The position numbers and the translations under genes are program-made. DNA of 64,000 nt, taken from contig JAAYAL010000035.1 in assembly GCA_012719395.1 (NCBI GenBank), positions 6,084 to 70,083 of the forward strand. The letters run 5' to 3'. Positions within the stretch are counted from its first letter, which is position 1, and every line of letters starts with the position of its first letter. Under the pieces are notes generated by a model. The model ran no database searches. It was not told the origin of the DNA and saw only the letters and a program-made list of their open reading frames with translations. The DNA comes from Gaiellales bacterium. Lineage in GTDB: Bacteria > Actinomycetota > Thermoleophilia > RBG-16-64-13. This document shows positions 1-64,000 of the stretch, piece by piece.

Positions 1-1892
1 GGGGCCAGGTCAAGCAGCGGCTGGCGGGCACGGAGAATCCGCGACTTGACACCGGGACCACTGAGGTGATGGTCACGGAGTTGACGGTGCTGGCCGAGTC
101 GGACGCGTTGCCGTTCGCGGTGTCGGAGAAGGCCATGGTGGCGGGGGCGCCCTCGGCGGAGGCCGAGCAGGTGGCCGAGGACCTGCGGCTGCAGTATCGC
201 TACCTCGACATCCGCCGCCCCTCCATGCTGGACAACCTGGCGCTGCGCCACCGCATCTTCCAGACCGTTCGCCAGTTCTTGGACGAACGAGGCTTTTTGG
301 AGATCGAGACGCCCGTGCTGACCATGAGCACCCCGGAGGGCGCCCGCGACTATCTGGTGCCCAGCCGTGTCCACCCTCAGAACTTTTACGCGCTGCCCCA
401 GTCGCCCCAGCTCTTCAAGCAGTTGCTCATGATCGGCGGCGTGGAGCGCTACTTCCAGCTGGCACGCTGCTTCCGTGACGAGGATCTGCGTCCCAACCGG
501 CAGCCGGAGTTCACGCAGCTGGACCTGGAGGCCTCCTTTATCGACGAGGAGTTCCTCTACGAGCTGGTCGAGGAGCTCACCGTCAAGATGTTCGCCGTGG
601 GGGAGATCGAGCTCGCCCGGCCCTTCCCGCGCATGACCTACGCCGAGGCCATGGACACCACCGGCTCCGATCGCCCGGACCTGCGCTTCGGCCTGCGCTT
701 CGTGGACGTGACCGACGTGTTCGCCCACACCGACTACGCCATCTTCCGCCAGATCCTGCAGCGCGGTGGCTGTATCAAGGGCCTCAATCTCAAGGGCCAG
801 TCCCCGCGCCTGAGCAAGAACGTGCTGCAGAACGAGTACGCCAAGGAGATCGCTCCCTCCTTCGGGGCCAAGGGCATGACCTGGATGCGGGCGGAGAACG
901 GCGGGCTGGAGTCCAACATCGTCCAGTTCTTCAGCGCGGAGGAGTTGGAGGAGCTGCGGCGGCGCTTCGACGCTGCCGACGGCGACGTCCTCATCATGGT
1001 GGCCGACCCCTCCTACGAGGTGGTCACCTCGGCTCTGGGCCAGCTGCGCCTGCATTTGGCCCACCGGCTGGGGCTCATTCCTGCCGGCAGCTTCTGCCCG
1101 GTGTGGATCACCGAGTTCCCGCTCTTCGACCCCACCGACGAGGGCGGTGTGACCTCCAGCCACCATCCCTTCACGGCGCCTGATCGCACCGATTTCGATC
1201 CCACCAACATCGAGGAGCTGTTGGCCCTGCGCTCGCGGGCCTACGACCTGGTGGTCAACGGCGAGGAGCTGGGCGGTGGGAGCATTCGCATCAACAACCG
1301 GGACGTGCAGCGCAAGATCTTCGCGGCGCTGGGGCTCTCGGACGAGGACGTGCGCGAACGCTTCGGCTTCTTCCTGCGCGCTTTCGACTTCGGGGCGCCG
1401 CCGCACGGCGGGCTGGCGCTGGGCATGGATCGCACGGTGGCGATGATCCTGCAGACGTCCTCCATACGCGAGGTGATCGCCTTTCCCAAGAACCGCAGCG
1501 CCGCCTGTCCGCTGACGGGGGCGCCGTCGGCGGTGAAGCGCGAGCAACTGGCGGAGCTGGAACTGCTGAACCTGGGCGGCCAGGACCTGCTGCCGGGGAC
1601 GGCGGAGAAGGAGGACTGGATCGACCGGTTGTCGTGGGTGTCGCGCATCGGGATAGGGGCGGAGGAGCGGTCGGTCATGGAGGAGACGGTGCGGCGGGCA
1701 GAGGCGCTGGCGGCGCTGGCGGCCGAGAAAGCGGGCGGCGAGAAGCCGATGTACAGCGTGGTGCCCGTGGCCAATCGCATGCGTCCCGGAATCGAGGCGC
1801 GGCGGTCGGAGCTTGCCCAAAGCGGTCGTCTGCTGAAAAACGCGCCGTCAACCAAGGGCGACTACTTCAGAGTCGCCGGCATCCTGGAATAA
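1..1892 (+). CDS. aspS: Aspartyl-tRNA synthetase (5'-truncated by window edge) with C-terminal GatC-like domain fusion
   Basis: The reading frame is open to position 1, and the first Met sits at 66. The translation carries class II aaRS AspRS motifs (LRLQYRYLDIRRP, FYALPQSPQLFKQLLMIGG, FQLARCFRDED, GGGSIRI, GLALGMDR). The last ~95 aa (DWIDRLSWVSRIG...LLKNAPSTKGDYFRVAGILE) align to GatC, e.g. the B. subtilis GatC tail KNAPDHKDGYIRVPSILD. Confidence 0.85.
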   Translation, partial: GQVKQRLAGTENPRLDTGTTEVMVTELTVLAESDALPFAVSEKAMVAGAPSAEAEQVAEDLRLQYRYLDIRRPSMLDNLALRHRIFQTVRQFLDERGFLEIETPVLTMSTPEGARDYLVPSRVHPQNFYALPQSPQLFKQLLMIGGVERYFQLARCFRDEDLRPNRQPEFTQLDLEASFIDEEFLYELVEELTVKMFAVGEIELARPFPRMTYAEAMDTTGSDRPDLRFGLRFVDVTDVFAHTDYAIFRQILQRGGCIKGLNLKGQSPRLSKNVLQNEYAKEIAPSFGAKGMTWMRAENGGLESNIVQFFSAEELEELRRRFDAADGDVLIMVADPSYEVVTSALGQLRLHLAHRLGLIPAGSFCPVWITEFPLFDPTDEGGVTSSHHPFTAPDRTDFDPTNIEELLALRSRAYDLVVNGEELGGGSIRINNRDVQRKIFAALGLSDEDVRERFGFFLRAFDFGAPPHGGLALGMDRTVAMILQTSSIREVIAFPKNRSAACPLTGAPSAVKREQLAELELLNLGGQDLLPGTAEKEDWIDRLSWVSRIGIGAEERSVMEETVRRAEALAALAAEKAGGEKPMYSVVPVANRMRPGIEARRSELAQSGRLLKNAPSTKGDYFRVAGILE

Positions 1893-1898
1893 GGGGAC

Positions 1899-3116
1899 GT
1901 GGCCATGGATCCCATCTTCTTCCATCGCAATCCGGATCCCGCCACGGCGGAGGGCCCACGGCAGGGACTGCGGGTGGCCCTCCAGCCCAACCTGGCCGTC
2001 GCGGGCTGGCCCATGGAAGCCGGCTCCCGGGCCTTGGCAGGTTACGCGGCGCCGGAGGACGCCACCATCGTGCGGCGGCTGCGAGCGTCCGGCGCCCATC
2101 TCTCCGGCTCCACTCATATGAGCGAGTTCGGCTTGGGTCTGGCCGGCAATGGGACGGGGGCGGCGCTGCGGGCCGGCGAGGCCGACGTGGAGCTGGTGCT
2201 GGACCTCATGGGGGAGAGCCGGCTGGCCGCGGCCGGTGCCGCCGTCTGCGGCTTCAAGCCCAGCTACGGACTGGTATCGCGGTTCGGCCTGGTGGGGCTC
2301 ATTCCCTCCATGGAGTGCTGCGGCATCATGTCTGAGAGCCTGGGCGGCATCCGTGCCGTGCTGCAGGTCGTGGCCGGTCAGGACGGCCTTGATTTCTCGC
2401 TTCCCGAGGAGCCGGTGCCGGACTTCGCGCCCGAGACCGTCGATCCGGCGCGGATCACGGTCGGCGTGGTGGGGGAGGCGCAGCACGACCTCGGCGTTAC
2501 GCAGGAGGAGGCATTTCGTTCGGCGATCGACGGCATGGCCGGGGCGGGATTCGCCGTCCGGCAGGTGTCGCTGCCGGAGTGGCCTCTCTTTGCCTTGGTG
2601 CATAGGATCGTGGGCTCGGTGGAGGCTTCGTCCGCGGCCGGCCGTTACGATTCCGTTCGCTACGGCCGACGAGCATCGGGCGCCAAGAACTGGAACGAGA
2701 TGTATCTGCTGTCGCGTGGCGCGGCGTTTGGGACGCTGCTCAAGAGCTACCTCATCCAGGGTGCCTACTTCCAGTTCGAGCGCTACGGTGCGTTTGAGGA
2801 CGCGTGTCGCATCCGCGCGCGGCTCGTGGGGGAGATGCGGCGGCTGATGGCGGAGGTGGACGTCCTGGCACTGCCGGCGGTGGTTTCGGGGCCGAGAGGG
2901 GGCGAGGCTGCCGATGACGCTTCGGATGCGCCGGACGGCGTGTACGCTCAGTTCGCCTTGACGCTGTTCGCCAATGTGACCGGCCAGCCGGCCCTGTGTC
3001 TCCCGTCGACCATGGCGTCGCACACGGGGCTCCAGCTGGTAGGTCCGCGCCTCAGTGACGGGCGGCTCCTGGCGCTTGCCGAGTACCTGCAAAAGACGGG
3101 CCGGGGAGGCAACTGA
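1899..3116 (+). CDS. gatA: GatA-like amidase-signature protein (shortened, catalytic triad degenerate)
   Basis: It lies between aspS-gatC and gatB with 3-6 nt gaps. Amidase-signature motifs are present (CGFKPSYGLVSRFGLVG, EASSAAGRYDSVRYG) and the C-terminal tail resembles GatA. At 405 aa it is shorter than the ~485 aa typical of GatA. Gln replaces the catalytic Lys (VALQPNL), and GNGTG replaces the GGSSGG cis-Ser region. Confidence 0.7.
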   Translation: MAMDPIFFHRNPDPATAEGPRQGLRVALQPNLAVAGWPMEAGSRALAGYAAPEDATIVRRLRASGAHLSGSTHMSEFGLGLAGNGTGAALRAGEADVELVLDLMGESRLAAAGAAVCGFKPSYGLVSRFGLVGLIPSMECCGIMSESLGGIRAVLQVVAGQDGLDFSLPEEPVPDFAPETVDPARITVGVVGEAQHDLGVTQEEAFRSAIDGMAGAGFAVRQVSLPEWPLFALVHRIVGSVEASSAAGRYDSVRYGRRASGAKNWNEMYLLSRGAAFGTLLKSYLIQGAYFQFERYGAFEDACRIRARLVGEMRRLMAEVDVLALPAVVSGPRGGEAADDASDAPDGVYAQFALTLFANVTGQPALCLPSTMASHTGLQLVGPRLSDGRLLALAEYLQKTGRGGN

Positions 3117-3118
3117 CC

Positions 3119-4549
3119 ATGGAATTCGAAGCGGTCATCGGCCTGGAGATCCACGTGGAGCTGAACTGCACCACCAAGCTGTTCTGCGACTGCCCCAATC
3201 GCCCCGGGGATGATCCCAATGCCAATACCTGTCCCACCTGCCTTTGGCTGCCGGGCGCCATGCCGCGGCTCAGCGAGCAGGCGCTGGAGAAGGCGTCGCT
3301 GCTCTGTCTGGCCCTGGGCGCCGAGCTGCAGCCTCGCAGCGCCTTCGACCAGAAGGTGTACTACTACCCGGACCTGCCCAAGGGCTACCAGCTTTCTCAG
3401 GCCCATCTGCCGCTGGCGCGCGGCGGAGGCGTCGACATCATCGATGAGGACGGCTCCCCTTGCCGGCTGCGCATCCACCACGTCCACATGGAAGAGGACG
3501 TAGCCAAGCTGGTGCACGAGATGGAGGGCCGGGTGCCCATCAGCCTGGTGGACTTCAATCGCGCGGGGGCACCGTTGGTGGAGATCGTCACGGAGCCGGA
3601 TTTCCGCGCGCCGCACCAGGCCATGGAGTTCCTCAAGGCGCTGCGCACCCAGGTTCGCTACGTGGGCGCTTCCGAGTGCAGCATGGAGAACGGCACCATG
3701 CGCTGCGACGCCAACATCTCCGTCCGTCCCCGCGGCACCACACAGATGAACACCAAGGTGGAAGTCAAGAACATGAACTCGGTGCGGCACGTGGGCGACG
3801 CCATCGCCTACGAGATCGAGCGGCAGGGCGCGTCCGTGCAGGCGGGTGAGGCGGTGGTGCTGCACACGCGGCTGTGGGACCCGGACAAGAAGGCCACTTT
3901 GCCCATGCGTGCCAAGTTCGAGGGACCCACCGTGCCCGATCCGTCCGTGTCCGCCATTGAGCTGTCGCGGGAATGGATCGAGCGGATGCGGGCGCAGCTG
4001 CCGGAGATGCCGGCGGCGCGGGCCGAGCGGTTGGTGGAGCAGCATGGGCTGACGCGAGACGAAGCGCTCTCGTTGAGCGCCGACCCGGAGTCGGCCGACT
4101 TCCTCGAGGCCCTGGTGGCCGAGGGCGTGGCGCCGCGCATGGCCATGCACTGGCTGACCACGCAGCTGCTGCCCGCAGTGAGGGAGCGGCGGCAGGGACT
4201 GGGGACCTCACCTGTGTCTCCCGTGCGGCTGGCCGGGCTGTTGCACATGCTGGCCAAGGAGGAGGTCAACGCCAAGGCGGCGCGCGATGTGCTGGCGCAG
4301 ATGTTTGAGAGCGACCGGAGGCCGGAGGCGATCGTGCAGGCCTGCGGCTTCTCCCAGATCTCAGACCGTGGAGCCCTTGACGACCTGATCGATCAGGTGA
4401 TCCGCGGGCAGGAATCAGCCGTGGCCAACTACCGCGCCGGGCAGGAGAAGGCGCTGGGCTTCCTGGTGGGTCAAGTGATGCAGGCCTCGCGGGGGAAGGC
4501 CAACCCCAAGGTGATCAGGGAGCTGTTGGTGGAGAGACTGGGCGCGTAG
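3119..4549 (+). CDS. gatB: Asp-tRNA(Asn)/Glu-tRNA(Gln) amidotransferase subunit B
   Basis: The translation has the GatB N-terminus MEFEAVIGLEIHVEL and the Cys cluster CDCPNRPGDDPNANTCPTCLWLPG. It has a YqeY-like C-terminal tail and is 476 aa. Confidence 0.9.
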   Translation: MEFEAVIGLEIHVELNCTTKLFCDCPNRPGDDPNANTCPTCLWLPGAMPRLSEQALEKASLLCLALGAELQPRSAFDQKVYYYPDLPKGYQLSQAHLPLARGGGVDIIDEDGSPCRLRIHHVHMEEDVAKLVHEMEGRVPISLVDFNRAGAPLVEIVTEPDFRAPHQAMEFLKALRTQVRYVGASECSMENGTMRCDANISVRPRGTTQMNTKVEVKNMNSVRHVGDAIAYEIERQGASVQAGEAVVLHTRLWDPDKKATLPMRAKFEGPTVPDPSVSAIELSREWIERMRAQLPEMPAARAERLVEQHGLTRDEALSLSADPESADFLEALVAEGVAPRMAMHWLTTQLLPAVRERRQGLGTSPVSPVRLAGLLHMLAKEEVNAKAARDVLAQMFESDRRPEAIVQACGFSQISDRGALDDLIDQVIRGQESAVANYRAGQEKALGFLVGQVMQASRGKANPKVIRELLVERLGA

Positions 4550-4591
4550 TCGCGCCACAGGCCGATCGTCGCGCGAGGCCAAGCTCTCCCC

Positions 4592-4610
4592 GCGCCCCAC
4601 AACGGGGCGC
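4592..4610. terminator. GC-rich hairpin between convergent gatB and carD-like genes
   Basis: It forms a 7-bp stem gcgcccc/ggggcgc with loop acaac, followed by a second copy of the aacggggcgc half. It lies in the 70-nt gap between two convergent stops. No U-tract follows it. Confidence 0.35.
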
Positions 4611-4620
4611 AACGGGGCGC

Positions 4621-5160
4621 TCAGCCGCCGGGATGCTCCGACTCATCCATCTGCTGCACCAGCTGGTCCACTCTGGAAGAGATGTAGCTCTGTACTTCCT
4701 CGCGAGGGATATCGAGCGCTACGGCCAGCTCCCCGAAAAGGAGGCCCTCCGCCCGCCTCATGTACCTCTCCTCCACAGCGCCCAGTTTGCGCTTCTGTTG
4801 CTCCGCAAGCCTCTTCTTCCTGTAGATGGACATGGTCAACTCGATCAGGTCGCGGCAATCATGGCTTGCCGTGCACTCCTCGTATCGAGCCGCCCATTGC
4901 TGAGGCGTGAGATCGCAGCAATCCGTGGGCTGAAGAGAGGGAATGATCTCGATGAGACGCTCGGCCTCCTCCCTGGAGAGAGCGGGCCGCGTGAATACGG
5001 TGGTGTTACTAACTGGAATGGATATAGAGCAGTTGTGATAGAAGGGTTTGAGCAAATAGCAAAGTTCTTGACTGTCACCGGAGGATCCGTCAGGATCAAT
5101 GCTCTCTACGGTGCAGACCCCCATCTTGCCGTAAACGATGACGTCCCCGACCTGGTACAT
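4621..5160 (-). CDS. CarD/CdnL family transcriptional regulator (RNAP-interacting domain)
   Basis: The N-terminus MYQVGDVIVYGKMGVCTVESI fits the CarD_CdnL_TRCF pattern (VGD.VVY...G.VE.I). The gene is locally lower in GC than its neighbours. Confidence 0.6.
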   Translation of the reverse strand: MYQVGDVIVYGKMGVCTVESIDPDGSSGDSQELCYLLKPFYHNCSISIPVSNTTVFTRPALSREEAERLIEIIPSLQPTDCCDLTPQQWAARYEECTASHDCRDLIELTMSIYRKKRLAEQQKRKLGAVEERYMRRAEGLLFGELAVALDIPREEVQSYISSRVDQLVQQMDESEHPGG

Positions 5161-5496
5161 GTCACGTAACCTTCAGATCTATTATCGGTGGTGGTCTACG
5201 CGTTTTGCTTGGTAGGACGGTAGTGAAGGGAGCCCGAGCCAAGGACGTGAAAACGGAGCGATACAAGACCACGTACGCTTCACAAATTGACGTCGCGGAT
5301 TTGGCCGGTGCTCAGAAAAGTAGTGACCGCGTAGCGATGATAGCACATGAGTTCCCGCAAAGCTCGGCCGAAGGATCTTCGCGGACCGGAAACGTCGAAT
5401 GGAGGTCTGCTCTGGTGCTCCACAGGAGGCAGCCCGGCCCGGGGGTAGCAGTGCCGCTGAGTGGTTTGGCCTAGACCTCGTTTCCTGATAAGGTGA

Positions 5497-5505
5497 TGGT
5501 ATAAG
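5497..5505 (+). promoter_or_regulatory. Extended -10 element (TGgTATAAG) upstream of aldolase gene
   Basis: The motif TGGTATAAG sits ~50 nt upstream of ATG 5558. The gene has a perfect SD, AAAGGAGGA at 5542-5550. Confidence 0.35.
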
Positions 5506-5557
5506 AGTCTGTCCCCCGGACTCCCCCACTTCTCCGTTCCCAAAGGAGGATAGCCGC

Positions 5558-6853
5558 ATGAGCACCGCTGCCCTGCCGGTCTCCGAAAAGTTCGAACAGG
5601 CCCTGAAGATCGGCCGTCCGCCGAGTGTGGCCAAGCTCTTCCCCAACTCCCGGGCGCTCATCGTCAGCGGCAAGGTTGTGGACCGGGCTATGATCGCCAA
5701 GGGCAAGGCCATGGCCATTGCTGCCAACGCCCGCAACCGCTTCGTCATCTACGGTGCCCTGCGCGCCGCGCAGAAGGCGGATGCGGCGCTCATCATCGAG
5801 ATCGCCAAGTCAGAAGGCGGCACCGGCGCCTACTGCGCCGTCAACTACTGGAACATGGCGGCACTGGTGGACGCGGCGGCCAACGAGTTGGGCATCACCG
5901 TGCCCGTGGCCCTCCACGCGGACCACTACACCATCAAGAACCCGGCGGACGTGGACAGAGCGAAGGTGGAGATCCCCACCATGTTTGAGGCGGGGCTCAC
6001 TTCTATCGCCATCGATGCTTCCCACATGCCGGATGAGGAGAACCTCTTTGCCTGCGAGACCCTGAAGACCTTCGTCCCGGATTGGGCCGGTCTTGAGGTG
6101 GAAGTGGGGGAGATCAAGGGGAAGGAAGGTCTCTCCACCCCTGATGAAGCCCTCTTCCTCATCCAGGGTCTGAACGCCCGGGGCATCTCGCCCGACTGGA
6201 TCGCCCTGAACAACGGCACCACCCACGGCATCGAGGAGAGCGACGCCGGCATCCAAGTGGATCTCACCGCCCAGATCCACAAGGTACTCGAACCCTACCG
6301 GGTGTCCGGTGCACAGCACGGCACATCGGGCAACAGTTTCGAGCGTCTGGGTCGGATTGTGCGGGAGACCCGCACCACCAAGGCGAACGTGGCCACCGCG
6401 CTGCAGATGCTGTCCTGGGGCGTCAAGGTCAATGATTACGGCAACGCCTTCGTGGACGAAGCCGGTGAGTTCGTGCGCCTGCCCGGCGCGGGCGTGAGCG
6501 ACGAGCTGTGGACCGACATGGTGGCCTACGCCACGGACAAGAAGTGGAAGAAGGGCGACTACAAGAAGCTCAACCTCCCCTTTGAGAACAAGCTGTGGGC
6601 CGAGCCGGCCGCGGTGCGGGCGCGCATGATCTCGGCGGTGGAGGACTTTGTCTATCACCTGCTGACCGATGTGTTCAATGCCTCCGGTACCGGCAGTCTG
6701 GGCATCGACGCCATCTTGGCCGCGGGTTCCCATGATCTGGGCGCCAAGGCAGGTCGCATCGAGGATCCGGCGGAGTGGGGCAGGGACAAGGCCATCGCCA
6801 GAGCCAAGGCCCTGCACAGAGAGGATGCCACCAAGGGGAGCTTCGACGACTGA
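5558..6853 (+). CDS. Class II (metal-dependent) fructose/ketose-bisphosphate aldolase family protein
   Basis: The motifs VALHADHY, SIAIDASH, LEVEVGEIKG, ALNNGTTHG and GAQHGTSG align to class II FBA zinc/substrate-binding motifs. At 431 aa it is long for this family. Confidence 0.7.
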   Translation: MSTAALPVSEKFEQALKIGRPPSVAKLFPNSRALIVSGKVVDRAMIAKGKAMAIAANARNRFVIYGALRAAQKADAALIIEIAKSEGGTGAYCAVNYWNMAALVDAAANELGITVPVALHADHYTIKNPADVDRAKVEIPTMFEAGLTSIAIDASHMPDEENLFACETLKTFVPDWAGLEVEVGEIKGKEGLSTPDEALFLIQGLNARGISPDWIALNNGTTHGIEESDAGIQVDLTAQIHKVLEPYRVSGAQHGTSGNSFERLGRIVRETRTTKANVATALQMLSWGVKVNDYGNAFVDEAGEFVRLPGAGVSDELWTDMVAYATDKKWKKGDYKKLNLPFENKLWAEPAAVRARMISAVEDFVYHLLTDVFNASGTGSLGIDAILAAGSHDLGAKAGRIEDPAEWGRDKAIARAKALHREDATKGSFDD

Positions 6854-7016
6854 AGGCGGTTGCGGCCGGGATCAGGCCGGGGGGGATTGAGCCGGATGTG
6901 GGGGGGCGCCGCCTCCGGGGGAGGCGGCGCCCCCTTGTCTCACGCTCAACCCCGTGTGGGAGCACGTGGCGCGTCTTGTCCTGGAACGTGAGAGAGTTCC
7001 CGCCGCGCCGTACGTC

Positions 7017-7652
7017 TCATTGCTGAGGGGCAGGCTGCGGCGCGGCGAGCAGGTACCCTCCAACCCCTGTGAGCCACACCAGTACCGGGTACGCTATCCA
7101 ACGCTCAAGGCCGCCTAGACCCAAGGCGGTCATGAACCACTTGTCTTGCAGCACCATATATCCCAGCAGGTTGACGAGAGCGATGGCGCCGAACGCCACG
7201 GATATGTAGCGCAACGGACCGGCCAGTGAACGGAAGGAGAGGAGGGCTGCCACGGCTCCCCCAATGAACGTGATCTGGGCGGAGATGGCGTGCATGGTGC
7301 CTGTGTGGCCGGGGAAGATGCCCACACCCAGAGCGCCGATGCCGAAGAAAGCCAGGGGGATGCTGAGCGAGGGGCGATGAAAGCCCACGTACGCACACAG
7401 TGCCCCTACGATGATGAGGAGGCCGGTGATCACCATGGCGGTGTCGAAGATAGCGGCGGACGGCTGCAGCACAACGCTGTTGGGAGGCTCAGTGCCGCCC
7501 AGGTCGCTGATCATGTTGGCTCCGGTGCTGTAGCCGGCGGGATACAATGCCTCAGCGGTGATGATGCCCATCAGGGCCACGGCGCCGGCAAGGAAGAGTA
7601 GTGCGCCGGCGGTGCGTGTCAACCCGGAGGCCGCCGATCTGATGCGGGCCAT
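7017..7652 (-). CDS. DUF998 family integral membrane protein
   Basis: It is a multi-TM hydrophobic protein with an EALYPAGYS...ISDLG motif typical of DUF998. Confidence 0.55.
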   Translation of the reverse strand: MARIRSAASGLTRTAGALLFLAGAVALMGIITAEALYPAGYSTGANMISDLGGTEPPNSVVLQPSAAIFDTAMVITGLLIIVGALCAYVGFHRPSLSIPLAFFGIGALGVGIFPGHTGTMHAISAQITFIGGAVAALLSFRSLAGPLRYISVAFGAIALVNLLGYMVLQDKWFMTALGLGGLERWIAYPVLVWLTGVGGYLLAAPQPAPQQ

Positions 7653-7759
7653 TCTTGTACCTCCCCCTTGGTGGCTTCAGTGTAGCAGCGTGGGTGGAAG
7701 CGCGGGACACCCGGTGAACGACGACGTGCCTGTTGTGTTCATGAGCTAAGGTAGACGTC

Positions 7760-8095
7760 ATGACCAATGGCGGAAGACAACGCGGCAGCTGTGCTGCCTG
7801 CTCGCTGCAGGGGGCGGGCGAGTCGTCGCGCCCCAACGAGGAGGGTTACGTGCAGCTCGAGCTGAGCCCGACTGTCACCGGCCCGCGGCGGCGGACGGAA
7901 GATCCCTTGGAGCCCGGCACTGAGGTCAGGATCAAGGGTGAGCAGGGCACGTTCACGTATCGCTACGCCACCGTGAGCCGGGCCGGCCTGGTGAGCCTGC
8001 ACCTGATGGGGACCCATGGGTTCCGAGCGGTTCGGCCTGAGCAGGTGGTGGCCGTGAGGAAACGCCGCCGTGGTGGGGATGGGGGTGCCCGGTGA
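7760..8095 (+). CDS. Hypothetical protein
   Basis: This ORF has an ATG start, and its stop overlaps the next gene's GTG start (GTGA), which suggests coupling. No motif was recognised. Confidence 0.35.
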   Translation: MTNGGRQRGSCAACSLQGAGESSRPNEEGYVQLELSPTVTGPRRRTEDPLEPGTEVRIKGEQGTFTYRYATVSRAGLVSLHLMGTHGFRAVRPEQVVAVRKRRRGGDGGAR

Positions 8096-8595
8096 GAAGG
8101 CTGCGGGTGGCAATCCCCCTGCTTCTGCTGTGCCTCTTCATGGCCCTTCTCTGCGGCTGCGCGGCAGATCTCAGTCCGGTTGCCACCGCCACCGCTCCGG
8201 CGGCAACGGATGCCGGCTCGGTCCAAGTGGACGCTGAGAACGAGGCCGCCTCAGTCGGCGTCGGTGATGACATCCTGGCGCGGGCCTTCGCCGAGCAGGC
8301 CGAGGACCTGTCGGTGGAGGGGACGGGCACGGTCACGAAGATCCTGGCCGACGACAACGAGGGGGACAGGCACCAGCGGTTCATCATTGCCCTCTCCTCG
8401 GGTCAGACCCTTCTCGTCTCGCACAACATCGACGTGGCTCCGCGGATCAAGGATCTGCAGGTGGGTGACACCGTCTCCTTCAGGGGCGAGTATGTCTGGA
8501 ACCAGCAGGGCGGTCTCATCCACTGGACGCATCATGACCCCGCTGGTGACCATTTCGCGGGATGGCTCGAGCACCGGGGGCAGAGGTACCAGTGA
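8092..8595 (+). CDS. DUF3465 family lipoprotein
   Basis: It has a signal peptide with the lipobox LLCGCAA. The DUF3465 signature GDRHQRFII...GQTLLVSHNIDVAPRI...GEYVWNQQGGLIHWTHHDP is present. Confidence 0.7.
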   Translation: MRRLRVAIPLLLLCLFMALLCGCAADLSPVATATAPAATDAGSVQVDAENEAASVGVGDDILARAFAEQAEDLSVEGTGTVTKILADDNEGDRHQRFIIALSSGQTLLVSHNIDVAPRIKDLQVGDTVSFRGEYVWNQQGGLIHWTHHDPAGDHFAGWLEHRGQRYQ

Positions 8596-8614
8596 GCCGG
8601 ACGGCCGGTCCGGC
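8596..8614 (+). terminator. Hairpin immediately after DUF3465 stop
   Basis: It forms a perfect 7-bp stem gccggac/gtccggc with loop ggccg, directly after the stop. No U-tract follows it. Confidence 0.35.
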
Positions 8615-8681
8615 CTTGCCCGCGCTCCTGTAGCATGCGCGAAGTATTCCATCGGTTGTCGGGAGGGCGAGGAGGACTGCC

Positions 8682-9056
8682 ATGAAGATCAAGAAACGGA
8701 GCGACGTGCCGTCATGGGAAACACCGGGATACCCTGCGGTGGGCAAGCAGGTCGTGCTCGGTCCGGAAGACGGCTCGCAGGAAATAGTGCTGCGCTACTT
8801 CACCGTGGCTACCGGTGGATCAACGCCCTACCACAGCCACGACTTCCCTCATCTGGTGAAGATCGAAAGGGGGCGGGGAGTTGCCGTGGACGCAGAGATG
8901 GAGGAGGAAGCGCTTTCCGCCGGCGACTACGTCTACGTTCCGTCAGGCGAGGTGCATTGCTTCAAGAACACCGGCACCGACGCTCTGGAGTTCATTTGTA
9001 TCGTGCCCCTCAGGGGGGAGCAGGCCGGCTCCGTGGCTTCCGGCGTCACCCCCTAG
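8682..9056 (+). CDS. Cupin domain protein
   Basis: It carries the cupin motifs G..TPYHSHDFPH and GDYVYVPSGEVHCFKNTG. The SD is GGGAGGGCGAGGAGG before the ATG. Confidence 0.7.
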   Translation: MKIKKRSDVPSWETPGYPAVGKQVVLGPEDGSQEIVLRYFTVATGGSTPYHSHDFPHLVKIERGRGVAVDAEMEEEALSAGDYVYVPSGEVHCFKNTGTDALEFICIVPLRGEQAGSVASGVTP

Positions 9057-9117
9057 CCGGCGTGGGTGTTTGGCCGCATGGTGCGGGGCAGAGGTGGGCG
9101 CCGGGACCCCAGGTCGG

Positions 9118-9419
9118 CTACACCATCCCCAAGCGCCGGAGCTCGAACCACACTCTCCAGGTGATGAGGTAGTGGCGTTGCGGTAACCGCGGCCCAGAGT
9201 CGGTTGCCACCTTCACCCAGTAGACAAAGGACCCGTGATTGACCACAGGGCGGACGATCTCCACGTGGTGGCCCCCTTGCGTGAGCGCATCCACCCAGGG
9301 GGCCGCCTCCCGGCTCTGCCCCAGGTAGGACATGTCACCCTGCTGGGCGAGGGCGTCGTTCAGGGGTTGGACGCGGGCGGATTCGTCTTCAAAGAATTCC
9401 AGTGGCAGGCCGCAGGACA
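9118..9419 (-). CDS. Hypothetical small protein (approximately 100 aa)
   Basis: The minus-strand ATG at 9419 is preceded by AAAGGAGGG. Only this 3' part of the longer track ORF 9118..10062 is credible, because the rest is antisense to the CoA-transferase. Confidence 0.45.
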
Positions 9420-9564
9420 TGGTTACCCTCCTTTGCGCACTCCGATACGGTACCAGGCCGGGGTCACCGGCGTCTTGCCGAGCGGGTGGTGCGACAAGGT
9501 GGGCGCAGGAGTCGTGGGCGCTCCATGCTACCTTTGAGGAGCCCGTATTCAGCAACCACGCCGA

Positions 9565-10770
9565 GTGAGTGCCATGAGTGACCCATTTGAACATCTCACG
9601 TTCCTGTCGTTGGAACAGGCCACCATCCTGCCGTACCTTTCCTGGCGCTTTGCACAGGAGGGCGTGCGCGTCATACGCATCGAGCATCCCACGCAATGCG
9701 ATCCGAACCGTCGCATTGGCTCGCCGTACCGCGAGGGGGAGGATCTGATGTGTGACTACTTCCTGGCCGGCAACGCCGGGAAGGAGGCCATCACCCTCAA
9801 TCTCAAAGATCCGCGGGCTCGGCGGCTGCTGGGCGAGTTGCTGGTGCGCTTGGACGTCGACATCTTTGCCGCCAACACTCTCCCCAAGCACATGAAGGCC
9901 CTGGGCGTTGGCTACGAGGAGCTCAGCGCGGTGAAGAAGGACCTCATCTGGGTGGGGCTGACCGGCTTTGGCCCCGACAGTGACGAGCCCGCCTACGATC
10001 CTATCCTCCAGGCTCGCGGCGGGATCATGGACATGACCGGCGAGGCCGAAGGGGAGCCACAATTGGCCGGCGTCTATCTGCCCGACATCGGCACGGCCAA
10101 GGATGCGTACGGGGAGATCATGAAGGCGTTGTACCGACGGGCCGTCACCGGCCGGGGCAGCCGCATTGACGTGTCCATGCTACAGGCGACGGCCTCCTGG
10201 CTTCTGCAGCCCATCACCATGTGCAAGAGCTTCGGGCGAGTGATGCACCGCCGGGGCAACAACCACCCCTTCTTTGTGCCCTCGGGCGTCTTCCCCACCA
10301 GCGACGGCTGGCTCTATATCGCCATCGGCAACGATCTGCAATGGGGACGTTTACTGGAAATCGCGGGGTTTGAGGAGTTGGACCGCGCCGGTTGGGCCGC
10401 CAACCGGGGCCGTGCCCAGGATCGGGACCACGTGCTGCAGGCGGTGGCGGCCTGTACGGGGCGCTATGCCACGGATGCGCTGCTTGGGCGGCTGCATGCC
10501 CACTCCGTCCCTGCAGGGAAGTGTAACGATGTGACCGGTGTCTGCGAAGACCCATTCGTGGCGCCCCATCTGGTGCGCAGCTGCGAGGAGGCCACCGGCT
10601 TCGAGGTGATCATGTCGCCGCCTCCCGTCACCAGCGAGTGGCTGCGCAGACACGACATGACCATGAGTTTTCCGCCACGCTTGGGGGAGCACAACGAGCG
10701 CATCTTCATGGGCGATTTGGGTATAAGTGAGGCGGAGTACCTCACACTGCGCGCCGACGGCGTCATCTGA
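9565..10770 (+). CDS. CoA-transferase family III (CaiB/BaiF-like)
   Basis: The translation has the family III CoA-transferase architecture and motifs (LTFLSLEQATILPYLSWRFAQEGVRVIRIEHP...DVFAANTLP). It is 401 aa. Confidence 0.8.
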   Translation: MSAMSDPFEHLTFLSLEQATILPYLSWRFAQEGVRVIRIEHPTQCDPNRRIGSPYREGEDLMCDYFLAGNAGKEAITLNLKDPRARRLLGELLVRLDVDIFAANTLPKHMKALGVGYEELSAVKKDLIWVGLTGFGPDSDEPAYDPILQARGGIMDMTGEAEGEPQLAGVYLPDIGTAKDAYGEIMKALYRRAVTGRGSRIDVSMLQATASWLLQPITMCKSFGRVMHRRGNNHPFFVPSGVFPTSDGWLYIAIGNDLQWGRLLEIAGFEELDRAGWAANRGRAQDRDHVLQAVAACTGRYATDALLGRLHAHSVPAGKCNDVTGVCEDPFVAPHLVRSCEEATGFEVIMSPPPVTSEWLRRHDMTMSFPPRLGEHNERIFMGDLGISEAEYLTLRADGVI

Positions 10771-11087
10771 CCGGGCGCTGTCGACACCTTCTGACGCGTT
10801 GACATCCGTGGCCGGTGGGCGGAGCACTTGGGCACGGCTCTTGTCTCTCCAATCTTGTGTCCATGATGTGATGGACGATCCGGAGGAGGGGCACCGGCTG
10901 TGTGAGGAGCTGGGTCGTGGGGCGGTCGGCTGGGACTGCCTCAGCGTGCCCCGGCATGACTGCGACCAAGCGGAGTACTCTGTGCGCATGGAAAAGGTGG
11001 TGCCGGCGACTGCCGAGGGCGACCGCCCCTGAAGGTCACGCCGACCCTTCAGATGACCGTGATCTCCCAGGGTGTCCGGCGGGGGTG

Positions 11088-11525
11088 CTAGAACGCTTCC
11101 AACTGGCAGTGACTGATCTTGATTCCCAGGGCATCGCAGGTCGAGGCCACCGCCGCCTTCTCCACGCCCATCGTGGCGGCCACCTTCCAGCAGGACGCGC
11201 AGCTGATGTGGCCATCGGCGGCCAGACGGAGCAGACGGTCCCGGAGGTCCTCGGACACCTGCTCTACCGGCCGCACGACGGCCCTCTCGGGCCCGTAGCC
11301 GAAGAGGCCCATTTGGCACTCAACGATGCGGTACTCGAGGAGGTCGGCCGTGTTGCCGATCTGGGAGGGCGCGACCATGAGCCTCTGCGCCACGTGGTGG
11401 GCGGCCGTGCATGTCAGCCGGCCGTCCGCGGTCTCCTCATTGAGGGCCGCCACGATGGCCGGGTCGGCAACGGTCCCCGCCGGGTGCTTCGCCCTGTACT
11501 TGCCGGCCTCTTCACGTGTCATCAC
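11088..11525 (-). CDS. Hypothetical Cys-rich (putative metal-binding) protein
   Basis: This 145-aa protein has a conserved-looking Cys pattern (LTCTAAHH...ISCASCWKV...STCDALGIKISHC). No family was confidently recognised. Confidence 0.45.
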   Translation of the reverse strand: MMTREEAGKYRAKHPAGTVADPAIVAALNEETADGRLTCTAAHHVAQRLMVAPSQIGNTADLLEYRIVECQMGLFGYGPERAVVRPVEQVSEDLRDRLLRLAADGHISCASCWKVAATMGVEKAAVASTCDALGIKISHCQLEAF

Positions 11526-12051
11526 TTGCCCTCCGCGATATGGTGCGTGCGACTGTTGCTGTTTGAAAGTCCGGGCGATCGCTGCTGCGCCGGCTGCGAC
11601 AGGTCAAGGAGCGCCTGACCTCTCGACGCCAGGGCTTCTGCCCAGGACTGCAGCAGCCCACGCCCCAGGGGCGCACCATTGTGCGAGCGACGAAGGGCCG
11701 GAGGTACTCACTTCCCAGGTGGAACTGACCATCCCCGCCTCTTCCAATAGTTGCAGGATACCGTAGATGCTGCCTGGGTCAACGTGTACGAGGTCTCCGA
11801 CCACCACCTCGACATGCTCGATGAGTGCGTACCTGCGAACGCAGGAGGCTCCGCCGTCTCTCTGCGGTCCTCTTGGTGCGTTTGTGATCATCCGCCTTGT
11901 ACGGTGAATTCCTACACTTTCTGCCGCGTTCCGGGCGCCGCGCGCGGTCTGTGGCGGGCCACCATGCATGCGCGCTATTCTGTCTACAAGGGGAAGGCTG
12001 AGCGGTTGTTGCAGTCGCGGGGCATTTGCACCCTCGGGAGAAAGGGAGCAT

Positions 12052-12477
12052 ATGGGTATCCTCAGCTTGGTCGACTGCTGTAGCTGGGTCCTCATCACCG
12101 GAGGGCGTGTGCAGCCCTTCTACCACTCCGAGTACCGACAGGTTGCTACGCTGCGCAAGGTCCGCCCCGAACCTCACCTGCAGATCAACCCTGAGGCCGC
12201 GCGTGAGCTGGGCATCCCCGATGGCGAGTGCGTGTGGATAGAGACGCCGCTGGGGCGGATCACGCAAAAGGCCGCTTGCTTCCCAGGGATCGATCCCCAG
12301 GTGGTGCATGCGGAGCACACTCGGTGGTTCCCGGAGGAGGACGACGTCGAGCCCAACCTGTACGGTGTCTTTCGCTCCAACGCCAACGTCTTGGTGGACG
12401 AGGATCCGGAGATATGCAATCAGAGCAGCGGCGGCTATCCCACCCGGGGCCTGCTCTGCAAGGTCTACCGGAAGTAG
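12052..12477 (+). pseudogene. C-terminal (domain IV / Molydop_binding) fragment of a Mo/W-bisPGD oxidoreductase
   Basis: The translation MGILSL...VLITGGRVQPFYHSEY...HLQINPEAARELGIPDGECVWIETPLGRITQKAACFPGIDPQVVHAEHTRWFPE...SNANVLVDEDPEICNQSSGGYPTRGLLCKVYRK matches only the last ~140 aa of DMSO-reductase-family enzymes. The upstream ~600 aa are absent, but an ATG with a GAAAGGGAG SD is present. Confidence 0.5.
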
Positions 12478-12637
12478 CCATGAGCCGTGGCGGGTGGGGC
12501 AACGCGGGGCTGGACGTGAACGGCCGAATGCCCTCGCCGTTGGGCGTGTGTGGCAAGTGACCCTTACTGGCTGGGCTCCCGGCTTGGGAGAATAGGGTGT
12601 CAGGAAGAGCGCAGGCAGCGACAGGAGGTGGAGGGGA

Positions 12638-13438
12638 ATGAGCAACGCCGAGCGGGCGACTGGCGGCTCTGCGGTCACTCAGGATCTTGAGCCGCGGTTC
12701 CGGAATCTGCGCTGGTGGAACATCGTGGTGGGTCTGATCCTAGCCGTGCAGGCGGTGATCTTGGCCGTGCTGTCCAACGATTTCACCATCCCGGTGACGG
12801 CCGGCTACCTGCAGGGCCCCCCCGGGACTGATCCCGTCCTCACCAGGATTGGCGGCCTGCAGCTGGCCTGGGGTGTCTTCGCCTTTATGGCCATCTCGGC
12901 ACTGGCGCTACTCACCATTGCTTCGCCGGGGGTCTTTGGCTGGTACAAGCGCAATCTCACCCAGAGTCGCAACTACGGCCGCTGGATCGAGTATTCCATC
13001 AGTTCGTCACTCATGATCATGCTCATCTCCATGGTGTGCGGCATCACCGATATCGCGGCCATCCTCGCCATCTTTGGCGTGAACGCCTGCATGATCTTCT
13101 TCGGGCTCCTGGTGGAGAAGTACGAGACCCCCGGCAAGACCAACTGGGCGTCCTATCTGTTCGGCTGCTTCGCGGGCATCGTCCCGTGGATCGCCATCGT
13201 GGTGTACCTCGTCAGCCCCGGATACGACGGCGGGCGGCCCCCGGGCTTCGTGTACGCGATCCTGGTCTCCTACTTCGTGTTCTTCAACACCTTTGCCGTC
13301 AACATGGTGTTGCAGTACAAGCGGGTGGGAAAGTGGCGGGATTACCTCTTCGGCGAGAAGGTCTACATCCTGCTCAGCCTGACCTCCAAGTCGCTGCTGA
13401 CCTGGTTGGTGTTCGCGAATACGCTCATCCCTTCGTAG
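12638..13438 (+). CDS. Heliorhodopsin (7-TM retinal protein, inverted topology family)
   Basis: There is near-colinear similarity to heliorhodopsin 48C12 (LSNDF.IP.T.GYL.GPPGT; RWIEYSISSSLMIMLI..VCGI.DIAAILAIFGVNA.MIFFG.L.EKY; GCFAGIVPWIAIVVY; PGFVYAILVSYFVFFNTFA; QYKRVGKWRDYL.GEKVYILLSLTSKS). The Schiff-base Lys lies in the last helix. The SD is GGAGG. Confidence 0.85.
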   Translation: MSNAERATGGSAVTQDLEPRFRNLRWWNIVVGLILAVQAVILAVLSNDFTIPVTAGYLQGPPGTDPVLTRIGGLQLAWGVFAFMAISALALLTIASPGVFGWYKRNLTQSRNYGRWIEYSISSSLMIMLISMVCGITDIAAILAIFGVNACMIFFGLLVEKYETPGKTNWASYLFGCFAGIVPWIAIVVYLVSPGYDGGRPPGFVYAILVSYFVFFNTFAVNMVLQYKRVGKWRDYLFGEKVYILLSLTSKSLLTWLVFANTLIPS

Positions 13439-13450
13439 GGGCGACGTTGA

Positions 13451-13489
13451 GGTGAGTGAGGGGGCGCCCACCCGGCAGAACCTGCCGGG
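13451..13489 (+). terminator. Long near-perfect hairpin after heliorhodopsin
   Basis: It forms an 18-bp stem ggggcgcccacccggcag / ctgccgggcgggcgcccc (one mismatch) with an aac loop, 13 nt after the stop. Confidence 0.5.
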
Positions 13490-13595
13490 CGGGCGCCCCG
13501 CGACGTCCTGACCACCTTTTGCGCGGTTCCCAGGCGCGCATGGGCGCGCTATGGTGCACAGGGCGTTGTTGTGTTTCCCGAAGGGCGGTGGTGTG

Positions 13596-14003
13596 ATGGC
13601 TTGTCTCTCGATGATCGGCGTGGCCCGGATGGGCGTGCGCGTGGGCGACATCAACTACGGTGGCCACATGGGGAACGACAAAGCGCTGCTGGCCTTCCAT
13701 GATGCCCGACTGGCCTATCTGGAGGCGTTGGGCTTCTCCGAGGGCGATATCGGCGGCGCCGGCATCATCATGCGGGATGCCTACGTTCTCTTTCACCGGG
13801 AGGTGTGGCGGCGGGACGTGCTGGTGGTGGATGTGGGTATTGAGGACGTGAGGAATTCCTCCTTCACCATGACCTACACCGTGAGACGGGAGAGCGACGA
13901 TGAGGTGGTCTTCACGGGGCGGACCGTCCTGGTGGCCTTCGACTACGGCAGCCGCAGACCGGTGCGGGTCCCCGAGGTGTTTCGGGAGAAGATAGGGGCA
14001 TAG
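13596..14003 (+). CDS. Hotdog-fold acyl-CoA thioesterase (4HBT/YbgC-like)
   Basis: The motifs VRVGDINYGGHMGNDKALLAFHDARLAYL and FTMTYTV...VVFTGRTVLVAFDY are present. The start is uncertain: the track ORF begins at 13551, and Met codons lie at 13596, 13611 and 13629. Confidence 0.65.
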   Translation: MACLSMIGVARMGVRVGDINYGGHMGNDKALLAFHDARLAYLEALGFSEGDIGGAGIIMRDAYVLFHREVWRRDVLVVDVGIEDVRNSSFTMTYTVRRESDDEVVFTGRTVLVAFDYGSRRPVRVPEVFREKIGA

Positions 14004-14227
14004 TCAAGGGTGCCGGAGCGCTGTCCTTGCTGCCGTGGTGGCGCCCCTCACGGGGCGGGGCGCAACGAGCGCGCTTTCGCCCTTGGCCCCGCTCTGTCAG
14101 GCCGGCGGGCAGTTTGACTGTCGTTGCGTCCCTGGTTAGTCTGGAGGTGACGGTTGCTCGCGCTCGCCGTCGTCGCGGGGCGGGTGATCTTCCTCCACAT
14201 CGTCCACGCCACCGGATTGGGGGTTCC

Positions 14228-15415
14228 ATGGAAGCTCGTGATCATCGATCGGCCACGCTCCGAGGCCTGCGCGTCCGCCCGGTGCTGCTGTTGGCGCTGA
14301 CCCTGGTGCTGGTGGTGCTGATCGTGGGGCCGGCTCTGGCTTTCCCCGACGTTGCCGGCCATCCTTATGCCGAGGCCATCCAGGAGATGGCAGACCGGGG
14401 CATCGTCAACGGGTACGGCAACGGGAACTTCGGCCCTGACGGCCACGTGCTTCGCCAGCACTTCGCCAAGATGGTCTCGCTGACGCTGGATCTCCCCGCC
14501 GCCGAGTACGAGTGCTACTTCACGGACGTCGACAGGGGTCTCAGCCCCACGGATCCGCTTTTCCCCGACCGCTACATCGCCGTATGCGCGGCGTGGGGTA
14601 TCACCACCGGTGTCACGGATACCACCTTCGCGCCCTACGACAACATGAGTCGGGCGCAACTCATCACCATGGTGGCCCGGGCTGCGGAATTGCCTGATAC
14701 ACCACCCGCGTACTCGCCGCCGTTCGGCAACTTCGACAATACTCACTATCCCTGGGCGGCTCGGGCCTACCGCGCCGGCATGCTGGACGACCTGCTGGGG
14801 ATGGGGGCCGGCTACGACTTCTGGAAGCCGGCCACGCGCGCTGAGGCGTGCCAGATGCTGAGCAGTCTGCTCGCGTGGAAGGCTTCGGATCTGGTGGCAG
14901 TGATGAGGGCCCTTGAGGATTCGGGACTGATTGCCGAGGACTTCTTCGTGGAGGACTTCCTCATCACGGGTGACTGGGCGGGCGTCATCATCAGTGCTCA
15001 CGCCGTCGACACCGCCTCCGCGGGCCTGCAGCGGACGGTCGGCGGCTGGCAAGTGGTGCGCATCGGCACAGACCTGTCTTACGAGGGCTGGCTGACTCTG
15101 GGTGCGCCGGAGAACATCGCCGGTTTCCTGTCTGAGTACTCGGAGCTGGACATCATCCGCGATGTGCTGGCACAGTCTGATGCAATAGATGTGGACTTCG
15201 AGATACGTGACTCCCTGATTCTGGGCAGGTGGGCCGGGGTGGTTATCGGGAGCCCGGGACTGGACGACCTGTCGATTCTGCTGTACAAGAGTGGCTTGGT
15301 GGGCTGGGCCATCCTGGACCTGGGCACCGGGCTCTCCCAGGCGGACTGGCTGGCCTGGGAAGTGGCCGGGGAGTTCTGTCCGCTGGCCATTGCGCAATTT
15401 CTGACACCGTGCTGA
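14228..15415 (+). CDS. S-layer homology (SLH) domain protein with N-terminal TM/signal segment
   Basis: There are two SLH repeats (FPDVAGHPYAEAIQEMADRGIVNGYGNGNFGPD; YFTDVDRGL...IAVCAAWGITTGVTDTTFAPYDNMSRAQLITMVARA). The internal Met at 14228 precedes a hydrophobic stretch. The 5' part of the track ORF is Arg-rich and probably not coding. Confidence 0.7.
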   Translation: MEARDHRSATLRGLRVRPVLLLALTLVLVVLIVGPALAFPDVAGHPYAEAIQEMADRGIVNGYGNGNFGPDGHVLRQHFAKMVSLTLDLPAAEYECYFTDVDRGLSPTDPLFPDRYIAVCAAWGITTGVTDTTFAPYDNMSRAQLITMVARAAELPDTPPAYSPPFGNFDNTHYPWAARAYRAGMLDDLLGMGAGYDFWKPATRAEACQMLSSLLAWKASDLVAVMRALEDSGLIAEDFFVEDFLITGDWAGVIISAHAVDTASAGLQRTVGGWQVVRIGTDLSYEGWLTLGAPENIAGFLSEYSELDIIRDVLAQSDAIDVDFEIRDSLILGRWAGVVIGSPGLDDLSILLYKSGLVGWAILDLGTGLSQADWLAWEVAGEFCPLAIAQFLTPC

Positions 15416-15558
15416 GGAGGCTGACGGGCCGGCAGTTGCCGGCTGGAGCGCAGCCTCTTCTCCGTGTGATCTCGCGCTCCGGGTGCCTCGCACTCGGAGC
15501 GCCGCTCTTTGTGGTGAGATTCCCTTTCCGGTGGAGTGCGCCCCCGCGTGGCGGGTGC

Positions 15559-18500
15559 CTACGGCCGGCTCAGTTCCTCATACGCGTTGCGGAACATGCG
15601 CAGCCAGGGGCTGTTATGGTGGCGCCACCGCGGTGGGACCCAGGGCCACTGCCGTAGCTGGAAGCAACGCTCCGGGTGGGGCATGAGGGCCAGGTGCCGT
15701 CCATTCGGTGAGCACAGGGCGGCGATGCCCAGCGGGCTGCCGTTGGGGTTGAAGGGGTAGGCGATGGTGGGCTCACCCTCCGGGTCCACGTAGCGGATGG
15801 GTGCCAGGCGATTGGCCACGATCCAGTCCAGCGTGGCCGGATCCGGCACGTGCAACCGGCCTTCGCCGTGTGCCACCCAGATGCCCAGGATCGAATCCTC
15901 CATGCCCTGCAGCATGACGGCGGGGCTGGGCCCGATGCGCACCGTGCTGAAGCGGGACTCGAAGCGCTCCGAGGTGTTGCGGATGAAGCGCGGCTGCCGG
16001 TGGTCCGGTAGGTCGAAGCCGGGGATGCCCAGCAGGGCCATGAGCTGGCAGCCGTTGCAGACGCCCAGGGACAGCGTGTCCGGGCGGGAGAAGAACGTGG
16101 TGAACTCCTCAGAGAGACGCTCATGGTTGCGGATCACCGAGGCCCAGCCCTTGGCTGAATCCAGGACGTCCCCGAAGGAGAAGCCGCCCACGAAGGCCGC
16201 GAGCTGGAAATCCTGCAGGTCCACGGAGCCGTTGAGGAGGTCGGTGGTGGTGACGTCCCAGGGCTCGAAGCCGGCCGCCAGGAAGGCGGCGGCCATCTCG
16301 CGGTCGCCGTTGCTGCCCTCCTCGCGCAGAATGGCGGCGCGGGGGTGGGAACCACGAGTACGGCGTCGCTCCGGGGAGGGCGCCGCGGCCCGACTACCCG
16401 GAAAGGTGCCGTGGGGGCCGGGATCGGCGTCGGGGTCGAAGCTGAGGCGGTAGGGTGTGGTGACCGGGGGTAGGTGGTGTGATTGCCATTCCTGCTCGGC
16501 GCACCCGGGGTTGGCCTGCAGGCGCTCGAGGCGGTAGGCCGTCTCCTCCCAGGCCAGGTGGAGATCCCGGAGCGGCTTCCGCAGGAGCGGCTCCCTGTTG
16601 AAAGCGAGTTCCAGCGTGGGCGCATCCTGCACGGTGCCGAGATCCACTGCCGTCACCCCGTGGCACTCAAGGACAGCCGCTGCCTGTGCTTCGGCGCCTT
16701 GCGCCACCTCCACCACCACAGCTGCCTCTTCGGCAAACAGGGCGTGGTAGGGGTCCTCTCCGGCCACGTCCACCCGCCAGCCACGGTCGCCGGCGAAGGC
16801 CATTTCCAGCAGGGTGACGATCAGCCCACCATCGCTCACGTCGTGGCAGGACACGATGGCCCCGCGTCGCACCAGTTCCTGCACGGCGTGGAAGACGGCC
16901 TTGAGCGTGGCCGCCTCCTCGATGTCCGGTGTTTCGTCGCCCAAGGCGCCCAGCACCTGGGCCAGCGCGCTGCCGCCCAGCCGCTGCCGCCCTCCCACGG
17001 GGAGCAGCAGCAGACGGTCGCCGGCAGCCTTGAGGTCCGGCGTTACCCGCACCTCCACGTCCTCCACCAGGGCGTAGGGGGCGATCACCAGCTGCGGTGG
17101 CGACAGCACCAGCTCGGAGCTACCGTCCGGCGCCACGCCCTGGCTGGCCATGGACAGGCTGTCCTTGCCGCCGTCGACGGCCACGCCCAGCTCCGACAGA
17201 AGATCGCGTAGGGCGCAGGCGGCGTCGTAGAGCCAGGCTCCCTCGCCGGGCTGCTTGGCGGCCAGCATCCAGTTGGCGGAGCATTTGATGTCACTGAGGT
17301 CGGTGACGACGACCCCGGCCATGTTGAGCAGGGCCTCGGCCACGGCCATGCGCGCGCCGGGACCGGGCGAGAGCAGGCCCTTCAGGGGCTGCTCGCCCAG
17401 GCTGAGGGCGGTACCGGAGGGGTCGGCGTAGCTCTGGGCGATGACGGCGTGGTCGGAGAGGGGTAGATGCCGTGGCCCCACCAATTGCCGCTGCATGACC
17501 AGCCCGGTGACGTCCAGGTCCACCTTGTTGGTGAGGAAGCGCTTGGAGCAGACGCTGGGGAGGCGGAGCACCAGGTCCAGCAGGCGGCCGAAGCCGGAGG
17601 CCGGGGGGAGGGACAGGGGCCGCGCAATGCGGGGGCGCCGGTCGAAATCGAAGCGCTTGGGTGGCAGCTGGCCAAGAATGTCGTCCAGGGGGAGTTCCAC
17701 CGGGCGCGAACCGTCGCGCGTGTCCTGGAGAACCAGGAGCCCCTCGCCGGTTACGCGCCCCACCACGGCCAGTGGCACGTTCTCGCGCGCGGCCACAGCC
17801 TCCAGCACCGCGAGATTCTGGGGGCGGATGAGAAGGGCGTTGCGCTCCTGCGATTCGTTGCCCCAGATCTCCAGCACGGACAGTGTCTGATCACCCACGG
17901 GGATGGCACGGAGGTCGATCACCGCTCCCGCCGGCTCCACGATCTCCGGCAGGGCGTTGCAGTCACCGCCGGCGCCCAGGTCGTGGGCGGAGACGACGGG
18001 GTTGGCCTCTCCCAACTCGGCGCAGGCCCGCATGAGGCGGTTCATGCGCTGTTCCATCTCCGGGTCGCCGCGCTGCACGGCGTTGAAATCCAGCTCCTGC
18101 ACATTCCGGCCCTGCTCCATGCTGCTGGCCGCGCCGCCGCCCATGCCGATGCGGTAGGCGGGGCCGCCCACCTGCACCACCAGCATGCCGGCCTCCGGTG
18201 CGCCCTTGACCGTGTGCTGGTCCCGGATCTGACCGGCGCCCACGCTGTACATGAGGGGCTTGTACCAGGAACGGTAGCCCTCGGGGAGGTGCAGACCGAA
18301 GCTGCGGGTGAAGCCGTAGATGAGGGGCTCGCCGAAACAGTTGCCGTAGTCGGAGGCGCCGTTGCTGGCCTGGATGAGGATGTCCAGGGGCGAGGCCAAG
18401 TCCGGCGGGTGGGCCCAGCCGTCCTCCTCCCAGGGCAGCTCGTAGCCGGGGATGTGCAGGTTGCCGGTGCAGTAGGCGGCGCCGGCTGCGCATACCAGAC

Positions 18501-19524
18501 CGCTGCGTCCCACCGCCTGGTTGTCGCGGATGCGCCCGCCGGCGCCGGTGGCCGCGCCGGGATAGGGTGCCACGCCCGAGGGGAAGTTGTGGGTCTCGGC
18601 GGTCAGCGTGGGGTGGAGCAGGACCGGCTGTGGTGCCAGGGGCGACGGGCCCAGCGGCTGCGCGGCGGCGAGAAGGGACACACGGCGGCCGGCGATGGCC
18701 GAGCTGTCGTCGCGGAAGGCGATCACCGAGTTGGGCGCCGAAGCTTCCAGCGGCTGCCGCACGATGTCCATGAGGTGCTTCTCGGGCACGCGCACGCCGT
18801 CCACCCACAGCCGGCCCCGAAAGACCCAGTGGCGCGAGTGCTCCGAGTTGGCCTGGGCGATCTGGAAGAGCTCCACGTCTGTGGGATCCCGGCCCAGGCG
18901 GCCGTAGATGGAGGCGATAAGCGCCAGGTCATCGCCATCCCAGCTGCAGCCGTAGTCGCGGTTGAAGCGCTGCAGGGCGCCGATGCCCAGGGCGGCCAGC
19001 GGGATCACTTCCACCGGCTGGGGCGTGAGGCCGGTCTCGAAGGAGGTCAGCGGCTGGCGGTAGCGCATCTCCGTCATGCGGTCGCGCAGGATGTTGACCA
19101 GTGCCTCGGCCTGCTCCTCGGTGACTGTCAGTGGCAACCCCAGCCGCATTGAGCGCTCCAGGCGCCACACCGCCCCCACGCCTGATCTCCTGCAGATCTC
19201 CACGGCGGCGGAGGACCACGCCGTTTCGAAGTTGAGGCGGGGGCCGTACTCGAGCACGGTGGGGAAGCGGCCTTCCAGGAAGCTGCCGTCCCCGAACCTG
19301 TCGGGTTCGAAGGTCTCGGAGAGGACGTAGCGCAGGATGTCCGCGTCACGGTCGGTGAGCGCGGTGCCCGCGTGGTGTCCTGTCTCCGCGTAGAAACAGT
19401 GCTCGGTGGCCACCTGTCCTACCGGTTTGCCCAGGATGGCCTCAGCGGTCGAGACGAAGGCCTCGACCCTGGTCGCGGTCATGCCCGGGGTACGGAAGAA
19501 ACGCCACATGCTCATAGGCCACAA
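15559..19524 (-). CDS. purL: Phosphoribosylformylglycinamidine synthase, large single-chain form
   Basis: The 1321-aa protein has an FGAM synthase N-domain, AIR-synthase-related domains and a C-terminal class I glutaminase domain in one polypeptide. Confidence 0.9.
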   Translation of the reverse strand: MWPMSMWRFFRTPGMTATRVEAFVSTAEAILGKPVGQVATEHCFYAETGHHAGTALTDRDADILRYVLSETFEPDRFGDGSFLEGRFPTVLEYGPRLNFETAWSSAAVEICRRSGVGAVWRLERSMRLGLPLTVTEEQAEALVNILRDRMTEMRYRQPLTSFETGLTPQPVEVIPLAALGIGALQRFNRDYGCSWDGDDLALIASIYGRLGRDPTDVELFQIAQANSEHSRHWVFRGRLWVDGVRVPEKHLMDIVRQPLEASAPNSVIAFRDDSSAIAGRRVSLLAAAQPLGPSPLAPQPVLLHPTLTAETHNFPSGVAPYPGAATGAGGRIRDNQAVGRSGLVCAAGAAYCTGNLHIPGYELPWEEDGWAHPPDLASPLDILIQASNGASDYGNCFGEPLIYGFTRSFGLHLPEGYRSWYKPLMYSVGAGQIRDQHTVKGAPEAGMLVVQVGGPAYRIGMGGGAASSMEQGRNVQELDFNAVQRGDPEMEQRMNRLMRACAELGEANPVVSAHDLGAGGDCNALPEIVEPAGAVIDLRAIPVGDQTLSVLEIWGNESQERNALLIRPQNLAVLEAVAARENVPLAVVGRVTGEGLLVLQDTRDGSRPVELPLDDILGQLPPKRFDFDRRPRIARPLSLPPASGFGRLLDLVLRLPSVCSKRFLTNKVDLDVTGLVMQRQLVGPRHLPLSDHAVIAQSYADPSGTALSLGEQPLKGLLSPGPGARMAVAEALLNMAGVVVTDLSDIKCSANWMLAAKQPGEGAWLYDAACALRDLLSELGVAVDGGKDSLSMASQGVAPDGSSELVLSPPQLVIAPYALVEDVEVRVTPDLKAAGDRLLLLPVGGRQRLGGSALAQVLGALGDETPDIEEAATLKAVFHAVQELVRRGAIVSCHDVSDGGLIVTLLEMAFAGDRGWRVDVAGEDPYHALFAEEAAVVVEVAQGAEAQAAAVLECHGVTAVDLGTVQDAPTLELAFNREPLLRKPLRDLHLAWEETAYRLERLQANPGCAEQEWQSHHLPPVTTPYRLSFDPDADPGPHGTFPGSRAAAPSPERRRTRGSHPRAAILREEGSNGDREMAAAFLAAGFEPWDVTTTDLLNGSVDLQDFQLAAFVGGFSFGDVLDSAKGWASVIRNHERLSEEFTTFFSRPDTLSLGVCNGCQLMALLGIPGFDLPDHRQPRFIRNTSERFESRFSTVRIGPSPAVMLQGMEDSILGIWVAHGEGRLHVPDPATLDWIVANRLAPIRYVDPEGEPTIAYPFNPNGSPLGIAALCSPNGRHLALMPHPERCFQLRQWPWVPPRWRHHNSPWLRMFRNAYEELSRP

Positions 19525-19707
19525 ACCATATCACGCCGACCGCCTGTGCGGGCACGCCGGCATGTCGGCGTGCCGGTCCTGTCGCGTCGGCCAGGAGGTG
19601 CCAAACGGCGCCCTGTTTGCTCGCGGGGGAGACACGCAATCCGGTATCCTGTTGCGGGCCGCCCACATCCCCGGGACGGTCGGGAGAGGAGGACCGTCAC
19701 GGGCACC

Positions 19708-21210
19708 GTGGGTTTCGACAACCAGAAGTACCTGGAGGAGCAGAGCCGCGCCATCGTGAGCCGCGCCGGGCGCATCGGCGGCAGGCTCTATCTGGAGTTC
19801 GGCGGGAAGATCACCTACGACTTCCACGCCGCGCGCGTGCTGCCGGGCTATGACCCCAACGTCAAGATCCGGCTGCTGCAGCAGCTCAAGGACCAGGTGG
19901 AAATCATCGTCTGCATCTACGCTGGTGCCATCGAGCAGCGCAAGGTGCGCGCCGATTTCGGCATCCCCTACGACGTGGATGCGCAGAAGCTCATCGACGA
20001 CCTGCGCGACTGGGGTCTCCCCGTGCGCGCCGTGGTCATCACCCGCTTCGAGGATCAGCCCTCGGCCCGCGTCTTTCGGGCGCGGCTGGAGCGCCGCAGC
20101 ATTGCCGTCTACACCCATCGCTTCACCAGCGGTTACCCCACTGATGTGGACCGCATCGTCAGCCGGGAGGGCTACGGTGCCAACGATTACATCCCCACCG
20201 AACGGCCGGTGGTGGTGGTGGCCGGCCCGGGGCCGGGGAGCGGCAAGCTGGCCACCTGCCTGTCCCAGCTCTACCACGAGCATCGGCGCGGCAACGCTGC
20301 CGGCTACGCCAAGTTCGAGACCTTTCCCATCTGGGACCTGCCGCTCAAGCACCCGGTCAACGTGGCCTACGAAGCGGCCACGGTGGAGCTCCACGACGTT
20401 AACCAGATCGACCCCTACCACCTGGCGGCCTACGGCGAGCAGGCGGTGAACTACAATCGGGACATCGAGGCCTTCCCCCTGCTGGCGCGCATCCTGCAGC
20501 GGGTGGGGGGAGCCGCTTTCTACCGGTCGCCCACCGACATGGGCGTCAACCGCGCCGGCTCCGCCATTGTGGATGACGGCGTGGTGCGTGTCGCCGCCGA
20601 GCAGGAGGTCATCCGCCGCCACTTCCGCTATGCCTGCGAGTACGCCGTGGGCTTGGTGGAGCGCGAGGATGCGGAGCGCGCTCAGCTCATCATGCACGAG
20701 TTGGGCTTGGACGAGGAGCAACGAGTGGTGGTCCTGCCGGCCCGGCAGGCGGCTGCCGAGGGGGAAGCCAAGGGCAAAGGCAACGACGGCGTCTACTGTG
20801 GAGCGGCCATCGCTCTGCCGGACGGCCAGATCGTCACCGGCAAGAACTCCACGCTCATGCATGCCGCCTCCGCGGTGGTGCTGAACGCTGTGAAGCACCT
20901 CTCCCGGATCCCGGACGAGATGCCGTTACTCACCCCGGCGGTGATGGAGTCCATCGCCGCTCTCAAGAAGAACGTGCTGCGCATGAAGTCGGTGAGCCTG
21001 GATCTGGACGAGATGTTGATCGCCCTGGGCATCAGCAGCGCCACCAATCCGGCCGCGGCTGCCGCGGTGGGCCATCTCACCGACCTGGCGGGGTGCGAGT
21101 TCCACACCACCCACCTGCCCACCGCCGGCGACGAAGCCGGCCTCCGGCGCCTCGGTCTCAACGCCACCAGCGATCCGCAGTTCGCCACCCAGTCGCTGGT
21201 CATCGGTTAG
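19708..21210 (+). CDS. DUF1846 (UPF0371) family protein
   Basis: The N-terminus GFDNQKYLEEQSRAIVSRAGRIGGRLYLEFGGKITYDFHAARVLPGYDPNVKIRLLQQLKDQVEIIVCIYAG matches UPF0371. The likely start is the GTG near 19708, downstream of GGAGAGGAGGA. The track ORF start at 19372 overlaps the divergent purL. Confidence 0.7.
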   Translation: MGFDNQKYLEEQSRAIVSRAGRIGGRLYLEFGGKITYDFHAARVLPGYDPNVKIRLLQQLKDQVEIIVCIYAGAIEQRKVRADFGIPYDVDAQKLIDDLRDWGLPVRAVVITRFEDQPSARVFRARLERRSIAVYTHRFTSGYPTDVDRIVSREGYGANDYIPTERPVVVVAGPGPGSGKLATCLSQLYHEHRRGNAAGYAKFETFPIWDLPLKHPVNVAYEAATVELHDVNQIDPYHLAAYGEQAVNYNRDIEAFPLLARILQRVGGAAFYRSPTDMGVNRAGSAIVDDGVVRVAAEQEVIRRHFRYACEYAVGLVEREDAERAQLIMHELGLDEEQRVVVLPARQAAAEGEAKGKGNDGVYCGAAIALPDGQIVTGKNSTLMHAASAVVLNAVKHLSRIPDEMPLLTPAVMESIAALKKNVLRMKSVSLDLDEMLIALGISSATNPAAAAAVGHLTDLAGCEFHTTHLPTAGDEAGLRRLGLNATSDPQFATQSLVIG

Positions 21211-21427
21211 GGCGGTGCGGCCGGCGCGAAGGAGGCGGCAAGGGCTGTGGGAGCCGGTGCTGCTCAGTCAGGCGCTGAGCGCGTCTCGCCGAGGAGCGCC
21301 GCCCGCATCGCCCGCTGCAGGTGGACGGCGCGCTCGCTCCCTGACGGCCGCGCTTTGACCTGCTACAGTGAGGGGCCGGTGGCAGCGTCTGCTGCCCCCG
21401 GCCCCTGCATTTCACGGAAGGAGCCGG

Positions 21428-22012
21428 ATGCTGAGCTTCACGGAGGATCTGGAGGCGGCTCGCCGCGTGCACGGTGGCCGTCACTACTGCCACGGTCTGG
21501 TGCTGGGTGTGCGCTTGGCTCGTGTAGGCTGTCGGCTTCTGGGCTTGGAGGACCCGGCCCACTATCGGGATCTAATGGTGTATGCGGAGACGGATCGTTG
21601 TGCCGCCGATGCCGTGAGCGGCGTTACCGGTGCCACCCTGGGTCGTCGCCGCCTCAAATGGGTGGACTACGGCAAGTTCGCTGCCACGTTCCTGGACTTG
21701 GCTACAGGCAGGGCGGTGCGGGTGTGGGCACGCTCCGACGTCCCCCACGGGCGCCCGGAGCAGGACGCCGTGGAGATGTGGGCTGGCTTCACGGACGATG
21801 AGCTCTTCGGCTGGGACTGGGTGGAGGTGGAGGTGCCGGTCTGCGACCTCCCGGGCCGGCCCCGTTGCCGGGTGCGGTGTGAGGCCTGTGGGGAAGAGGT
21901 GCGTGATGGCCGTCATCGCCGGGTGGAGGGCCGCAACCTGTGCCGGGCCTGCGCCGGAGGCGCATACTATTCGGTCAAGAGGCTGCAGCGGGATGGGGCT
22001 TCGGCGGCCTAG
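21428..22012 (+). CDS. FmdE/FwdE family protein with C-terminal zinc ribbon
   Basis: It carries MLSFTEDLEAARRVHGGRHYCHGLVLGVRLA...YRDLMVYAETDRCAADAVSGVTGATLGRRRLKWVDYGKFAATF, followed by CRVRCEACGE...CRACAG. Confidence 0.65.
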   Translation: MLSFTEDLEAARRVHGGRHYCHGLVLGVRLARVGCRLLGLEDPAHYRDLMVYAETDRCAADAVSGVTGATLGRRRLKWVDYGKFAATFLDLATGRAVRVWARSDVPHGRPEQDAVEMWAGFTDDELFGWDWVEVEVPVCDLPGRPRCRVRCEACGEEVRDGRHRRVEGRNLCRACAGGAYYSVKRLQRDGASAA

Positions 22013-22069
22013 GCGCAGGGGCGAATCGCAGGGGCGAATCGGATACCCAGCAGGAGGAAACAGCCCGGG

Positions 22070-23317
22070 ATGAGCAGCGCATTGGGACAGATCTCGTTGG
22101 CCGTGCTGGTGGGCGGCGAATCCCGGCGTATGGGCTCTGACAAGGCCTTCGCGCCCTTCGCGGGTACAACACTGTTGGCGTGGATGCTGGAGCGCTTTGG
22201 TCCCGCCTTTGCCCACACCTTCATCGTGGCCAACGACGCGTCGCGGTACGCGGATACGGGGGTCCCGGTGGTGAGCGATGCTCTCGCGGAGAGAGGCTCC
22301 ATCGTGGGCGTGTATTCGGCTGCGCTGGCCTCGCCCACGGAGCGTGTTCTCTGCCTGGGCTGCGACATGCCGTTCGTGACGCTGGAGGTCCTGCGCTGCC
22401 TCGCGGCCGAGTCTCAAGGTCACGACATCTGCGTGCCTCGCCACGACGGCGTTATGGAGCCCCTGTGTGCCGTGTATTCGCGCTCGGCTCTACCGGCACT
22501 GCGTTCGGTGGTGGAGGGGGGCGAGCGACGCATCTATGCCTCCTATCCGCTGGTGGACACGGGGTATTGGGATATGGACCCTGTGCGCTTCGCCGATGCT
22601 GATCGCCTCTTCTCCAACATCAATCGCCCGGAGCAGCTGAGGGAGGCGGAGGAGCTGCTTGCGCGTGAGGGCGGCCCTCGGGGGGATCACGGCGATCCGC
22701 TGCGGCGGCTGGCGCCTCGGGTGAGGGCTTTCGTGGAAGCGGTGCCGCTCCCGGTGGTGTCCTTCGTGGGAAAGAAGAAGACCGGCAAGACCACTGTGCT
22801 GGTGCGTGTGGTGGCTGAGCTCGTGGCCCGTGGATACCGCGTGGCCGTGATCAAGCACGACATGCACGGCTTCGACGCCGACGTGCCGGGGCGTGACACC
22901 TACCGCCTGCGCCAGGCGGGGGCCACGGTCACAGGCATATCCTCGCCGGACAAGCAGATGTGGATTGTGATCACGAACCACGAGCCGGAACTGCGGGGGC
23001 TCATCGGCAAGGTGGACGAGCCGGTGGACCTCATTATCACGGAGGGCTTCAAGCGCCAGGCTTCGCCCAAGATCGAGGTCGCCAGGCGGGAACGTAGCGA
23101 GCAGCTGATCTGTGAGGAGAACGAGTTGCTGGGCATCGTCAGCGATATGACCTTCCCCTCGCACCGGGTGCCGCAGCTCTCAGTGGGTGATACTTCCGGC
23201 ATCTGCGACCTGTTGGAGGCGACCGTTCTGGGGCGCGCCGGCGTGGCGTGCATGGAGCCGGCTCCTGACCTCCAGGTGAGGCCGCGGGTGGAACGCGTTG
23301 ACCAGGGGGAATCGTGA
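22070..23317 (+). CDS. mobA: Molybdenum cofactor guanylyltransferase MobA fused to MobB
   Basis: The N-terminus has LAVLVGGESRRMGSDKAF (MobA). The C-terminal half has the P-loop VSFVGKKKTGKTTVLVRVVAELVARGYRVAVIKHDMHGFD (MobB). Confidence 0.8.
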   Translation: MSSALGQISLAVLVGGESRRMGSDKAFAPFAGTTLLAWMLERFGPAFAHTFIVANDASRYADTGVPVVSDALAERGSIVGVYSAALASPTERVLCLGCDMPFVTLEVLRCLAAESQGHDICVPRHDGVMEPLCAVYSRSALPALRSVVEGGERRIYASYPLVDTGYWDMDPVRFADADRLFSNINRPEQLREAEELLAREGGPRGDHGDPLRRLAPRVRAFVEAVPLPVVSFVGKKKTGKTTVLVRVVAELVARGYRVAVIKHDMHGFDADVPGRDTYRLRQAGATVTGISSPDKQMWIVITNHEPELRGLIGKVDEPVDLIITEGFKRQASPKIEVARRERSEQLICEENELLGIVSDMTFPSHRVPQLSVGDTSGICDLLEATVLGRAGVACMEPAPDLQVRPRVERVDQGES

Positions 23318-23637
23318 GATCAGGGTGTGCCTGCAGGGCTGAAAGGGGTGGGCACTGTGCGCACCACGTACCTCGGCCGCACGACCTGGTGGTGAACTTG
23401 GACGCGGTCGTGTGTTCGCCCCTCGGCTGTCTGCCGTGGAGTGCCACGAGGCCATCACCCGCCTCGAGGCCGCGCTCAGGTGTGCCGACGGTGACACCAA
23501 GAGCGTCTACCTCGAGGTAGAGTCGGCCGAGCGCTACGTCCAGGCGGGTGACCTGGTTCACCCGGCCTGAATCCGAGCGGGACCCGGCTGCCCGTGTCGT
23601 CTGGAGTCTCAGGCGGCCGGCGGGCGCGGCCGAGTCT

Positions 23638-25176
23638 CTAGGCCTGGAACTTCTCGCGCAGTAGGGCGCGTCCCTGGCGCCGGAGGGCGCTCATGAGGTC
23701 GTCCAGGTGGGAGGGCGTGGTGAGAGGGTTGATGATGGTCACCCGCAGCGCGCCCACTCCGTCCTTCTTGAAGGGCACGATGTAGAACTCGCCTGACTCG
23801 ATGAGGCGGCGTCGTAGTTCCAGCTGGAAGGCGCCTATTTGCTCGGCCGAAGCACGGCGCAACTCGTCCGGTAGGTGGCGGAAGGCCACGATGTTGCACT
23901 GCGGCTCGTGGAGCGGCTCGAAGTCGTCGGCCGCCGAGAGCTTCTCGTAGAAGGTGCGGCCCAGGGCAAAGGTGACGTCCACCATGTCGGCGAAGAGCTC
24001 TCGCCCGAACAGCGACCAGACGCCCCAGAGCCCGAATGCCGCCGCCCGCTTGGTGCACTCCACCGTCTTCATCCCGCTGTCGTACTCTGCCAAGCCGGGG
24101 GCGGCGGGGTCAAACAGGTAGGGCGCGTCCTGGCGAAAGGCCTCGAAACGGTGACGCCGGTCGCGGTAGAGGACGAAGGCGCAGAGGCTGGGGACGAAGA
24201 GCATTTTGTGAGCGTCCCATACCACGCTGTCCGCCTTCTCCAGACCGGTCAGCAGGTGGCGGTGCCGTGGACTCAGGACCGCCGCCCCACCGTGGGCCGC
24301 GTCCACGTGCAGCCAGACAGCGTGGCGGCGACAGACCTCCGCGATGTCCTCCAGCGGGTCGAACGCTCCAGTGGGCGTGGCGCAGGCGCAGGCAACGACG
24401 GCCACCACCGGTTGGCCATGCCCCCGCAGGTTCGCCAGTTCGTCGTCCAGTTGCGCCGGGTCCATGCGACCTCGCTCATCCAAGCCCACCCGCACGATGC
24501 TGCGGCTGCCCAGGCCCAGGATGCCAGCCGAGCGTGCCACGCTGTAGTGGGCGTCGGCATGCGCCAGGAGTGCGGGCGGAGGGCCTTGACGACTGACGCC
24601 GCTCTCCCACACGTTCCCCAGAGCAACGTTGCGGGCGGTGAGCAGGGCGGTGAGATTGGCGAGGGAGCCGCCATGCGTCACCAGGCCCGCGAAGCTCCCC
24701 GGCTCCCAGCCGATGGCCGTGCCCAACTCTCCCACCAGTGCCTGCTCCGCGGCTGTGGCCCATGGCCCCATCTCGTACACGGCCATGACCTGATTGGTGA
24801 CCGAGCCGATGGCGTCGAACAGCCCGGCGAGGGGCACGGGCGCAGGTACCTGATGGCCGATGTAGCGGGGATCATGGAGGTTGAGCCCTTGGTCCAGCAT
24901 AAGCTGGGCCAAGGCCGCGAACCGCTCGGTTACCGGGGCGGACTCGCTCTCACCCTGTATCTGAGCTCCTCGGTTCTGGAGCAGCGCCGCCGCGCGGCGG
25001 ATGGCGTCTTGGGGATCCGTCCAGGGCAGTACCGCACCCTCAGACCTTTCGGCTTTGGCCAGATGGTTGGCCAGCAGTGCGGCGAGACGATGGCCGGCCT
25101 GCTCCAACAGACACGGGTCATAGGCGGAGACGATTCGTGTGCGGGCGGCGGCGAGGTCATCCGGATGGGAAGCCAT
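23638..25176 (-). CDS. PLP-dependent group II amino-acid decarboxylase family protein
   Basis: The translation carries SVVWDAHKMLFVPSLCAFVLYRD (PLP-Lys motif) and ALLAHADAHYSVARSAGILG. Start is taken at the internal MASHPDD (25176) to avoid overlap with the STAS gene; the track ORF extends to 25236. Confidence 0.7.
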   Translation of the reverse strand: MASHPDDLAAARTRIVSAYDPCLLEQAGHRLAALLANHLAKAERSEGAVLPWTDPQDAIRRAAALLQNRGAQIQGESESAPVTERFAALAQLMLDQGLNLHDPRYIGHQVPAPVPLAGLFDAIGSVTNQVMAVYEMGPWATAAEQALVGELGTAIGWEPGSFAGLVTHGGSLANLTALLTARNVALGNVWESGVSRQGPPPALLAHADAHYSVARSAGILGLGSRSIVRVGLDERGRMDPAQLDDELANLRGHGQPVVAVVACACATPTGAFDPLEDIAEVCRRHAVWLHVDAAHGGAAVLSPRHRHLLTGLEKADSVVWDAHKMLFVPSLCAFVLYRDRRHRFEAFRQDAPYLFDPAAPGLAEYDSGMKTVECTKRAAAFGLWGVWSLFGRELFADMVDVTFALGRTFYEKLSAADDFEPLHEPQCNIVAFRHLPDELRRASAEQIGAFQLELRRRLIESGEFYIVPFKKDGVGALRVTIINPLTTPSHLDDLMSALRRQGRALLREKFQA

Positions 25177-25213
25177 GATGATGAGGTGCTTTCTCTTGGC
25201 GGTTACGGGCGCC

Positions 25214-25663
25214 TCATTCTCCACCTCCGGCCGCATGATCGCAAGCCGCGCCCGCCAGGGCGGCGGGAATGGCCTGCAGGTTGTCCAAGAAGCGAAAACC
25301 CGGACGATTCGTCAGCCCTGTCATCTCCGCCAGGCGCTGCACATTGGGGTTGGCATTCACCATCCCCAGCCACGTGGCGCCTTTGAGTGTCGCCACCGTG
25401 TCGAACAGGAGAGACAGCCCCCGGCTGTCCACGAAGGCGAGTCGGCTGCATTCCAGCAGCAGGGCGGGGGGCTCGGTGCTGAGCTCTTCAGCCATCGCCT
25501 CCCTCAGCATGTCAACTGTCTCCAGATCCAACTCGCCACTCACATAGATCAGGGGGGCGCCGAAGCGATAGGAGATCTGGATGTCGAAAGCGGGCGGCGC
25601 GCCGTCCGTGAGATGAAGCACCTGTTCCGGCACGCGAGGTGGTCGATGTGACGGCTTGGGCAT
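25214..25663 (-). CDS. STAS-domain protein (anti-sigma-factor antagonist-like)
   Basis: The SpoIIAA-like pattern GAPLIYVSGELDLETVDMLREAM...LLLECSRLAFVDSRGLSLLFDTVATLKG...ANPNVQRLAEMTGLT is present. The start is taken at MPKPSH. Confidence 0.6.
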   Translation of the reverse strand: MPKPSHRPPRVPEQVLHLTDGAPPAFDIQISYRFGAPLIYVSGELDLETVDMLREAMAEELSTEPPALLLECSRLAFVDSRGLSLLFDTVATLKGATWLGMVNANPNVQRLAEMTGLTNRPGFRFLDNLQAIPAALAGAACDHAAGGGE

Positions 25664-25837
25664 GAGCGTCCCCCTGTGGCATTTTGTCTCTGGAGGTGTG
25701 TACCCATACTGAGGGCGTCGTAGTCGGAAACAGGGGCGAGCGACGGCCGGCCGCCGGGCGTTGCGGGATCGGCATGATGCTGCTCCCATTGCGGGGGGGG
25801 GCGGGATGAATGACCCCGCGGTCCCCCAATGAGTTTC

Positions 25838-26485
25838 TCAGCACGAGCGCTCTGCGAGACCTCGAGCATGGTCGCGTACGTCGGCCGGCCATTGTGCCGT
25901 CTCCTCCTGGAAGCGTTCGCAGTTCCCGGCGAAAAGGGCGCGCACGGCCTCCTCATAGCCGGGTTCGTTCCCGGCCATGGCGGTCATGAAGCGGTAGCAG
26001 GATTCACGAGCCTCGCGTACCCGCACCTCGTCTGCCGTGGAGCGCCGGGCTTCCTCCACCAGCCTGCGCAGGGTGGCCGAGGCTCCTCCCGGCTGCCGGC
26101 TGAGCCAGTCCCAATGGCGTGGGAAGAGCGTCACCTCGCGCGCCACCACACCCAGTTTGGGCCGACCGGGGGACCGACGCGTCGGGTTGGGGGATGCTCC
26201 CTCCGAAGTGGTGGCCGGGGCGGTATCCGTTGCCGTGGTGAGGTGGAGCGACGCCTTGCTGGCTTGGGCGCCCGTCGCCCGTGTCGGCCCTGGTACCTGG
26301 GGGAGCGGGTCGCGGAAGTCCACGTCCACGGGGTGGCTGGTGTTGGCATCGAAGATGATGATCATGTCGTGCCCGCCCCGCTCGATGAGGGCCCTGGCTT
26401 CCATTGCCACCTGCTGCAGGTCGCCGGTGGCCAAGCGCGTGCTACCGGCGAAGGCGATGTAGGATTGGTTGGAGTCCTGGCCCAT
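25838..26485 (-). CDS. DUF2239-like hypothetical protein
   Basis: This 215-aa ORF starts SYIAFAGSTRLATGDLQQVA. Confidence 0.5.
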   Translation of the reverse strand: MGQDSNQSYIAFAGSTRLATGDLQQVAMEARALIERGGHDMIIIFDANTSHPVDVDFRDPLPQVPGPTRATGAQASKASLHLTTATDTAPATTSEGASPNPTRRSPGRPKLGVVAREVTLFPRHWDWLSRQPGGASATLRRLVEEARRSTADEVRVREARESCYRFMTAMAGNEPGYEEAVRALFAGNCERFQEETAQWPADVRDHARGLAERSC

Positions 26486-26529
26486 GTGTTGCCCCCTCTG
26501 TGGTTGGCGTGATCGGTCTGCAGCATTCT

Positions 26530-26567
26530 ACCCGGGTAATATCACCCTGTCAATAAGACCCGGGTAA
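26530..26567. promoter_or_regulatory. Direct repeat ACCCGGGTAA x2 (28-bp spacing) in divergent intergenic region
   Basis: Two exact 10-mers, at 26530-26539 and 26558-26567, flank an AT-richer spacer. They lie between the divergently transcribed DUF2239 and aminopeptidase genes. Confidence 0.3.
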
Positions 26568-26677
26568 AACCACGGCACACTCGGGAACAAGGCGCTGGGG
26601 GCGAGTCGTCCTGCGTGAACACGCGGGGTGCTAGTCTAGGTGAGCACGTCCCCGTTCCGGCCGTGGGAGGGCCGTCG

Positions 26678-27784
26678 ATGGCAGATGCAGGGATGGAAGC
26701 GTTGGCCCGTAACGTTCTCGACTATGCTCTGGCGCTCCGGCCGGGCGAGAAGTTGCTGATCGAAGGCGAGGCCGGCTGCGAGCCTCTGGTGGGAGGCCTG
26801 ATCGAAGAGGCGTACCGGCGGGGGGCCGTGCCGTACTTCGACGTCCAGGTTCCCCGGTTGCGCCGAGCCTGGCTCATGGGCTCCACTCGGGAGCAGATGG
26901 ATCTGCAGACAGGCTGGCACCTGGCACGTGCACAGCAGATGGATGCCTTCCTGTGGATCTTGGCCGGCGACAACTACTTCGAGTACGCTGATGTGCCCGG
27001 GAAGACCATGCAGGAGTGGAACCTGGCGGCCAAGCCGGTGTTGGACTTCAAGCTGACCAAGAAATGGTCCCTGCTGCGCTTTCCCACACCGGCCGGTGCC
27101 CAGGCTGCGGGTATGTCCAGCGAGGCCTTCGAGGAGTTCGTCTATCGGGTTTCCACCATGGACTACTCGCGGATGGACAAGGCCATGGAGCCTCTGGTGG
27201 CGTTGATGGAGCGCACCAACCGCGTGGACATCAAGGGCCCCGGCACCGATCTTTCCTTCTCCATCAAGGACATACCGGTAGTCAAGTGCGCCGGAAGACT
27301 CAACATCCCGGACGGCGAGGTGTTCACTGCGCCGGTCAGGGACTCTGTGAACGGCCGTATCACCTACAACGCACCCTCGCTCTACGACGGCACGGTGTAC
27401 GAGCGGGTGTCGCTGCTGTTCCGAGAGGGGAAGGTGATCGAGGCCACCGGCAACCTGCCCGAGAGGATCAACGAGATCCTGGACACGGATGAAGGGGGTC
27501 GGTATGTGGGCGAGTTTGCCCTGGGAGTCAATCCCTGGGTGGAGAAGCCCATGCAGGACATCCTTTTCGACGAGAAGATTCGCGGCAGTCTCCACTTCAC
27601 TCCCGGGGAGGCCTATGAGGACGCCGACAACGGGAACAAGTCGGCGGTGCATTGGGACCTGGTGCTCATCCAGACTCCGGAGTGGGGCGGCGGCGAGATC
27701 TGGTTCGACGGCGTGCTGGTGCGCAAGGACGGGCGTTTCGTGCTCCCAGAGTTGGAGGCGCTGAATCCGGAGCGGCTGGTTTAG
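26678..27784 (+). CDS. Aminopeptidase, M29 (AmpS/aminopeptidase T) family
   Basis: The M29 layout is present (LIEGEAGCEPLV...; LRFPTPAGAQAAGMS; DIPDGEVFTAPV; GEFALGVNPWV). An SD GGGAGG precedes the ATG at 26678. Confidence 0.75.
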   Translation: MADAGMEALARNVLDYALALRPGEKLLIEGEAGCEPLVGGLIEEAYRRGAVPYFDVQVPRLRRAWLMGSTREQMDLQTGWHLARAQQMDAFLWILAGDNYFEYADVPGKTMQEWNLAAKPVLDFKLTKKWSLLRFPTPAGAQAAGMSSEAFEEFVYRVSTMDYSRMDKAMEPLVALMERTNRVDIKGPGTDLSFSIKDIPVVKCAGRLNIPDGEVFTAPVRDSVNGRITYNAPSLYDGTVYERVSLLFREGKVIEATGNLPERINEILDTDEGGRYVGEFALGVNPWVEKPMQDILFDEKIRGSLHFTPGEAYEDADNGNKSAVHWDLVLIQTPEWGGGEIWFDGVLVRKDGRFVLPELEALNPERLV

Positions 27785-27819
27785 ACGCCGCCTTCGGTGG
27801 GATTGCTGAAGGAGGGGCC

Positions 27820-28209
27820 GTGGGGGAGTACGTGGAGGTGGCGGAGGTTGCCGAACTGGCCGACGGGGCTATGGGAGCGGTGCGGTCCGCCGGCAGGGAC
27901 CTCCTGCTGGCGCGCGTGGGCGAAGCCTACTACGCCACACAGCTTCGCTGCCCGCACATAGGCGCAGACCTGGCCCGGGGCAGCCTGCAAGGCACCGTGG
28001 TGACCTGTCCACGCCACGGGTCGCAGTTCGATCTGCGGGATGGGCACGTGGTTCGCTGGACGGACCGAGGCGGTGTGGCGCTGGCCGTGGCCAAGCGCAT
28101 CAGATCTCCGCGGCCGCTCAGCGTCTACCCGGTCAAGATCGAGGGAGAGCGCGTGCTGGTGGATCCAGGATTGGATGGGCCCAGCGACCGGACGCCGTCT
28201 CCCGCCTAG
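27820..28209 (+). CDS. Rieske [2Fe-2S] domain protein
   Basis: The motifs CPHIGADL and CPRHGSQFDLRDG are present. The start is GTG 27820 after AAGGAGG. The track ORF starts at 27652 and overlaps the aminopeptidase end. Confidence 0.7.
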   Translation: MGEYVEVAEVAELADGAMGAVRSAGRDLLLARVGEAYYATQLRCPHIGADLARGSLQGTVVTCPRHGSQFDLRDGHVVRWTDRGGVALAVAKRIRSPRPLSVYPVKIEGERVLVDPGLDGPSDRTPSPA

Positions 28210-29063
28210 GAGCACAGCCAGGTGACCGTGTACTCCAGGCTGGCGTCCGGCGTCAAGGGCTCGGAGTTCAGGAGCGCCCAGCGGCCGGATAGGCCGGCCT
28301 CGCGGGCCGCAAGTTCGAAGTGGCACATGGCGATCCCTAGGTCCACTCGTGGCAGATCGGCGATTCGCGTCAGTGCGAAGAGCAGAGAGCCTTTGCCGTA
28401 GCCCTTCTGACGCTTGAGGTGGAAATGCCAGGCTCCTTCCGTCCCGATCAGGCGCCAGGGCTGTTTGTTGGAAGCCGAAGGGGCCCAGCGCACCAACTCC
28501 AGGATGTGCGCGTAGGACCCGGCGACTCCCGGGGGCAGGGGCACACCCGGGCGCTCACTCCAGAACAGCTCGCCGGCGGAAAGGCGGCGGCTGCTTCCCG
28601 CGTGCGCACGGATGGGGTCGTGTGCTCTCTCCAGCGGGTACCCCGCGGCCACCACGGCCGGCATCACTTCGCCGACGCCGGGCCTGATCCGTTGCGCGAA
28701 GCGGCTCCGCGAGAACGTCCCTCCCAGCCAGCAGGTGCCCAGGCCCAGGTCGGTGGCTTCGAGCACCGCCCGCTCCATCAGGTAGCCGTAGTCCTCCAGA
28801 TTCCTTCGGCCGGACCCGGCTACTCCCACCAGGAATGCCGTCGCGCCTTTGACGAACCCGTAGGTGCCCAGGCCGCGCAGCGCTTGGGCGTCATGCGGGG
28901 ATGCCGCCAGAAGCGCGAAACGGCAGCGAGTGCCCAGGGGCCCGACCGTGTTCTCGGCCAGGATGTCCTCCAGGTGGCGGCGCGCCCCGGCCTCCAGCGG
29001 CGTGGCGCGATACGCGCGGCAGGAGTAGCGTTGTCGGATGATGTCTGCCAACGGCCGGTTCAT
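28206..29063 (-). CDS. Nitroreductase family protein
   Basis: The start MNRPLADIIRQRYSCRAY is preceded by ACGGAGGAAG. The nitroreductase fold motif LVRWAPSASNKQPW is present. Confidence 0.7.
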   Translation of the reverse strand: MNRPLADIIRQRYSCRAYRATPLEAGARRHLEDILAENTVGPLGTRCRFALLAASPHDAQALRGLGTYGFVKGATAFLVGVAGSGRRNLEDYGYLMERAVLEATDLGLGTCWLGGTFSRSRFAQRIRPGVGEVMPAVVAAGYPLERAHDPIRAHAGSSRRLSAGELFWSERPGVPLPPGVAGSYAHILELVRWAPSASNKQPWRLIGTEGAWHFHLKRQKGYGKGSLLFALTRIADLPRVDLGIAMCHFELAAREAGLSGRWALLNSEPLTPDASLEYTVTWLCS

Positions 29064-29193
29064 CGCTTCCTCCGTGTAAAGACTGGCCTGCGCTCCTGGG
29101 GGCACATAGACACATAACACATCGGCATCCAGAGGGCACGGCCCGGGCGCAGGGGTCGCGCTGCGCGGCAAGGAAGTCGATCAGGGGGATCTT

Positions 29194-30216
29194 ATGGGCG
29201 TAGGCGGGAGCGATTCAAGGGAGGCTGCATTCGCCGGCGGGGCATGGGCCGGCGACGTGGTGCTCGAGGTCCGCGAGCTGTGCAAGGCCTACGTGAAGGG
29301 CAGGCTGGTCAATGACCACCTATCGCTGGCGCTGCATCGTGGTGAGGTCTTCGGGTTGCTCGGGCCCAACGGTGCGGGCAAGACCACCTTGGTGAGCCAG
29401 GTCATCGGTTTGGCAAAGCCGGACTCGGGCCGCATCACCCTGGAGGGGGTGGACATCGTGGCCCACCCGGACCACGCCCGGCGCCAATGCTCCTACCAGG
29501 CGCAGACGCAGGTGCCCATCAGCGGGCTCACTGCCAGGCAGGCCATCGAGTTGGTGGGCCGCGTGCGCGGCGGGAGAACGCGGTCGGTGCACGAGCGTGC
29601 GGGAGCGCTGCTGGACCGGCTGGAGATGGGCGAATGGGCGGGCCGGCGGGCGGAGACCTTCTCGGGAGGCATGCGGCGCTTGGTGGCCTTCTGCATGGCG
29701 GCAGTGGCTCCCGGCCGTATCGTCATTTTGGACGAGCCCACCAACGACATTGACCCCCTGCGCCGCCGGCTGTTGTGGCAGGAGGTGAGGGAGCTGGTGA
29801 ACATGGGCTCCACCGTGCTCCTGGTCACTCACAACGTTCTGGAGGCGGAGCGGGCGGTCGATCGGCTGGCCATCATGGACCGCGGCCGGGTGGTAGGGGC
29901 GGGCACCCCGGCGTCTCTCAAGGGAGAGGGCGCGGAGGGCATGCAACTGGAGGTGGTGGTGGAGCCGCGCGGGGAGCTGCCGCCACTGCCTCCCTTCCTC
30001 CATCACACCGTGGTCACCGGCCGTCGCGTCATCGGCCGGTTGGCGGAGAGGGAGGTGGGCTCTGCCATCCAGTGGGCCCGCGGGTTGAAGGAGAGCAATG
30101 CGGTGGAGGAGTACTCCATTGGTCCCCTCACGCTGGAGGATGTGTACCTGGGCGCGATCGGGCGGGGCGGTTCTCTGCAGGGGGAGGAGGTGCAGGATGA
30201 AGCAGATCCTGCGTAG
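29194..30216 (+). CDS. ABC transporter ATP-binding protein (ABC-2/DrrA-like)
   Basis: It has Walker A GPNGAGKTT, the signature FSGGMRRLVAF and Walker B IVILDEPTNDID, plus a C-terminal extension typical of ABC-2 exporters. Confidence 0.85.
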   Translation: MGVGGSDSREAAFAGGAWAGDVVLEVRELCKAYVKGRLVNDHLSLALHRGEVFGLLGPNGAGKTTLVSQVIGLAKPDSGRITLEGVDIVAHPDHARRQCSYQAQTQVPISGLTARQAIELVGRVRGGRTRSVHERAGALLDRLEMGEWAGRRAETFSGGMRRLVAFCMAAVAPGRIVILDEPTNDIDPLRRRLLWQEVRELVNMGSTVLLVTHNVLEAERAVDRLAIMDRGRVVGAGTPASLKGEGAEGMQLEVVVEPRGELPPLPPFLHHTVVTGRRVIGRLAEREVGSAIQWARGLKESNAVEEYSIGPLTLEDVYLGAIGRGGSLQGEEVQDEADPA

Positions 30217-30934
30217 CTACGCGCTCATGCTGAAGTGGCAGGCGCTGAGCAACAGGCCCCTGCTGCCGCTCAACATCGTGGTGCAGCTCATGATTGCCGC
30301 CGGCTTCGTTATCGGCATTGGCTTCTTCTACCCGGAGATCACCCCGGCCATGGCCAAATACCTGACCACGGGCGCACCCACCATCACCCTGCTTATGATC
30401 GGCCTGGTGCTGGTGCCGCAGGTGGTGGCCATGGGGCGGATGGCGGGTACTTTCGAGTATATGTGGTCGCTGCCGGTGCCACGGTTGGTGTTCGTGGCTG
30501 CGGACGCCACCATCTGGGTGCTGGTGTCGCTCCCGGGCGTCGTCCTCTCCCTGCTCATGGGTGCCGCCTACTACGACTTCAGTCTGCACATCCAGTGGCC
30601 GGCCATTCCCGCCATCCTGCTCATCTCCGTCACCGGCATCTCCGTGGGCTACTCCATCGCCCACGGAGCGCCCAACCCGCAGATGGCGAACCTCGCCACG
30701 CAGGTCATAGTCTTCAGCGTCATGATCTTCTCGCCGGTCATGTACCCCGTGGAGCAACTGCCCGGCTGGCTGCAGGCCGTGCACCGGGCGCTGCCGGTGA
30801 TGTACATGGCGGATCTGTCGCGCGGCACGCTCACCGACCTGGAGGTAGACCTGGGCCGGGCCTTCGCCGTGGTGGGGGCATGGTGCGTGGCCGGTGTCGT
30901 GGTCACGTCACTCCTCGTGCGCCGGCGGAATTAG
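30197..30934 (+). CDS. ABC-2 type transporter permease
   Basis: It is a six-TM hydrophobic protein. The start ATG 30197 follows GGGGAGGAGG and overlaps the ATPase gene by 20 nt. Confidence 0.75.
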   Translation: MKQILRSYALMLKWQALSNRPLLPLNIVVQLMIAAGFVIGIGFFYPEITPAMAKYLTTGAPTITLLMIGLVLVPQVVAMGRMAGTFEYMWSLPVPRLVFVAADATIWVLVSLPGVVLSLLMGAAYYDFSLHIQWPAIPAILLISVTGISVGYSIAHGAPNPQMANLATQVIVFSVMIFSPVMYPVEQLPGWLQAVHRALPVMYMADLSRGTLTDLEVDLGRAFAVVGAWCVAGVVVTSLLVRRRN

Positions 30935-31786
30935 CGCTCGGCGACGGGTGCCGCGGTGACCTCCTGCTCGCGATGACCCAGGGGGGCTGTCGTTGCCGCA
31001 TGTGCTTGCGTTCCGGGAGGCGCGATGAGCTTTGTCGGTGGCCCCCGGCTGCGTCAAGAGCAAGGGAGGCAACTCCTGGAAGCTATCTATCACCGCGTCG
31101 GCTACCGGGCTGGGCGGCCAATGCGAGTAGCCCGAGTACTGAATGGTATACAGCCCACGGGCGTGTGCCGGCTCGATATCGGTGGTGGGACGATCTCCCA
31201 CCATGGCGGCCTGCCACGGGGCGATGCCTTGCTCGGCCAGATCCTGTACCAGCACGTCATAGAGCGTGCCGTCACCCTTGGTGTGCCCACGGTAGCGCTC
31301 GTCCAGCAGTGCACCGCTGGCGATGTCGAGCTTGCCAAGTGGGGTGATGAGATAGCGGAAGAAGCGCCGGAGGTGATGAGCGCTCAGGAAGCGGAGGACG
31401 ATGTTCTGATCGAGAGGCCCCACCGTGCGTTTGAGTTCCGAGACCACATCCAGTACCAGTCCTGCATCGCGCAGCGCGGTCAGGGCCTGCCGCAGGTGGG
31501 CCCCCGTGCCCAGGAGCCTGGGCTCCGCCTCCATGAAGGCGAACTGCGCCTCCTCGTTTCCGTCCAAGACGTAGGAGAGGACCTCGTGTCGGTGGCCCTC
31601 CTTGACCGTGTAATACTCACCGTAAGTGTCGCGCAGTATGCGGTAGGCGCGTGCCCTGTCCGCCGCCAGTTCGGGTTGGCCCAAGGCCTTGCACGTGTCC
31701 CCCCAGAGCAGGGTATTGCGCAGGCCCGAAGGGTCCATGAGTGTCTCGCCGTAGTCAAAGCCGCACCAGCGCATGCGGTTTCTCAT
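30908..31786 (-). CDS. HAD-superfamily hydrolase-like protein
   Basis: It starts MRNRMRWCGFDYGETLMDP, a degenerate DxDGT motif I. A C-terminal motif MVGDRPTTDIEPAHARG is present. The SD is GGAGG. Confidence 0.55.
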   Translation of the reverse strand: MRNRMRWCGFDYGETLMDPSGLRNTLLWGDTCKALGQPELAADRARAYRILRDTYGEYYTVKEGHRHEVLSYVLDGNEEAQFAFMEAEPRLLGTGAHLRQALTALRDAGLVLDVVSELKRTVGPLDQNIVLRFLSAHHLRRFFRYLITPLGKLDIASGALLDERYRGHTKGDGTLYDVLVQDLAEQGIAPWQAAMVGDRPTTDIEPAHARGLYTIQYSGYSHWPPSPVADAVIDSFQELPPLLLTQPGATDKAHRASRNASTCGNDSPPGSSRAGGHRGTRRRALIPPAHEE

Positions 31787-32033
31787 GAACACGCCCTCCG
31801 CATCCTCATCGCCAGGCCGGCACAATGGTCTCGTGTTGGAAAAGGCGCACGGCCGCACGCAGCACCAGGTAGTCGGCCCCTGCCGGCCCCGCCGCCAATG
31901 CCGGCGCGCCCGGCAGCGTGAACCATACTACCCCAGTGACCTGCAGTGCAATGAGGGCAAGCACGGGCAGGACGACGAGGATCACCAGGTTCTGGGCGTT
32001 CTTGGAATCGCGGGCTCGGGAGGACCCAGATGA

Positions 32034-32795
32034 TGCTTCGAGCCGGCCTTCCTGGCCGCGAATGAGGTGGGTGGCGTCAACGGGCGGCAGATCATCACCA
32101 AGTCGTATCCGGGCGCTTCCACCACGGCCGACAAGGTGGCCAACACCAAGAAGCTCGTGGAGCAGGACCAGGTCTTCGGCCTGCTCAACTTCGGCGGCAT
32201 GCCGGTGGCCCTGGCGTTGAGTCCCTATGTGCGGGAGCAGAAGGTGCCCTATCTCTTCCCACACACCGGCGCCGGGCAGATGGACGAGCAGCGTTACATC
32301 TTCTCCTCCTTCCCGTACTATGAAGATGAATGCCGCTACATGCTGAGCTACCTGGTCAATGATCGCGGCTACCGCAAGCTGGCCATCGTCTACGCGGACA
32401 ACGTCTACGGCTACCTCTTCCGTGACGCGTTGCAGGCGCAGAGCGAGGCGCTGGGCTACGAGGTGGTGGCCTCCCAGGTGGTGAAGGACATGAAGCCCGC
32501 CACGCTGGCCACGGAGGTGGCGGCGCTGCAGGACACCGATCCCGATGCCGTGATCATGGCCCTCTACGTGGAGCAGGCCCAGAAGTTGTTGCAGCAGAAG
32601 GGCCTGGCCGGCTGGGAGGACGTGCAGATGGTGTCCACGGGGTCCCTGACGGACGCCAACACGCTGAATGTGGCCTGCGGCTATGGCGAGGGGACCATCG
32701 GGTTGGCCTTCTACCCCGATGCCGCCACCAGCATGGAGCCCGGTGTGGTGCAGTATCGAGAGCTGATGTCGCAGTGTCACCCGGGTAGGACGTGA
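32034..32795 (+). pseudogene. Fragment of branched-chain amino acid ABC transporter substrate-binding protein (LivJ/K family)
   Basis: The frame opens right after an in-frame stop at 32031. The translation begins mid-domain (AFLAANEVGGVNGRQIITKSYPGASTTADKVANTKKLVEQDQVFGLLNFGG). It has no signal peptide and no N-terminal ~60 aa, and ends prematurely. Confidence 0.55.
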
Positions 32796-32953
32796 AGGGC
32801 TCCATCGAGCCGGGCAAGCTGGCCGACTTCTGCATCCTGGACAAGGACATCATGACCATCGACCCGCATGACCTGACAGACACCGCGGTGCTCATGACCA
32901 TTGTGGATGGTGACATCGTCTATGACAACTCGCTGGGGGCCTTCACGCACTAG
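32789..32953 (+). pseudogene. C-terminal ~54-aa tail of an amidohydrolase-family enzyme
   Basis: The translation DVKGSIEPGKLADFCILDKDIMTIDPHDLTDTAVLMTIVDGDIVYDNSLGAFTH matches the conserved amidohydrolase C-terminus (GSIEVGKxADLVVLD...V..T.V.G..VY). No upstream catalytic domain is present, and it abuts the SBP fragment. Confidence 0.5.
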
Positions 32954-33002
32954 ACCCTGCTCAGTATTTGACCGAAGTGAGGGAGGAGTTGACCTGCCTC
33001 CC

Positions 33003-33278
33003 TCACTTCCTGCGCCGCAGAGAGCCGCCGGCGCCGCCCATGGTGACGAGGGCGATGACCGCGATGAGTAGGATTCGCAACCACAATGCCCACGGGTTCT
33101 CCCAGATCCAGATGGAGACCATCCAGGGCAGGAAGACGATCCAGACGATGATCTCCAGCACCAGAGGGAGCCCCTGGGCCCAGGTCATGATGTGGCTGAA
33201 CCACGTCGGTGTGGAGATCCAAATGGCGATGAAGGCGATCCAGAGTAGGGTGGCGAGCCCGGAGCCAGCGAATCCCAT
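33003..33278 (-). CDS. Small Trp-rich membrane protein
   Basis: MGFAGSGLATLLWIAFIAIWI... has 2-3 predicted TM helices. The ATG at 33278 is preceded by TGGGGGGA. Confidence 0.45.
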   Translation of the reverse strand: MGFAGSGLATLLWIAFIAIWISTPTWFSHIMTWAQGLPLVLEIIVWIVFLPWMVSIWIWENPWALWLRILLIAVIALVTMGGAGGSLRRRK

Positions 33279-33959
33279 GGTCCCCCCAATCCGCGCAAGC
33301 GACGATCGGCTTGCGACAATTCTACGCGTCAGGCGGGGGACAGACACGGTCGTCGCCGAAAGAGGTGCGCTCGCCCCGGGAGGGCAAGCCGGGAAGTGAA
33401 CAGCAAGGGAGGGAAGGCGCCCGCTTTCCGTCCCTTGCCGATGTGGCGAGACTGAGCCTACAGCTCGGATCAGCTACCTGCCGACATGCCTCCTGAGCTT
33501 GTCGACGTCCAAGCTCAGGGCCTTGGCCTTGCCACGTCTCTCCGCTCTCCACGTGATGGGGGCTCAGGCTTTGTCTGTCCGGGCGATGCGCATGATGACG
33601 GTTAGGTGACGATCCAGGAGACTGTGCCCTTCATGCCTCTGCATGCATCGCCCGGCACCAGCAGCCGAGCAACTGTCCCTGCGACCAACCCCACGATCAA
33701 CGCCCCTATCATCCGGGCTCCTCTCAGGTAGCTTGGTCCGCAGCCCAACCGTCCACTTCAGCCCGGTCCGGAACGGCACACCGGGGCTGTCACTTCCTGA
33801 GAGCACCGCGGGCGGGACGTTTTGTGGGGGCAATTCCGTTAAACGTCTCCAGACCGTAACAGCACAGAACTTGTGCTCGCGGTACCATGTGCCCGGCCCG
33901 TGGGGGTGGCGGGCCGGTGGAGTTGGATCACAGGCGCGTCTGAGGAGCGGCATCAGCGG

Positions 33960-35807
33960 GTGGTCAAGAGGCACAGTGAGTCACAGCCCCCCGTGCCTCA
34001 GGATGTCCTGTGGCGCGTCTTCGGCTATCGGGAATTCCGATCGCAACAGGAGGAGATCATCGGCCACGTGATGGCCGGGGCCGATGCCATCGTGCTCATG
34101 CCCACCGGGGGCGGCAAGTCACTCTGCTACCAGATCCCGGCGCTGCTGCGTCCCGGAACCGGCGTAGTGGTGAGCCCCCTCATCTCTCTCATGAAGGATC
34201 AGGTGGACGGCCTGCGGGCGGCAGGTGTGGCGGCGGCCACCCTCAACTCCTCTCTGCCGCCGGCCGAGGCGCGGCAGGTGCTGACCGCGTTGCAGCGGGG
34301 TGAGGTGGACCTGCTCTACGTATCGCCAGAGAGGCTCATGCTGGACGGCTTCCTGGAGAGACTGGATGTGACGCCGCTTGCCCTGGTTGCCATTGACGAG
34401 GCCCATTGTGTCTCGCAGTGGGGGCATGACTTCCGGCCCGAGTACGCCCGTCTGGGCCAGTTGCGCGAACGATTCCCGCACGTCCCCTTCCTGGCGCTCA
34501 CCGCTACCGCGGACGAGCACACCCGCCGGGATATCGGAACGCAGCTGGGGCTTTCCCAGGCCCGCCTTTTTGCCACCGGTTTCGACAGGCCCAACATCCG
34601 CTACCTGGTGGCTGAGAAACGCACCCCCTCGGCCCAGCTGAAAGGCTTTCTGCGACGCCATCCGGGGGAAGCCGGCATCGTCTACTGCCTGAGTCGCCGG
34701 CGGGTGGAGGAAGTGGCGGCCGGGCTCAGGGCGGGGGGGTTGAACGCAGGCCACTACCACGCGGGTATGGAGGCTACGGAGCGGAGCCTGGTGCAGGAGA
34801 GGTTCCAGCGGGATGAGCTGCAGGTCATAGTGGCCACCGTGGCTTTCGGGCTGGGCATCGACAAGTCCAATGTCCGCTTCGTCGTGCACTACGACCTGCC
34901 CAAGAGCCCGGAGGCCTACTACCAGGAAACGGGCCGCGCCGGTCGGGATGGGCTGCCCGCCGAGGCCCTGCTTCTCTTTGGATGGGGGGATGTGGCGACG
35001 GCGCGTGCCTTGATCCAGGCCGGAGGGAACCAGGAGCAGGTGCGCATAGAGTTGCACAAGCTCAACGCCATGGTGGGTATCGCCCAATCGGCCACCTGCC
35101 GCCGCCGCTCCCTGCTGGGGTACTTCGGCGAGGTCCTTCAGGAGGACTGCGGCAACTGCGACGTCTGCCTGGACCCGCCCCAGACCTACGACGCCACTGT
35201 GCAGGCTCAAAAGGCTCTGTCCTGTGTGTATCGGCTGGGCCAGGGCTTCGGCGCATCCCATGTGGTCGATGTGCTGCGGGGCGCACGGACGGAACGCATA
35301 CGGGCCCGAGGCCACGATGAGCTCTCCACCTACGGTGTGGGCGCGGAGACCGGGCGGGAGGAGTGGATGAGCGTGATGCGGCAGCTCATCCACCGGGGCT
35401 ATCTGCACCAGGACGTGGGCAACTACTCTGTGGTGCGGCTGACTTCGGCGGCACGCCGGGTGCTGCGCGGGGAGGAGACGGTCATGTTGGCCCGGCCCCG
35501 CTTCCAACCGCTTCCGCCCTCACCCGCCGCCACCGCCGACCCTGCAGCGGGCGGTAGGCCCGCCGCCCAGGGGGCGTGCGGCGGCGGCACCGGCGAGCAG
35601 CAGCTGTTCAACCGGCTGCGAGCCCTGCGGCGGAGGCTGGCCGAGGAGGCCGGTGTCCCAGCCTATGTGATCTTCTCCGATGCCACACTGTGGGAGATGG
35701 CCGCCCGGCGCCCGGCCAATGCGGAGGAGTTGCTCCAGATCAACGGCGTGGGAGCGAAGAAGCTGGAGAGGTACGCAGACGTCTTTCTGGCGGAGTTGCG
35801 CCTCTGA
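33960..35807 (+). CDS. recQ: ATP-dependent DNA helicase RecQ
   Basis: The translation carries [47 protein letters not shown], an RQC zinc motif (CGNCDVC) and a C-terminal HRDC domain. The true start is probably GTG ~33960 (after GAGGAGCGG). The track ORF begins at 33873. Confidence 0.85.
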
Positions 35808-35808
35808 G

Positions 35809-36363
35809 TCAGGGTATCGGGTCGAGCCGGCGCTGTGCCAGCGTCTCCGCCACCCGCCTGTACCTCTCGTGGATCAGGGAGCTGTCGAACTTCCGGAAAC
35901 GCTGCAGCATGTCCTCCTGCTCGTGGCGCGTGAAGTAGCCCAGGGCAGGCTTGAAGAATCGCCTGTCTTCCGTGGCGATGTGGGCCGGGTAGAGCGCAAC
36001 CAGCTCGGCCAGTGTGCCCTCGACAGGGGCAGCCACCCCCTCGCCGTCTGCGCCCAGCGCCGCCACGGCCTCCGCCAGACGGCCGGTGGCGGCCCGAGCC
36101 CGCTGGTGGTCCTCTAGGAGCGTCTGCATGATGCCGGCCAGTCCAGGCTCAATCTGCCTTTCTGCCAGGTCGGCGAAGAGGATGTCCTCCTCCTTGCCGT
36201 GGTGGGTGCGATCGGCATAGGTGCGGAGGAAGTCTATGATGGTGGCCAGGTAGGGAGGGTCAAGCGCAGAGCCTGCCCGCAGGCGGCTCAACTCAGCGCC
36301 CATGTCCTGGATCACCCGTTCTATGAGCCTATGCTCGATCATGAGTGGTCCTATGGGAAGCAT
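35809..36363 (-). CDS. Hemerythrin-like (HHE cation-binding) domain protein
   Basis: It starts MLPIGPLMIEHRLIERVI, and HHGKEEDILF is present. The ATG at 36363 is preceded by GGAGGAG. Confidence 0.65.
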   Translation of the reverse strand: MLPIGPLMIEHRLIERVIQDMGAELSRLRAGSALDPPYLATIIDFLRTYADRTHHGKEEDILFADLAERQIEPGLAGIMQTLLEDHQRARAATGRLAEAVAALGADGEGVAAPVEGTLAELVALYPAHIATEDRRFFKPALGYFTRHEQEDMLQRFRKFDSSLIHERYRRVAETLAQRRLDPIP

Positions 36364-36569
36364 TGCTTCTCCTCCGGGAGCACAGCATCTGCCAGCGGTG
36401 TACCCACATGGGCGGGCGAGCATGCAGCAACCAGAGCGAGGAAGCTGCACGAGGGGGTGAAGCTGCGCCCGTGTGCCTCGTGGAAGCACTCGTCTTGGGG
36501 ATGGGATTCTTTGTGAATGCTGCTCCGGGGTGCCTGGTGCGAGCCTCAAGATGGCGATATCCTCGGCTT

Positions 36570-36761
36570 ATGCCCGACGAGATCATGATCGAAGTCGAAT
36601 GCCCCGTCTGCGGACGGAAGATCAAGCGGCCGCTCTCCCGCCTGAGACGCAGGCCACAGCTTCAATGTCCCACGTGTTACCGCACCGTCGTCCCCTCGCT
36701 GGAGCTCTGGACCAGAGACCTGACCCCTCGTGCCGGCGATGACGCAGGGGAAGAGGAGTAG
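36570..36761 (+). CDS. Small zinc-ribbon protein (CPVCG...CPTC)
   Basis: MPDEIMIEVECPVCGRKIKRPLSRLRRRPQLQCPTCYRTVVP is 63 aa. It has a weak RBS. Confidence 0.3.
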   Translation: MPDEIMIEVECPVCGRKIKRPLSRLRRRPQLQCPTCYRTVVPSLELWTRDLTPRAGDDAGEEE

Positions 36762-36828
36762 CTCGGGTTTCTGTCATCGGCGCAGTCTAGACTGGATATC
36801 ACATCCTTGGTTCGGGCGGGAGGTTATT

Positions 36829-38175
36829 GTGGCCGTTACTCTCCTGGGTGCCACGTGCGTGCTTCTGGCGGTGGCCGTGGTGGTCCTGGCTGTCATGCTG
36901 GCCGGGCAACGCCGCTTCTCGGGAGCGGAGCAACGCGTGTTGGCCGACCTGGATGCGCTGGGCAGCGGCCAGGCGGAACTGGCGCGCGTCATGAGGGAGG
37001 AGGCGGGACAGAGTAGGCGGGAGGCGGCCTCGGCCGGCGCTGAGCTGCGCATGGAACTGGCGGAGACGCTGGCCCGGTCTGACCGCGCCCTGCAGGTGGC
37101 TCTCTCAGAGATCCGCGTGGACAACGAGCGACGTCTGGACCAAATGCGCGCTGTGGTGGAGGAGAAGCTCCAGGATACGCTGGAGCGCCGGCTGGGTGAG
37201 TCCTTTCGGCAGGTGGGGGAGCGCCTGGAGCGGGTGCATGAGGGCCTGGGGGAGATGCATGCCCTGGCCGCGGGCGTGGGGGATCTGAAGCGGGTGCTCA
37301 CCAACGTCAAGACCCGCGGCGGCTGGGGGGAGGTGCAGTTGGGAGCGCTGTTGGAGCAGATACTGGCTCCGCAACAGTACGGTGCCAACGTGGCCACCAA
37401 TCCCCTGAGCGCGGAACGGGTGGAGTTCGCCATCCGCCTGCCGGGCAACGGCTCAAGTGACGGCATCTGGTTGCCGGTGGATGCCAAGTTCCCACTGGAG
37501 GACTACCAGCGGCTTCTGGAGGCCGGCGAACGCTGTGACCAGGGGCAGGCGGAAGCGGCGGCCCGAGCGCTGGATCTCCGTATCCGGGCCTGCGCGCGGG
37601 ATATCAGGGACAAGTACCTCCATCCACCTTTCACCACGGACTTCGGCATCATGTTCCTGCCCAGTGAAGGCCTGTACGCGGAGGTGCTGCGGCGCCCGGG
37701 GTTGGCCGACTCGGTGCAGCGTGAGGCCAGAGTGGTGATTGCCGGCCCCACCACGTTGGCAGCTCTCCTCAGCAGCCTCCAGATTGGCTTTCGCACGCTG
37801 GCCATCGAGGAGCGCTCGGGGCAGGTGTGGGAGTTGCTGGGAGCTGTCCGTACCCAGTTCGGCCAATTCGGGGACCTGTTGGGCAAGGTGCAAAAGAAGC
37901 TCAACCAGGCGTCCGCCTCCATTGATGACGCCGCCCGCAAGAGCCGGGGCATCGAACGAAGGTTGCGGCAGGTGGAGCAGACTCCGGCGGGCGTTGCCCC
38001 CGGGAGGCAGGTGACCGCTCTTGGAGGGGAGGCGTGGCGCATGCCCCTGGAGGCTGAGGAGAAGGAAGCCGTAGGCGTCCAGGCAGTGGGTGACCCCGAG
38101 GGAACTGAGGGCCTTCAGCGTAGTTCGCGGTTTCGGGCGGAGGCTGAAGACCCAAGTGGGCCGGACTGCGCGTGA
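36829..38175 (+). CDS. rmuC: DNA recombination protein RmuC
   Basis: It has an N-terminal TM helix, then a long coiled-coil and a RmuC nuclease-like C-domain (GGWGEVQLGALLEQIL...FLPSEGLYAEVLRRPGL). The likely start is GTG 36829 after GGGAGG. The track ORF begins at 36730. Confidence 0.75.
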   Translation: MAVTLLGATCVLLAVAVVVLAVMLAGQRRFSGAEQRVLADLDALGSGQAELARVMREEAGQSRREAASAGAELRMELAETLARSDRALQVALSEIRVDNERRLDQMRAVVEEKLQDTLERRLGESFRQVGERLERVHEGLGEMHALAAGVGDLKRVLTNVKTRGGWGEVQLGALLEQILAPQQYGANVATNPLSAERVEFAIRLPGNGSSDGIWLPVDAKFPLEDYQRLLEAGERCDQGQAEAAARALDLRIRACARDIRDKYLHPPFTTDFGIMFLPSEGLYAEVLRRPGLADSVQREARVVIAGPTTLAALLSSLQIGFRTLAIEERSGQVWELLGAVRTQFGQFGDLLGKVQKKLNQASASIDDAARKSRGIERRLRQVEQTPAGVAPGRQVTALGGEAWRMPLEAEEKEAVGVQAVGDPEGTEGLQRSSRFRAEAEDPSGPDCA

Positions 38176-38226
38176 TCCCAAGGACTACCCGTCTGGCTCA
38201 TGCGAGAGCTCGGCTGCCGGGGGCGG

Positions 38227-39645
38227 TCAGTACTCCATTTCTTCCTGTGTTGCGCTGTGGAACCGTAGGTGCCGGTCGCGGAGACGGTCCTGCAGCAGGA
38301 CGTAGTCGTGCTTCTGGGCCACCTTGTGCTCTTGGTAAACGGCGGCAGCCTCACGGGCACAGCGGGGACAGGCTTGGATGGGAACGGAGACGCAGAAGGC
38401 GGAAGGCAGCGGGTTGTAGGCCTGTTCAGCCCGGGTGCTCAGCGTGATGAAACCGGGGCACTCCCGGCACAAGCGGACCAGTTCCTCTTGGTGCTCCTCA
38501 ATCATGTCCGTGTCGTAGAAGACCATGCGTTGCCGCCGGTAGTGGTCACCCAGCTTGGCCCGCGCCGCTTCCACCATTGGCTCCCGCTGGCGCCAGATGC
38601 CCAGCAGTTGGGAGACCACGCTTTCCAAGCCACGCTTCACTGATGGCTTCAGCGTGAACTTGTCCGGCGCCCAGTCCGGTTCAATGACGTGGCTGTAGTC
38701 CAGGCCGGCCATGGCTTGGATGATAGCGGTATTGACGTAGGGCAGGGCCGTCTCCACGGCGTAACCGCCTTCTAGAACGCAGAGGTCGGGGCGCAGTTTC
38801 TCGTTGAGGTGCGCGTAACCCTGTGCGGAGAAGCACATATTGGCCAGGGGGTCTGTGAAGTGGTTGTCCTGACCGGCGGAATTGAGAACCAGTTCGGGAG
38901 CGAAGTCGGCCAGAACGGGCAGTACCAGTTCGTCCAGTACGAAATGGATACCCTCATCCGGCGTCTCCGGGGGGAGGGGGATATTGATGGTGCGCCCCAG
39001 CGCGTTGGGGCCGCCCATCTCCTCCACGAAACCGGAGCCGGGGTAGAGGGTACGGCCGTCTTGGTGGAAAGAGATGAAGAGGACATCGGGGTCGTTCCAG
39101 TAGATGTCCTGCGTGCCGTCGCCGTGGTGGACATCGGTGTCCACGATGGCGATGCGCCTGTGCCCGTAGACCGTTCGCAGGTACTCCACCATCACGGCCA
39201 TGTTGTTGATGTTGCAGAAGCCGCGATTGCCGTGGACCACCCGCATGGCGTGGTGGCCGGGGGGGCGGACCAGGGCGAAGCCGTTGGCGATGTCCGCCTT
39301 CTCCAAGGCGTCGACCAGCACCAAGGTGCTGCCGGCGGCAATGCGGTGCGCCTCGGTGGACTGGGCTTCGATGGAGGGCACGCAGAAGTGGGCCCGGGCG
39401 ATGTCGTGGTGGTCGGCCAGCCGGGGGCGGTATTCCGCCAGTTGCGGGAGGTCGAGCAGACCCTCCTCAAAGATCTGGTCGCGGGTGTAGAGGAGACGCT
39501 CTTCCCGTTCGGGGTGAGTGGGGGAGATGGCCCAGTCGAAGGCCGGGAAGAAGATGAGCCCGGTAGGGCCGGCCGCGCGCCCGCGCCCTGAGGCGCCTGG
39601 GGCCGACCGGCTGTGAGCTGAATGCCGATCGGCGCTATTCGCCAT
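38227..39645 (-). CDS. Histone deacetylase / acetoin utilization (AcuC)-type deacetylase family protein with C-terminal extension
   Basis: The motifs RPPGHHA, DTDVHHGDGTQDIYW and SFHQDGRTLYPGSG are present. A ~130-aa Cys-containing C-terminal tail follows the deacetylase domain. Confidence 0.75.
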   Translation of the reverse strand: MANSADRHSAHSRSAPGASGRGRAAGPTGLIFFPAFDWAISPTHPEREERLLYTRDQIFEEGLLDLPQLAEYRPRLADHHDIARAHFCVPSIEAQSTEAHRIAAGSTLVLVDALEKADIANGFALVRPPGHHAMRVVHGNRGFCNINNMAVMVEYLRTVYGHRRIAIVDTDVHHGDGTQDIYWNDPDVLFISFHQDGRTLYPGSGFVEEMGGPNALGRTINIPLPPETPDEGIHFVLDELVLPVLADFAPELVLNSAGQDNHFTDPLANMCFSAQGYAHLNEKLRPDLCVLEGGYAVETALPYVNTAIIQAMAGLDYSHVIEPDWAPDKFTLKPSVKRGLESVVSQLLGIWRQREPMVEAARAKLGDHYRRQRMVFYDTDMIEEHQEELVRLCRECPGFITLSTRAEQAYNPLPSAFCVSVPIQACPRCAREAAAVYQEHKVAQKHDYVLLQDRLRDRHLRFHSATQEEMEY

Positions 39646-41356
39646 GAGCCGCGCTCCAATCGTTCAGGATACCTGCGGGGATCTCCACGGTGACATCCAG
39701 CAGCCTTCCGATCGTGGAGTAACCGCGCACCATGTTGAATACTTCGCTGTGGGTGACCAGCGCGTCGCCGGCGTAGCTGCCGATCCCGGCCTCCTCCGCA
39801 CGAGCGGCGAGCATCTCCAGGGCCATGTGCTCGGCTCCGGCCAGGCTGAGCCTGAGGTCCTCCAGTCGGCCGCCCCGACCGTCTTCCTCTGCCACCCACG
39901 TGCCCTGGCTGGTGTCCATGCTCAGGGTGAGGGCCATGGTGGGGCGGGAGAGTGCAGCCCCCAGGGCATTGGCGACCGCGGCGTGCTCAGGGACCAGGCA
40001 CTTCATGCCCAAGAGCGAGGCCGCCGCCGGGGCCAGGGAGGGTGCGCCGCCGCCCACACCTACCAGGAGTGCGGGTCGTGCGTGCTCCTCTCGCAGAACC
40101 TCCCAGATGCGGTAGACGGGCTCGTCCCGCCAGTGTGCGAACATGGTCTCTACTTCCCCGGCGATTGTGGAGGCAAGCGCATCCACAACTCTGCGCGACG
40201 CTCCCTCCGGGCCGGTACCCAGCGCCACGGCCACCTCTGCCATGGCGCTTCGCGCCGCCTCCGCGTTGCCAAGATCGATGGCTCCCAACACGCGCAGGGC
40301 GTCGGTGGGAGTGGGGAAGGGGCCTCCAAGGCACGCTGGGGGACCCATACGGTCCGGGCCCACGGTCAGCACCCCCTCGTGGGCTCGCACCGCGCTGTCG
40401 CCACCTACCGGCACCGACTTCACCGCGAAGGACCGCACATGGGTGAGCAGATCGTGCACTCGTGCTCCCTTGGAGGCGAGGAGCGGTTGACCATCAAGCA
40501 CCAGGGCCAGGTCGGTGGTGGTGCCGCCCACATCCAGCATGACGAACGACTCACCCGGCGGCGCCAGGGCCACCGCCCCCATGGTGCTGGCGGCGGGTCC
40601 GGAGAAGATGGTCTCCACCGGCGTGCGCAGCGAGTAGTCGAGGGGAAGGGTGCCGCCGTCGGCCTTGAGCACGAAGATGGGGGCGCAAAGGCCACGTTCT
40701 CTGAGGGCGCGGCTCATCTCCCGGGCGTACTCACCATAGTGGTCGCGGGTGGCGAGGGTGAGGAGGGTGGTGGCCACACGGCGGGGGAAGTTGAGCCGAG
40801 CCGAGACCATGTGGCCGCATTCAACGACGGCATCCGGGCTCTCCTCCAGTAGCAGAGCCTTGGCGGAGCGCTCGTGCTGTGGGTTGCGCTGGCAGAACTT
40901 GCCCACCACTGCCACTCTGGACAGGCCCTCCGCCCGCAAGGCGGCCCCTGCGGCGCGTACGCCCGCCTCGTCCAACGGGGCGATCTCCCGACCGCGATAG
41001 TCCACAGCGCCGTGGACGATATGCGCAGGTGGCAGCCCATAGTCCGACGGGTTGGCACCTGGGCCGGGCAGCAGTATGAGGCCCACGGGCTCTGCCTTAT
41101 TCTCCGCCAGGAGATTGGTGATGACCGTGGTGCTCAGCACGATACGCTGCACTTGTGTTGGGCGGATTGACTCCAGGATGCAGTCCAAGGCCCTCAGCAC
41201 CGACCCGGCCAAGTTGTGGGGGGCGGTGGCTACGGCGGCCTCAGAGACCACACGTCGTCCATCGATCAGCACGGCGTCGGTGGTGGTTCCGCCTACGTCG
41301 ATCCCAATCAGCATACGGCCGTCCCCGGTTGCCCCTTGTGCCCTGTGTTCACTCAT
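39635..41356 (-). CDS. Hydantoinase/oxoprolinase (HyuA-like) family protein
   Basis: It carries MLIGIDVGGTTTDAVLIDG (the hydantoinase_A N-terminus) and a later DVGGTTTDLALV motif. Two start options exist, Met 41356 and Met 41314. Confidence 0.7.
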   Translation of the reverse strand: MSEHRAQGATGDGRMLIGIDVGGTTTDAVLIDGRRVVSEAAVATAPHNLAGSVLRALDCILESIRPTQVQRIVLSTTVITNLLAENKAEPVGLILLPGPGANPSDYGLPPAHIVHGAVDYRGREIAPLDEAGVRAAGAALRAEGLSRVAVVGKFCQRNPQHERSAKALLLEESPDAVVECGHMVSARLNFPRRVATTLLTLATRDHYGEYAREMSRALRERGLCAPIFVLKADGGTLPLDYSLRTPVETIFSGPAASTMGAVALAPPGESFVMLDVGGTTTDLALVLDGQPLLASKGARVHDLLTHVRSFAVKSVPVGGDSAVRAHEGVLTVGPDRMGPPACLGGPFPTPTDALRVLGAIDLGNAEAARSAMAEVAVALGTGPEGASRRVVDALASTIAGEVETMFAHWRDEPVYRIWEVLREEHARPALLVGVGGGAPSLAPAAASLLGMKCLVPEHAAVANALGAALSRPTMALTLSMDTSQGTWVAEEDGRGGRLEDLRLSLAGAEHMALEMLAARAEEAGIGSYAGDALVTHSEVFNMVRGYSTIGRLLDVTVEIPAGILNDWSAAHGE

Positions 41357-41392
41357 CCTCGTCCTGTGCCTGCCTTCCCGGCCGGAAATCAC

Positions 41393-42271
41393 CTAGAGCT
41401 TTCGTAGTTGGATATCCCGGGTGGCTTCGTGCAGAGGGCTGTAGTCACGAGGGTTGGGGATGGAGGGGAGCCCGGGCAGCACAGGGTACCCGGGAAAGGC
41501 GGGTGCGGTGTTGCGTGTGGGCTTCGCCAGAAGAAGGCGATCGTCAGGGTAGATGGTGCCCAGGTAATCGCCGTTGGGGTTGACGGCTTCTCCATCCTCC
41601 CATGGAAGCCAGCCGATCACGTCCCCATCAACGTCGAACAGGATGTTGCCGAGGCGGAAGGCGATCCAATCGCCGCGGGAATCGAAGAGATACTGATCCG
41701 GCAAGGTGGCTCCGGAGACAGCCTGGTCCTTGCGGGTCAGAGGGCCCAGCGCTTCAAGGGCCCGGAGGGCGGTCTGTGCCCTCTGCGGCGTCAGATCGGC
41801 GGCGTCCAGCCCGGCCAGAGCTTCGTTGAGGGGCGACAGGATGCCACCCAGGGATTCGTAGGCTGCGGCGAGATCACGGAATACGTGGTGTGCTCCTCTC
41901 TGGAGATACTGCGAGTCCGGGGCCGCCATGAGTCGGCGCAGCAGCGGTGGAATGGCCACCGCGCCCATGTTGATGAGAAGTCGGGCGGCCAGCCAGCGGA
42001 TCCCGGAGTCCTTGTCTTCCAGAAGGGGGAGCGCCTGCGCAGCAATGTCGTTTGGTTCCACCGGGGCGGTTTGTAGGCCCGGCATCTCGCTCAACACCTT
42101 GGCTGCCTCCCAGCGCGTGCGCTTGTCTCGGTCACTCAACAACGGCAGGATGGCGGGCACTGAGGAGGGGCCCACGTCGATGAGCCGCGAGCGGGATTCG
42201 CTCCTCTTCACCCCGTCGCGGTGGCGCAGATCCTGCACAAGCGCCTCAAGCGGGCACGCATCTGGCACCAT
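41393..42271 (-). CDS. HEAT-repeat (PBS lyase-like) protein with C-terminal beta-rich domain
   Basis: HEAT-like repeats are present (AILPLLSDRDKRTRWEAAKVL; ALPLLEDKDSGIRWLAARLL). The C-terminal segment YLFDSRGDWIAFRLGNILFDVDGDVIGWLPWEDG is beta-rich. Its stop abuts the hydantoinase start. Confidence 0.55.
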   Translation of the reverse strand: MVPDACPLEALVQDLRHRDGVKRSESRSRLIDVGPSSVPAILPLLSDRDKRTRWEAAKVLSEMPGLQTAPVEPNDIAAQALPLLEDKDSGIRWLAARLLINMGAVAIPPLLRRLMAAPDSQYLQRGAHHVFRDLAAAYESLGGILSPLNEALAGLDAADLTPQRAQTALRALEALGPLTRKDQAVSGATLPDQYLFDSRGDWIAFRLGNILFDVDGDVIGWLPWEDGEAVNPNGDYLGTIYPDDRLLLAKPTRNTAPAFPGYPVLPGLPSIPNPRDYSPLHEATRDIQLRKL

Positions 42272-42922
42272 CTAGTCCCCCTCCTCTGCACCGTTGCCGC
42301 TCAGCTTGTCGAATAGGTCCTGGAAGGTCTGCAGCGGCTGTGCCCCCACTATCTTGTAGCGATTGTTCACGATGAAGGTGGGGAGGCCGGTCAACTCATG
42401 CCGTTGCGCCTGCTCTCGGGCCGCCGACAGCCTGTTGGCATACAGTTTGTTCTCCAGGCCTGAGCGCAGCACGGCAATGTCAAGCCCGCAGCTCTCCGCG
42501 GCTTGTCGGAGCACACGGAACCGGCCCAGGTCGAGCCCTTGCCCGAAGTAGAGGCGGAAGACCTCCGCGTGGAAAGCGTCGAAGACGCCGGCGTCTCGCG
42601 CGTATTCAGCCGCCTCCAGAGCCAGGCGCGAGTTGGAGAGCAGTTCTGCCGGTTTGATGTGCAGGCCCAGCTCAGCGCCCCGGGCGATAATGGCGTCGTA
42701 CATCTTGGTGGTGTCTTGCCCCGGGAAGTGCTCGGCCATGGGGAGCCCCTGCGTGGGGGTCTCCGGGTGCAGCTCATAGCCAAGCCAGGTCACGGTCAAG
42801 TCGTAGCTCTCTGCAAGCATGTCGAGAAGACCCTTCCCGATATAGCAGAAGGGGCATATGTAGTCCGAAAAGACTCTCACCTCAATCGCCAAGGCACCGT
42901 CCTCCCGTGGGGGATCGTACAA
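42272..42922 (-). CDS. DsbA-family thiol:disulfide oxidoreductase (FrnE-like)
   Basis: The CPFC active site lies in VRVFSDYICPFCYIGK, and a GLPTFIV motif is present. It is first in the minus-strand operon with the HEAT, hydantoinase and HDAC-like genes. Confidence 0.7.
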   Translation of the reverse strand: MYDPPREDGALAIEVRVFSDYICPFCYIGKGLLDMLAESYDLTVTWLGYELHPETPTQGLPMAEHFPGQDTTKMYDAIIARGAELGLHIKPAELLSNSRLALEAAEYARDAGVFDAFHAEVFRLYFGQGLDLGRFRVLRQAAESCGLDIAVLRSGLENKLYANRLSAAREQAQRHELTGLPTFIVNNRYKIVGAQPLQTFQDLFDKLSGNGAEEGD

Positions 42923-43159
42923 TCACAAGTATGCCTCGTGCTCTCGCAACCTGCCCACGTTGCCCGCCGAGTGGGACGGCTGGTGGGGGACGAGGTGGCG
43001 CGACGAGTGGTCTCCGAGGCAGTGCCTGCCGTGACGGGGGGTGAGATGGCAGACGGGGACCGTCGCGGTGGTGGAGGCGCCGGCGGTGGCGGCCGTCGCG
43101 CCGGACGCTCGCCGGCGGCCGCGTGCCGTGTAGCCGCCAACCCGGGGCGGCGACTCTCC

Positions 43160-43609
43160 CTACTCCACGACTACCGTGACGCTGACGGTTTGGTCGTCAG
43201 GGGTGGTTTCCCACGGCCGCTTGTACAGGAAGTTGAGGACCGTCTCGCCGGGGCCCTCGGCCAGGAAATTGAAGTGATATGTGGCCGGGGCGCCGACAAC
43301 GCTGGAGTCGGTGTTCAGCACCTGCTTCACGCCCTTCTCGCTCAAGGAGTTGCCGAACGGAGGCTCAAGAGTCCACTCATAGCCTGTGCTGGGATTGCCT
43401 TCCAGCACCATCTCCAACGCCTGCCCCGTGTTGAGGGTGACAGTGGTGTCGGCGGCCTCCCGGCTGATACTGACGGTGTCGCCCCCTGAGCCGGCGGAAC
43501 CACCCTCGGTCCCCGCGGATCCGGACGCCGAACCCGAACCGCACCCTACCAGAGCCCAGCCTGCGAACAGCAGCAGGAGCACGAGGGCAATAAGGCGAGA
43601 AGCTCGCAT
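43160..43609 (-). CDS. Lipoprotein, peptidase inhibitor I42 (chagasin) family
   Basis: It has the lipobox LVGCG, a Gly/Ser linker, and then LEGNPSTGYEWTL (chagasin-like NPTTGY.W). Confidence 0.7.
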   Translation of the reverse strand: MRASRLIALVLLLLFAGWALVGCGSGSASGSAGTEGGSAGSGGDTVSISREAADTTVTLNTGQALEMVLEGNPSTGYEWTLEPPFGNSLSEKGVKQVLNTDSSVVGAPATYHFNFLAEGPGETVLNFLYKRPWETTPDDQTVSVTVVVE

Positions 43610-43755
43610 TGTGGACCCCTTCCATCGCTTGGTTGTGTCCTACGACGAAGGGCAAAGTGTATCGGTTCCCCAGAAACAGGTCCTCTGTTATGCTGGGACG
43701 AACCTGGTTGGCTGCAGACGGGCGCGCATTAGTCCACGCCCCCGAAAGGAGAAGC

Positions 43756-44052
43756 ATGAAGATCGAGAACATCGATGAAGCCCTCGAAGCGGCGCGGGCA
43801 TTGAAGGCGTGGTCCTACCAGGAGAAGTACAAGGAGCACTCGGAGGGCACCGTACTGGCCCTGGAAGTGATCCGCACCTCGGCCAGCCTTGAAGAGCAGG
43901 TCATCGAGACCGTGCAGACTGCCCTCAGGGAGGATTTCGAGCGGCATACCTGGTCGGTGCTCATGCGCAATGTGCTGGAGTACAGCAGCCAATCGGTGGC
44001 GGCCGTCAGCAAGCTGGCGTACCGCATGTTTCTCCGTCGGGGTGGTGAGTAG
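43756..44052 (+). CDS. Hypothetical protein (99 aa)
   Basis: The ATG is preceded by AAAGGAGAAG. No family was recognised. Confidence 0.45.
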   Translation: MKIENIDEALEAARALKAWSYQEKYKEHSEGTVLALEVIRTSASLEEQVIETVQTALREDFERHTWSVLMRNVLEYSSQSVAAVSKLAYRMFLRRGGE

Positions 44053-44073
44053 CCCGCCTGCTTCTGCGGGTGC

Positions 44074-44595
44074 CTAGCGGTTGGCAGGGAGCGCCCAGCA
44101 GCGCTGCAGCTGGGCCGCCCACGCGGCCACTCGTTCGTTGGTGAGGGGGGCTTGGTTGAGCTTGTCGATGACCAGGCCCACGAAGCGCTCGCCCCGAACG
44201 GCCTCGGACTTCTCGAAGGAGTAGCCCGCCAACGGCCAGAAGCCGTCCACGGTTGCGCCGGTGGCCTGCACAGCGTCATACAGCCGGCCCAGGCCTGAAG
44301 CAAAGGTCTCAGGGTATGTTTCTTGGTCGCCGAGACCGAAGAGCGCTACGTGATGCCCCCGCAGGTCCAGCGCGCGCAGGCTCGGGAGGAATTCGTTCCA
44401 ATCAGGCTGTATGTCGCCCTCTCCCCAGGTGGAGGTGCCCAGGATGAGGTGCGTGTAGCCCAGAAGGTCCTCGGGCCGGCTCAGTCGGATGTTGTGCACA
44501 GCGGAAGCGTCCAGAGCCAGCGCCACCTGTATCTTCTCCGCCACGATGTGGGTGCCGTAGCTGCTGCTGCCGAAAAATACGCCAATGGTGTTCAG
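44074..44595 (-). CDS. Flavodoxin (long-chain)
   Basis: It aligns to flavodoxins from IGVFFGSSSYGT (the FMN-phosphate loop) through LILGTSTWGEGDIQPDW and GLGDQETYPETF. The track start GTG 44544 lies inside the domain. The codon at the Met-homologous position is CTG 44593-44595, with SD GGAAGGAG 5 nt upstream. Confidence 0.7.
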   Translation of the reverse strand: MNTIGVFFGSSSYGTHIVAEKIQVALALDASAVHNIRLSRPEDLLGYTHLILGTSTWGEGDIQPDWNEFLPSLRALDLRGHHVALFGLGDQETYPETFASGLGRLYDAVQATGATVDGFWPLAGYSFEKSEAVRGERFVGLVIDKLNQAPLTNERVAAWAAQLQRCWALPANR

Positions 44596-44685
44596 GAGGA
44601 CTCCTTCCGCGGTTTGAGGTGCAGGAGGCCGCCGGGCCCCCGCACCTCCATGGGTGTAGGGCTCACTCCCAGGGCCCCAGGGCCG

Positions 44686-45198
44686 TTACTCCTGCGCCGT
44701 CGGCGGGGTGAACACGCGATTGGCGAGCTCTGAGTCCACCATCACCAGGCCGCCGGGTGCGTCTCTCAGAAGCTGCAGCTTGCGTACGATGGCTTCGGCG
44801 TGCTCTTCCTCTTCCACCTGCTCGGCGATGAACCACTGCAGCTCGTTCTCGGTGGCGTAGTCGGACAGCTCGCGTGCAGTGGTCATGAGGCCGTTGATCA
44901 GTGCGGTCACCTTCTGCTCGTGCTGGAGGACCTGCTCAAACACGGCCAGGGGGGACTCCCAGGAACGCGGCGGCTCTTCAATGGCCAACAGGTCCACCCG
45001 TCCTCCGCGGGATACCAGGTAGCGGAAGAACTTCATGCCGTGGAAGGTTTCTTCCTCGTTCTGCATGTACATCCAGTTGGCGAAGCCGGGCAGGCCCTGC
45101 TCCTCGAAATAGGTGGCCATGGAGAGATAAAGGTAAGCTGAGTACAACTCGGCATTGATTTGCTGGTTGATCTCATCGCGCATGCGTTGGCTGATCAT
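44686..45198 (-). CDS. ftn: Ferritin (non-heme bacterial ferritin)
   Basis: The translation has the ferritin diiron-site pattern (ELYSAYLYLSMATYFEE...ETFHGMKFFRYL...QHEQKVT). It is 170 aa. Confidence 0.8.
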   Translation of the reverse strand: MISQRMRDEINQQINAELYSAYLYLSMATYFEEQGLPGFANWMYMQNEEETFHGMKFFRYLVSRGGRVDLLAIEEPPRSWESPLAVFEQVLQHEQKVTALINGLMTTARELSDYATENELQWFIAEQVEEEEHAEAIVRKLQLLRDAPGGLVMVDSELANRVFTPPTAQE

Positions 45199-45225
45199 AT
45201 GGGGTTCTCCTCCGGCTCGCGTGAT

Positions 45226-45405
45226 TTAGCGTGGTTTCAGTGCCTGCTCCACCTTGGCGATGGCCTGGGCGCCATAGTAGCCACACCGACCCTTCGTGAC
45301 ATCGGGCTGGATGCCCTGTTCTCTAAGGTACTTGGCCACCTTGCCCGCGGACACCCCGATCTTCTCCGCGAGCTTCGCGGAAGTGAGCAACTCCTGTTCG
45401 GCCAT
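45226..45405 (-). CDS. Small HTH protein upstream of ferritin
   Basis: MAEQELLTSAKLAEKIGVSAGKVAKYLREQG is a helix-turn-helix. It is ~58 aa, co-directional with ferritin and 27 nt upstream of it. Confidence 0.4.
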   Translation of the reverse strand: MAEQELLTSAKLAEKIGVSAGKVAKYLREQGIQPDVTKGRCGYYGAQAIAKVEQALKPR

Positions 45406-45615
45406 CCGTGTCCTCCGTTTCATCGAGACGTTGCGTGCCGTTTGCCCAATTCGTAAGCCGGGGCAGGTAGGGCGTCAGCGGTGTGGGTATGGTGACAACA
45501 CCGGACCGGCCATCTATCATCTACCCGCATGGTTGCCGATGTAGGCGCAGCGGCATGGGCGAGTGGGTGGTGACTCAGTACTGTTGCCGGCACCGAGAGG
45601 GATGGTGAGAGAGCG

Positions 45616-46305
45616 ATGATCCTGTGGGGTAGGATTCAGGATTTCCCCATCTTTGCTGTCCTGCAGTTCCTGGCAGCCTATAGGAAGACGGGCGTTCTGG
45701 AAATCCAGGACTTCGAGGAGGTGGGGTCCGTCTTCGTTACCGGAGGGCGGGTCGATGCCATTTCTCTCCCCACGTCGGACGATCTACTGGGCCGGCGCCT
45801 GGTGAAGGCCGGCGTGCTGACAGAGGAGCAGTTGAGGGAGTGTTTGCTGGATTCCGTTGATGAAGATGATCCGGCGCCGCTGGGCGTGATCCTGCTGCGG
45901 CGCGGTGCCACCGATCAGGACACTCTGCAGACCATCGTCAACCAGCAGATCCACGACCAGGCGCTGGAACTGGCCAACTGGAAGTCGGGAACCTTCAAAT
46001 TCGTCGTTCCGCCGGAGCCGATTGTGTTCGCGGTCACGCCGTCCGTGGACGTGCAGACGTTGTTGCTGGAAGCCGCAAGGCGCATGGATGAAGGGGACCG
46101 GCCTCGACGGGAGAAGGTGGTGGTGGAGGACGAGGTCTGTCTCACCTGCACTCTGGAATGCAACGACGCCATCAAGAGCCGGTTCCTCAAGTCCGACGTC
46201 TGCCTGTGGCGGGGGATGCCGGCCATTGCCAAGGACCATGCCTTCCGCGGCGCACGGCAGCCTCACCCCGACCAGGACGACCGCGAAGAGCTTCCGTTCC
46301 TGTAG
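45616..46305 (+). CDS. DUF4388 domain-containing protein
   Basis: The motif GRIQDFPIFAVLQFLAAYRKTGVLEI matches the DUF4388 signature (DL.Q.L...KTG.L). Confidence 0.55.
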   Translation: MILWGRIQDFPIFAVLQFLAAYRKTGVLEIQDFEEVGSVFVTGGRVDAISLPTSDDLLGRRLVKAGVLTEEQLRECLLDSVDEDDPAPLGVILLRRGATDQDTLQTIVNQQIHDQALELANWKSGTFKFVVPPEPIVFAVTPSVDVQTLLLEAARRMDEGDRPRREKVVVEDEVCLTCTLECNDAIKSRFLKSDVCLWRGMPAIAKDHAFRGARQPHPDQDDREELPFL

Positions 46306-46308
46306 CTC

Positions 46309-46770
46309 GTGCGTGTCGGCCTGGTATGTGTGGGGCGAATGTCCCGGGAGAGCGCCCCGTTGGCCGATCATTACCTGCGCCTGCTCCTGCCCTACGCGTC
46401 GGTGGAGATCCAAGAAGTAGGCGGGGTACCGCTGTCTCGGGGCCCGGCCAGAGTGATGGCGCAAGAAGGCGTTGATATCATGAAGCGTTTGCGCGCCGGG
46501 GCCTTCGTGATCGCACTGGATCGCACGGGCCGCCAGATGTCGTCCGAGCACTTCAGTGCCACCTTGGCTTCACTCAAGCTGGCCGGATACAGCGATTTTC
46601 AGTTCATCGTCGGTGGAGCGCTGGGGCTGGGGGCCGACGTGCTTGCCGCGGCACAGGAGAGATTGTCGTTCGGCCCCATGACCTTCCCGCACCAGCTTGC
46701 CCGCTGCATGCTGCTGGAGCAGCTGTACCGGGCGTTTCGCATCGAGAAGGGTGAGCCCTACCACTACTGA
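46309..46770 (+). CDS. rlmH: 23S rRNA (pseudouridine1915-N3)-methyltransferase RlmH
   Basis: It starts MRVGLVCVGRM and is a 153-aa SPOUT-fold protein, with RlmH pattern motifs (GAFVIALDRTG and DFQFIVGGALGL). Confidence 0.75.
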   Translation: MRVGLVCVGRMSRESAPLADHYLRLLLPYASVEIQEVGGVPLSRGPARVMAQEGVDIMKRLRAGAFVIALDRTGRQMSSEHFSATLASLKLAGYSDFQFIVGGALGLGADVLAAAQERLSFGPMTFPHQLARCMLLEQLYRAFRIEKGEPYHY

Positions 46771-46924
46771 TGGCCGCATGATCCTCCGAGGCGCCGGTAT
46801 CATTGCGTACGGTTTGGGCACGTCGATTGAATACCTGGCAGGAGAGAGCGAGCCGGGAGCGATTGGTCGGTGGTCGTCCGGGGCCTCATGGGGGGAAGCT
46901 TTCCAACCCAACAAGGAGTGAGCA

Positions 46925-48598
46925 GTGCTGGCAGCAAACGTGGCAAGGGTGGTGGACGAGTGGGTCGCGGAGAAGGGCTGGGAAGGCGTTCCCACCTTCG
47001 GCATGGAGCGCCCGGCTGAAGCCGGTCACGGCGACTATGCCACGAATTACGCCATGCAACTCGCCCGTGTGGCTCGGACCGCTCCGCGGGCGCTGGCGGA
47101 GGAGTTGCGCCTGCGTCTGCTGGCGGACTCGGCCCTGTCCCCCTACGTTGAGTCCGTGGAGGTGGCGGGACCGGGCTTCCTCAACTTCCGCCTCTCGGGC
47201 CTGGCCTTCTGTCGGGCGGCTGAATCGCTGCTCACGCAGGGCGAGAACGTAGGACAGGGCACCCGCAGCAGGCCACTCCACATCAATCTGGAGTACGTGT
47301 CGGTCAACCCCAATGGGCCGTTGCATGTGGGGCACGCCCGCTACGCGGCCTTCGGCGACTCTCTCCAGCGCCTGCTGGCCTTCTCCGGGCATGTCGTCAC
47401 CACCGAGTTCTACATCAATGACTTCGGGCGGCAGATGGAGATGTTCGGCCGGTCGGTGGCGGCGCGCTACGCGCAGCACCTGGGAGTGAACCTGCCTGTG
47501 CCGGAGGACGGCTACCAGGGCGATTACGTGAAGGACATCGCGCGGGCCATTGCGGAGGCGGAAGGGGAGCGTTGGTTGGAGGCCCTGCAGCAGGGCGGTT
47601 TGGAGGACCCGGACAGTGAGGGCTTGCTCTTCTTCCGGCGGGAGGGCTACACGCGTATGCTGGCCGAGATGCAGCGGGAGCTGGCCCACTTCCGGGTGGA
47701 GTTCGATGTCTGGTTCTCTGAGACCCAGCTTCACACCGAGGGCAAGGTGCAGGGGGCCATCAACGAGCTGCTGGAACATGGGGTGGCCTACGTGCAGGAT
47801 GACGCCGTGTGGCTGCGCACCACGGACTACGGGGATGACAAGGATCGGGTGCTGGTGCGGAGCAACGAGCGCCCCACCTACTTCGCCGCCGATATCGCCT
47901 ACCACGAGAACAAGCTGGCCAGGGGCTTCGACCACCTCATCAACATCTGGGGGGCGGACCACCACGGCTATGTGCCACGGATGAAGGCGGCCATCGGGCT
48001 GCTGTGCGGGGATCCGGACCGGCTGGAGGTGGTGATAGGTCAACTGGTGAACCTCACCGAGGAGGGTGAGGCCCGGCAGATGTCCACGCGCCGGGGGGAG
48101 ATGGTGACACTGGGCGAGCTGGTCGACGCCATAGGCGTGGACGCGGCCCGCTTCTTCTTGGTCATGCGCTCCAATGACCAGACGTTGGACCTGGACATGG
48201 CCCTGGCCAAGCGCCAGTCGCAGGAGAACCCTGTGTATTACGTGCAGTATGCGCACGCACGCATCGCCAGCATCCTGCGCAACCTGCCGGAGGGTCTGGA
48301 GCCGGCGGTGGAGCCGGGGGAGGGTGTGTTCGACACGGTGCAGGAGCGCAACCTCATCAAGAAGCTTGCCGAGTTCAGCGCCGTGGTGATGGAGGCGGCC
48401 GACCGACGGGCGCCGCACCGCATCGTGGCCTACGCGCAAGAGCTGGCCGGCGAGTTCCACCCCTTCTACAAGCACTGCCGGGTCATCGGCTCCGAGCCGA
48501 AGGTGGCGTCCTCCCGGCTGGCCCTGTGCCTTATCACCAAGCGGGTGGCGGCCCGCTGCTTGGAACTGCTGGGCGTGGCGGCACCCGAGGCGATGTGA
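46925..48598 (+). CDS. argS: Arginyl-tRNA synthetase
   Basis: The translation is a class I aaRS with ArgS domains (PNGPLHVGHARYAAFGD; DHHGYVPRMKAA; a QMSTRRG KMSK-like motif; DALR anticodon domain). The start is GTG after AAGGAG. Confidence 0.9.
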   Translation: MLAANVARVVDEWVAEKGWEGVPTFGMERPAEAGHGDYATNYAMQLARVARTAPRALAEELRLRLLADSALSPYVESVEVAGPGFLNFRLSGLAFCRAAESLLTQGENVGQGTRSRPLHINLEYVSVNPNGPLHVGHARYAAFGDSLQRLLAFSGHVVTTEFYINDFGRQMEMFGRSVAARYAQHLGVNLPVPEDGYQGDYVKDIARAIAEAEGERWLEALQQGGLEDPDSEGLLFFRREGYTRMLAEMQRELAHFRVEFDVWFSETQLHTEGKVQGAINELLEHGVAYVQDDAVWLRTTDYGDDKDRVLVRSNERPTYFAADIAYHENKLARGFDHLINIWGADHHGYVPRMKAAIGLLCGDPDRLEVVIGQLVNLTEEGEARQMSTRRGEMVTLGELVDAIGVDAARFFLVMRSNDQTLDLDMALAKRQSQENPVYYVQYAHARIASILRNLPEGLEPAVEPGEGVFDTVQERNLIKKLAEFSAVVMEAADRRAPHRIVAYAQELAGEFHPFYKHCRVIGSEPKVASSRLALCLITKRVAARCLELLGVAAPEAM

Positions 48599-48613
48599 TC
48601 CCGGGAATAGGCT

Positions 48614-49438
48614 GTGCCTGAGCTGCCTGAGGTTGAGACCGTCCGCCGCCAGTTGGAGGAGGTGATCCCGGGCTGGACCATCACCTCCGTGCCCCTGGCC
48701 GAGCCCTCCATGCTGCGCGGCCTCGGCGTCCGGGACTTCGAGCGGCGGCTGTCAGGCAACAGCTTCAGCCTTCCTCGGCGCCACGGCAAGTTTCTGCTGC
48801 TGCCCCTGTCCGGGGGCTTCTGGTTGACTGTGCACCTGGGCATGACCGGCCGTATCCTGGTGCCCACGGGGCCACGCTCCCGCGATCCCCATGACCGCTT
48901 TGTTCTGGCGCTCACCCGCGACGGTTGCAGGGCCTGGTTCGTGTTTCGCGACGTGCGCAAGTTCGGGAGGGTGGAGCTCAGCGCGGGGACGCCGGCGCCG
49001 CGCGTGGCCGGGCTGGGCCCGGACGGCTGGACCGGTGTGTGGGACAGCGGCTACTTGGCGCGTCGGCTGGCGGGACGGAGGGCGGCGGTGAAGGCCCTCC
49101 TACTGGATCAACACATCCTGGCCGGGGTGGGGAATATCTACGCGGACGAGGCGCTGTTTGAGGCTCAGATCCTGCCCTTCCGGCCCGCCGGCAGTCTGGG
49201 GCCCGAGGAACTGGAGCGGTTGGCGGCGGCGGTGCGGGCCACCCTGGAGAGGGGCGTGCGCGCCCTGGGCTGCTCCATCTCCGATTTCGCCCACGTGGAC
49301 GGGCGGCTGGGTTCCATGCAACAGGAGTTGCGTGCGTACCAACGCCAGGGACAGAGGTGCGAGCGCTGCGGCGGTACTCTGGAGCGGACCATTATCGCCG
49401 GGCGGGGGACGGCCTACTGCCCGGGCTGCCAGGTGTGA
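48614..49438 (+). CDS. mutM: Formamidopyrimidine-DNA glycosylase
   Basis: It starts MPELPEVETVRRQL (catalytic Pro2 and Glu3). A C-terminal zinc finger CERCGGTLERTIIAGRGTAYCPGCQ is present. Confidence 0.9.
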   Translation: MPELPEVETVRRQLEEVIPGWTITSVPLAEPSMLRGLGVRDFERRLSGNSFSLPRRHGKFLLLPLSGGFWLTVHLGMTGRILVPTGPRSRDPHDRFVLALTRDGCRAWFVFRDVRKFGRVELSAGTPAPRVAGLGPDGWTGVWDSGYLARRLAGRRAAVKALLLDQHILAGVGNIYADEALFEAQILPFRPAGSLGPEELERLAAAVRATLERGVRALGCSISDFAHVDGRLGSMQQELRAYQRQGQRCERCGGTLERTIIAGRGTAYCPGCQV

Positions 49439-49801
49439 GAGATGTGAGGTCGCGGTGACGGGGGAGGGCAATCATGGCAAACGGCGAGTCCCGAGTGAAC
49501 TCGCTTTCCGATCTATCATCGACTCTCCACTTACCGCTGCTTCTCGTACTCTTCGGAACCTCAGTTCCGTTTTCCTTCTACAGCGTTCCCGTGGTGAGTC
49601 TCCAGTTCGGTGCGTCTGAACTCTCGGGACTCTACTTGTATTGTAATCGACCGACCGGGCCTGTCAACCGTCCCTCCTGTCGAAAGATGCCGCAAAATGG
49701 GGCAACCGGGGGCGGACGGCCGTGCGCCGGCAGCGGACAGTCAGCCTTGCGGCTGAGGTGTTGACGCCCGCATGGCGTGAGGTTCCCGGCCCGGAGACGT
49801 G

Positions 49802-49810
49802 TGTTACAAT
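49802..49810 (+). promoter_or_regulatory. Extended -10 promoter element TGTTACAAT upstream of tRNA-Gly
   Basis: The TGn + TACAAT motif sits 18 nt upstream of the mature tRNA 5' end. Confidence 0.4.
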
Positions 49811-49827
49811 CCGGGCAGTCTTCGCGG

Positions 49828-49903
49828 GCGGAGTTAACTCAGCTGGTAGAGTGCCAGCTTCCCAAGCTGGATGTCGCGGGTTCGATCCCCGTACTCCGCT
49901 CCA
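49828..49903 (+). tRNA. tRNA-Gly (anticodon CCC)
   Basis: A cloverleaf was folded by hand. It has a 7-bp acceptor stem GCGGAGT/ACTCCGC, a D-arm ACTC/GAGT, an anticodon stem CCAGC/GCTGG with loop TTCCCAA, a T-arm GCGGG-TTCGATC-CCCGT, a discriminator T and an encoded CCA. Confidence 0.85.
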
Positions 49904-50069
49904 TTCTTTCTTCGCCCTTGCCCTCAGTAACCCAGCGGCGTTGCTCCGAAAGCCACGGTCCCCGCCGCCGTGCCCGGGTGTTCGAGTACCACTCTTCTCT
50001 GGCTTTACCCCCTCCGGTATACTCTGCGCGCCGCTGAGCGGCTCTGAAAACCGGGAAGTGGGTGACGAG

Positions 50070-50366
50070 GTGGATACACAGCCTGCCGAGCATGCAAAGC
50101 AGGCGGATACTACGCAGGTCCTGCACCGTTTGCGGCGCATCGAGGGCCAGGTCCGCGGACTGCAGAGGATGATCCAGGAGGGTCAGGAGTGTGAGGCCGT
50201 GCTGACGCAACTGTCGGCCGTCAAGTCGGCTCTGGACCGGGTGGGCGTGTTCCTCATCACGCATCGCATGAGGGAGTGCCTGCAGTCGTCCGATCAGACG
50301 CTGGATGAGCGGTCCCTGGAGCAGGCTTTTGAAGTCTTTCTCCGATACTCGCAATCTTTCAGGTGA
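50070..50366 (+). CDS. CsoR/RcnR/FrmR-family metal-sensing transcriptional repressor
   Basis: LRRIEGQVRGLQRMIQEGQECEAVLTQLSAVKSALDRVGVFLITHRMRECL carries the C-H-C metal ligand pattern. Its stop overlaps the trxB start. Confidence 0.7.
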   Translation: MDTQPAEHAKQADTTQVLHRLRRIEGQVRGLQRMIQEGQECEAVLTQLSAVKSALDRVGVFLITHRMRECLQSSDQTLDERSLEQAFEVFLRYSQSFR

Positions 50367-51340
50367 CGGGGGTCACGGTGGGTGCTGAGCCGGTGGCAAC
50401 GACTGATCTGCTCATCCTTGGTGGAGGGCCGGCCGGTTTGACGGCCGCCATCTATGCTGCGCGTGCCGGTGTGAAGACATTGGTGCTGGAAAGGCAGATG
50501 ACGGGCGGGCAAATCGCGACGTCGGAGCGGGTGGAGAATTTCCCCGGCTTCCCCGATGGTGTGGGTGGCATGGAGTTGTTGGAACTCTTCAAGCAGCAGG
50601 CGCTGCATTTCGGGGCGGAGATAAGGGAGATTGAGGAGGCGGAGGACTTTGTCCCCGGCGCTCCGCACCGCGTGGTGACTGGGTCGGGTACCTACGGCGG
50701 GCATGCAGTCATCATCGCCACCGGTCTGGACCCGCAGGGGCTCGGCTGTGACGGAGAGGATCGCTTTCGGGGCCGCGGGGTCTCGTACTGTGCCACCTGT
50801 GACGGCGCGTTCTTCCGCGATCGCACGGTGGCGGTGGTGGGAGGGGGGAATTCGGCGGTGGAGGAAGCGCTTTTCCTCACACGCTTTGCCCGCAAGGTCT
50901 ATCTCATCCACAGGCGCGACAAGCTGCGCGCGGATTTCGTGTTGCAGAAGCGGGCGCTTGAGAATCCCAAGATCGAGGCCCTGTGGACCGCTCAGGTGCG
51001 TGAGGTGCGAGGCGAGGACAAGGTCGAAGCGGTCTTGGTGGATTTCGCGGATCGCCAGGAGACCCGGGAGATCCCGGTGGATGGAGTCTTCCTGTATGTG
51101 GGGCAGAGACCGAACACCGGCTTTGTCAAGGAAGTGCTACAGATGGACCAGAGCGGCTTCATCATGACCACCCACCTGCTGGCCACCAACCTGGCCGGCG
51201 TGTACGCGGCCGGCGACTGCCGGTTCAATCCCATGAAGCAGGTAGTGTGGGCCGCGGCGGAAGGAGCGCTGGCGGCGCAGCAGGCCGGCAAGTACCTGGA
51301 AGAGGCGGGGGTGTGCCGTCTCGACGTGGAGCACGACTGA
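50363..51340 (+). CDS. trxB: Thioredoxin-disulfide reductase
   Basis: The redox motif CATCDG lies in GVSYCATCDGAFFRD. FAD-binding (ILGGGPAGLTAAIYAARAG) and NADPH-binding (VVGGGNSAVEEALFL) motifs are present. Confidence 0.9.
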   Translation: MTGVTVGAEPVATTDLLILGGGPAGLTAAIYAARAGVKTLVLERQMTGGQIATSERVENFPGFPDGVGGMELLELFKQQALHFGAEIREIEEAEDFVPGAPHRVVTGSGTYGGHAVIIATGLDPQGLGCDGEDRFRGRGVSYCATCDGAFFRDRTVAVVGGGNSAVEEALFLTRFARKVYLIHRRDKLRADFVLQKRALENPKIEALWTAQVREVRGEDKVEAVLVDFADRQETREIPVDGVFLYVGQRPNTGFVKEVLQMDQSGFIMTTHLLATNLAGVYAAGDCRFNPMKQVVWAAAEGALAAQQAGKYLEEAGVCRLDVEHD

Positions 51341-51581
51341 CGGTACTGGTGTGAGCACATGGTCTCGCTATGGATGGGTGGTGATCCTGCTCGTCGTTCT
51401 GGAGGTAGTGATGGGCGTGGGTGGGGCGTTGAGCGGCGCCCTCCTGCTGGCCGATCCGGAGAACGGGCTGGGCATGGCAACCGAAATCCTGCAGGGCAGT
51501 CCCTTCGGGGACTTCGCGATCCCCGGCATCATCCTGTTCCTGGCCATCGGCGTGCGGGCCGTGGCGGCACGGCCCGCACGG

Positions 51582-52406
51582 TCAGGCCAGCCGCTCAGTC
51601 AGCCAGGCCAGCACCCGCCGGTGTACCAGCGGCGAGCTCTGCAGGGAGGTGTGACTGCCCTCGGGGAACAGCCAGAGGTCGGCTTCATCACCGAGCGCTG
51701 CGGCCAAGTCCAGGGAGTGTTGGAAGGGGACTCTTTCATCGCCCCGGGCATGGGCGATCAGTACGGGGTTCCTCACCATCTCGGCGTCATCCGCCAGCCG
51801 ATGGTGACGGTAGAACTCGATGAGCGCCTCGTCGTCCAGCCGGGCCTCCAACCCATCGTTGGAGCGAGTGGACCACTCATGCTTCCTCTCCATGGCCCGC
51901 AGCAGGACCTCTTCGTTGGCGGGGCACAGCACGGCCACAGCGGCGAAGTCCGCATCGACGGCTGCCCTGACACCGTAGTAGCCACCCATGCTGGATCCGC
52001 GATAGCCGATGCGGTGGGGATCGACCAGCGGGTGGGTGCGCAGCAGGTTGACCGCGGCCAGGATGTCGCATTCCAAGGGACCGTCCGCCAGTCCTCCGCT
52101 GTCCCCGTGGCCTCGGAAGTCAATGCCCAGGACGGCAAAGCCCGCGTGACAGGCGTCAAAACAGAAGCCGCGATGGCGTGCGCGACAACTGCCTGCGCCA
52201 TGTGCCACGAGGAGGCCGGGCAGACGCGCGGGGCCGGGGTGGGCGTTTGCCGGCAGAAAAAGGGTAGCAGCCAGAAGTGGGGGCCTGCCCGCGTCGTCCG
52301 GCCGGCGGCCGGCGGTGTGCCGGTGCGCTGCCAAGCTGAGAAAGCGTAGGTCCTCGCAGAAGATGTCCGGCGGGCAGGGAAGGAAGCTATGGGCCTGGGA
52401 GGTCAT
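51582..52406 (-). CDS. Alpha/beta hydrolase (dienelactone hydrolase/peptidase S9-like)
   Basis: The nucleophile elbow GSSMGG lies in IGYRGSSMGGYYGV. GIDFRGHGDSGG is present. The hydrolase fold is 274 aa. Confidence 0.65.
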   Translation of the reverse strand: MTSQAHSFLPCPPDIFCEDLRFLSLAAHRHTAGRRPDDAGRPPLLAATLFLPANAHPGPARLPGLLVAHGAGSCRARHRGFCFDACHAGFAVLGIDFRGHGDSGGLADGPLECDILAAVNLLRTHPLVDPHRIGYRGSSMGGYYGVRAAVDADFAAVAVLCPANEEVLLRAMERKHEWSTRSNDGLEARLDDEALIEFYRHHRLADDAEMVRNPVLIAHARGDERVPFQHSLDLAAALGDEADLWLFPEGSHTSLQSSPLVHRRVLAWLTERLA

Positions 52407-52939
52407 ACGTTCAACTCCGCCAGGTGGGGGAGATTGCGGTGGAGTTGGCGGTAGTCGAAGCCATAGCCCACAAAGTACGTGTCTGGAACCGTGAAGCCGC
52501 GGTAACGGACGTCAAGGTCCACCAGCCGGCGGTAGGGGCGGTCCAGCAGGGTGCAGACTTCCAGGGAGCGAGGCTGCTTGGCGGCCAAGAAGCGCAGGAT
52601 GTAGTAGAGCGTGAGGCCTGTATCAATGATGTCCTCCACCACCAACACGTCCTTGTCGAAAAGAGGCATGCCGGCGTCTTTGGTGATCTGGATGTTGGAG
52701 GCTCCGGGAACGTCGTGGTCCTGTTGGTACGAGGATATGGCGACGTAGTCCATCTCCAGAGGCAGGGAGACCGCCCGGGCCAGGTCCGCCATGAAGAAGA
52801 CGGTGCCTTTGAGCACTGAAAGGAGCAGCAGGTTCCCTCCCTCGTAGTCCTGAGTGATCTCCCGGCCCATCTCGGTCACCCGCGCGGCGATGGCCTTGCC
52901 GTCCAGGTAAACGGGGCCGATCACTCCTTGCTGAATCAT
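52403..52939 (-). CDS. hpt: Hypoxanthine phosphoribosyltransferase
   Basis: The PRPP-binding motif lies in VLVVEDIIDTGLTLYYI. A flexible-loop motif is present, and the protein is 178 aa. Confidence 0.85.
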   Translation of the reverse strand: MIQQGVIGPVYLDGKAIAARVTEMGREITQDYEGGNLLLLSVLKGTVFFMADLARAVSLPLEMDYVAISSYQQDHDVPGASNIQITKDAGMPLFDKDVLVVEDIIDTGLTLYYILRFLAAKQPRSLEVCTLLDRPYRRLVDLDVRYRGFTVPDTYFVGYGFDYRQLHRNLPHLAELNV

Positions 52940-52961
52940 GTCCTGCCTCTTGCCTTGGCTC

Positions 52962-53330
52962 TCAGGAGGTCATGCTGAGGTTGTATTTCTTGGCCAGTTG
53001 CACGAAGTCCCGTTTCTGGAACAGCTTGACGTGGATGTCCGGGTACTTCTCCTGGAGCTTGCGCACTTTGCGATGCTTGGCTGTGGTGAGCGACTGCTTC
53101 ATCTCCGTCACCTCCAGATAGAGGTCAAGCTCCGGCAGGTAGAAATCCGGAGTGAACGCTTCCAGGATGTTACCGCGGTCATCTTGATCCAGGATGAAGG
53201 TGCGGGGCTCGTAGAGCCAGGGAACACGATAGTAGTCCAGGATTCGTGCTGCCTGGATCTCAGAGGCGGTAGCGAACCGTGGCGGCTTGTGGCCACGGTA
53301 GTACGAGAAAGGCAGTCTGTCTTCACTCAT
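52962..53330 (-). CDS. Hypothetical protein (lower-GC segment)
   Basis: MSEDRLPFSYYRGHKPPRF... is 122 aa with no recognised family. Start is taken at the internal ATG 53330; the track ORF extends to 53483. Confidence 0.4.
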   Translation of the reverse strand: MSEDRLPFSYYRGHKPPRFATASEIQAARILDYYRVPWLYEPRTFILDQDDRGNILEAFTPDFYLPELDLYLEVTEMKQSLTTAKHRKVRKLQEKYPDIHVKLFQKRDFVQLAKKYNLSMTS

Positions 53331-53429
53331 TCTCTGACGTAGTCTAGCAGAGCGGAAAGCGCGTCGGGGTGGGGCTCCTGTGCTACCGTTACTCGATTCA
53401 AATCGTACATCTCTCGTGGGGAACGCAGC

Positions 53430-54749
53430 ATGACGCATACGCTTATCTACCCTGTTCACTCGGCCCACAACACCGTGGGGCACTTGGAGATAGACGGCTG
53501 CGACGTGGTGTCACTGGCGCGGCAGTACGGTACCCCACTGGTTATCTACGAGGAGAAGACACTCCGTGACCAGTGCCGGCGGTTCGTGGAGGCGTTTCGA
53601 TTGCGCACGGCTGAATCGGAGATCATCTACGCCAGCAAGGCGTTACCGATCGTGGCCCTGTTCCAGCTGGTGGAGGAGGAGGGGCTGTCTCTGGATGTGG
53701 CGTCCGGGGGCGAGTACCACACGGCTTTGGCGGCCGGTTTTCCCACTGAACGGATTTTCTTCCACGGCAACAACAAGTCCCCCTGGGAGCTGGAGTACGC
53801 GCTGCAGCACGGCATCGGCACCGTGGTGGTGGACAGCGTGGACGAGATGGAACTGTTGGAGCGGTTGCTGCAGGTGCGTGGCGCTAGGCAGCGTGTCCTG
53901 CTGCGTATCACGCCCGGCATCGAGGCTCACACGCACGAGTACATCCAGACCGGGCAGATTGACTCCAAATTCGGCTTCGGCTTGGCGGGGGGAGCGGCGT
54001 TGGAATCCATCGGCCGGGCCATGGGCTCACCGTCGCTGGATCTGTGGGGTCTCCATGCGCACATTGGCAGTCAAATCTTCGAGCTGGATTCCTATCGGGG
54101 TGAGATTCGTGTGCTGGCGGACCTGATGCGGGAAGCGAAGGATCGCTTTGGCTTCGATTGCCGCTGGCTCAACGCGGGTGGCGGCTTGGGCGTACGCTAC
54201 ACGCCTGATGATTCGCCCGCCCCCATAGACTCCTACGCGGAGGTGGTCTGTCGCGGTGTGGAGGAGGAGATGGCTCGGGTGGGGCTGCCAATGCCGCGGA
54301 TCCTCATTGAGCCGGGGCGCTCGGTGGTGGCCAAAGCGGGAGTGACGGCGTACACCATCGGAACGGTCAAGCAACTACCGGGCATCCGCACCTACGTCAG
54401 CGTCGACGGCGGCATGAGCGACAATATTCGGCCCATGTTGTACGGGGCCAAGTACGAGGCCATGCTTGCCAACAAGGTGGAGCAGCAGCCGGACACCATG
54501 GTGACGGTGGCAGGCAAGCACTGCGAGAGCTCCGATATCCTGGCGCGGGATGTGGAGCTGCCTTCGCCGCAAGTGGGTGACACGCTGGTGATTCCGGCCA
54601 CGGGTGCCTACTGCTATGCCATGGCCTCCAACTACAACGGGAACCTGCGTCCCGCCGTGGTGATGGTGGAGGACGGGAAGGCCCGTATCATCGTCGAGAG
54701 GGAGAGCTTTGAGGACCTGGTGAAACGTCAGCGTCCTCTGCATGGATAG
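53430..54749 (+). CDS. lysA: Diaminopimelate decarboxylase
   Basis: The translation has a fold-III PLP decarboxylase layout (YASKALPIVALFQLVEEEGLSLDVASGGEY; HIGSQI; EPGRSVVA; CESSD). Confidence 0.9.
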   Translation: MTHTLIYPVHSAHNTVGHLEIDGCDVVSLARQYGTPLVIYEEKTLRDQCRRFVEAFRLRTAESEIIYASKALPIVALFQLVEEEGLSLDVASGGEYHTALAAGFPTERIFFHGNNKSPWELEYALQHGIGTVVVDSVDEMELLERLLQVRGARQRVLLRITPGIEAHTHEYIQTGQIDSKFGFGLAGGAALESIGRAMGSPSLDLWGLHAHIGSQIFELDSYRGEIRVLADLMREAKDRFGFDCRWLNAGGGLGVRYTPDDSPAPIDSYAEVVCRGVEEEMARVGLPMPRILIEPGRSVVAKAGVTAYTIGTVKQLPGIRTYVSVDGGMSDNIRPMLYGAKYEAMLANKVEQQPDTMVTVAGKHCESSDILARDVELPSPQVGDTLVIPATGAYCYAMASNYNGNLRPAVVMVEDGKARIIVERESFEDLVKRQRPLHG

Positions 54750-56043
54750 GATCCAGAGGAGCGTGCCGACTGTGGAGAAGGTGAAGATCGGACTGCTGGG
54801 GTACGGCGTGGTGGGCTCGAGCGTGTACCGCCTGCTCACCAAGGAGCGTGTTCGCATCCTGGAGGGCACGGGTGTGGACCTGGAGGTCACCCGCATCGCG
54901 GAGATGGATACCACCAAGCACGGTGCGGACGCCCCGGCCTCTCTCTTCACCACCGATGGCTCGGCTGTGGTGGAGGACCCGAGCATCGATGTGGTGGTGG
55001 AGCTGTTCGGCGGCGTGGATGCCGCCTTTGAGCTGATCAGCTGCGCCCTGCGGAACGGCAAGAACGTGGTCACCGCCAACAAGCAACTGCTGGCCAATCG
55101 GGGGGCGGCCCTCTTCGAGTTGGCACGGGAGAAGGGGCGCCAGATCCGGTTTGAGGCGTCGGTAGGGGGTGCCATCCCGATCATCAAGGTGATGCGGGAG
55201 AGTATGTTTGCGGCGGAACTCCACACCGTGTACGGCATCGTGAACGGCACCACCAACTACATCCTCACGGCCATGCTCCGGGGAGAAGGAGACTACGCGG
55301 CAACGCTGGCCCGCGCCCAGGAATTGGGCTACGCAGAGGCGGATCCCACCGCGGATGTGAACGGTGCCGACGCGGCCGCCAAAATGGCCATCCTGGCCTC
55401 CATCGCCTTCCATTCGCGCGTCACGCTGCAGGACGTGACCTTCGAAGGGATCGCCTCCATCCAGCCCGAGGACATCGCCTATGCGCGAGACCTGGGTTTC
55501 GTGATCAAGCTGGTGGGCTCAGCGCGTCTGCTGGATGAGCAGGTCAACGTGCGTGTGGCTCCCACTCTGGTACCGGCCGGGCACCCGCTGGCCGGCATCA
55601 ATGGCTCCTACAACGCGGTGCTGCTGGTGGGCCACGCCATCGATGAGATCATGCTGTCCGGCCCCGGCGCCGGCGGCCTGCAGACATCAACCGCCGTCAT
55701 CAGCGATATCGTCTCCATCGTCAGCACCAAGACCACCGGTTTCATGCAGAACTGCTCCTGTTACCGCGCGCTGCCGCTGCTGGCGGAGGAGGAGATGCGC
55801 TCCGCCTTCTTCATACGCGTGCGGGTGGAGGACCGGCCGGGGGTGCTGGCGCAGCTGGCCTCCATCTTCGGCGAGCGGGACGTCTCCATCGAGAGTCTTA
55901 TCCAAAAGGGCCACGGGGACCAGGCGGAGCTGGTCCTCATCACGCATCCTTCGCCGGAGAAGGACTTCCGTGCCGCCCTGGAGGCCATTGCCGGGTTGAG
56001 CAGCGTGCGCAGCCGGCCCATGACAATCCGTGTATTGGGGTAG
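54742..56043 (+). CDS. hom: Homoserine dehydrogenase with C-terminal ACT domain
   Basis: It has a Rossmann motif IGLLGYGVVGS, a catalytic region, and an ACT-like C-terminus (FFIRVRVEDRPGVLAQLASIFGERDVSIESL). It overlaps the lysA end by 8 nt. Confidence 0.9.
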   Translation: MDRIQRSVPTVEKVKIGLLGYGVVGSSVYRLLTKERVRILEGTGVDLEVTRIAEMDTTKHGADAPASLFTTDGSAVVEDPSIDVVVELFGGVDAAFELISCALRNGKNVVTANKQLLANRGAALFELAREKGRQIRFEASVGGAIPIIKVMRESMFAAELHTVYGIVNGTTNYILTAMLRGEGDYAATLARAQELGYAEADPTADVNGADAAAKMAILASIAFHSRVTLQDVTFEGIASIQPEDIAYARDLGFVIKLVGSARLLDEQVNVRVAPTLVPAGHPLAGINGSYNAVLLVGHAIDEIMLSGPGAGGLQTSTAVISDIVSIVSTKTTGFMQNCSCYRALPLLAEEEMRSAFFIRVRVEDRPGVLAQLASIFGERDVSIESLIQKGHGDQAELVLITHPSPEKDFRAALEAIAGLSSVRSRPMTIRVLG

Positions 56044-56066
56044 CACCCGCCTCGTCGCTGGGACGG

Positions 56067-57401
56067 ATGGGATGTCCCGTGTTGTGTGTCATCAAGGAGG
56101 TCAAGAAGCAGATGTGCAGTGACGCCGTGTTCAATCCTTTCGTCGTGGCCCAGCGACAGTTCGATCGAGTAGCCGACCTGCTGGAGCTGGACGAGGCTAC
56201 CAGAGCCCTGTTGCGGGAGCCCATGCGTGAGTACCATGTCAGTATCCCCGTGCGCATGGATGACGGCCGGGTGAAGGTGTTTCGCGGCTTCCGCTGTCAG
56301 CACAATGATGCGCTGGGACCCAGCAAGGGCGGCATACGCTTCCACCCGCAGGAGACGGTGGACACCATCAGGGCGCTGTCTATGTGGATGACGTGGAAAT
56401 GTGCTGTGGTTGGCATCCCCTTGGGAGGGGCCAAAGGCGGCGTTATCTGTGACCCTCACGACCTGAGTGCCCGGGAGCAGGAAGGTATCTGCCGTGGCTG
56501 GGTGCGGCAACTGGCCAAGGTGGTGGGACCGCTCGCCGATGTGCCGGCGCCGGACGTGATGACCAATGCCGAGCACATGCTGTGGATGCTTGACGAGTAT
56601 GAGGCCATCCATGGGGGTCGCTTTCCCGGGTTCATCACCGGTAAACCGGTGGGGATGGGTGGCTCGCTGGGCCGTACGGAGGCCACCGGCTACGGGCTCA
56701 TCTTCACGGTGCGGGAAGCCCTCAAGGAAATGGGCATGGACATCGCTGAGACCACAGCCAGCGTGCAGGGTTTCGGCAACGTGGCCCAGTATGCCGTTGA
56801 GCTTTACCAAATGATGGGGGGCAAGGTCACGGCCATCTCCTGCTGGGACCAGGTGGCCTGCACTCCCTTCGCCTACCGCAAGACGGCCGGTGTGGACCTG
56901 GGGGAGTTGCGTGGTGTCACCGATCGTTTCGGCGGGATAGACCAGGAGAAGGCCGCGGCGCTTGGCTACGAGCCCATCCCGGGCGAGAAGTGGCTGGAGC
57001 AGGACGTGGACATCCTGATCCCGGCTGCCATGGAGAACCAGATCACGGCGGAAGCCGTGGGTCGCATCTCCGGCCGCGTGAAGCTGATTGCCGAAGGGGC
57101 CAATGGGCCCACGGCTCCCGAGGCCGATCCGCTCCTGGTTGAGCGGGGCATCGTGAATATCCCGGACTTCCTGGCCAACGCCGGTGGAGTCACCTGCAGC
57201 TACTTTGAGCAGGTCCAGAGCAACATGAACTTCTACTGGCCGCGAGATGAGGTCCTGGGGCGGCTGGACACCAAGATGACCGACGCCTTCCTGGCGGTCA
57301 GCGAGTTGGCGCGGAGGCGCAACCTGTCATTGCGTGACGCGGCGTACGTCATCGCCGTGGATCGAGTGGCAAAGGCCAGCAAGGACCGTGGCTGGGTCTG
57401 A
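56067..57401 (+). CDS. gdhA: Glutamate dehydrogenase (Glu/Leu/Phe/Val dehydrogenase family)
   Basis: The catalytic Lys region GPSKGGIRFHPQ is present, together with GIPLGGAKGGV and the NAD(P) motif QGFGNVAQ. A possible alternative start lies at Met 56114. Confidence 0.85.
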   Translation: MGCPVLCVIKEVKKQMCSDAVFNPFVVAQRQFDRVADLLELDEATRALLREPMREYHVSIPVRMDDGRVKVFRGFRCQHNDALGPSKGGIRFHPQETVDTIRALSMWMTWKCAVVGIPLGGAKGGVICDPHDLSAREQEGICRGWVRQLAKVVGPLADVPAPDVMTNAEHMLWMLDEYEAIHGGRFPGFITGKPVGMGGSLGRTEATGYGLIFTVREALKEMGMDIAETTASVQGFGNVAQYAVELYQMMGGKVTAISCWDQVACTPFAYRKTAGVDLGELRGVTDRFGGIDQEKAAALGYEPIPGEKWLEQDVDILIPAAMENQITAEAVGRISGRVKLIAEGANGPTAPEADPLLVERGIVNIPDFLANAGGVTCSYFEQVQSNMNFYWPRDEVLGRLDTKMTDAFLAVSELARRRNLSLRDAAYVIAVDRVAKASKDRGWV

Positions 57402-59142
57402 CAAGGAGCACCGGGGGCTGTTCCCCCCGTTCGATCGTCGCTTCTTTGAGAGTGACGCCACATTCACGCGCGTAGGTACCGGAGTGCTCGGGGGCAAGGC
57501 CGAAGGCCTTGCCTTCGTGCATGCGGAGGTCATCTCCCTGCTTAGCGGCGGCTGCCCGAACGGTGTTGAGGTGTCCGTTCCTCGGATGATGGTCATTGCC
57601 TCCGACATGTTTGACGCCTTCATGCAGCGCAACCGCCTGGAGGAGTCGGCCGCCGACGGTGCGCCGGATGAGCGGGTGGCTCACGCGTTCATGCAGGGTG
57701 AGCTTCCGGCCGAGATGCTGGGTGACCTGCAGGCGCTGGTGGAATCGGTACGTTCACCCTTGGCTGTGCGCTCCTCTTCGCTGCTGGAAGACGCACTCGC
57801 GCATCCTTTCGCCGGTGTCTACGGGACCAAGATGATCCCCAATCACCAGCCGGCGGCCTCCGACCGTTTCGCCAAGCTGACGGAGGCGGTCAAGTTCGTG
57901 TACGCCTCTACCTACTTCTCGGCGGCCAAGGCGTATCGTCAGGGTCTGAGGATACCGGAGGGTCAGGAGAAGATGGCCGTCATTGTGCAGGAGGTCATAG
58001 GGGAACGGCACGGGTCGCGCTTCTACCCGGAGGTCTCGGGGGTGGCCCGCTCTTACAGCTACTACCCACTCCCCGGCGCGCGGTCGGAGGAAGGGATGGT
58101 GAGCTTGGCGCTGGGTTTGGGTAAGACCGTGGTCGACGGTGGGACCTGCTGGACGTACACGCCGTCTCGCCCTTCCGCGCCGCCGCCTGTGGGTTCGGGC
58201 CGGGCGCTGCTCGACGCAACACAGACGAACTTCTGGGCGGTCAACATGGGGGCGGCTCCATACGATCCTGCACGGGAGACGGAATACCTGTTCCAGCCCT
58301 CTCTTCAGGAGGCGGAAGGCGACGGCACACTGCTCCACCTGGCATCCACGTATGATGCGGTCTCGGACCGGGTGAGGCCGGGAATCGGCCGGCCGGGCCC
58401 GCGGGTCCTCAACTTCGGGCCCATGCTGGAGCTGAGCACGATTCCTCTCAACGACTGCGTGAGGGCCATGCTCGCCTGCTCGCGGGAGAGGCTGGGTTGC
58501 GAGGTGGAGGTGGAGTTCGCCGCTTGTCTGGCCGGGCGCCGGCGGGAGACCACCAAACTGGGGTTCCTGCAGTTGCGTCCCATGGCCTCTCCCGGTTCCT
58601 ACGTGACGGTGGACGTGGAGGACCTGTGGGGCGACGAAGTGCTGCTGGCCTCCGAGCGCTGCCTGGGCAACGCTGTGGTGAGCGACATCCGCGATGTGGT
58701 GTATGTGAAGCCCGGCAGCTTCGATGCGGGCAAGACCGGGAGGATTGCGCAGGAAGTGGGAGCGATGAACCGGGCTTTGCTGGCGGAGGGAAGGAAGTAC
58801 GTGCTCATAGGCTTCGGTCGCTGGGGGACGTCGGACCCCTGGCTGGGCATCCCCGTGGAATGGGGACAGATCTCAGGGGCGGGTGTGCTGGTTGAGGCGG
58901 CGCTGGACACCATGCAGCCGGAGATGAGCCAGGGTTCCCACTTCTTCCACAATCTCGTCAGCACCCACACGCTGTTCTTCTCCGTGCCACTGGGCGCCGG
59001 TCCGCAGGTGGACTGGCAGTGGCTCAAGCGGCAGGAAGTGGTGCGGGAATCGGACCATGTCCGGCATGTGCGGGCCGCAACTCCCCTGTCCGCCCATGTC
59101 GATGGCAGAAGCGGCCGGGGAGTGGTCATGCACCATGGCTAG
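57334..59142 (+). CDS. PEP/pyruvate-binding (PPDK_N / PEP synthase N-terminal ATP-grasp-like) domain protein, paralog 1
   Basis: The motifs VGTGVLGGKAEGL and AVRSSSLLEDALAHPFAGVYGT match PPDK_N motifs (GGKAANL; AVRSSAT.ED...SFAGQ). A conserved C-terminal block is present: GFGRWGTSDP...SQGSHFFHNLV. There is no PEP-utilizer C-domain. The start is ambiguous: no ATG/GTG/TTG lies between the gdhA stop and the GGK motif, and CTG ~57418 is preceded by AAGGAG. Confidence 0.65.
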   Translation: MTRRTSSPWIEWQRPARTVAGSDKEHRGLFPPFDRRFFESDATFTRVGTGVLGGKAEGLAFVHAEVISLLSGGCPNGVEVSVPRMMVIASDMFDAFMQRNRLEESAADGAPDERVAHAFMQGELPAEMLGDLQALVESVRSPLAVRSSSLLEDALAHPFAGVYGTKMIPNHQPAASDRFAKLTEAVKFVYASTYFSAAKAYRQGLRIPEGQEKMAVIVQEVIGERHGSRFYPEVSGVARSYSYYPLPGARSEEGMVSLALGLGKTVVDGGTCWTYTPSRPSAPPPVGSGRALLDATQTNFWAVNMGAAPYDPARETEYLFQPSLQEAEGDGTLLHLASTYDAVSDRVRPGIGRPGPRVLNFGPMLELSTIPLNDCVRAMLACSRERLGCEVEVEFAACLAGRRRETTKLGFLQLRPMASPGSYVTVDVEDLWGDEVLLASERCLGNAVVSDIRDVVYVKPGSFDAGKTGRIAQEVGAMNRALLAEGRKYVLIGFGRWGTSDPWLGIPVEWGQISGAGVLVEAALDTMQPEMSQGSHFFHNLVSTHTLFFSVPLGAGPQVDWQWLKRQEVVRESDHVRHVRAATPLSAHVDGRSGRGVVMHHG

Positions 59143-61897
59143 GCCTCCGTCCGAGGGTCGTAACGGAGAGCGCCGTGCACGTGCGCGGCGCGCATCGCCC
59201 GCCAAGAGAGTCATGCGCTCCCTGCAGGAACGTGCCAAGGAGCTCAACTGTCTCTATCGGGTGGAGGAGGTACTGAGCAAGCCGGACCTGCCGGTGGAGA
59301 AGGCTCTGCAGGAGATCATCGAGGCTCTGCCGGCCGGGCTGCAGTACCCGGAGCCCTCGCAGGCTCTGATCCGTTTGGACAGTCGGGAGTACAGCTCCTC
59401 GGGCTACGGCGTGAGCCCCTGGCGCGTGGCGGTTCCTCTGCGGCGTGGGCGCGAGGTGGTGGGCGAGATTGAGGTCTCGTACTCGCAGCAGGTGCCCCAG
59501 GCCGACAGCGGGCCGTTCCTGCGGGAAGAGGTGCGCCTGGTCAACGCCATCGCCGACAGGCTGGGCATCTACCTGGAGAGGCGTGCTCCGGGGCCGGCCT
59601 CTGAACAGTGGAGAGGCGCGATCAACCTTCTGCGGGAGGCGGACCGTGATCTCTTCGTTCGTGTGGCGCGGCGCATGATCCGTCATCTGTACTGGGTGAA
59701 CGTGGAGGATGCCCGCGAGGTGCTCGAGCGCACCGGGCACCGGCAGGTCTCGGACGCCGAGGGAGCAGGATGGTCTGAGAACCGGCCGGAGGAGAAGGCC
59801 ACCTGGGACGACGCCTACTACATGACCAATGCGCCCTTTGATCTGGCTGCACGTCACCTGAGCGGCGATGAGATCCTTCACCTGGTGCAGACCTGGATGG
59901 CGGAGGAGAGGTCCAGCCTGTTGGCCAAGATCGTCAGCAACCGGCAGACCTCGATCGTGGATATCACCCGGGCCTTACGACGGTACAAAGAGCAGATGCC
60001 GGATGAGGGCCGTCTGCCCGCCGTTGCCCAGAAGGGCACGGTGGTGTCGTTGATCCGGCGCTTTCTCAGTGAAGACCTGGAGTTCATTGGCAAGGCCAAG
60101 AGGAATCTGAAGGCCACCGACTTCCTGGAAATCACCGAGAAGACCGTGTACTCGCGGGAGAGCCGGGGGAGGATCGGGGGCAAGAGCACGGGACTCTTCC
60201 TGGCCGGCAGGATCATGGGGCCCAACCAGCACCTGCTGCAGGGCGATTTCGAGATCAAGGTGCCCAACTCTTGGTATGTTGCTTCCGAGAGCATCGTGGA
60301 GTTCATGGAGCACAACGACCTCCATGACTGGACGCTGGAACAGAAGTACAAGGACTCCGACCGTATCCGGCGCGAGTACCCCATACTGGTGCAGTTGTTC
60401 AAACACTCCCAGTTTCCCCCCGACCTGGTCACCGGCCTGTCCATGGCGCTGGATGATTTTCAGAACCGACCCATCATCGCGCGCAGCTCCAGCCTGGGAG
60501 AGGACAGGCAGGGCACCGCTTTCTCCGGCAAGTACAAGAGCCTCTTCTTGGCCAACCAGGGGTCCAAGAAGGTCCGTCTGGATGCGCTGCTGGATGCCAT
60601 TGCCGAGATCTACGCCTCTATCTTCGGCCCCGATCCTATCGAGTACCGGCGCGAGCGAGGTCTCCTCGACTTCGACGAGGAGATGGGGATTCTGCTGCAG
60701 GAGGTGGTCGGCACCCGCGTGGGGCATTACTACTTCCCTACCTTCTCCGGGGTGGCTTTCACCAACAACGAGTTCAGTTGGTCGCCGCGTATCGCGCGCA
60801 GCGATGGGTTGCTGCGACTGGTGCCCGGGCTTGGGACCAGGGCGGTGGACAGGGTGGGCGATGACTATCCTGTCCTCATCGCGCCCGGCAAACCCGGGTT
60901 GCGCGCCAACGCATCGCTGGACGAGAAAATCAAATATGCACCGCGCATGATCGATGTCATGGATCTGGAAGTGGGATCCTTCAAGACGCTCTCACTGGAA
61001 GGGCTGTTGAAGGAGGAGGGCCTTTCCTATCCCGACTTCCGACTGGTGTTCTCCACGCTACAGCGTGACCGGTTGGTACCGCCGTCGCCGGTGCTGGCGG
61101 ATCCGCGTCGGGAGAATATGGTTGCCACTTTCGAGGGGTTGCTGGGCAGCACCACTTTCGTGAAGCAGATCTCCACGCTGATGCGGTTGCTGGAGGAGGG
61201 TCTGGAGTCGGCGGTTGACGTGGAGTTCGCGTGTGAGGGGCGCAGTCTCTATGTGCTGCAGTGTCGCGCGCAGAGCTACGCGGCCAACGAGGCGCCGGCG
61301 CCCATCCCCTCCGACATCGCAGAGGCGGACGTCCTCTTTCGAGGCCACAAGCACATCAGCAACGGCACGCTCCCCGATATCCGCTACGTGGTGTACGTGG
61401 ATCCGCTCGCCTATGCCGGCCTGGCAAGCTTGGCGGAGCTCAAGGCGGTGGGTGAGGCCGTGGGCCGGCTCAACCAAACGCTGCCGCACCGTCGCTTCAT
61501 CCTCATGGGCCCCGGTCGCTGGGGGAGCCGGGGCGACATCAAACTAGGGGTCAGCGTCACCTACTCCGACATCAACAACACCGCCATGCTCGTGGAGATC
61601 GCCCGCCGGAAGGCCGGTTACTCCCCCGACCTCTCCTTCGGCACCCATTTCTTCCAGGATCTGGTGGAGTCATCCATTCGCTACCTCCCCCTCTACCCGG
61701 ATGAGGACCAAGGTGTGCTGAACGAGCGGCTGCTGCTGGAGGCGCCCAACCAACTCGCCACCTTCGCGTCGGCATTCGCGGCGCTGGGACGCGTGGTGCG
61801 GGTGGTCGACATTGCCGAAGTCACGGGGGGAGGGCGGCTGCGGGTGGCCATGAATGGAGAGCGGCAGGAGGCACTGGGCTACCTGGTGCGCGTTTGA
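59135..61897 (+). CDS. PEP/pyruvate-binding (PPDK_N-like) domain protein, paralog 2, with ~400-aa N-terminal extension
   Basis: The motifs GRIGGKSTGLF and IIARSSSLGEDRQGTAFSGKY are present. The C-terminal block GPGRWGSRGD...SFGTHFFQDLV is paralogous to the upstream gene. The ATG at 59135 overlaps the upstream stop (ATGGCTAG). The track ORF starts at 59057. Confidence 0.65.
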   Translation: MARPPSEGRNGERRARARRASPAKRVMRSLQERAKELNCLYRVEEVLSKPDLPVEKALQEIIEALPAGLQYPEPSQALIRLDSREYSSSGYGVSPWRVAVPLRRGREVVGEIEVSYSQQVPQADSGPFLREEVRLVNAIADRLGIYLERRAPGPASEQWRGAINLLREADRDLFVRVARRMIRHLYWVNVEDAREVLERTGHRQVSDAEGAGWSENRPEEKATWDDAYYMTNAPFDLAARHLSGDEILHLVQTWMAEERSSLLAKIVSNRQTSIVDITRALRRYKEQMPDEGRLPAVAQKGTVVSLIRRFLSEDLEFIGKAKRNLKATDFLEITEKTVYSRESRGRIGGKSTGLFLAGRIMGPNQHLLQGDFEIKVPNSWYVASESIVEFMEHNDLHDWTLEQKYKDSDRIRREYPILVQLFKHSQFPPDLVTGLSMALDDFQNRPIIARSSSLGEDRQGTAFSGKYKSLFLANQGSKKVRLDALLDAIAEIYASIFGPDPIEYRRERGLLDFDEEMGILLQEVVGTRVGHYYFPTFSGVAFTNNEFSWSPRIARSDGLLRLVPGLGTRAVDRVGDDYPVLIAPGKPGLRANASLDEKIKYAPRMIDVMDLEVGSFKTLSLEGLLKEEGLSYPDFRLVFSTLQRDRLVPPSPVLADPRRENMVATFEGLLGSTTFVKQISTLMRLLEEGLESAVDVEFACEGRSLYVLQCRAQSYAANEAPAPIPSDIAEADVLFRGHKHISNGTLPDIRYVVYVDPLAYAGLASLAELKAVGEAVGRLNQTLPHRRFILMGPGRWGSRGDIKLGVSVTYSDINNTAMLVEIARRKAGYSPDLSFGTHFFQDLVESSIRYLPLYPDEDQGVLNERLLLEAPNQLATFASAFAALGRVVRVVDIAEVTGGGRLRVAMNGERQEALGYLVRV

Positions 61898-62057
61898 AGC
61901 CCCGGTCCTGGAGCAAGGGTCCGCATGGCGGTCGCTTTCGCACGGGCGGGCAGTCGTGCTATAGCTTGAAAGAGAGGGTCGGGCGGCAGAGCCGGGCTCT
62001 CGTGCTCGTCCCACGCATCCACCGGTCCTGACAAGTCAGTGCGGCAGGGGAGGGCGT

Positions 62058-63482
62058 ATGAGTCAGCACAGGCCGAGGGCCGTGGCCCTCATTGACGGCG
62101 AACACTATCCGGATGTGGTGGCTCAATCTCTGCGGAGCCTGAGTGATCGCTACCAGATGGTGGCGGCGGTATTCCTGGGAGGTACGGAGAAGATCCGGGG
62201 AACGGACCTGGGGGCGGTGGCGCAGGAACTGTACGGCCTCCCCGTGGTGATTGGAGCCGAACCGTTGGCGGCAATGGAGCAGGCCCTGTCGCAGTACGAA
62301 CCGGACTGTGTCGTTGACGTCAGCGACGAGCCGGTGGTAGGATACGCAGAGCGGTTCCGGTACGCCAGCTTCGCGCTTGCCCGGGGCGTCGCCTATTTGG
62401 GTTCTGACTTCCGCTTCTCACCCCCGCTATTTGAGCACCTCGCGTCGGCGCCCTCGCTTTCCATCATTGGAACGGCGAAACGGGTGGGTAAGACGGCCCT
62501 GAGCGGGTATGTCGCGCGTGTGCTGCAACGAGAGCTGTTCGGTGGGGAAGGTTCGGGACGAGGGGTCGTCATTGTGCCCATGGGTCGAGGTGGCCCGGTG
62601 GAGCCTGAGACCATCGACGGCCTGCAGCGCCAGATATCATCCCGTGAACTGCTGGCCTGGAGCAGGCAAGGTCGCCACGCGGCTTCGGATCACTTTGAAG
62701 ACGCGGTGCTCAGCCGAGTGACCACGGTAGGGTGCCGGCGTTGCGGCGGGGGTCTGGCCGGGCAGGTCTTTGTGAGCAATGTGGCGCAGGGTGTGCGGGT
62801 AGCGAACCGGCTGGATCCGGGTCTGTTGATTGTGGAGGGGAGTGGGAGCGCCATTCCGCCGGTGTATGCGGACGCGCGCATATGCCTGGCTGGGGCGCAC
62901 CAACCGTTGGAGTATGTCGTGGGCTACTTCGGGACCTACCGGCTCCTGGTGAGCGACGCGGTGGTGGTGGCCATGGCGGAGGAGCCTCTGGCCTCCAAGG
63001 AGAAGGTGGAGAGACTTATTGAAGGCATCCGGGAATTGAAGCCCAACATGCCGGTGGTGCCGGTGGTGTTCCGGCCACGGCCGTTGGAGGATGTGCGCGG
63101 CCGCCGGGTGGCGCTGTTCTCCACCACCCCGCCGTCCATGGAATGGGTGGTGCGCCGGCACCTGGAGGCAGAGTATGGCTGCAGCGTGCGCCTGTTCTCA
63201 CCCAATCTCTCTCGCCGCCCTCTGCTGAAGCAGGACCTGGAACGGCAGGAGATGGAGGAGGTGGACGTGGTCTTGACGGAGATCAAGGCTGCGGCCATTG
63301 ACGTGGTGGCGGAGGCGGCGGACTCCAGGGGGCGGCCGGTGGTCTTCGTAGACAACGATCCGGTGGAGGTGGCGCCGGCGCAGCCGGGAGACCTGGTGGC
63401 CATGTGCGTGCAGGCGGCAGCCACGGCCCAAGCACGATTCGCCGCGGGTGCGGGTCGCCATGATGGCGGGTGGGCGCAATGA
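62058..63482 (+). CDS. Cyclic 2,3-diphosphoglycerate synthetase-like protein (P-loop)
   Basis: It is 474 aa with the Walker A motif IIGTAKRVGKTA. Its size and P-loop resemble archaeal cDPGS (~460 aa). Its stop overlaps the start of a 2-phosphoglycerate-kinase-like gene (ATGA), giving archaeal cpgS/pgk2-like pairing. This is called from memory of the family and context, not from a database search. Confidence 0.55.
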   Translation: MSQHRPRAVALIDGEHYPDVVAQSLRSLSDRYQMVAAVFLGGTEKIRGTDLGAVAQELYGLPVVIGAEPLAAMEQALSQYEPDCVVDVSDEPVVGYAERFRYASFALARGVAYLGSDFRFSPPLFEHLASAPSLSIIGTAKRVGKTALSGYVARVLQRELFGGEGSGRGVVIVPMGRGGPVEPETIDGLQRQISSRELLAWSRQGRHAASDHFEDAVLSRVTTVGCRRCGGGLAGQVFVSNVAQGVRVANRLDPGLLIVEGSGSAIPPVYADARICLAGAHQPLEYVVGYFGTYRLLVSDAVVVAMAEEPLASKEKVERLIEGIRELKPNMPVVPVVFRPRPLEDVRGRRVALFSTTPPSMEWVVRRHLEAEYGCSVRLFSPNLSRRPLLKQDLERQEMEEVDVVLTEIKAAAIDVVAEAADSRGRPVVFVDNDPVEVAPAQPGDLVAMCVQAAATAQARFAAGAGRHDGGWAQ

Positions 63483-64000
63483 GCTCCTCCGGCGGCTCAC
63501 CACCTGTGGTCGGCTCCTTCTCTCACGGCTTCCCGGAACACATCCGGATTGTGAGCCAGGAGCACTCGCTCCCGTTCTCCAAAGGCATTCTCTCCGAATC
63601 GCTCACGGCCACCGGCCTCCCGCCGCAGCGCGCCTATGCCGTGGCGCAGTTGGTGGAAGGGAGTCTTCGCCGGAGGGAATCGCTGGAGATAGCCCTGGAT
63701 GACCTGCGGAGCCTGGTGATGGCCAGTCTGGCCGAGAATGAGGAGCCGCTCTTTGTTGATCGGTACCAGAAGTGGCAGGAATTGACCGCATCCAACAGGC
63801 CTCTCATCATCGTGATAGGCGGTGCCACCGGAGTGGGCAAGAGCACGCTGGCCTCGCAGGTAGCGGCTCGGCTGGGCATTGTCCGGCTCATCTCCACCGA
63901 CACCATCCGCCAGGTGATGCGCGCTTTCTTCTCCTCCACACTCATGCCTTCCATCCATTGCTCTTCCTTCGATGCCGAGAAGGCGGTGCGCGTGCCGTTG
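63479..64000 (+). CDS. 2-phosphoglycerate kinase-like protein (ATP-cone + P-loop kinase), 3'-truncated by window edge
   Basis: The N-terminus has an ATP-cone-like segment (IRIVSQEHSLPFSKGILSESLTATGLPPQRAYAVAQLVEGSL). This is followed by IIVIGGATGVGKSTLASQVAARLGIVRLISTDTIRQVMR, which resembles the 2PGK P-loop and STD.IRE motif. Confidence 0.6.
   Translation, partial: MSSSGGSPPVVGSFSHGFPEHIRIVSQEHSLPFSKGILSESLTATGLPPQRAYAVAQLVEGSLRRRESLEIALDDLRSLVMASLAENEEPLFVDRYQKWQELTASNRPLIIVIGGATGVGKSTLASQVAARLGIVRLISTDTIRQVMRAFFSSTLMPSIHCSSFDAEKAVRVPL

Follow-up and report, generated by a model that had tools for sequence, protein, structure and literature searches.

A conserved AspRS–GatC fusion encoded upstream of a GatA-like protein without its catalytic residues and of GatB: a possible tethered asparagine transamidosome

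Transamidosomes are a textbook case of substrate channelling, by which the genetic code is shielded from mischarged tRNA. To our knowledge, all characterised transamidosomes are non-covalent and use glutamine. The DNA stretch analysed here (64,000 nt, positions 6,084 to 70,083 of contig JAAYAL010000035.1 from a Gaiellales bacterium; referred to as the window) begins within a gene for an aspartyl-tRNA synthetase (AspRS) that appears to run on into GatC, followed by a GatA-like gene and gatB. This raises the question whether the synthetase is covalently tied to an amidotransferase, and whether such an amidotransferase can work in the standard way. A preliminary description of the locus had proposed a covalent transamidosome component. 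The features of the locus are:

3..1580, + strand: AspRS core of bacterial type, with class II catalytic domain and GAD insertion (Pfam)
1581..1607, + strand: short and conserved linker QDLLPGTAE..., joining the AspRS C-terminus to the GatC-homologous region (tail alignment)
1608..1889, + strand: GatC-homologous domain, in-frame with AspRS, divergent, of full GatC length (Pfam, hhalign)
1890..1892, + strand: TAA stop of the fusion ORF (translation)
1905..3116, + strand: pseudo-GatA with amidase-signature fold, 403 aa (TIGR00132, alignments, AF2/Foldseek)
1983..1985, + strand: codon of Gln29 (numbered from GTG 1899) at the position of the catalytic Lys, AIKDV being replaced by ALQPN (alignments)
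2214..2216, + strand: codon of Glu106 at the position of the nucleophile Ser, DTGGSIR being replaced by DLMGESR (alignments)
3119..4549, + strand: gatB, full length with cradle, helical, and YqeY tail domains, apparently catalytically intact (NF004012, 3h0l_B)

In frame 3, no stop interrupts the translation between window base 3 and the TAA at 1890–1892. The AspRS core, for which Pfam reports tRNA-synt_2 (384 bits) and GAD (69 bits), ends with ...ELELLNLGG at nt 1580. The subsequent 103 aa (nt 1581–1889) constitute the fusion tail with the C-terminal end KNAPSTKGDYFRVAGILE. The N-terminal 77 aa of AspRS, which include the anticodon-binding OB fold, are located beyond the window edge and were taken from the public protein NLT35299.1 (706 aa, from a Gaiellales MAG; referred to as P0319), which shows 100% identity over the 629 aa encoded in the window. 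The full-length protein attains 746.5 bits on NF001750 (cut-off 443), and its NF001750/TIGR00459 score together with the GAD domain identifies it as an AspRS of bacterial type. The AF2 model of the whole fusion was unusable (mean pLDDT 47, pTM 0.29); the alignment is shallow, with 78–92% identity.

The preliminary description had itself pointed to two ways in which the fusion might prove spurious, the first being a sequencing error that creates a false read-through of the aspS stop. Core and tail share a single unbroken frame at 77 of 78 related loci. Contigs of four separate assembly records encode P0319 in identical form and beside the same genes, and among the 120 best homologues, nearly all have a length of exactly 706 aa. 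In one relative (L082, Syntrophorhabdus aromaticivorans), core and tail fall into two overlapping ORFs, as would be expected if the read-through were an artefact, but this split reflects one C that is missing from a C-run. The unbroken frame at 77 of 78 loci and the identical protein in four assembly records rule out a sequencing or assembly artefact, and the AspRS–GatC fusion is real and conserved.

The second possible objection was that the tail might score as a domain other than GatC. Pfam GatC (PF02686) is detected in the tail with 25.7–25.9 bits (gathering score 23), the match covering profile positions 29–66 only, and it is matched by 39 of the 43 family tails. A comparison with canonical GatCs by hhalign placed tail residues 10–103 on GatC positions 8–101 (probability 99.4%, E 6.1e-22, 93 columns). 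When 1.84 billion sequences were searched with the tail profile, more than 100 stand-alone proteins of 93–101 aa were retrieved end to end, and all nine that were sampled are GatC according to Pfam. The divergence of the tail is evident from its TIGR00135 score (16.5 bits), which is below the equivalog cut-off of 47.1. A phmmer search of the PDB with the tail alone returned nothing significant, and the best PDB match of the tail family profile is S. aureus GatC (2df4_C) with an E-value of 0.053 only. The profile-profile comparison and the billion-sequence search rule out that the tail is unrelated to GatC; judged by these comparisons, it is a genuine, divergent GatC homologue over its entire length. 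We thus assign virtually no probability to the explanation that the read-through is an artefact or the tail an unrelated C-terminal extension. The earlier claims of one ORF for AspRS and GatC, and of a tail of about 100 aa which is GatC-like end to end, have been borne out, as has the C-terminal end described for it. The linker has conserved positions of its own: L4 and G6 do not vary in the alignment of the 43 family tails, and P5 is found in at least 90%. These columns are upstream of the region aligned by hhalign.

The fusion architecture is not new. A database search, as had been suggested in the preliminary description, showed that it is on file as NCBIfam NF009460/PRK12820, named for exactly this architecture ([quoted passage not shown]). 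Residues 1–706 of P0319 match positions 18–723 of the 723-position profile with 1326.9 bits (1188.7 bits for the window fragment), so that the curated cut-off of 1379 is narrowly missed. All four Pfam domains (OB fold, class II core, GAD, and GatC) were found in a further family member (P0180). Our literature searches yielded no paper on the NF009460 family or on a natural AspRS–GatC fusion, and no account of an amidotransferase operon whose GatA lacks the triad; mention in older reviews is possible. The name of NF009460 presupposes that the GatCAB partner works, whereas the GatA encoded next to the fusion at this locus appears to be catalytically dead. The loss of the glutamine-splitting residues from pseudo-GatA is the point that is new over the catalogued fusion.

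The pseudo-GatA gene has two possible starts, GTG 1899 (405 aa) and ATG 1905 (403 aa), and its stop codon is at 3114–3116. The spacing of 6 nt from the fusion stop, as given in the preliminary description, holds for the GTG start; public gene calls use the ATG. The 403-aa form is on record as NLT35300.1, a "hypothetical protein," and an exact look-up of the 405-aa form found no record. With 224.5 bits on TIGR00132 (cut-off 481.1), the protein is below the curated GatA criterion. Its fold has been retained according to the AF2 model (pLDDT 73, pTM 0.80), for which the nine best Foldseek matches are GatA chains (TM 0.68–0.74). Pseudo-GatA is thus a GatA-derived scaffold, and not a GatA by curated criteria.

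The replacements at the catalytic positions were read from alignments with solved GatA chains and one canonical GatA. The motif of the catalytic Lys, canonically AIKDV or AVKDN, reads ALQPN in the window, with Gln29 in place of the Lys. The position of the nucleophile, which is Ser178 in S. aureus GatA (PMC2330236), is occupied by Glu106. Both Q29 and E106 are invariant among 30 family members; Ser107, which is adjacent to Glu106, is not conserved in the family. The cis-Ser motif reads GNGTG in the window and G-S-x-A-G in at least 90% of the relatives, so that a Ser which is possibly equivalent to the cis-Ser is present in at least 90% of the family, with Asn there in the window. In addition, 20–22 aa have been deleted directly upstream of the GGSSGG motif, and about 45 N-terminal residues are absent.

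A standard covalent transamidosome, in which AspRS–GatC assembles with GatB and with a GatA that still hydrolyses glutamine, would agree with the operon order and with the GatC homology of the tail. It would also agree with a sister clade (L081), in which AspRS is fused to a canonical GatC and the next genes are those of a canonical GatA, with 628 bits and the triad in place, and of GatB. The invariant replacements of Lys by Gln and of Ser by Glu, the remodelling of the GGSSGG region by the deletion, and the TIGR00132 score below the cut-off argue against it, and we consider it very unlikely for the window and its relatives. Because the GatA-like partner has lost its catalytic residues, the predicted complex cannot be a standard glutamine-dependent GatCAB. 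With respect to the proposed covalent transamidosome component, the GatC tail, the conserved fusion, and the operon with a GatA-family gene and gatB have stood up, and they make a tethered AspRS-amidotransferase complex the natural reading; what did not stand is a regular GatA partner, since the catalytic Lys and Ser are missing. That the sister clade pairs the fusion with a canonical GatA indicates that the fusion is older than, or independent of, the decay of GatA.

The old active site has acquired new invariant residues: Q29, E98, D102, E106, R108, K120, and E139. Cys140 is present in at least 90% of the family within a nearly invariant PSMECCG motif, and the family alignment of pseudo-GatA has about 90 invariant columns. 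The new residues could support other chemistry or another donor. The GatA-like subunit might have a new function, with a Glu/Cys/Gln/Lys catalytic site or a different nitrogen donor or nucleophile, leading to Asn-tRNA by another route or to a different aminoacyl-tRNA; dN/dS values well under 1 (see below) would be in keeping with this. However, no amidase-signature enzyme is known to be active without the Ser-cisSer-Lys triad (PMC2330236), GatB appears wholly canonical, no additional conserved gene points to a new substrate, and a structural or channel role explains the conserved residues equally well. A new function is thus considered unlikely, if still worth keeping in view.

The gatB gene starts at ATG 3119, so that the earlier statement of 2 nt between it and the stop of the GatA-like gene is accurate. 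Its product attains 551.8 bits on NF004012 (cut-off 338), with GatB_N and GatB_Yqey domains; aligned to A. aeolicus GatB (3h0l_B), it scores 420 bits over residues 2–472. The motifs LEIHV, YYPDLPKGYQ, HMEEDVAK, and DFNRAGAPLVEIVTEPD are kept. The TIGR00133/NF004012 score, the domain set, and the cradle motifs are those of a GatB. The gene order AspRS core, tail, pseudo-GatA, gatB was found in all 80 genome loci where the sequence is long enough, and the GC content of the operon-bearing genomes ranges from 0.42 to 0.70. Beside the operon, the flanks vary between loci, and neither a conserved fourth gene nor an alternative glutaminase was found there. One apparent conserved neighbour cluster (no. 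3) is antisense to the fusion gene and probably a shadow ORF. Operon-linked tRNA genes were found neither at 30 loci nor in the surroundings of the operon in the window.

Purifying selection acts on all parts of the operon, with median dN/dS values of 0.076 for the AspRS core, 0.095 for GatB, 0.159 for the tail (range 0.06–0.34), and 0.21 for pseudo-GatA (range 0.12–0.40). Compared with the AspRS core and GatB, the tail and pseudo-GatA evolve 2–3 times faster, which would fit the view that the fused AspRS is an ordinary, redundant paralogue carrying decaying remnants, as would the public annotation of pseudo-GatA as "hypothetical protein." The dN/dS ranges of both parts speak against a relic, as do the numerous invariant columns of pseudo-GatA, the nearly fixed length of the fusion, and the retention of the whole operon in all 80 loci across the range of GC content. 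We regard a redundant relic as highly improbable.

In at least some, Smithella-type genomes, the fused AspRS is a second AspRS. Five Smithella-type loci have a tail-less AspRS within 10 kb which is 46–47% identical, and in the one such locus examined (L055) it adjoins hisS. This tail-less AspRS scores 878.6 bits on NF001750. Going by their labels, the genomes that carry the near-invariant three-gene module belong to six or more phyla of anaerobes (Thermodesulfobacteriota, Chloroflexota, Actinomycetota, Acidobacteriota, Verrucomicrobiota, and Planctomycetota). The similarities among the modules are at odds with the phylum labels, which suggests horizontal spread of the module. Canonical gatCAB, asnS, or asnB may be present in the same genomes, and the module may serve translation or Asn biosynthesis.

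Inspection by eye of the anticodon domain of P0319 revealed His, Gly, and Leu at the positions of E. coli L30, K81, and M87, respectively. We take these positions to be informative on AspRS discrimination, and the residues here look non-discriminating. The tail-less Smithella AspRS has the same residues, so that the anticodon domain does not single out the fused AspRS. It is plausible that the fused AspRS is non-discriminating, and would thus accept tRNA-Asn as well as tRNA-Asp.

We see an even prospect that the products of aspS-gatC, pseudo-gatA, and gatB form a dedicated Asn transamidosome that is covalently tethered and probably operates on free ammonia. The second AspRS, which is of bacterial type and would be dimeric like class IIb synthetases in general, would load aspartate onto tRNA-Asn. 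Its C-terminal GatC domain would permanently hold one pair of pseudo-GatA and GatB per AspRS subunit. GatB would activate the tRNA-bound Asp with ATP and amidate it to Asn, the mischarged tRNA not being released. Pseudo-GatA would serve as a scaffold and probably also form the entry of the ammonia channel, without acting as a glutaminase. Since both the Lys and the nucleophile Ser are gone from its amidase triad, the amide nitrogen would most likely come from free ammonia/ammonium. We infer the physical assembly, the specificity for tRNA-Asn, and the use of ammonia. A transamidosome-type association is suggested by the covalently attached GatC domain and by the invariance of the three-gene operon. 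The loss of catalytic residues is the one pointer to ammonia, against which stand the new invariant residues of the old active site and the possible cis-Ser of the relatives. A GatFAB amidotransferase offers a precedent, as it works with NH4Cl once its glutaminase step is bypassed (PMC4027206). A rationale for a tether is provided by the transamidosome of H. pylori, which is of bacterial type and dynamic (PMC3367201). The full reading, an ammonia-dependent Asn-transamidosome without glutaminase that is hard-wired to its own AspRS paralogue in a near-invariant three-gene module, is proposed tentatively, at somewhat less than even odds.

Several known systems share parts of this arrangement. The Asn-transamidosomes of P. 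aeruginosa (4WJ3) and H. pylori likewise combine a bacterial-type GAD AspRS with a GatC/GatA/GatB-type amidotransferase on tRNA-Asn, and when the window proteins are compared by structure and sequence, GatA and GatB of 4WJ3 are among their best matches. These complexes are non-covalent and have an active glutaminase GatA, whereas GatC is fused and the GatA triad lost in the system described here. The two-AspRS system of Thermus thermophilus and Deinococcus (PDB 3KFU) also has a second, amidotransferase-linked AspRS beside the ordinary one; this non-discriminating enzyme serves, with GatCAB, the tRNA-dependent synthesis of Asn (PMC4206432, PMC3367201). In contrast to the window's, the second AspRS of Thermus is of archaeal type, lacks GAD, is unfused, and is associated with a canonical GatCAB. 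In yeast mitochondrial GatFAB, as here, the GatC-like module has an extra appended part, and transamidation with NH4Cl is reported (PMC4027206). The extension of GatF, however, is N-terminal, it scaffolds an active GatA, and no synthetase is fused. The AtzE-AtzG pair (PDB 6C62), which is among the Foldseek matches of the pseudo-GatA model, is derived from GatA and GatC and is vestigial with an altered role, similar to the window's pair. AtzE retains amidase chemistry while GatB has been lost; in the window, the reverse is apparent, with GatB kept and amidase chemistry lost. The gatC-gatA fusion polypeptide of Mycobacterium smegmatis (PMC7541841) indicates that GatC tolerates covalent fusion, and Deinococcus GlnRS-YqeY (PMC1865053) that a synthetase can gain an amidotransferase-derived domain; the partners described there are different ones, and neither fusion ties a synthetase to a whole amidotransferase.

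A covalent synthetase-amidotransferase would be a stable particle for structural studies of the hand-over in a bacterial-type (GAD) system. If the proposed reading is true, GatA can persist purely as scaffold or channel, and ambient ammonia can sustain the synthesis of Asn-tRNA in anaerobic habitats. Because P0319 scores just under the NF009460 cut-off, its NCBI name is plain "aspartate--tRNA ligase," which is the public label of the fused protein, and pseudo-GatA is labelled "hypothetical protein" or "amidase family protein." Genome-based inferences of the Asn/Gln decoding pathway in these lineages may be wrong as a result of such labels.

On the plus strand of the window sequence, frame 3 is open from base 3 to the TAA stop codon at 1890-1892. 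The encoded protein contains the catalytic domain of a class II AspRS and the GAD insertion of bacterial enzymes (Pfam tRNA-synt_2, 384 bits; GAD, 69 bits). The AspRS core ends at nt 1580 (...ELELLNLGG), and 103 further residues follow, up to ...KNAPSTKGDYFRVAGILE. A GatA-family ORF lies downstream, starting at GTG 1899 or ATG 1905 (ATG 1905 in the public gene calls), and gatB starts 2 nt past its stop codon. The AspRS thus continues in frame into a GatC-like tail, with a GatA-like ORF and gatB next, exactly where the preliminary description had placed them. Antisense ORFs of 204-414 aa cover the three genes (window 1241-4150, minus strand) and other high-GC stretches; according to GC3 analysis, these are shadow ORFs typical of 66% GC DNA and not genes.

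The first 77 aa of the AspRS lie outside the window. The public full-length protein P0319 (NLT35299.1, "MAG: aspartate--tRNA ligase [Gaiellales bacterium]", 706 aa) shows 100% identity across the part within the window. The same protein is encoded on contigs of four separate assembly records, which also agree in the neighbouring genes. At 77 of 78 loci, no interruption of the reading frame separates core from tail, and nearly all of the best 120 homologues are exactly 706 aa long. These data contradict an artefactual fusion. The sole exception is Syntrophorhabdus aromaticivorans (L082 9990-10040, KI867149.1), where one C is absent from a C-run, resulting in two overlapping ORFs for an AspRS of 586 aa and a "hypothetical protein" of 128 aa. 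The missing base is a sequencing error in this isolate draft genome or else reflects a genuine frameshift.

AspRS-GatC fusions proved to be represented in databases. NCBIfam NF009460 (PRK12820), [quoted passage not shown], aligns over its entire length. With 1326.9 bits, full-length P0319 falls slightly below the curated cut-off of 1379, and therefore such proteins are named plain aspartate--tRNA ligase by NCBI and JGI. The fusion by itself is thus already catalogued and of modest interest. Full-text literature searches yielded no description of a natural AspRS-GatC fusion; subscription-only papers may mention one.

By itself, the tail scores 25.9 bits on Pfam GatC (gathering score 23), with the match confined to the C-terminal half of the model, and it stays below the TIGR00135 cut-off (16.5 vs. 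47.1 bits). PF02686 matches in 39 of 43 family tails. The first hits of a tail profile searched against 1.84 billion representative proteins were the tail family; after these came over 100 stand-alone proteins (93-101 aa) matched along their full length. All nine sampled from the latter are Pfam GatC (39-79 bits). Profile-profile comparison of the 43 tails with 30 stand-alone GatCs gave a probability of 99.4% (E 6.1e-22, 93 columns), aligning tail residues 10-103 with GatC positions 8-101. Between the core and the GatC-homologous part lies a short linker (QDLLPGTAE...), with L4 and G6 invariant and P5 almost invariant. On these results, the tail is, as judged from its sequence, a divergent GatC over the full domain length, as originally proposed.

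With the GatA-like protein as seed, a genome scan yielded 151 relatives; 80 loci were retrieved. The gene order (AspRS core, tail, GatA-like, gatB) is the same at every locus with enough sequence. Identity to the window is 79-91% for the core, 53-76% for the tail, 53-68% for the GatA-like protein, and 70-86% for gatB. Record labels, which are unverified, comprise Syntrophales/Smithella, Desulfobacterales, Dehalococcoidia, Gaiellales/Thermoleophilia, Acidobacteriota, Verrucomicrobiota, and Planctomycetes-type MAGs; the isolate Syntrophus buswellii DM-2 and the complete ORM2a genome are also among the carriers. Sample names refer mainly to digesters, sediments, and enrichment cultures. Carrier genomes labelled as different phyla range in GC from 0.42 to 0.70, and the operon's GC follows the GC of the flanking DNA (0.47-0.72 across loci). 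No conserved flanking genes are common to the loci. Among ten long-contig loci, the fused proteins share 70-83% pairwise identity and do not group by label: the window's protein shares 77% with another "Gaiellales" locus vs. 80-81% with Syntrophus and an Acidobacteriota MAG. Taken together, this points to horizontal transfer of a module under strong constraint, or else to unreliable MAG binning.

In five loci (L055, L056, L061, L077, L079; Smithella and "Deltaproteobacteria" MAGs), a second, tail-less AspRS is encoded less than 10 kb from the fusion operon, with 46-47% identity to the fused core. In some genomes at least, the fused AspRS thus has a paralogue. At L055, the one locus examined in this respect, the tail-less gene (15729-19086, minus strand; 878.6 bits on the AspRS equivalog) adjoins hisS on the same strand, a position which suggests that it is the housekeeping copy. 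Both paralogues, fused and tail-less, look like a non-discriminating (ND) AspRS at what we take to be the relevant anticodon-domain positions. Among the 23 ORFs scanned in the 64-kb window, there is no other gat, asn, or aspS gene.

With 403-405 aa, the GatA-like protein is shorter than canonical GatA (about 480 aa), and on TIGR00132 it reaches 224.5 bits where the cut-off is 481.1. It was aligned with solved GatA chains and with the canonical GatA of a sister clade. About 45 N-terminal residues of canonical GatA are absent, and 20-22 residues are deleted upstream of the GGSSGGS motif, which reads GNGTG. GatA catalysis depends on a Ser-cisSer-Lys triad, in which Ser178 is the nucleophile (PMC2330236). 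The catalytic Lys is replaced by Gln (AIKDV to ALQPN) and the nucleophile Ser by Glu (DTGGSIR to DLMGESR), so that canonical glutaminase chemistry is predicted to be lost; this contradicts a standard glutamine-dependent complex. A candidate cis-Ser equivalent is found in at least 90% of the family, with Asn there in the window copy.

This protein, a "hypothetical protein" at NCBI and here called pseudo-GatA, is not decaying. The alignment of 30 family members has about 90 invariant columns, with Q29 and E106 invariant throughout. When the AF2 model (pLDDT 73, pTM 0.80) is compared with the PDB, the nine best matches are all GatA chains (TM 0.68-0.74). Together with the invariant columns, the median dN/dS values (0.076-0.21) contradict a reading of the operon as a decaying relic.

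Median dN/dS of the module parts in 35 pairs of close loci
AspRS core: 0.076
GatB: 0.095
GatC tail: 0.159
Pseudo-GatA: 0.21

GatB is full length (NF004012, 551.8 bits, cut-off 338), has the conserved motifs of the cradle domain as well as a YqeY tail domain, and looks intact. A 213-aa NCBI protein (P0164) joins the first ~77 tail residues straight to the C-terminal ~95 residues of pseudo-GatA and is either an internal deletion or an assembly chimera.

In the sister clade (P0170, P0172), AspRS C-termini are fused to a GatC of canonical sequence. At locus L081 (1-2323; JGI 3300057025, Ga0568893_0139679), the fusion is followed by a 160-nt gap, a 479-aa GatA with intact triad (628 bits on TIGR00132), and the start of gatB. 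The fusion therefore also occurs with a predicted working glutaminase. This arrangement is presumed to be the ancestral state of the module; the divergent tail and the degenerate GatA are derived together in the window's clade. P0180, which belongs to that clade but is more remote (65% identity), also has a short 414-aa amidase as neighbour.

The preliminary description read the operon as a covalent transamidosome. The GatC identity of the tail, the conserved fusion, and the operon with gatB support this, but the GatA partner is without glutaminase residues. We consider a dedicated, tethered Asn-transamidosome the most likely mechanism, with assembly, tRNA specificity, and nitrogen donor as we infer them here. 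The AspRS paralogue would aspartylate tRNA-Asn, and the GatC domain would hold one pseudo-GatA/GatB pair per AspRS subunit. GatB would phosphorylate and then amidate the tRNA-bound Asp. Since there is no glutaminase and no conserved fourth gene beside the operon in the loci compared, nitrogen would most plausibly enter as free ammonia, possibly through the former glutamine pocket, which is remodelled and partly deleted. In GatFAB, the amidotransferase can use NH4Cl once the glutaminase is bypassed (PMC4027206). The main rival to this reading is that the newly invariant residues at the old GatA active site serve a new chemistry or a new donor. H. pylori has a bacterial-type transamidosome that is dynamic, perhaps owing to the GAD domain (PMC3367201), which provides a rationale for a covalent tether. 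Three features mark a proposed new transamidosome variant that is worth experiments: a GatA partner without glutaminase residues, paralogy to a second AspRS, and a wide occurrence that does not follow taxonomy.

The window has the appearance of ordinary chromosome and carries purL, argS, fpg, trxB, lysA, hom, and gdh. Features beyond the operon are:
12638-13438, plus strand: 266-aa ORF, a full-length heliorhodopsin (PF18761, 315 bits, E 3e-94)
14027-15415: SLH-domain protein, near the heliorhodopsin ORF
15559-19524, minus strand: single-chain large FGAR amidotransferase PurL, 1321 aa, with fused GATase_5 domain
46925-57401, plus strand: argS, then fpg, tRNA-Gly(CCC) (49828-49903), trxB, then lysA-hom and a Glu/Leu/Phe/Val dehydrogenase

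The usual arrangement in Actinomycetota is split purL/purQ/purS, and the single-chain PurL may be another gene of unusual history in this genome. In part, the argS to lysA-hom stretch is similar to the argS-lysA-hom-thrC-thrB order of Actinomycetota, which agrees with the Gaiellales label.

Follow-up and report, generated by a model that had tools for sequence, protein, structure and literature searches.

A GatA-like protein predicted to be deficient in glutaminase activity, encoded between an AspRS-GatC fusion and GatB in a conserved cassette of anaerobic bacteria

The standard example of a tunnel that carries ammonia from a glutaminase to a tRNA-dependent kinase/transamidase is the bacterial amidotransferase GatCAB, on which Actinomycetota usually rely for Gln-tRNA and Asn-tRNA alike. 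Enzymes of the GatCAB type also accept free ammonia in vitro. In the described systems known to us, the A subunit is an active amidase. In S. aureus GatA, catalysis depends on Ser178, cis-Ser154 and Lys79 (residue roles: PMC2330236), while the substrate glutamine is bound by Tyr309, Arg358 and Asp425 (10.1101/733030). In the Asn-transamidosomes of T. thermophilus (3KFU) and P. aeruginosa (4WJ3), an aspartyl-tRNA synthetase of the non-discriminating kind (ND-AspRS), GatC, GatA, GatB and tRNA(Asn) associate non-covalently, and the glutaminase is active.

Variants of this scheme have been described. In yeast mitochondrial GatFAB (4N0H/4N0I), GatA is scaffolded by a modified small subunit, and the glutaminase can be bypassed with NH4Cl (PMC4027206); GatFAB keeps the Ser-cisSer-Lys set and glutamine binding, however, and its small subunit carries an extension and no synthetase. 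In AtzE-AtzG (6C62), a 'vestigial' complex derived from GatA and GatC, a GatA-family protein has a non-standard role and a GatC-like partner. The transamidosome-interacting effector Tse8 (6TE4), which carries the amidase signature, is without Tyr309, Arg358 and Asp425 (10.1101/733030). Finally, the NCBIfam family NF009460 (PRK12820) groups fusions of AspRS with GatC, but covers the fusion protein only and not the GatA-like protein encoded next to it. This partner appears in databases as 'amidase family protein', 'hypothetical protein', 'subunit A' or 'GatA'. We found no description of it as glutaminase-deficient and no literature account of the cassette to which it belongs. Thus, GatCAB, the Asn-transamidosome and the NF009460 fusion family are known; what is new is a GatA, predicted to be glutaminase-dead, within an AspRS-GatC cassette.

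The cassette described here lies at one end of the window, that is, the whole 64-kb stretch of DNA that was analysed. We call GatA* the GatA-like protein encoded between AspRS-GatC and GatB. The features of the locus are as follows.

3..1892, + strand: AspRS-GatC fusion gene, open back to base 3 (Pfam tRNA-synt_2, GAD and GatC; NF009460)
1563..1616, + strand: linker of about 18 residues, LLNLGGQDLLPGTAEKED, from the AspRS core to the GatC-like part
1617..1889, + strand: GatC-like C-terminal domain (PF02686), ending in NAPSTKGDYFRVAGILE
1890-1892, + strand: TAA stop codon of the AspRS-GatC gene
1891..1897, + strand: RBS-like AAGGGGA, read from the sequence, 7 nt upstream of ATG 1905
1899..3116, + strand: gene for GatA*, a GatA-like putative pseudo-glutaminase (Pfam, NCBIfam, alignments, AF2, Foldseek)
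3114-3116, + strand: TGA stop codon of the GatA* gene
3119..4549, + strand: canonical gatB, 476 aa (Pfam GatB_N and GatB_Yqey; NCBIfam; solved GatB chains)

The original prediction had placed the GatA-like open reading frame exactly where gatA is expected. This is indeed the case, since it is preceded by the GatC-coding sequence with which the AspRS gene ends and is followed by gatB. The product has 405 aa when read from GTG 1899 and 403 aa from ATG 1905. The latter is likely to be the true start, given the RBS-like sequence and the N-terminus MD(S/P)IF of the family. An exact-sequence look-up of the product of the GTG-1899 frame gave no match; gene callers may have chosen ATG 1905 as the start, which would explain this. 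Only 2 nt separate the stop codon of GatA* from the start of gatB, and the 3' end of the GatA* gene contains a GGAGG motif. Its product exceeds the cutoffs of three NCBIfam GatB equivalogs (score/cutoff: 551.8/338 for NF004012, 513.9/414 and 479.3/314.8) and aligns over its full length with solved GatB chains, including 3h0l_B (E=7e-125).

The 5' end of the fusion gene (~95-115 codons, corresponding to the anticodon-binding domain) falls beyond the edge of the window; full-length orthologues have 705-706 aa. The best NCBIfam model for the window copy is NF009460, 'bifunctional aspartyl-tRNA synthetase/amidotransferase subunit C', matched over model positions 117-723 with a score, for this 5'-cut sequence, of 1157.6 bits (curated cutoff 1379). 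Two full-length orthologues (L001, L015) reach 1316-1318 bits from model position 18, slightly below the cutoff of 1379, and no other model comes close to NF009460 for these full-length orthologues. Our initial guess that PRK12820 is a Desulfovibrio family was not confirmed by the loci. The linker is bounded by the point where alignments to AspRS chains of the PDB stop (...LAELELL) and by WIDRLSW, where the GatC-like sequence begins. On the window tail, the GatC profile PF02686 scores 22.6 bits (cutoff 23; E=1.2e-4), and in each of the 10 orthologous tails tested it is the sole Pfam match, with E values from 1.6e-8 to 0.03. The match to NF009460 also extends through the window tail. A phmmer search of the tail against the PDB returned nothing significant, the identification as GatC being drawn from the Pfam and NCBIfam profiles.

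Studies of the P. aeruginosa enzyme point to two marks of an ND-AspRS, the His of RDHGG and a Gly in a ...P(E)G... loop of the anticodon domain. The corresponding part of the gene is outside the window and the signature was read in the orthologue L001, whose AspRS carries RDHGG and LPGTEN. Both 4wj3_M and 5w25, which are Asp/Asn ligases, have these motifs; RDHGG is RDLGG in the discriminating AspRS1 of T. thermophilus. The cassette AspRS would then be of the bacterial type with signatures of the non-discriminating kind, this signature being a lead and not a curated rule.

GatA* scores 178.4 bits against the Pfam amidase profile PF01425, above its gathering cutoff of 27; the best stretch covers profile positions 133-445, and a second stretch also matches. 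Its top NCBIfam model is still the gatA equivalog TIGR00132, although the score of 224.5 bits is below the cutoff of 481.1. The protein had been predicted to be about 80 aa short with about 20 residues deleted before the cis-Ser region, and both statements hold: 403-405 aa compare with 466-485 aa in solved GatAs, and 20-22 residues are missing from the ...NPWD..RVPGG... loop that precedes GGSSGG. In addition, the N-terminus is short by ~43 residues. Among 146 columns conserved in GatA, 59 are kept in GatA*, and 45 are deleted or changed to another conserved residue.

An AF2 model computed from 96 sequences, including canonical GatAs, reached a pLDDT of 91.5 and a pTM of 0.92; it replaced a first run with only 23 close relatives, which was poor (pLDDT 56.7). 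When this model was compared with the PDB by Foldseek, the top 9 matches were all GatA chains (TMq 0.84-0.89), the best superpositions having a TMq of 0.86-0.89 and an rmsd of 2.2-2.5 A. In the model, the GatA fold is retained. The gene is under purifying selection, with a dN/dS of 0.15-0.40 in 14 close pairs (0.03-0.14 for AspRS and 0.055-0.175 for GatB). The shortness of the protein and the absence of catalytic residues (see below) might suggest a decaying pseudogene, or a gatA that was mis-assembled or mis-sequenced. We consider this practically ruled out by the dN/dS values, by the confidence of the fold prediction and by the conservation in the 200 homologues, which show identical length and substitutions in independent assemblies. 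There is also no frameshift that would betray a sequencing error: the frame is open throughout, with no internal stop, and the same short architecture recurs in ~200 homologues and 80 syntenic loci.

The residues of GatA* were placed by phmmer and profile alignments to GatA chains of the PDB and by MAFFT alignments with canonical GatAs; percentages of conservation refer to 200 homologues. The positions that matter are the following.

1983..1985, + strand: CAG codon of Gln29, aligned with the catalytic Lys79 in all alignments
2142..2156, + strand: AGNGT (residues 82-86), what is left of the cis-Ser region GGSSGG where 20-22 residues are deleted
2202..2222, + strand: DLMGESR (residues 102-108), aligned with DTGGS(I/V)R
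2214-2216, + strand: codon of Glu106, at the position of the nucleophile Ser178
2247..2288, + strand: retained amidase-signature core, CGFKPSYGLVSRFG (residues 117-130)
2601..2603, + strand: codon of His235, at the position of the substrate-binding Tyr309; His in 98.5%
2748..2750, + strand: codon of Tyr284, opposite Arg358, the residue binding the carboxylate of glutamine; Tyr in 86%, Phe in 11.5%
2952..2954, + strand: codon of Phe352, opposite Asp425, the residue binding the amino group of glutamine; Phe in 96%

It had been predicted that the amidase-signature core was kept, that Gln replaced the catalytic Lys and that two of the three catalytic residues were lost, the nucleophile Ser being possibly preserved in GESR. 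The first two points stand: the core is present at residues 117-130, and Gln29, kept in 99% of the homologues, is found opposite Lys79 in every phmmer, profile and MAFFT alignment. The loss is in fact more extensive than predicted. Because all alignments put DTGGS(I/V)R on DLMGESR, the equivalent of Ser178 is Glu106, which, like Asp102 and Gly105, is present in 100% of the homologues; the neighbouring Ser107 is one residue out of register and variable (Ser in 78%, otherwise Ala, Cys or Gly). At the cis-Ser position, MAFFT places Asn84 in the window protein, where 96.5% of the relatives have Ser. Thus, none of the three catalytic residues is canonical, the alignments placing Gln29, Asn84 (or a deletion) and Glu106 where Lys, Ser and Ser would stand. 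The glutamine-binding residues are replaced as well; one MAFFT alignment has a gap at Phe352, and the Asp is absent either way. Of the five pocket positions with replacements, four show a conservation of 95% or more, a level reached by 29% of all columns. By these alignments, the GatA* of the window has neither the Ser-cisSer-Lys set nor any of the three residues that recognize glutamine, and its glutaminase activity is predicted to be absent. GatA* is probably a folded, selectively maintained GatA paralogue without glutaminase chemistry or glutamine binding.

That the replaced pocket residues are conserved would be expected for a site of ammonium entry, but equally if the pocket had taken up a new role in catalysis or ligand binding. 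The protein might still be an amide hydrolase that has acquired a new catalytic set (e.g. Ser84/His235/Glu106, or Glu106 as general base), acts on a donor other than glutamine and passes the freed ammonia down the tunnel to GatB. Its pocket is remodelled, not randomised, with Gln29, Glu106, His235 and Phe352 96-100% conserved, and 96.5% of close relatives have a Ser where the cis-Ser would probably lie, which counts against a full loss. The window protein, however, has Asn84 there, and divergent members of the family have Ser, Asp, Gly or Asn, so that no Ser nucleophile is conserved family-wide. Ser107 is variable, and Cys117 and Cys140 are not invariant among the homologues. We know of no amidase-signature enzyme that works without the Ser-cisSer-Lys set, and we give a re-invented hydrolase little credence.

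Compared with the bacterial GatCAB enzymes (S. aureus 2DF4/2F2A, A. aeolicus 3H0L), the cassette has the same C-A-B gene order and a canonical, full-length GatB, and GatA* has the same fold (TMq 0.88) and the KP(T/S)YG.VSR.GL and EASS..(R)YD.VRYG blocks. It differs in that GatA* has neither the Lys, the nucleophile Ser and the glutamine-binding Tyr/Arg/Asp, nor the loop before GGSSGG and the N-terminal residues mentioned above, and in that GatC is fused to AspRS instead of being free-standing. The likeness to the Asn-transamidosomes, as far as the cassette is known from its sequence, begins with the set of predicted components (a putative ND-AspRS, GatC, GatA and GatB for tRNA(Asn)) and extends to the AspRS, whose His/Gly signature is that of the P. 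aeruginosa Asp/Asn ligase, and to the A subunit, for which the GatA chain of 3KFU is the top structural match. In contrast to these non-covalent complexes with an active glutaminase, AspRS and GatC of the cassette form one polypeptide and the glutaminase site appears to be gone. AtzE (TMq 0.75) represents the opposite situation: its amidase site is still active, on a new substrate, and it has ceased to work with GatB, whereas GatA* has kept GatB and GatC and has apparently lost the site. Tse8 is a weak match to GatA* (E=1e-5); it keeps the catalytic triad and is a toxin, not an operon-encoded subunit.

On balance, we favour the explanation that GatA* is the glutaminase-dead A subunit of a tethered Asn transamidosome, probably fed by free ammonia. 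The AspRS part would charge tRNA(Asn) with Asp, and the tethered GatC would clamp GatA* onto GatB, so that the mischarged tRNA could be passed directly to GatB. The latter would phosphorylate the Asp side chain at the expense of ATP and then amidate it, GatA* acting as the scaffold required by GatB and GatC. The remodelled and conserved pocket (Gln29, Glu106, His235, Tyr284, Phe352) may have become the mouth of the ammonia tunnel. Since GatA* would be unable to free ammonia from glutamine, the nitrogen would most likely come from free NH3/NH4+. What points to this donor is the missing glutaminase site, and the NH4Cl bypass in GatFAB makes it feasible; what points to a three-subunit assembly amidating Asp-tRNA(Asn) is synteny and translational coupling. 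The original prediction had proposed a pseudo-enzyme subunit or another ammonia donor. The disappearance of catalytic and glutamine-binding residues lends this good support at the sequence level, and a pseudo-enzyme subunit also fits with the intact GatA fold of the AF2 model, with purifying selection and with the operon shared with GatC and GatB.

GatA* might also be a mere docking scaffold, ammonia being supplied by an unlinked glutaminase (e.g. of the GlsA type), in which case the system would depend on glutamine in vivo. Such an arrangement has a parallel in another operon (L087), where genes for a GluRS-GatC fusion, a short GatA without the Lys and GatB are directly followed, 10 nt after gatB, by a PF04960 glutaminase gene; by analogy, a lost glutaminase could be compensated elsewhere. 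But L087 is a separate, rare lineage, whose GatA is closest to canonical GatA of Bacillota/Clostridia (including Oscillospiraceae). Moreover, we found no glutaminase homologue in the window or in the 80 AspRS-type loci, and no fourth conserved gene or dedicated tRNA gene near the cassette in the related loci. A separate glutaminase serving GatA* is therefore, in our opinion, quite unlikely.

A broader form of the free-ammonia explanation, which we put forward tentatively and would not bet on, is that covalently tethered aaRS-GatC transamidosomes form a hitherto undescribed class with two types, one for Asp and one for Glu, both glutaminase-free, the Asp cassette being ammonia-dependent. It would be a self-contained, horizontally spread module for the synthesis of Asn-tRNA(Asn) and asparagine, in which the former glutamine pocket would capture ammonium and feed the tunnel of GatB. 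If so, energy-limited anaerobes would be spared the ATP cost of glutamine. A GatA without glutaminase activity would show that the structural or gating role of this subunit is separable from catalysis and that Asn-tRNA can naturally be made with another nitrogen source, which would make the cassette a case provided by nature for studying how ammonia is channelled. The fusion of AspRS with GatC, for its part, would be a natural covalent transamidosome, useful for structures of substrate hand-off. For syntrophs, Dehalococcoidia and other anaerobes, a dependence on glutamine may have been built into metabolic reconstructions in error.

The order AspRS-GatC / GatA* / GatB is found in all 80 loci wherever the contig reaches, with gaps of 2-20 nt between genes, and is the same in members merely 27-45% identical (L083, L084). 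The cassette is present in 157 of 185,579 species, anaerobic bacteria of at least 8 phyla. The host in the present case is an uncultured member of the Thermoleophilia. The flanks of the cassette differ between genomes and in every lineage, and no synteny was found between the flanks in the window and those of the related loci. No plasmid or viral carriers of the cassette were found, the plasmid matches being ordinary amidases or GatA of less than 30% identity. This distribution suggests an accessory module that has spread horizontally among anaerobes of ammonium-rich, energy-limited habitats.

It had been assumed that GatA* belongs to a core translation-fidelity complex. The small number of species, the unrelated flanks and the presence of a second AspRS nearby in some genomes suggest otherwise: the complex is probably not the 'core' amidotransferase of the host but a self-contained and patchily distributed one, with its own AspRS. 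One can nevertheless conceive that the cassette is the only AspRS and amidotransferase of its host, all Asn-tRNA (and perhaps Gln-tRNA) being made without a glutaminase. Its proteins are very strongly constrained, the 64-kb window holds no second gatA, gatB or aspS, and a GlnRS gene adjoins the cassette in one Smithella lineage, so that the amidotransferase would be needed there only for Asn. This is unlikely, however, considering that five Smithella loci encode a separate AspRS of 590 aa, without GatC tail, within 1-3 kb of the cassette, that the vast majority of species of the same phyla are without the cassette, and that the flanks vary in every lineage. A dual role in Gln- and Asn-tRNA synthesis would also be hard for a GatC tied to AspRS.

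In line with a mobile cassette, the mean identity of its AspRS across phyla is 83.5%, as against 45-47% to the adjacent ordinary AspRS in Smithella. The GC content of the cassette follows that of the host genome (r=0.91); transfers are therefore not recent, and long vertical residence under extreme constraint is an alternative to frequent transfer.

The GatA-like gene of the window stands in the middle of a three-gene cassette:

3-1892, + strand: AspRS of the bacterial type, with GAD and C-terminal GatC domains (Pfam, NCBIfam), running past the left edge of the window
1891-1897, + strand: AAGGGGA motif, 7 nt upstream of ATG 1905
1899-3116, + strand: GatA-like ORF of 405 codons, uninterrupted (ORF listing)
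3119-4549, + strand: gatB, canonical and full length (Pfam, NCBIfam, alignment to solved GatB chains)

The GatA-like ORF starts 6 nt past the stop codon of the AspRS-GatC gene and ends 2 nt ahead of the gatB ATG. The placing of the AAGGGGA motif and the N-terminal start MD(S/P)IF, common to all relatives, indicate that ATG 1905 is probably the real start, giving a product of 403 aa; residue numbers are kept here on the 1899 start. Amidase is the only Pfam family matched (178 bits), and the top NCBIfam model, gatA TIGR00132, scores 224.5 bits, below its cutoff of 481.1. The upstream gene scores best with the NCBIfam model NF009460, 'bifunctional aspartyl-tRNA synthetase/amidotransferase subunit C'. 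Its reading frame extends without a stop to base 3 (window 1-65), so that the window begins inside this gene, leaving the anticodon-binding domain outside, and the start listed at GTG 66 is an artefact of the ORF listing. The long opposite-strand ORFs are the usual by-product of 67% GC.

The catalytic positions were compared in three kinds of alignment, two of them to solved GatAs (by phmmer and by the family profile) and one made in MAFFT to canonical GatAs (the roles of the catalytic residues are those described in PMC2330236; S. aureus numbering). All three agree that the catalytic Lys79 is replaced by Gln29, VALQPNL lying opposite IA(V/I)KDNI, and that 20-22 residues (...TENSAF..T.NPWD..RVPGG...) are deleted directly before the GGSSGG motif. 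About 43 N-terminal GatA residues are also missing. This bears out the original prediction of a truncated protein that has lost the catalytic Lys and carries an altered cis-Ser region. Its suggestion that the nucleophile might be retained in GESR does not hold: in all three kinds of alignment DLMGESR matches DTGGS(I/V)R gaplessly, so that the Ser178 position is Glu106, and the Ser of GESR (Ser107) is one position out of register. At the cis-Ser site, MAFFT aligns a family Ser (96.5% conserved, in G-S-x-A-G), which is Asn in the window protein and Ser, Asp, Gly or Asn in more divergent members; given this variation, the position cannot hold an essential nucleophile. By these alignments the catalytic triad is wholly gone from the window protein. 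The glutamine-binding residues of GatA, Tyr309, Arg358 and Asp425 (10.1101/733030), are His235, Tyr284 and Phe352, respectively, as mapped via the A. aeolicus chain. The offset between that chain and the S. aureus numbering is +7 at the start and at the end of the aligned block, and Tyr, Arg and Asp do stand where the A. aeolicus chain is predicted to have them. Judged from its sequence, the subunit should be unable to follow the amidase-signature mechanism or to bind glutamine in the known way.

A broken gene, a pseudogene or a sequencing artefact is refuted by the homologues, the purifying dN/dS and a confident structural model. A protein search returned 839 homologues at E <= 1e-10, the best 120 of which are 58-74% identical and 396-457 aa long, mostly 398-400. 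In an alignment of 200 family members, position 106 is Glu in 100%, 29 is Gln in 99%, 235 is His in 98.5%, 352 is Phe in 96%, 284 is Tyr in 86% and Phe in 11.5%, and 107 is Ser in 78%, otherwise Ala, Cys or Gly. Conservation is at least 95% at four of the five pocket positions that are replaced, against 29% of all columns. Canonical GatAs have 146 columns with a conservation of 90% or more; the family keeps 59 of them, while 45 are deleted or switched to another conserved residue (for example KD to QP, ASSLDQ to IPSMEC and KRRI to KSYL). The active-site region is rebuilt and has not simply drifted. These conserved replacements could point to a re-invented hydrolase serving another amide donor, a reading opposed by the lack of any conserved nucleophile.

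In 14 closely related pairs, dN/dS (Nei-Gojobori) is 0.15-0.40 for the GatA-like gene, 0.03-0.14 for the AspRS core, 0.055-0.175 for gatB and 0.13-0.36 for the GatC tail. The GatA-like gene is clearly under purifying selection, 2- to 4-fold more relaxed than that on its catalytic partners. The AlphaFold2 model (96 sequences, including canonical GatAs) has a pLDDT of 91.5 and a pTM of 0.92; only GatA chains stand among its best PDB matches (TMq 0.84-0.89), the closest bacterial ones at an rmsd of 2.2-2.5 A. The GatA-like subunit is a folded and conserved protein, co-encoded with GatC and GatB.

The order AspRS-GatC fusion, GatA-like gene, gatB is found in 80 of 80 fetched loci, wherever the contig reaches those genes. 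No further conserved gene surrounds the cassette in these 80 loci, no tRNA gene lies near it in the loci examined, and the flanks of the window match those of no fetched locus. The family occurs in 157 of 185,579 species (one genome scanned per species). The carriers are mostly metagenome-assembled genomes, plus the cultured Syntrophus buswellii DM-2, and belong to Dehalococcoidia, Syntrophales/Smithella, Desulfobacterales, Thermoleophilia/Gaiellales, Verrucomicrobiota, Planctomycetota, Acidobacteriota, Lentisphaerae and Myxococcota; the window host is an uncultured Thermoleophilia by its ArgRS. Wherever record titles or isolate names give a source, it is anoxic (e.g. anaerobic membrane bioreactor, tar biofilm, lake sediment). 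Among 62 complete cassettes (fetched loci and window), mean pairwise identity is 83.5% for the AspRS core, 78% for GatB, 63.5% for the GatC tail and 62% for the GatA-like protein. The AspRS core ranges from 73 to 99% identity across at least eight phyla, far above the 45-47% that it shares with the ordinary AspRS lying nearby in some Smithella loci. Since the GC content of the cassette varies with that of its host (r=0.91, range 47-72%), the transfers appear real but not recent; in low-GC hosts the cassette is up to 11 points above its host. A search of known plasmids and viral contigs found no copy.

A full-length enzyme, the cassette AspRS exceeds the AspRS model cutoffs by a wide margin. 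It carries RDHGG and LPGTEN, as do the P. aeruginosa and M. tuberculosis Asp/Asn ligases, and differs at these motifs from the discriminating T. thermophilus AspRS1; in the literature these residues are described as marks of non-discriminating enzymes. In some hosts the cassette may be the sole AspRS and amidotransferase. This reading is contradicted in five Smithella loci, where an ordinary 590-aa AspRS without GatC tail, 45-47% identical to the cassette enzyme, lies 1-3 kb away, so that two AspRS genes stand side by side; the patchy distribution also speaks against it. These loci (L055, L056, L060, L076, L078) form one clade, and their ordinary AspRS also has RDHGG and adjoins hisS. In another Smithella clade (L081, L019, L021, L027), a GlnRS-type gene, 93-96% identical among the four, lies just downstream of the cassette, convergent to gatB; such hosts would have no need of an amidotransferase to make Gln-tRNA.

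L056, 9640-11151, - strand: ordinary AspRS
L056, 11401-12813, - strand: hisS
L081, 12883-14574, - strand: GlnRS-type gene, in which tRNA-synt_1c is joined by the two C-terminal anticodon domains

Among 1.84 billion representatives searched with the profile, a discrete set of short proteins of 364-412 aa scores 368-610 bits, canonical GatAs beginning at about 218 bits. Members 40-52% identical to the window protein retain the deletion, Gly-Glu-x-Arg and His235, with Gln, Glu, Pro or Ser at the Lys position. In P0160, a 27% identical protein encoded between an AspRS-GatC fusion and GatB, both Lys and Ser are Glu; this arrangement makes the link of aaRS-GatC fusion with triad loss an old and robust one. 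In a separate rare lineage (L087), whose nearest canonical GatAs are those of Bacillota/Clostridia, the theme recurs for glutamine.

L087 (ENA ERZ27257302 k141_498931), 1-6844: Gln-type cassette of GluRS-GatC fusion, P0235, GatB and glutaminase
L089, 4111-7986: unfused gltX/gatC/P0272 arrangement

The L087 fusion matches TIGR00464 and PF02686, P0235 is a short, Lys-less GatA-like protein of 387 aa, and a PF04960 (GlsA-type) glutaminase gene follows GatB by 10 nt; the opposite strand encodes a second GluRS, 48% identical. At L087 the GatA activity has probably been taken over by a stand-alone glutaminase, and the locus lends independent support to the view that short GatA-likes make no ammonia themselves. 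It also favours an unlinked glutaminase docking on the AspRS-type complex, but no PF04960-type glutaminase accompanies the cassette in the 80 loci. L089, L090 and L091 hold an unfused version: gltX, a free gatC (95 aa), the 368-aa short GatA-like P0272 and a gene in the gatB position. Such proteins are very rare: P0235 has no close relatives other than P0271 and P0272. At L088 (5701-8759), an ordinary gatC-gatA-gatB operon encodes P0153, a 439-aa GatA that keeps Lys and the nucleophile Ser and aligns without the ~22-residue loop before GGSSGG or the cis-Ser motif; P0153 may be an intermediate, or else an oddity of alignment or assembly.

We propose that the GatA-like protein, GatB and the GatC tail of a dimeric AspRS would assemble into a permanently tethered Asn-transamidosome. 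The AspRS part would make Asp-tRNA(Asn) and pass it to GatB, which would phosphorylate and then amidate it, probably with free ammonia, which trimeric amidotransferases accept once the glutaminase is bypassed (PMC4027206). More speculatively, NH4+ might be recruited by the conserved Glu, His, Tyr and Phe of the old pocket at the tunnel head. Direct use of ammonia would spare the ATP spent on glutamine and suit ammonium-rich habitats, and the fusion would stop the escape of mischarged tRNA, making the module safe to transfer between hosts. GatCAB and the Asn-transamidosome are known, and the fusion is already modelled by NCBI (NF009460); GatFAB, AtzE-AtzG and Tse8 are related oddities. A literature search found neither a GatA subunit described as glutaminase-deficient nor an account of the cassette.

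Elsewhere in the window, a Glu/Leu/Phe/Val dehydrogenase-family gene (56067-57401, + strand) adjoins homoserine dehydrogenase and a diaminopimelate/ornithine decarboxylase-type gene. It is probably a glutamate dehydrogenase, which would fit ammonium assimilation without glutamine synthetase. Two adjacent overlapping ORFs (57334-59142 and 59057-61897, + strand) both match PPDK_N only (pyruvate phosphate dikinase ATP-binding); they may represent a split gene or two paralogous enzymes that utilise PEP. At 14027-15415 and 19372-21210 (both + strand) the window encodes an SLH-domain (S-layer homology) protein and a DUF1846 protein, the SLH domain being an unremarkable cell-envelope feature.

Follow-up and report, generated by a model that had tools for sequence, protein, structure and literature searches.

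An intact heliorhodopsin (HeR) gene lies at 12638–13438 on the forward strand of the window, that is, the whole stretch of 64,000 nucleotides analysed here, which belongs to an uncultured member of the Gaiellales, within the Thermoleophilia (Actinomycetota). The explanation that best accounts for the observations overall, and to which a probability of roughly 0.8 is assigned, is that the gene encodes an intact heliorhodopsin of the Leu/Leu type, which would be a non-pumping signal protein with a slow photocycle, and that it would form its own transcript unit, with its partner encoded elsewhere. The features discussed below are the following, in the order in which they occur along the window:

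11088–11525, reverse strand: open reading frame of 145 aa with no Pfam family, kept in the sister lineage (locus L081) at 70% DNA identity
12088–12477, forward strand: molybdopterin oxidoreductase remnant, the last 129 codons including the Molydop_binding domain (PF01568 only)
12623–12634, forward strand: Shine-Dalgarno region AGGAGGTGGAGG, read from the sequence, 3–9 nt 5' of the HeR ATG
12638–13438, forward strand: heliorhodopsin gene, an ATG-started frame of 266 aa taken from the list of open reading frames, with the stop codon TAG at 13436–13438
13461–13499, forward strand: GC-rich stem-loop (inverted repeat I2), with arms at 13461–13478 and 13482–13499 and the loop AAC
13596–14003, forward strand: acyl-CoA thioesterase of the hot-dog fold (4HBT_2, PF13279, E=1.3e-22), 135 aa, as is NLT35315.1
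14228–15415, forward strand: cell-wall-anchored protein with SLH domains, 395 aa with a signal peptide (PF00395 in two stretches, E=2.4e-20)
15559–19524, reverse strand: PurL as a single chain of 1321 aa with GATase_5, the large fused form and not separate PurL, PurQ and PurS
19693–21195, forward strand: DUF1846 gene, identified from L086 and NCBIfam

The family of the protein was established by several searches. In the Pfam search the 266-aa product matches PF18761 (Heliorhodopsin) along the entire profile (positions 1–242 of 242) with E=3e-94 and 315 bits, the cut-off being 26.7 bits, and no other Pfam family appears at E<=1. The NCBIfam equivalog NF038020, “heliorhodopsin HeR,” gives 309 bits (curated cut-off of 100 bits), and the top matches among PDB sequences are heliorhodopsin 48C12 (E=2.9e-67) and the Thermoplasmatales HeR (4e-56). 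According to the HMMER alignment, residues 21–266 are colinear with 48C12 (structures 6su3/6su4/6uh3), with which the protein shares its length class and 46% identity over 246 residues. An initial annotation of this DNA had already described the product as a heliorhodopsin colinear with 48C12 and had proposed the PF18761 search, which leaves heliorhodopsin as the sole family assigned. The gene had also been deposited previously in GenBank under the correct name, since entry NLT35314.1, entitled “MAG: heliorhodopsin HeR [Gaiellales bacterium]” and derived from an 85-kb contig, is identical to the protein of the window.

The predicted structure points in the same direction. The AlphaFold model, built from 38 homologues and of only moderate confidence (pLDDT 65.7, pTM 0.61), contains seven helices and a β-hairpin in the AB loop formed by strands 51–57 and 67–74. 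Its TM scores are 0.86/0.90 against 6su3 (48C12) and 0.84/0.89 against 6is6, and at most 0.62 against type-1 rhodopsins, so that the modelled fold would resemble 48C12 and TaHeR far better than it does the type-1 rhodopsins. On the basis of homology to these two proteins, the HeR is expected to be embedded in the membrane with its N-terminus in the cytoplasm, that is, with the inverted topology.

The HMMER alignment was also used to place the residues of the protein on the numbering of 48C12, and the comparison was extended to the 120 closest database clusters (121 sequences with the query) and to 80 HeR loci from GTDB genomes. The Schiff-base lysine of helix 7 is K251 (K241 of 48C12) and is invariant in the 121 homologues and the 80 genome loci; the retinal lysine that had been recognised in the original reading thus survives realignment. 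Also invariant among the homologues are the single Glu counterion of helix 3, E118 (E107 of 48C12), and two serines next to the Schiff base, S87 (S76) and S247 (S237). Other residues of 48C12 are kept as well, namely R104 (here R115), E149 (E160), E230 (E240), N101 (N112) and Y108 (Y119); N138, P172 and W173 have identical counterparts, and N217 occupies the position of Asn207. Both W146 and W163 of 48C12 are replaced by Leu.

Four further positions are changed: H23, H80, R91 and Q213 of 48C12 correspond here to L35, L91, W102 and M223. His23 and His80 are among the residues that are highly conserved across HeRs (Kovalev et al., PMC7049168), yet both are Leu in this protein, and for this reason the statement that every hallmark block is present was wrong. 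The replacement leaves the water-filled Schiff-base cavity without its two titratable histidines. Within the set of relatives the same residues are nearly fixed: L35, L91 and W102 are invariant in the query and the 120 database clusters and M223 is found in 119 of 121, while in the genome loci L35, L91 and M223 are invariant (80/80) and W102 occurs in 79 of 81 sequences. The Leu/Leu cavity pair is therefore present in every one of the 200 closest relatives examined (120 clusters and 80 genome loci). The hosts of the 80 loci are members of the Thermoleophilia, including the Gaiellales, and other Actinomycetota, together with Dehalococcoidia and other Chloroflexota; many of the subgroup members are HeRs of Dehalococcoidia, which show 62–68% identity to the window HeR. 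Judged by these alignments, the protein is a member of the Leu/Leu subgroup (HULAa30F3 type), and the subgroup itself is a large clade that extends across Thermoleophilia and Dehalococcoidia, and no single oddity. The loci compared (L001–L080) also include members of the clade from the Chloroflexia and single loci labelled Opitutaceae and delta proteobacterium, and one metagenome-assembled genome (MFD09964.bin.1.34) has three HeR copies (L057, L060, and L067).

HULAa30F3, which was recovered on a Dehalococcoidia fosmid, is taken as the closest characterised relative. Both of its cavity histidines are replaced by Leu, it absorbs at 562 nm, it accumulates little M and its O state is long-lived, a behaviour that matches that of the H23F/H82F double mutant of TaHeR (Chazan et al., bioRxiv 10.1101/2021.02.16.431466). 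As described, it is likened to the window HeR by the Leu pair, and both are bacterial HeRs of the 48C12-like branch; 48C12 itself carries H23 and H80 in the cavity. The two differ in their hosts, Chloroflexota in one case and Actinomycetota in the other, and in their surroundings, given that HULAa30F3 adjoins a DegV gene and the window HeR does not.

The region just upstream of the gene is damaged, and this raises the question of whether the HeR gene could be a relic in the same process of decay. In the frame 11908–12477 the Pfam match is limited to the C-terminal Molydop_binding domain, and comparison with the sister lineage (locus L081), in which an intact molybdopterin oxidoreductase of 563 aa precedes HeR, shows that 12088–12474 corresponds to residues 435–563 of that protein with 87% identity, with no match further upstream. 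The remnant occurs in four independent assemblies, and its early identification as the remains of a Mo-enzyme is borne out by the intact homologue. It is part of a larger deletion scar relative to L081, covering 10770–12477: about 4.5 kb of L081 sequence is missing from the window, including Lactamase_B, PadR, DUF5320 and CGGC genes and the N-terminal 434 codons of the Mo-enzyme, and in its place there are approximately 565 nt of unrelated sequence (11523–12087). Scraps of a peptidase M24 (Creatinase_N/Peptidase_M24) are found at 10872–10971 and 10973–11064.

This setting is what speaks for the idea of a relic; the properties of the gene itself speak against it. The HeR frame is full length and keeps all the residues that are invariant in the subgroup, its Shine-Dalgarno region is conserved in the sister lineage, and the identical protein is encoded in at least nine contigs from several samples. 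In addition, dN/dS is 0.097 against the sister protein P0001 (94% identical; locus L081, 87% DNA identity), a value that implies a functional gene rather than a relic. The notion that it is decaying like the genes just upstream thus deserves almost no credence, and the gene is best regarded as functional and under purifying selection.

The next point to consider is whether the HeR gene is expressed on its own. The initial annotation attributed to it a Shine-Dalgarno sequence of its own, and this was upheld: within the region at 12623–12634, L081 has the identical block GGAGGTGGAGGGGA, in a 160-nt spacer that has otherwise diverged. A promoter scan detected no sigma-70-type promoter upstream of HeR, and a GAGAAT/GATAAT box at 12588–12593, aligned between two lineages, was set aside as too weak for a promoter claim. 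On the 3' side, the GC-rich stem-loop is the tightest among the long hairpins of the window. Its arms, which are 94% complementary, form 9 bp, then an A.C mismatch and a further 8 bp; folded alone it reaches −42.2 kcal/mol, with z = −6.1 against dinucleotide shuffles. Of 200 stretches of 90 nt drawn at random from the window, 199 fold less stably than the first 90 nt past the HeR stop. Such a fold lies far beyond what chance would give, and the hairpin is accordingly real. It had been reported as a near-perfect hairpin of 18 bp located 13 nt after the stop; the length of the arms (18 nt) was correct, but the stem has 17 bp and a mismatch and begins 22 nt past the stop. The end proposed for the element, 13489, bisects the hairpin, whose coordinates had been placed 9–10 nt off.

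The function of this hairpin as a terminator is plausible. Intrinsic terminators also have a stable GC-rich stem-loop soon after the stop, but they carry a U-tract, and here the U-tract directly after the stem is absent: GCGACGTCCTGACCACC lies immediately 3' of the stem, and the closest TTTT comes only after it, at a distance of 18 nt. As a consequence of GCGACGTCCTGACCACC preceding the first TTTT, the terminator scan makes no call on the hairpin. Mycobacterial RNA polymerase terminates poorly in vitro at hairpins that have no tail. The hairpin is probably an element that either ends the transcript or stabilises it, and transcripts may read through into the thioesterase gene, which has the same orientation. 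Searched for as a repeated element, it returned only its own second arm and two matches with three mismatches. In the sister contig L085 the 5' arm and the loop are identical (GGGGGCGCCCACCCGGCAGAACCT), with a spacer between stop and hairpin that is 7 nt shorter and diverged. The five Logan contigs L081–L085, whose HeR is 94% identical, all end 10–39 nt past the HeR stop, before or inside the hairpin. These observations suggest that the sister lineage has retained the hairpin and that short-read assemblies break at it. In the contigs of the same species as the window (n = 4) the hairpin region is identical. As a trait of the HeR family the hairpin was rejected, because a comparably strong fold (z < −2) follows the HeR stop in only 15 of 79 related loci.

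Further GC-rich hairpins are found at gene ends of the window, at 6898–6937 and 15474–15502, and in this Gaiellales genome the ends of genes seem as a rule to be marked by tail-poor hairpins. The first of them lies between the convergent aldolase and DUF998 genes and the second between the SLH and PurL genes, both with short, T-poor tails. An Rfam scan of the whole window returned only a tRNA (49828–49900); neither a riboswitch nor another known RNA turned up in the vicinity of HeR.

The gene is probably monocistronic, as had been proposed, to judge from the 160-nt spacer that separates it from the dead gene, its own Shine-Dalgarno region and the hairpin of −42 kcal/mol. According to the prediction in PMC11109279, approximately 61% of HeR genes are single-gene units, which makes a monocistronic HeR the common case. 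If it is indeed transcribed alone, its partner, if there is one, would be encoded elsewhere, and the retinal would also have to come from elsewhere.

A different view is that HeR and the thioesterase, perhaps together with the SLH gene, constitute one operon devoted to light-dependent remodelling of membrane lipids, with the hairpin acting as an attenuator or as a stabiliser of the mRNA. Both downstream genes are as first described, a thioesterase and an SLH wall protein, as indicated by the PF13279 and PF00395 matches; the SLH gene is called as 395 aa in L086–L088. The thioesterase starts 157 nt past the HeR stop on the shared strand. An 8-nt indel (GTTGTTGT, 13565–13572), polymorphic with respect to L088 of the same species, lies just upstream of that start and inside a longer reading of 150 aa, which favours the downstream start (135 aa). 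The short gap, the common strand and the hairpin without a U-tract are all compatible with a joint transcript, and the HeR–thioesterase pair is present in all four contigs of the species; these contigs nevertheless represent a single species and hence provide no independent evidence. The lipid theme has a precedent, given that DegV, a fatty-acid-binding protein, has been described as the most characteristic neighbour of HeRs and that lipid remodelling has been proposed on that account (Chazan et al., bioRxiv 10.1101/2021.02.16.431466).

The conservation of the neighbourhood was evaluated by tblastn of seven window neighbours against the 80 GTDB HeR loci, up to 10 kb on either side. None of the seven is a conserved neighbour of HeR among these 80 loci; SLH and PurL occur in 0/80, and a thioesterase homologue was found within 10 kb in a single locus (1/80), 5 kb away and on the opposite strand. 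The thioesterase is also absent beside the two closely related HeRs that share 84 and 78% identity with the window protein: the first (L001) is preceded by BrkB/YihY and followed by MsrB (SelR) and Rieske genes, and the second (L002) is preceded by a ZIP transporter and followed by Polyketide_cyc2 and DUF763. As far as the portion of the neighbour table of Chazan et al. that was available goes, thioesterase families account for about 1% of neighbours and none of them is placed for co-expression. These results make the operon view unlikely. A more specific version, according to which a Leu/Leu HeR would switch an acyl-CoA thioesterase by light, as a lipid-remodelling pair peculiar to the Gaiellales in which the hairpin sets the ratio of the transcripts, is considered very improbable. 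In L001 (1523–3448), a Gaiellales metagenome-assembled genome, HeR and BrkB/YihY share one open frame of 641 aa with no intervening stop, and the HeR keeps its GAGGAG and ATG; this frame could be a real fusion, a read-through or a sequencing error.

When the ORFs on either side of HeR in the 80 loci were clustered, recurrent neighbours did emerge. The most frequent is DegV (12/80, in 7 cases immediately downstream on the same strand), which reproduces the link described by Chazan et al. and is in itself a point in favour of a lipid-related role; MarR (11/80, 9 immediately upstream), NUDIX proteins (10/80, 9 immediately downstream) and ABC ATPases (11/80) follow. None of these four occurs within ten genes of the window HeR. 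The same range was inspected with Pfam and NCBIfam for the partners reported in PMC11109279 and by Chazan et al. (GS, NAD synthetase, photolyase, MerR, TerC, ABC transporter, SDR, alpha/beta hydrolase, DUF2177, DUF2238 and DegV), and none of them was found, which covers all ten operon partners given in PMC11109279. In the window at large, 57 of the approximately 62 ORFs, as covered by Pfam or NCBIfam, include no crtI, crtB, crtY, blh, glutamine synthetase, photolyase, DegV or DUF2177 gene; blh is rare near HeRs in general (Chazan et al., bioRxiv 10.1101/2021.02.16.431466). The gene order of the window recurs in GCA_036792195.1 and three ENA contigs. The neighbourhood had been presented as valuable for the elucidation of HeR function, an expectation that does not hold, given that the neighbours are conserved only in the species itself and the sister lineage; they are lineage-specific accidents beside a deletion scar.

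Other genes of the window are recorded here for completeness. Beyond PurL there are an FmdE gene (21359–22012) and a fused MobA–MobB gene (22013–23317), a molybdenum-cofactor pair situated 9 kb from the dead Mo-enzyme. Between 33843 and 51340, 20–37 kb from HeR, a series of stress and repair genes is found (RecQ, hemerythrin, RmuC, DsbA, flavodoxin, ferritin-like, Fpg and a thioredoxin-reductase-like Pyr_redox_2), too distant to count as neighbours. At the beginning of the window, the AspRS frame (3–1892) contains a GatC domain at residues 579–624 of the same open frame, and the amidase (GatA) frame (1893–3116) matches its profile only from position 133; this could reflect the fusion or overlap of genes in the aspS–gatCAB region (3–4549), or a frameshift there.

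With regard to function, the characterised relatives allow a mechanism to be outlined. The HeR would bind all-trans retinal in the membrane and, with HULAa30F3 as a guide, absorb in the green-yellow range, probably near 560 nm; it would pump no ions. The Leu/Leu cavity is predicted to give a red-shifted, slow photocycle in which little M accumulates and an O-like state persists. This state would be the signal, most likely acting on another protein by direct contact and so changing its activity. That the protein is a non-pumping photosensor whose long-lived photoproduct modulates another protein by contact is held to be reasonably probable, by analogy with HeRs for which contact partners have been described: glutamine synthetase (PMC9529153), photolyase (PMC9769723) and an ABC transporter (PMC11109279). 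AbHeR (with glutamine synthetase), TfHeR (with photolyase) and OcHeR (with the OmrDE ABC transporter) belong to the same family, and the use of a slow photocycle as a signal is probably shared too. Nonetheless, these HeRs keep the His pair and lie in an operon with their partner, whereas the window HeR has neither the His pair nor an adjacent partner gene.

The possibility that the protein is not a sensor at all, but transports ions under light or harvests light as a rhodopsin with two antennae, has some points in its favour. A viral HeR transports protons (PMC9448325), and a preprint argues for a carotenoid-antenna, light-harvesting role for HeRs (10.1101/2025.11.27.691015). In 48C12 numbering, the motif of the carotenoid site calls for an aromatic side chain at positions 162 and 206, a non-bulky one at 166 and 210, and Gly169 (Kornilov et al., preprint), and this fenestration motif is complete in the window HeR (Y173, F216, C177, A220, and G180). 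On the other hand, proton transport has been reported only for the divergent viral subfamily and the bacterial HeRs that have been tested do not pump (PMC11109279); the closest characterised relative has a photocycle that lasts seconds, too slow for an efficient pump; and the case for HeRs as carotenoid binders is built on docking and sequence motifs, in a preprint. A transporter or antenna role is accordingly quite improbable, and the sensor with a slow photocycle is retained as the preferred reading.

The discovery of this gene is of little importance beyond bookkeeping, since it was already named in GenBank, structures of the family have been solved and a Leu/Leu member has been characterised spectroscopically. 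The locus provides a mildly useful negative, namely that the partner of this HeR is not to be learned from the genes around it, and it is one more stand-alone HeR gene, which is the majority class. Its general point lies in the Leu/Leu pair, which is present in all 80 genome loci and in all 120 of the closest database clusters.
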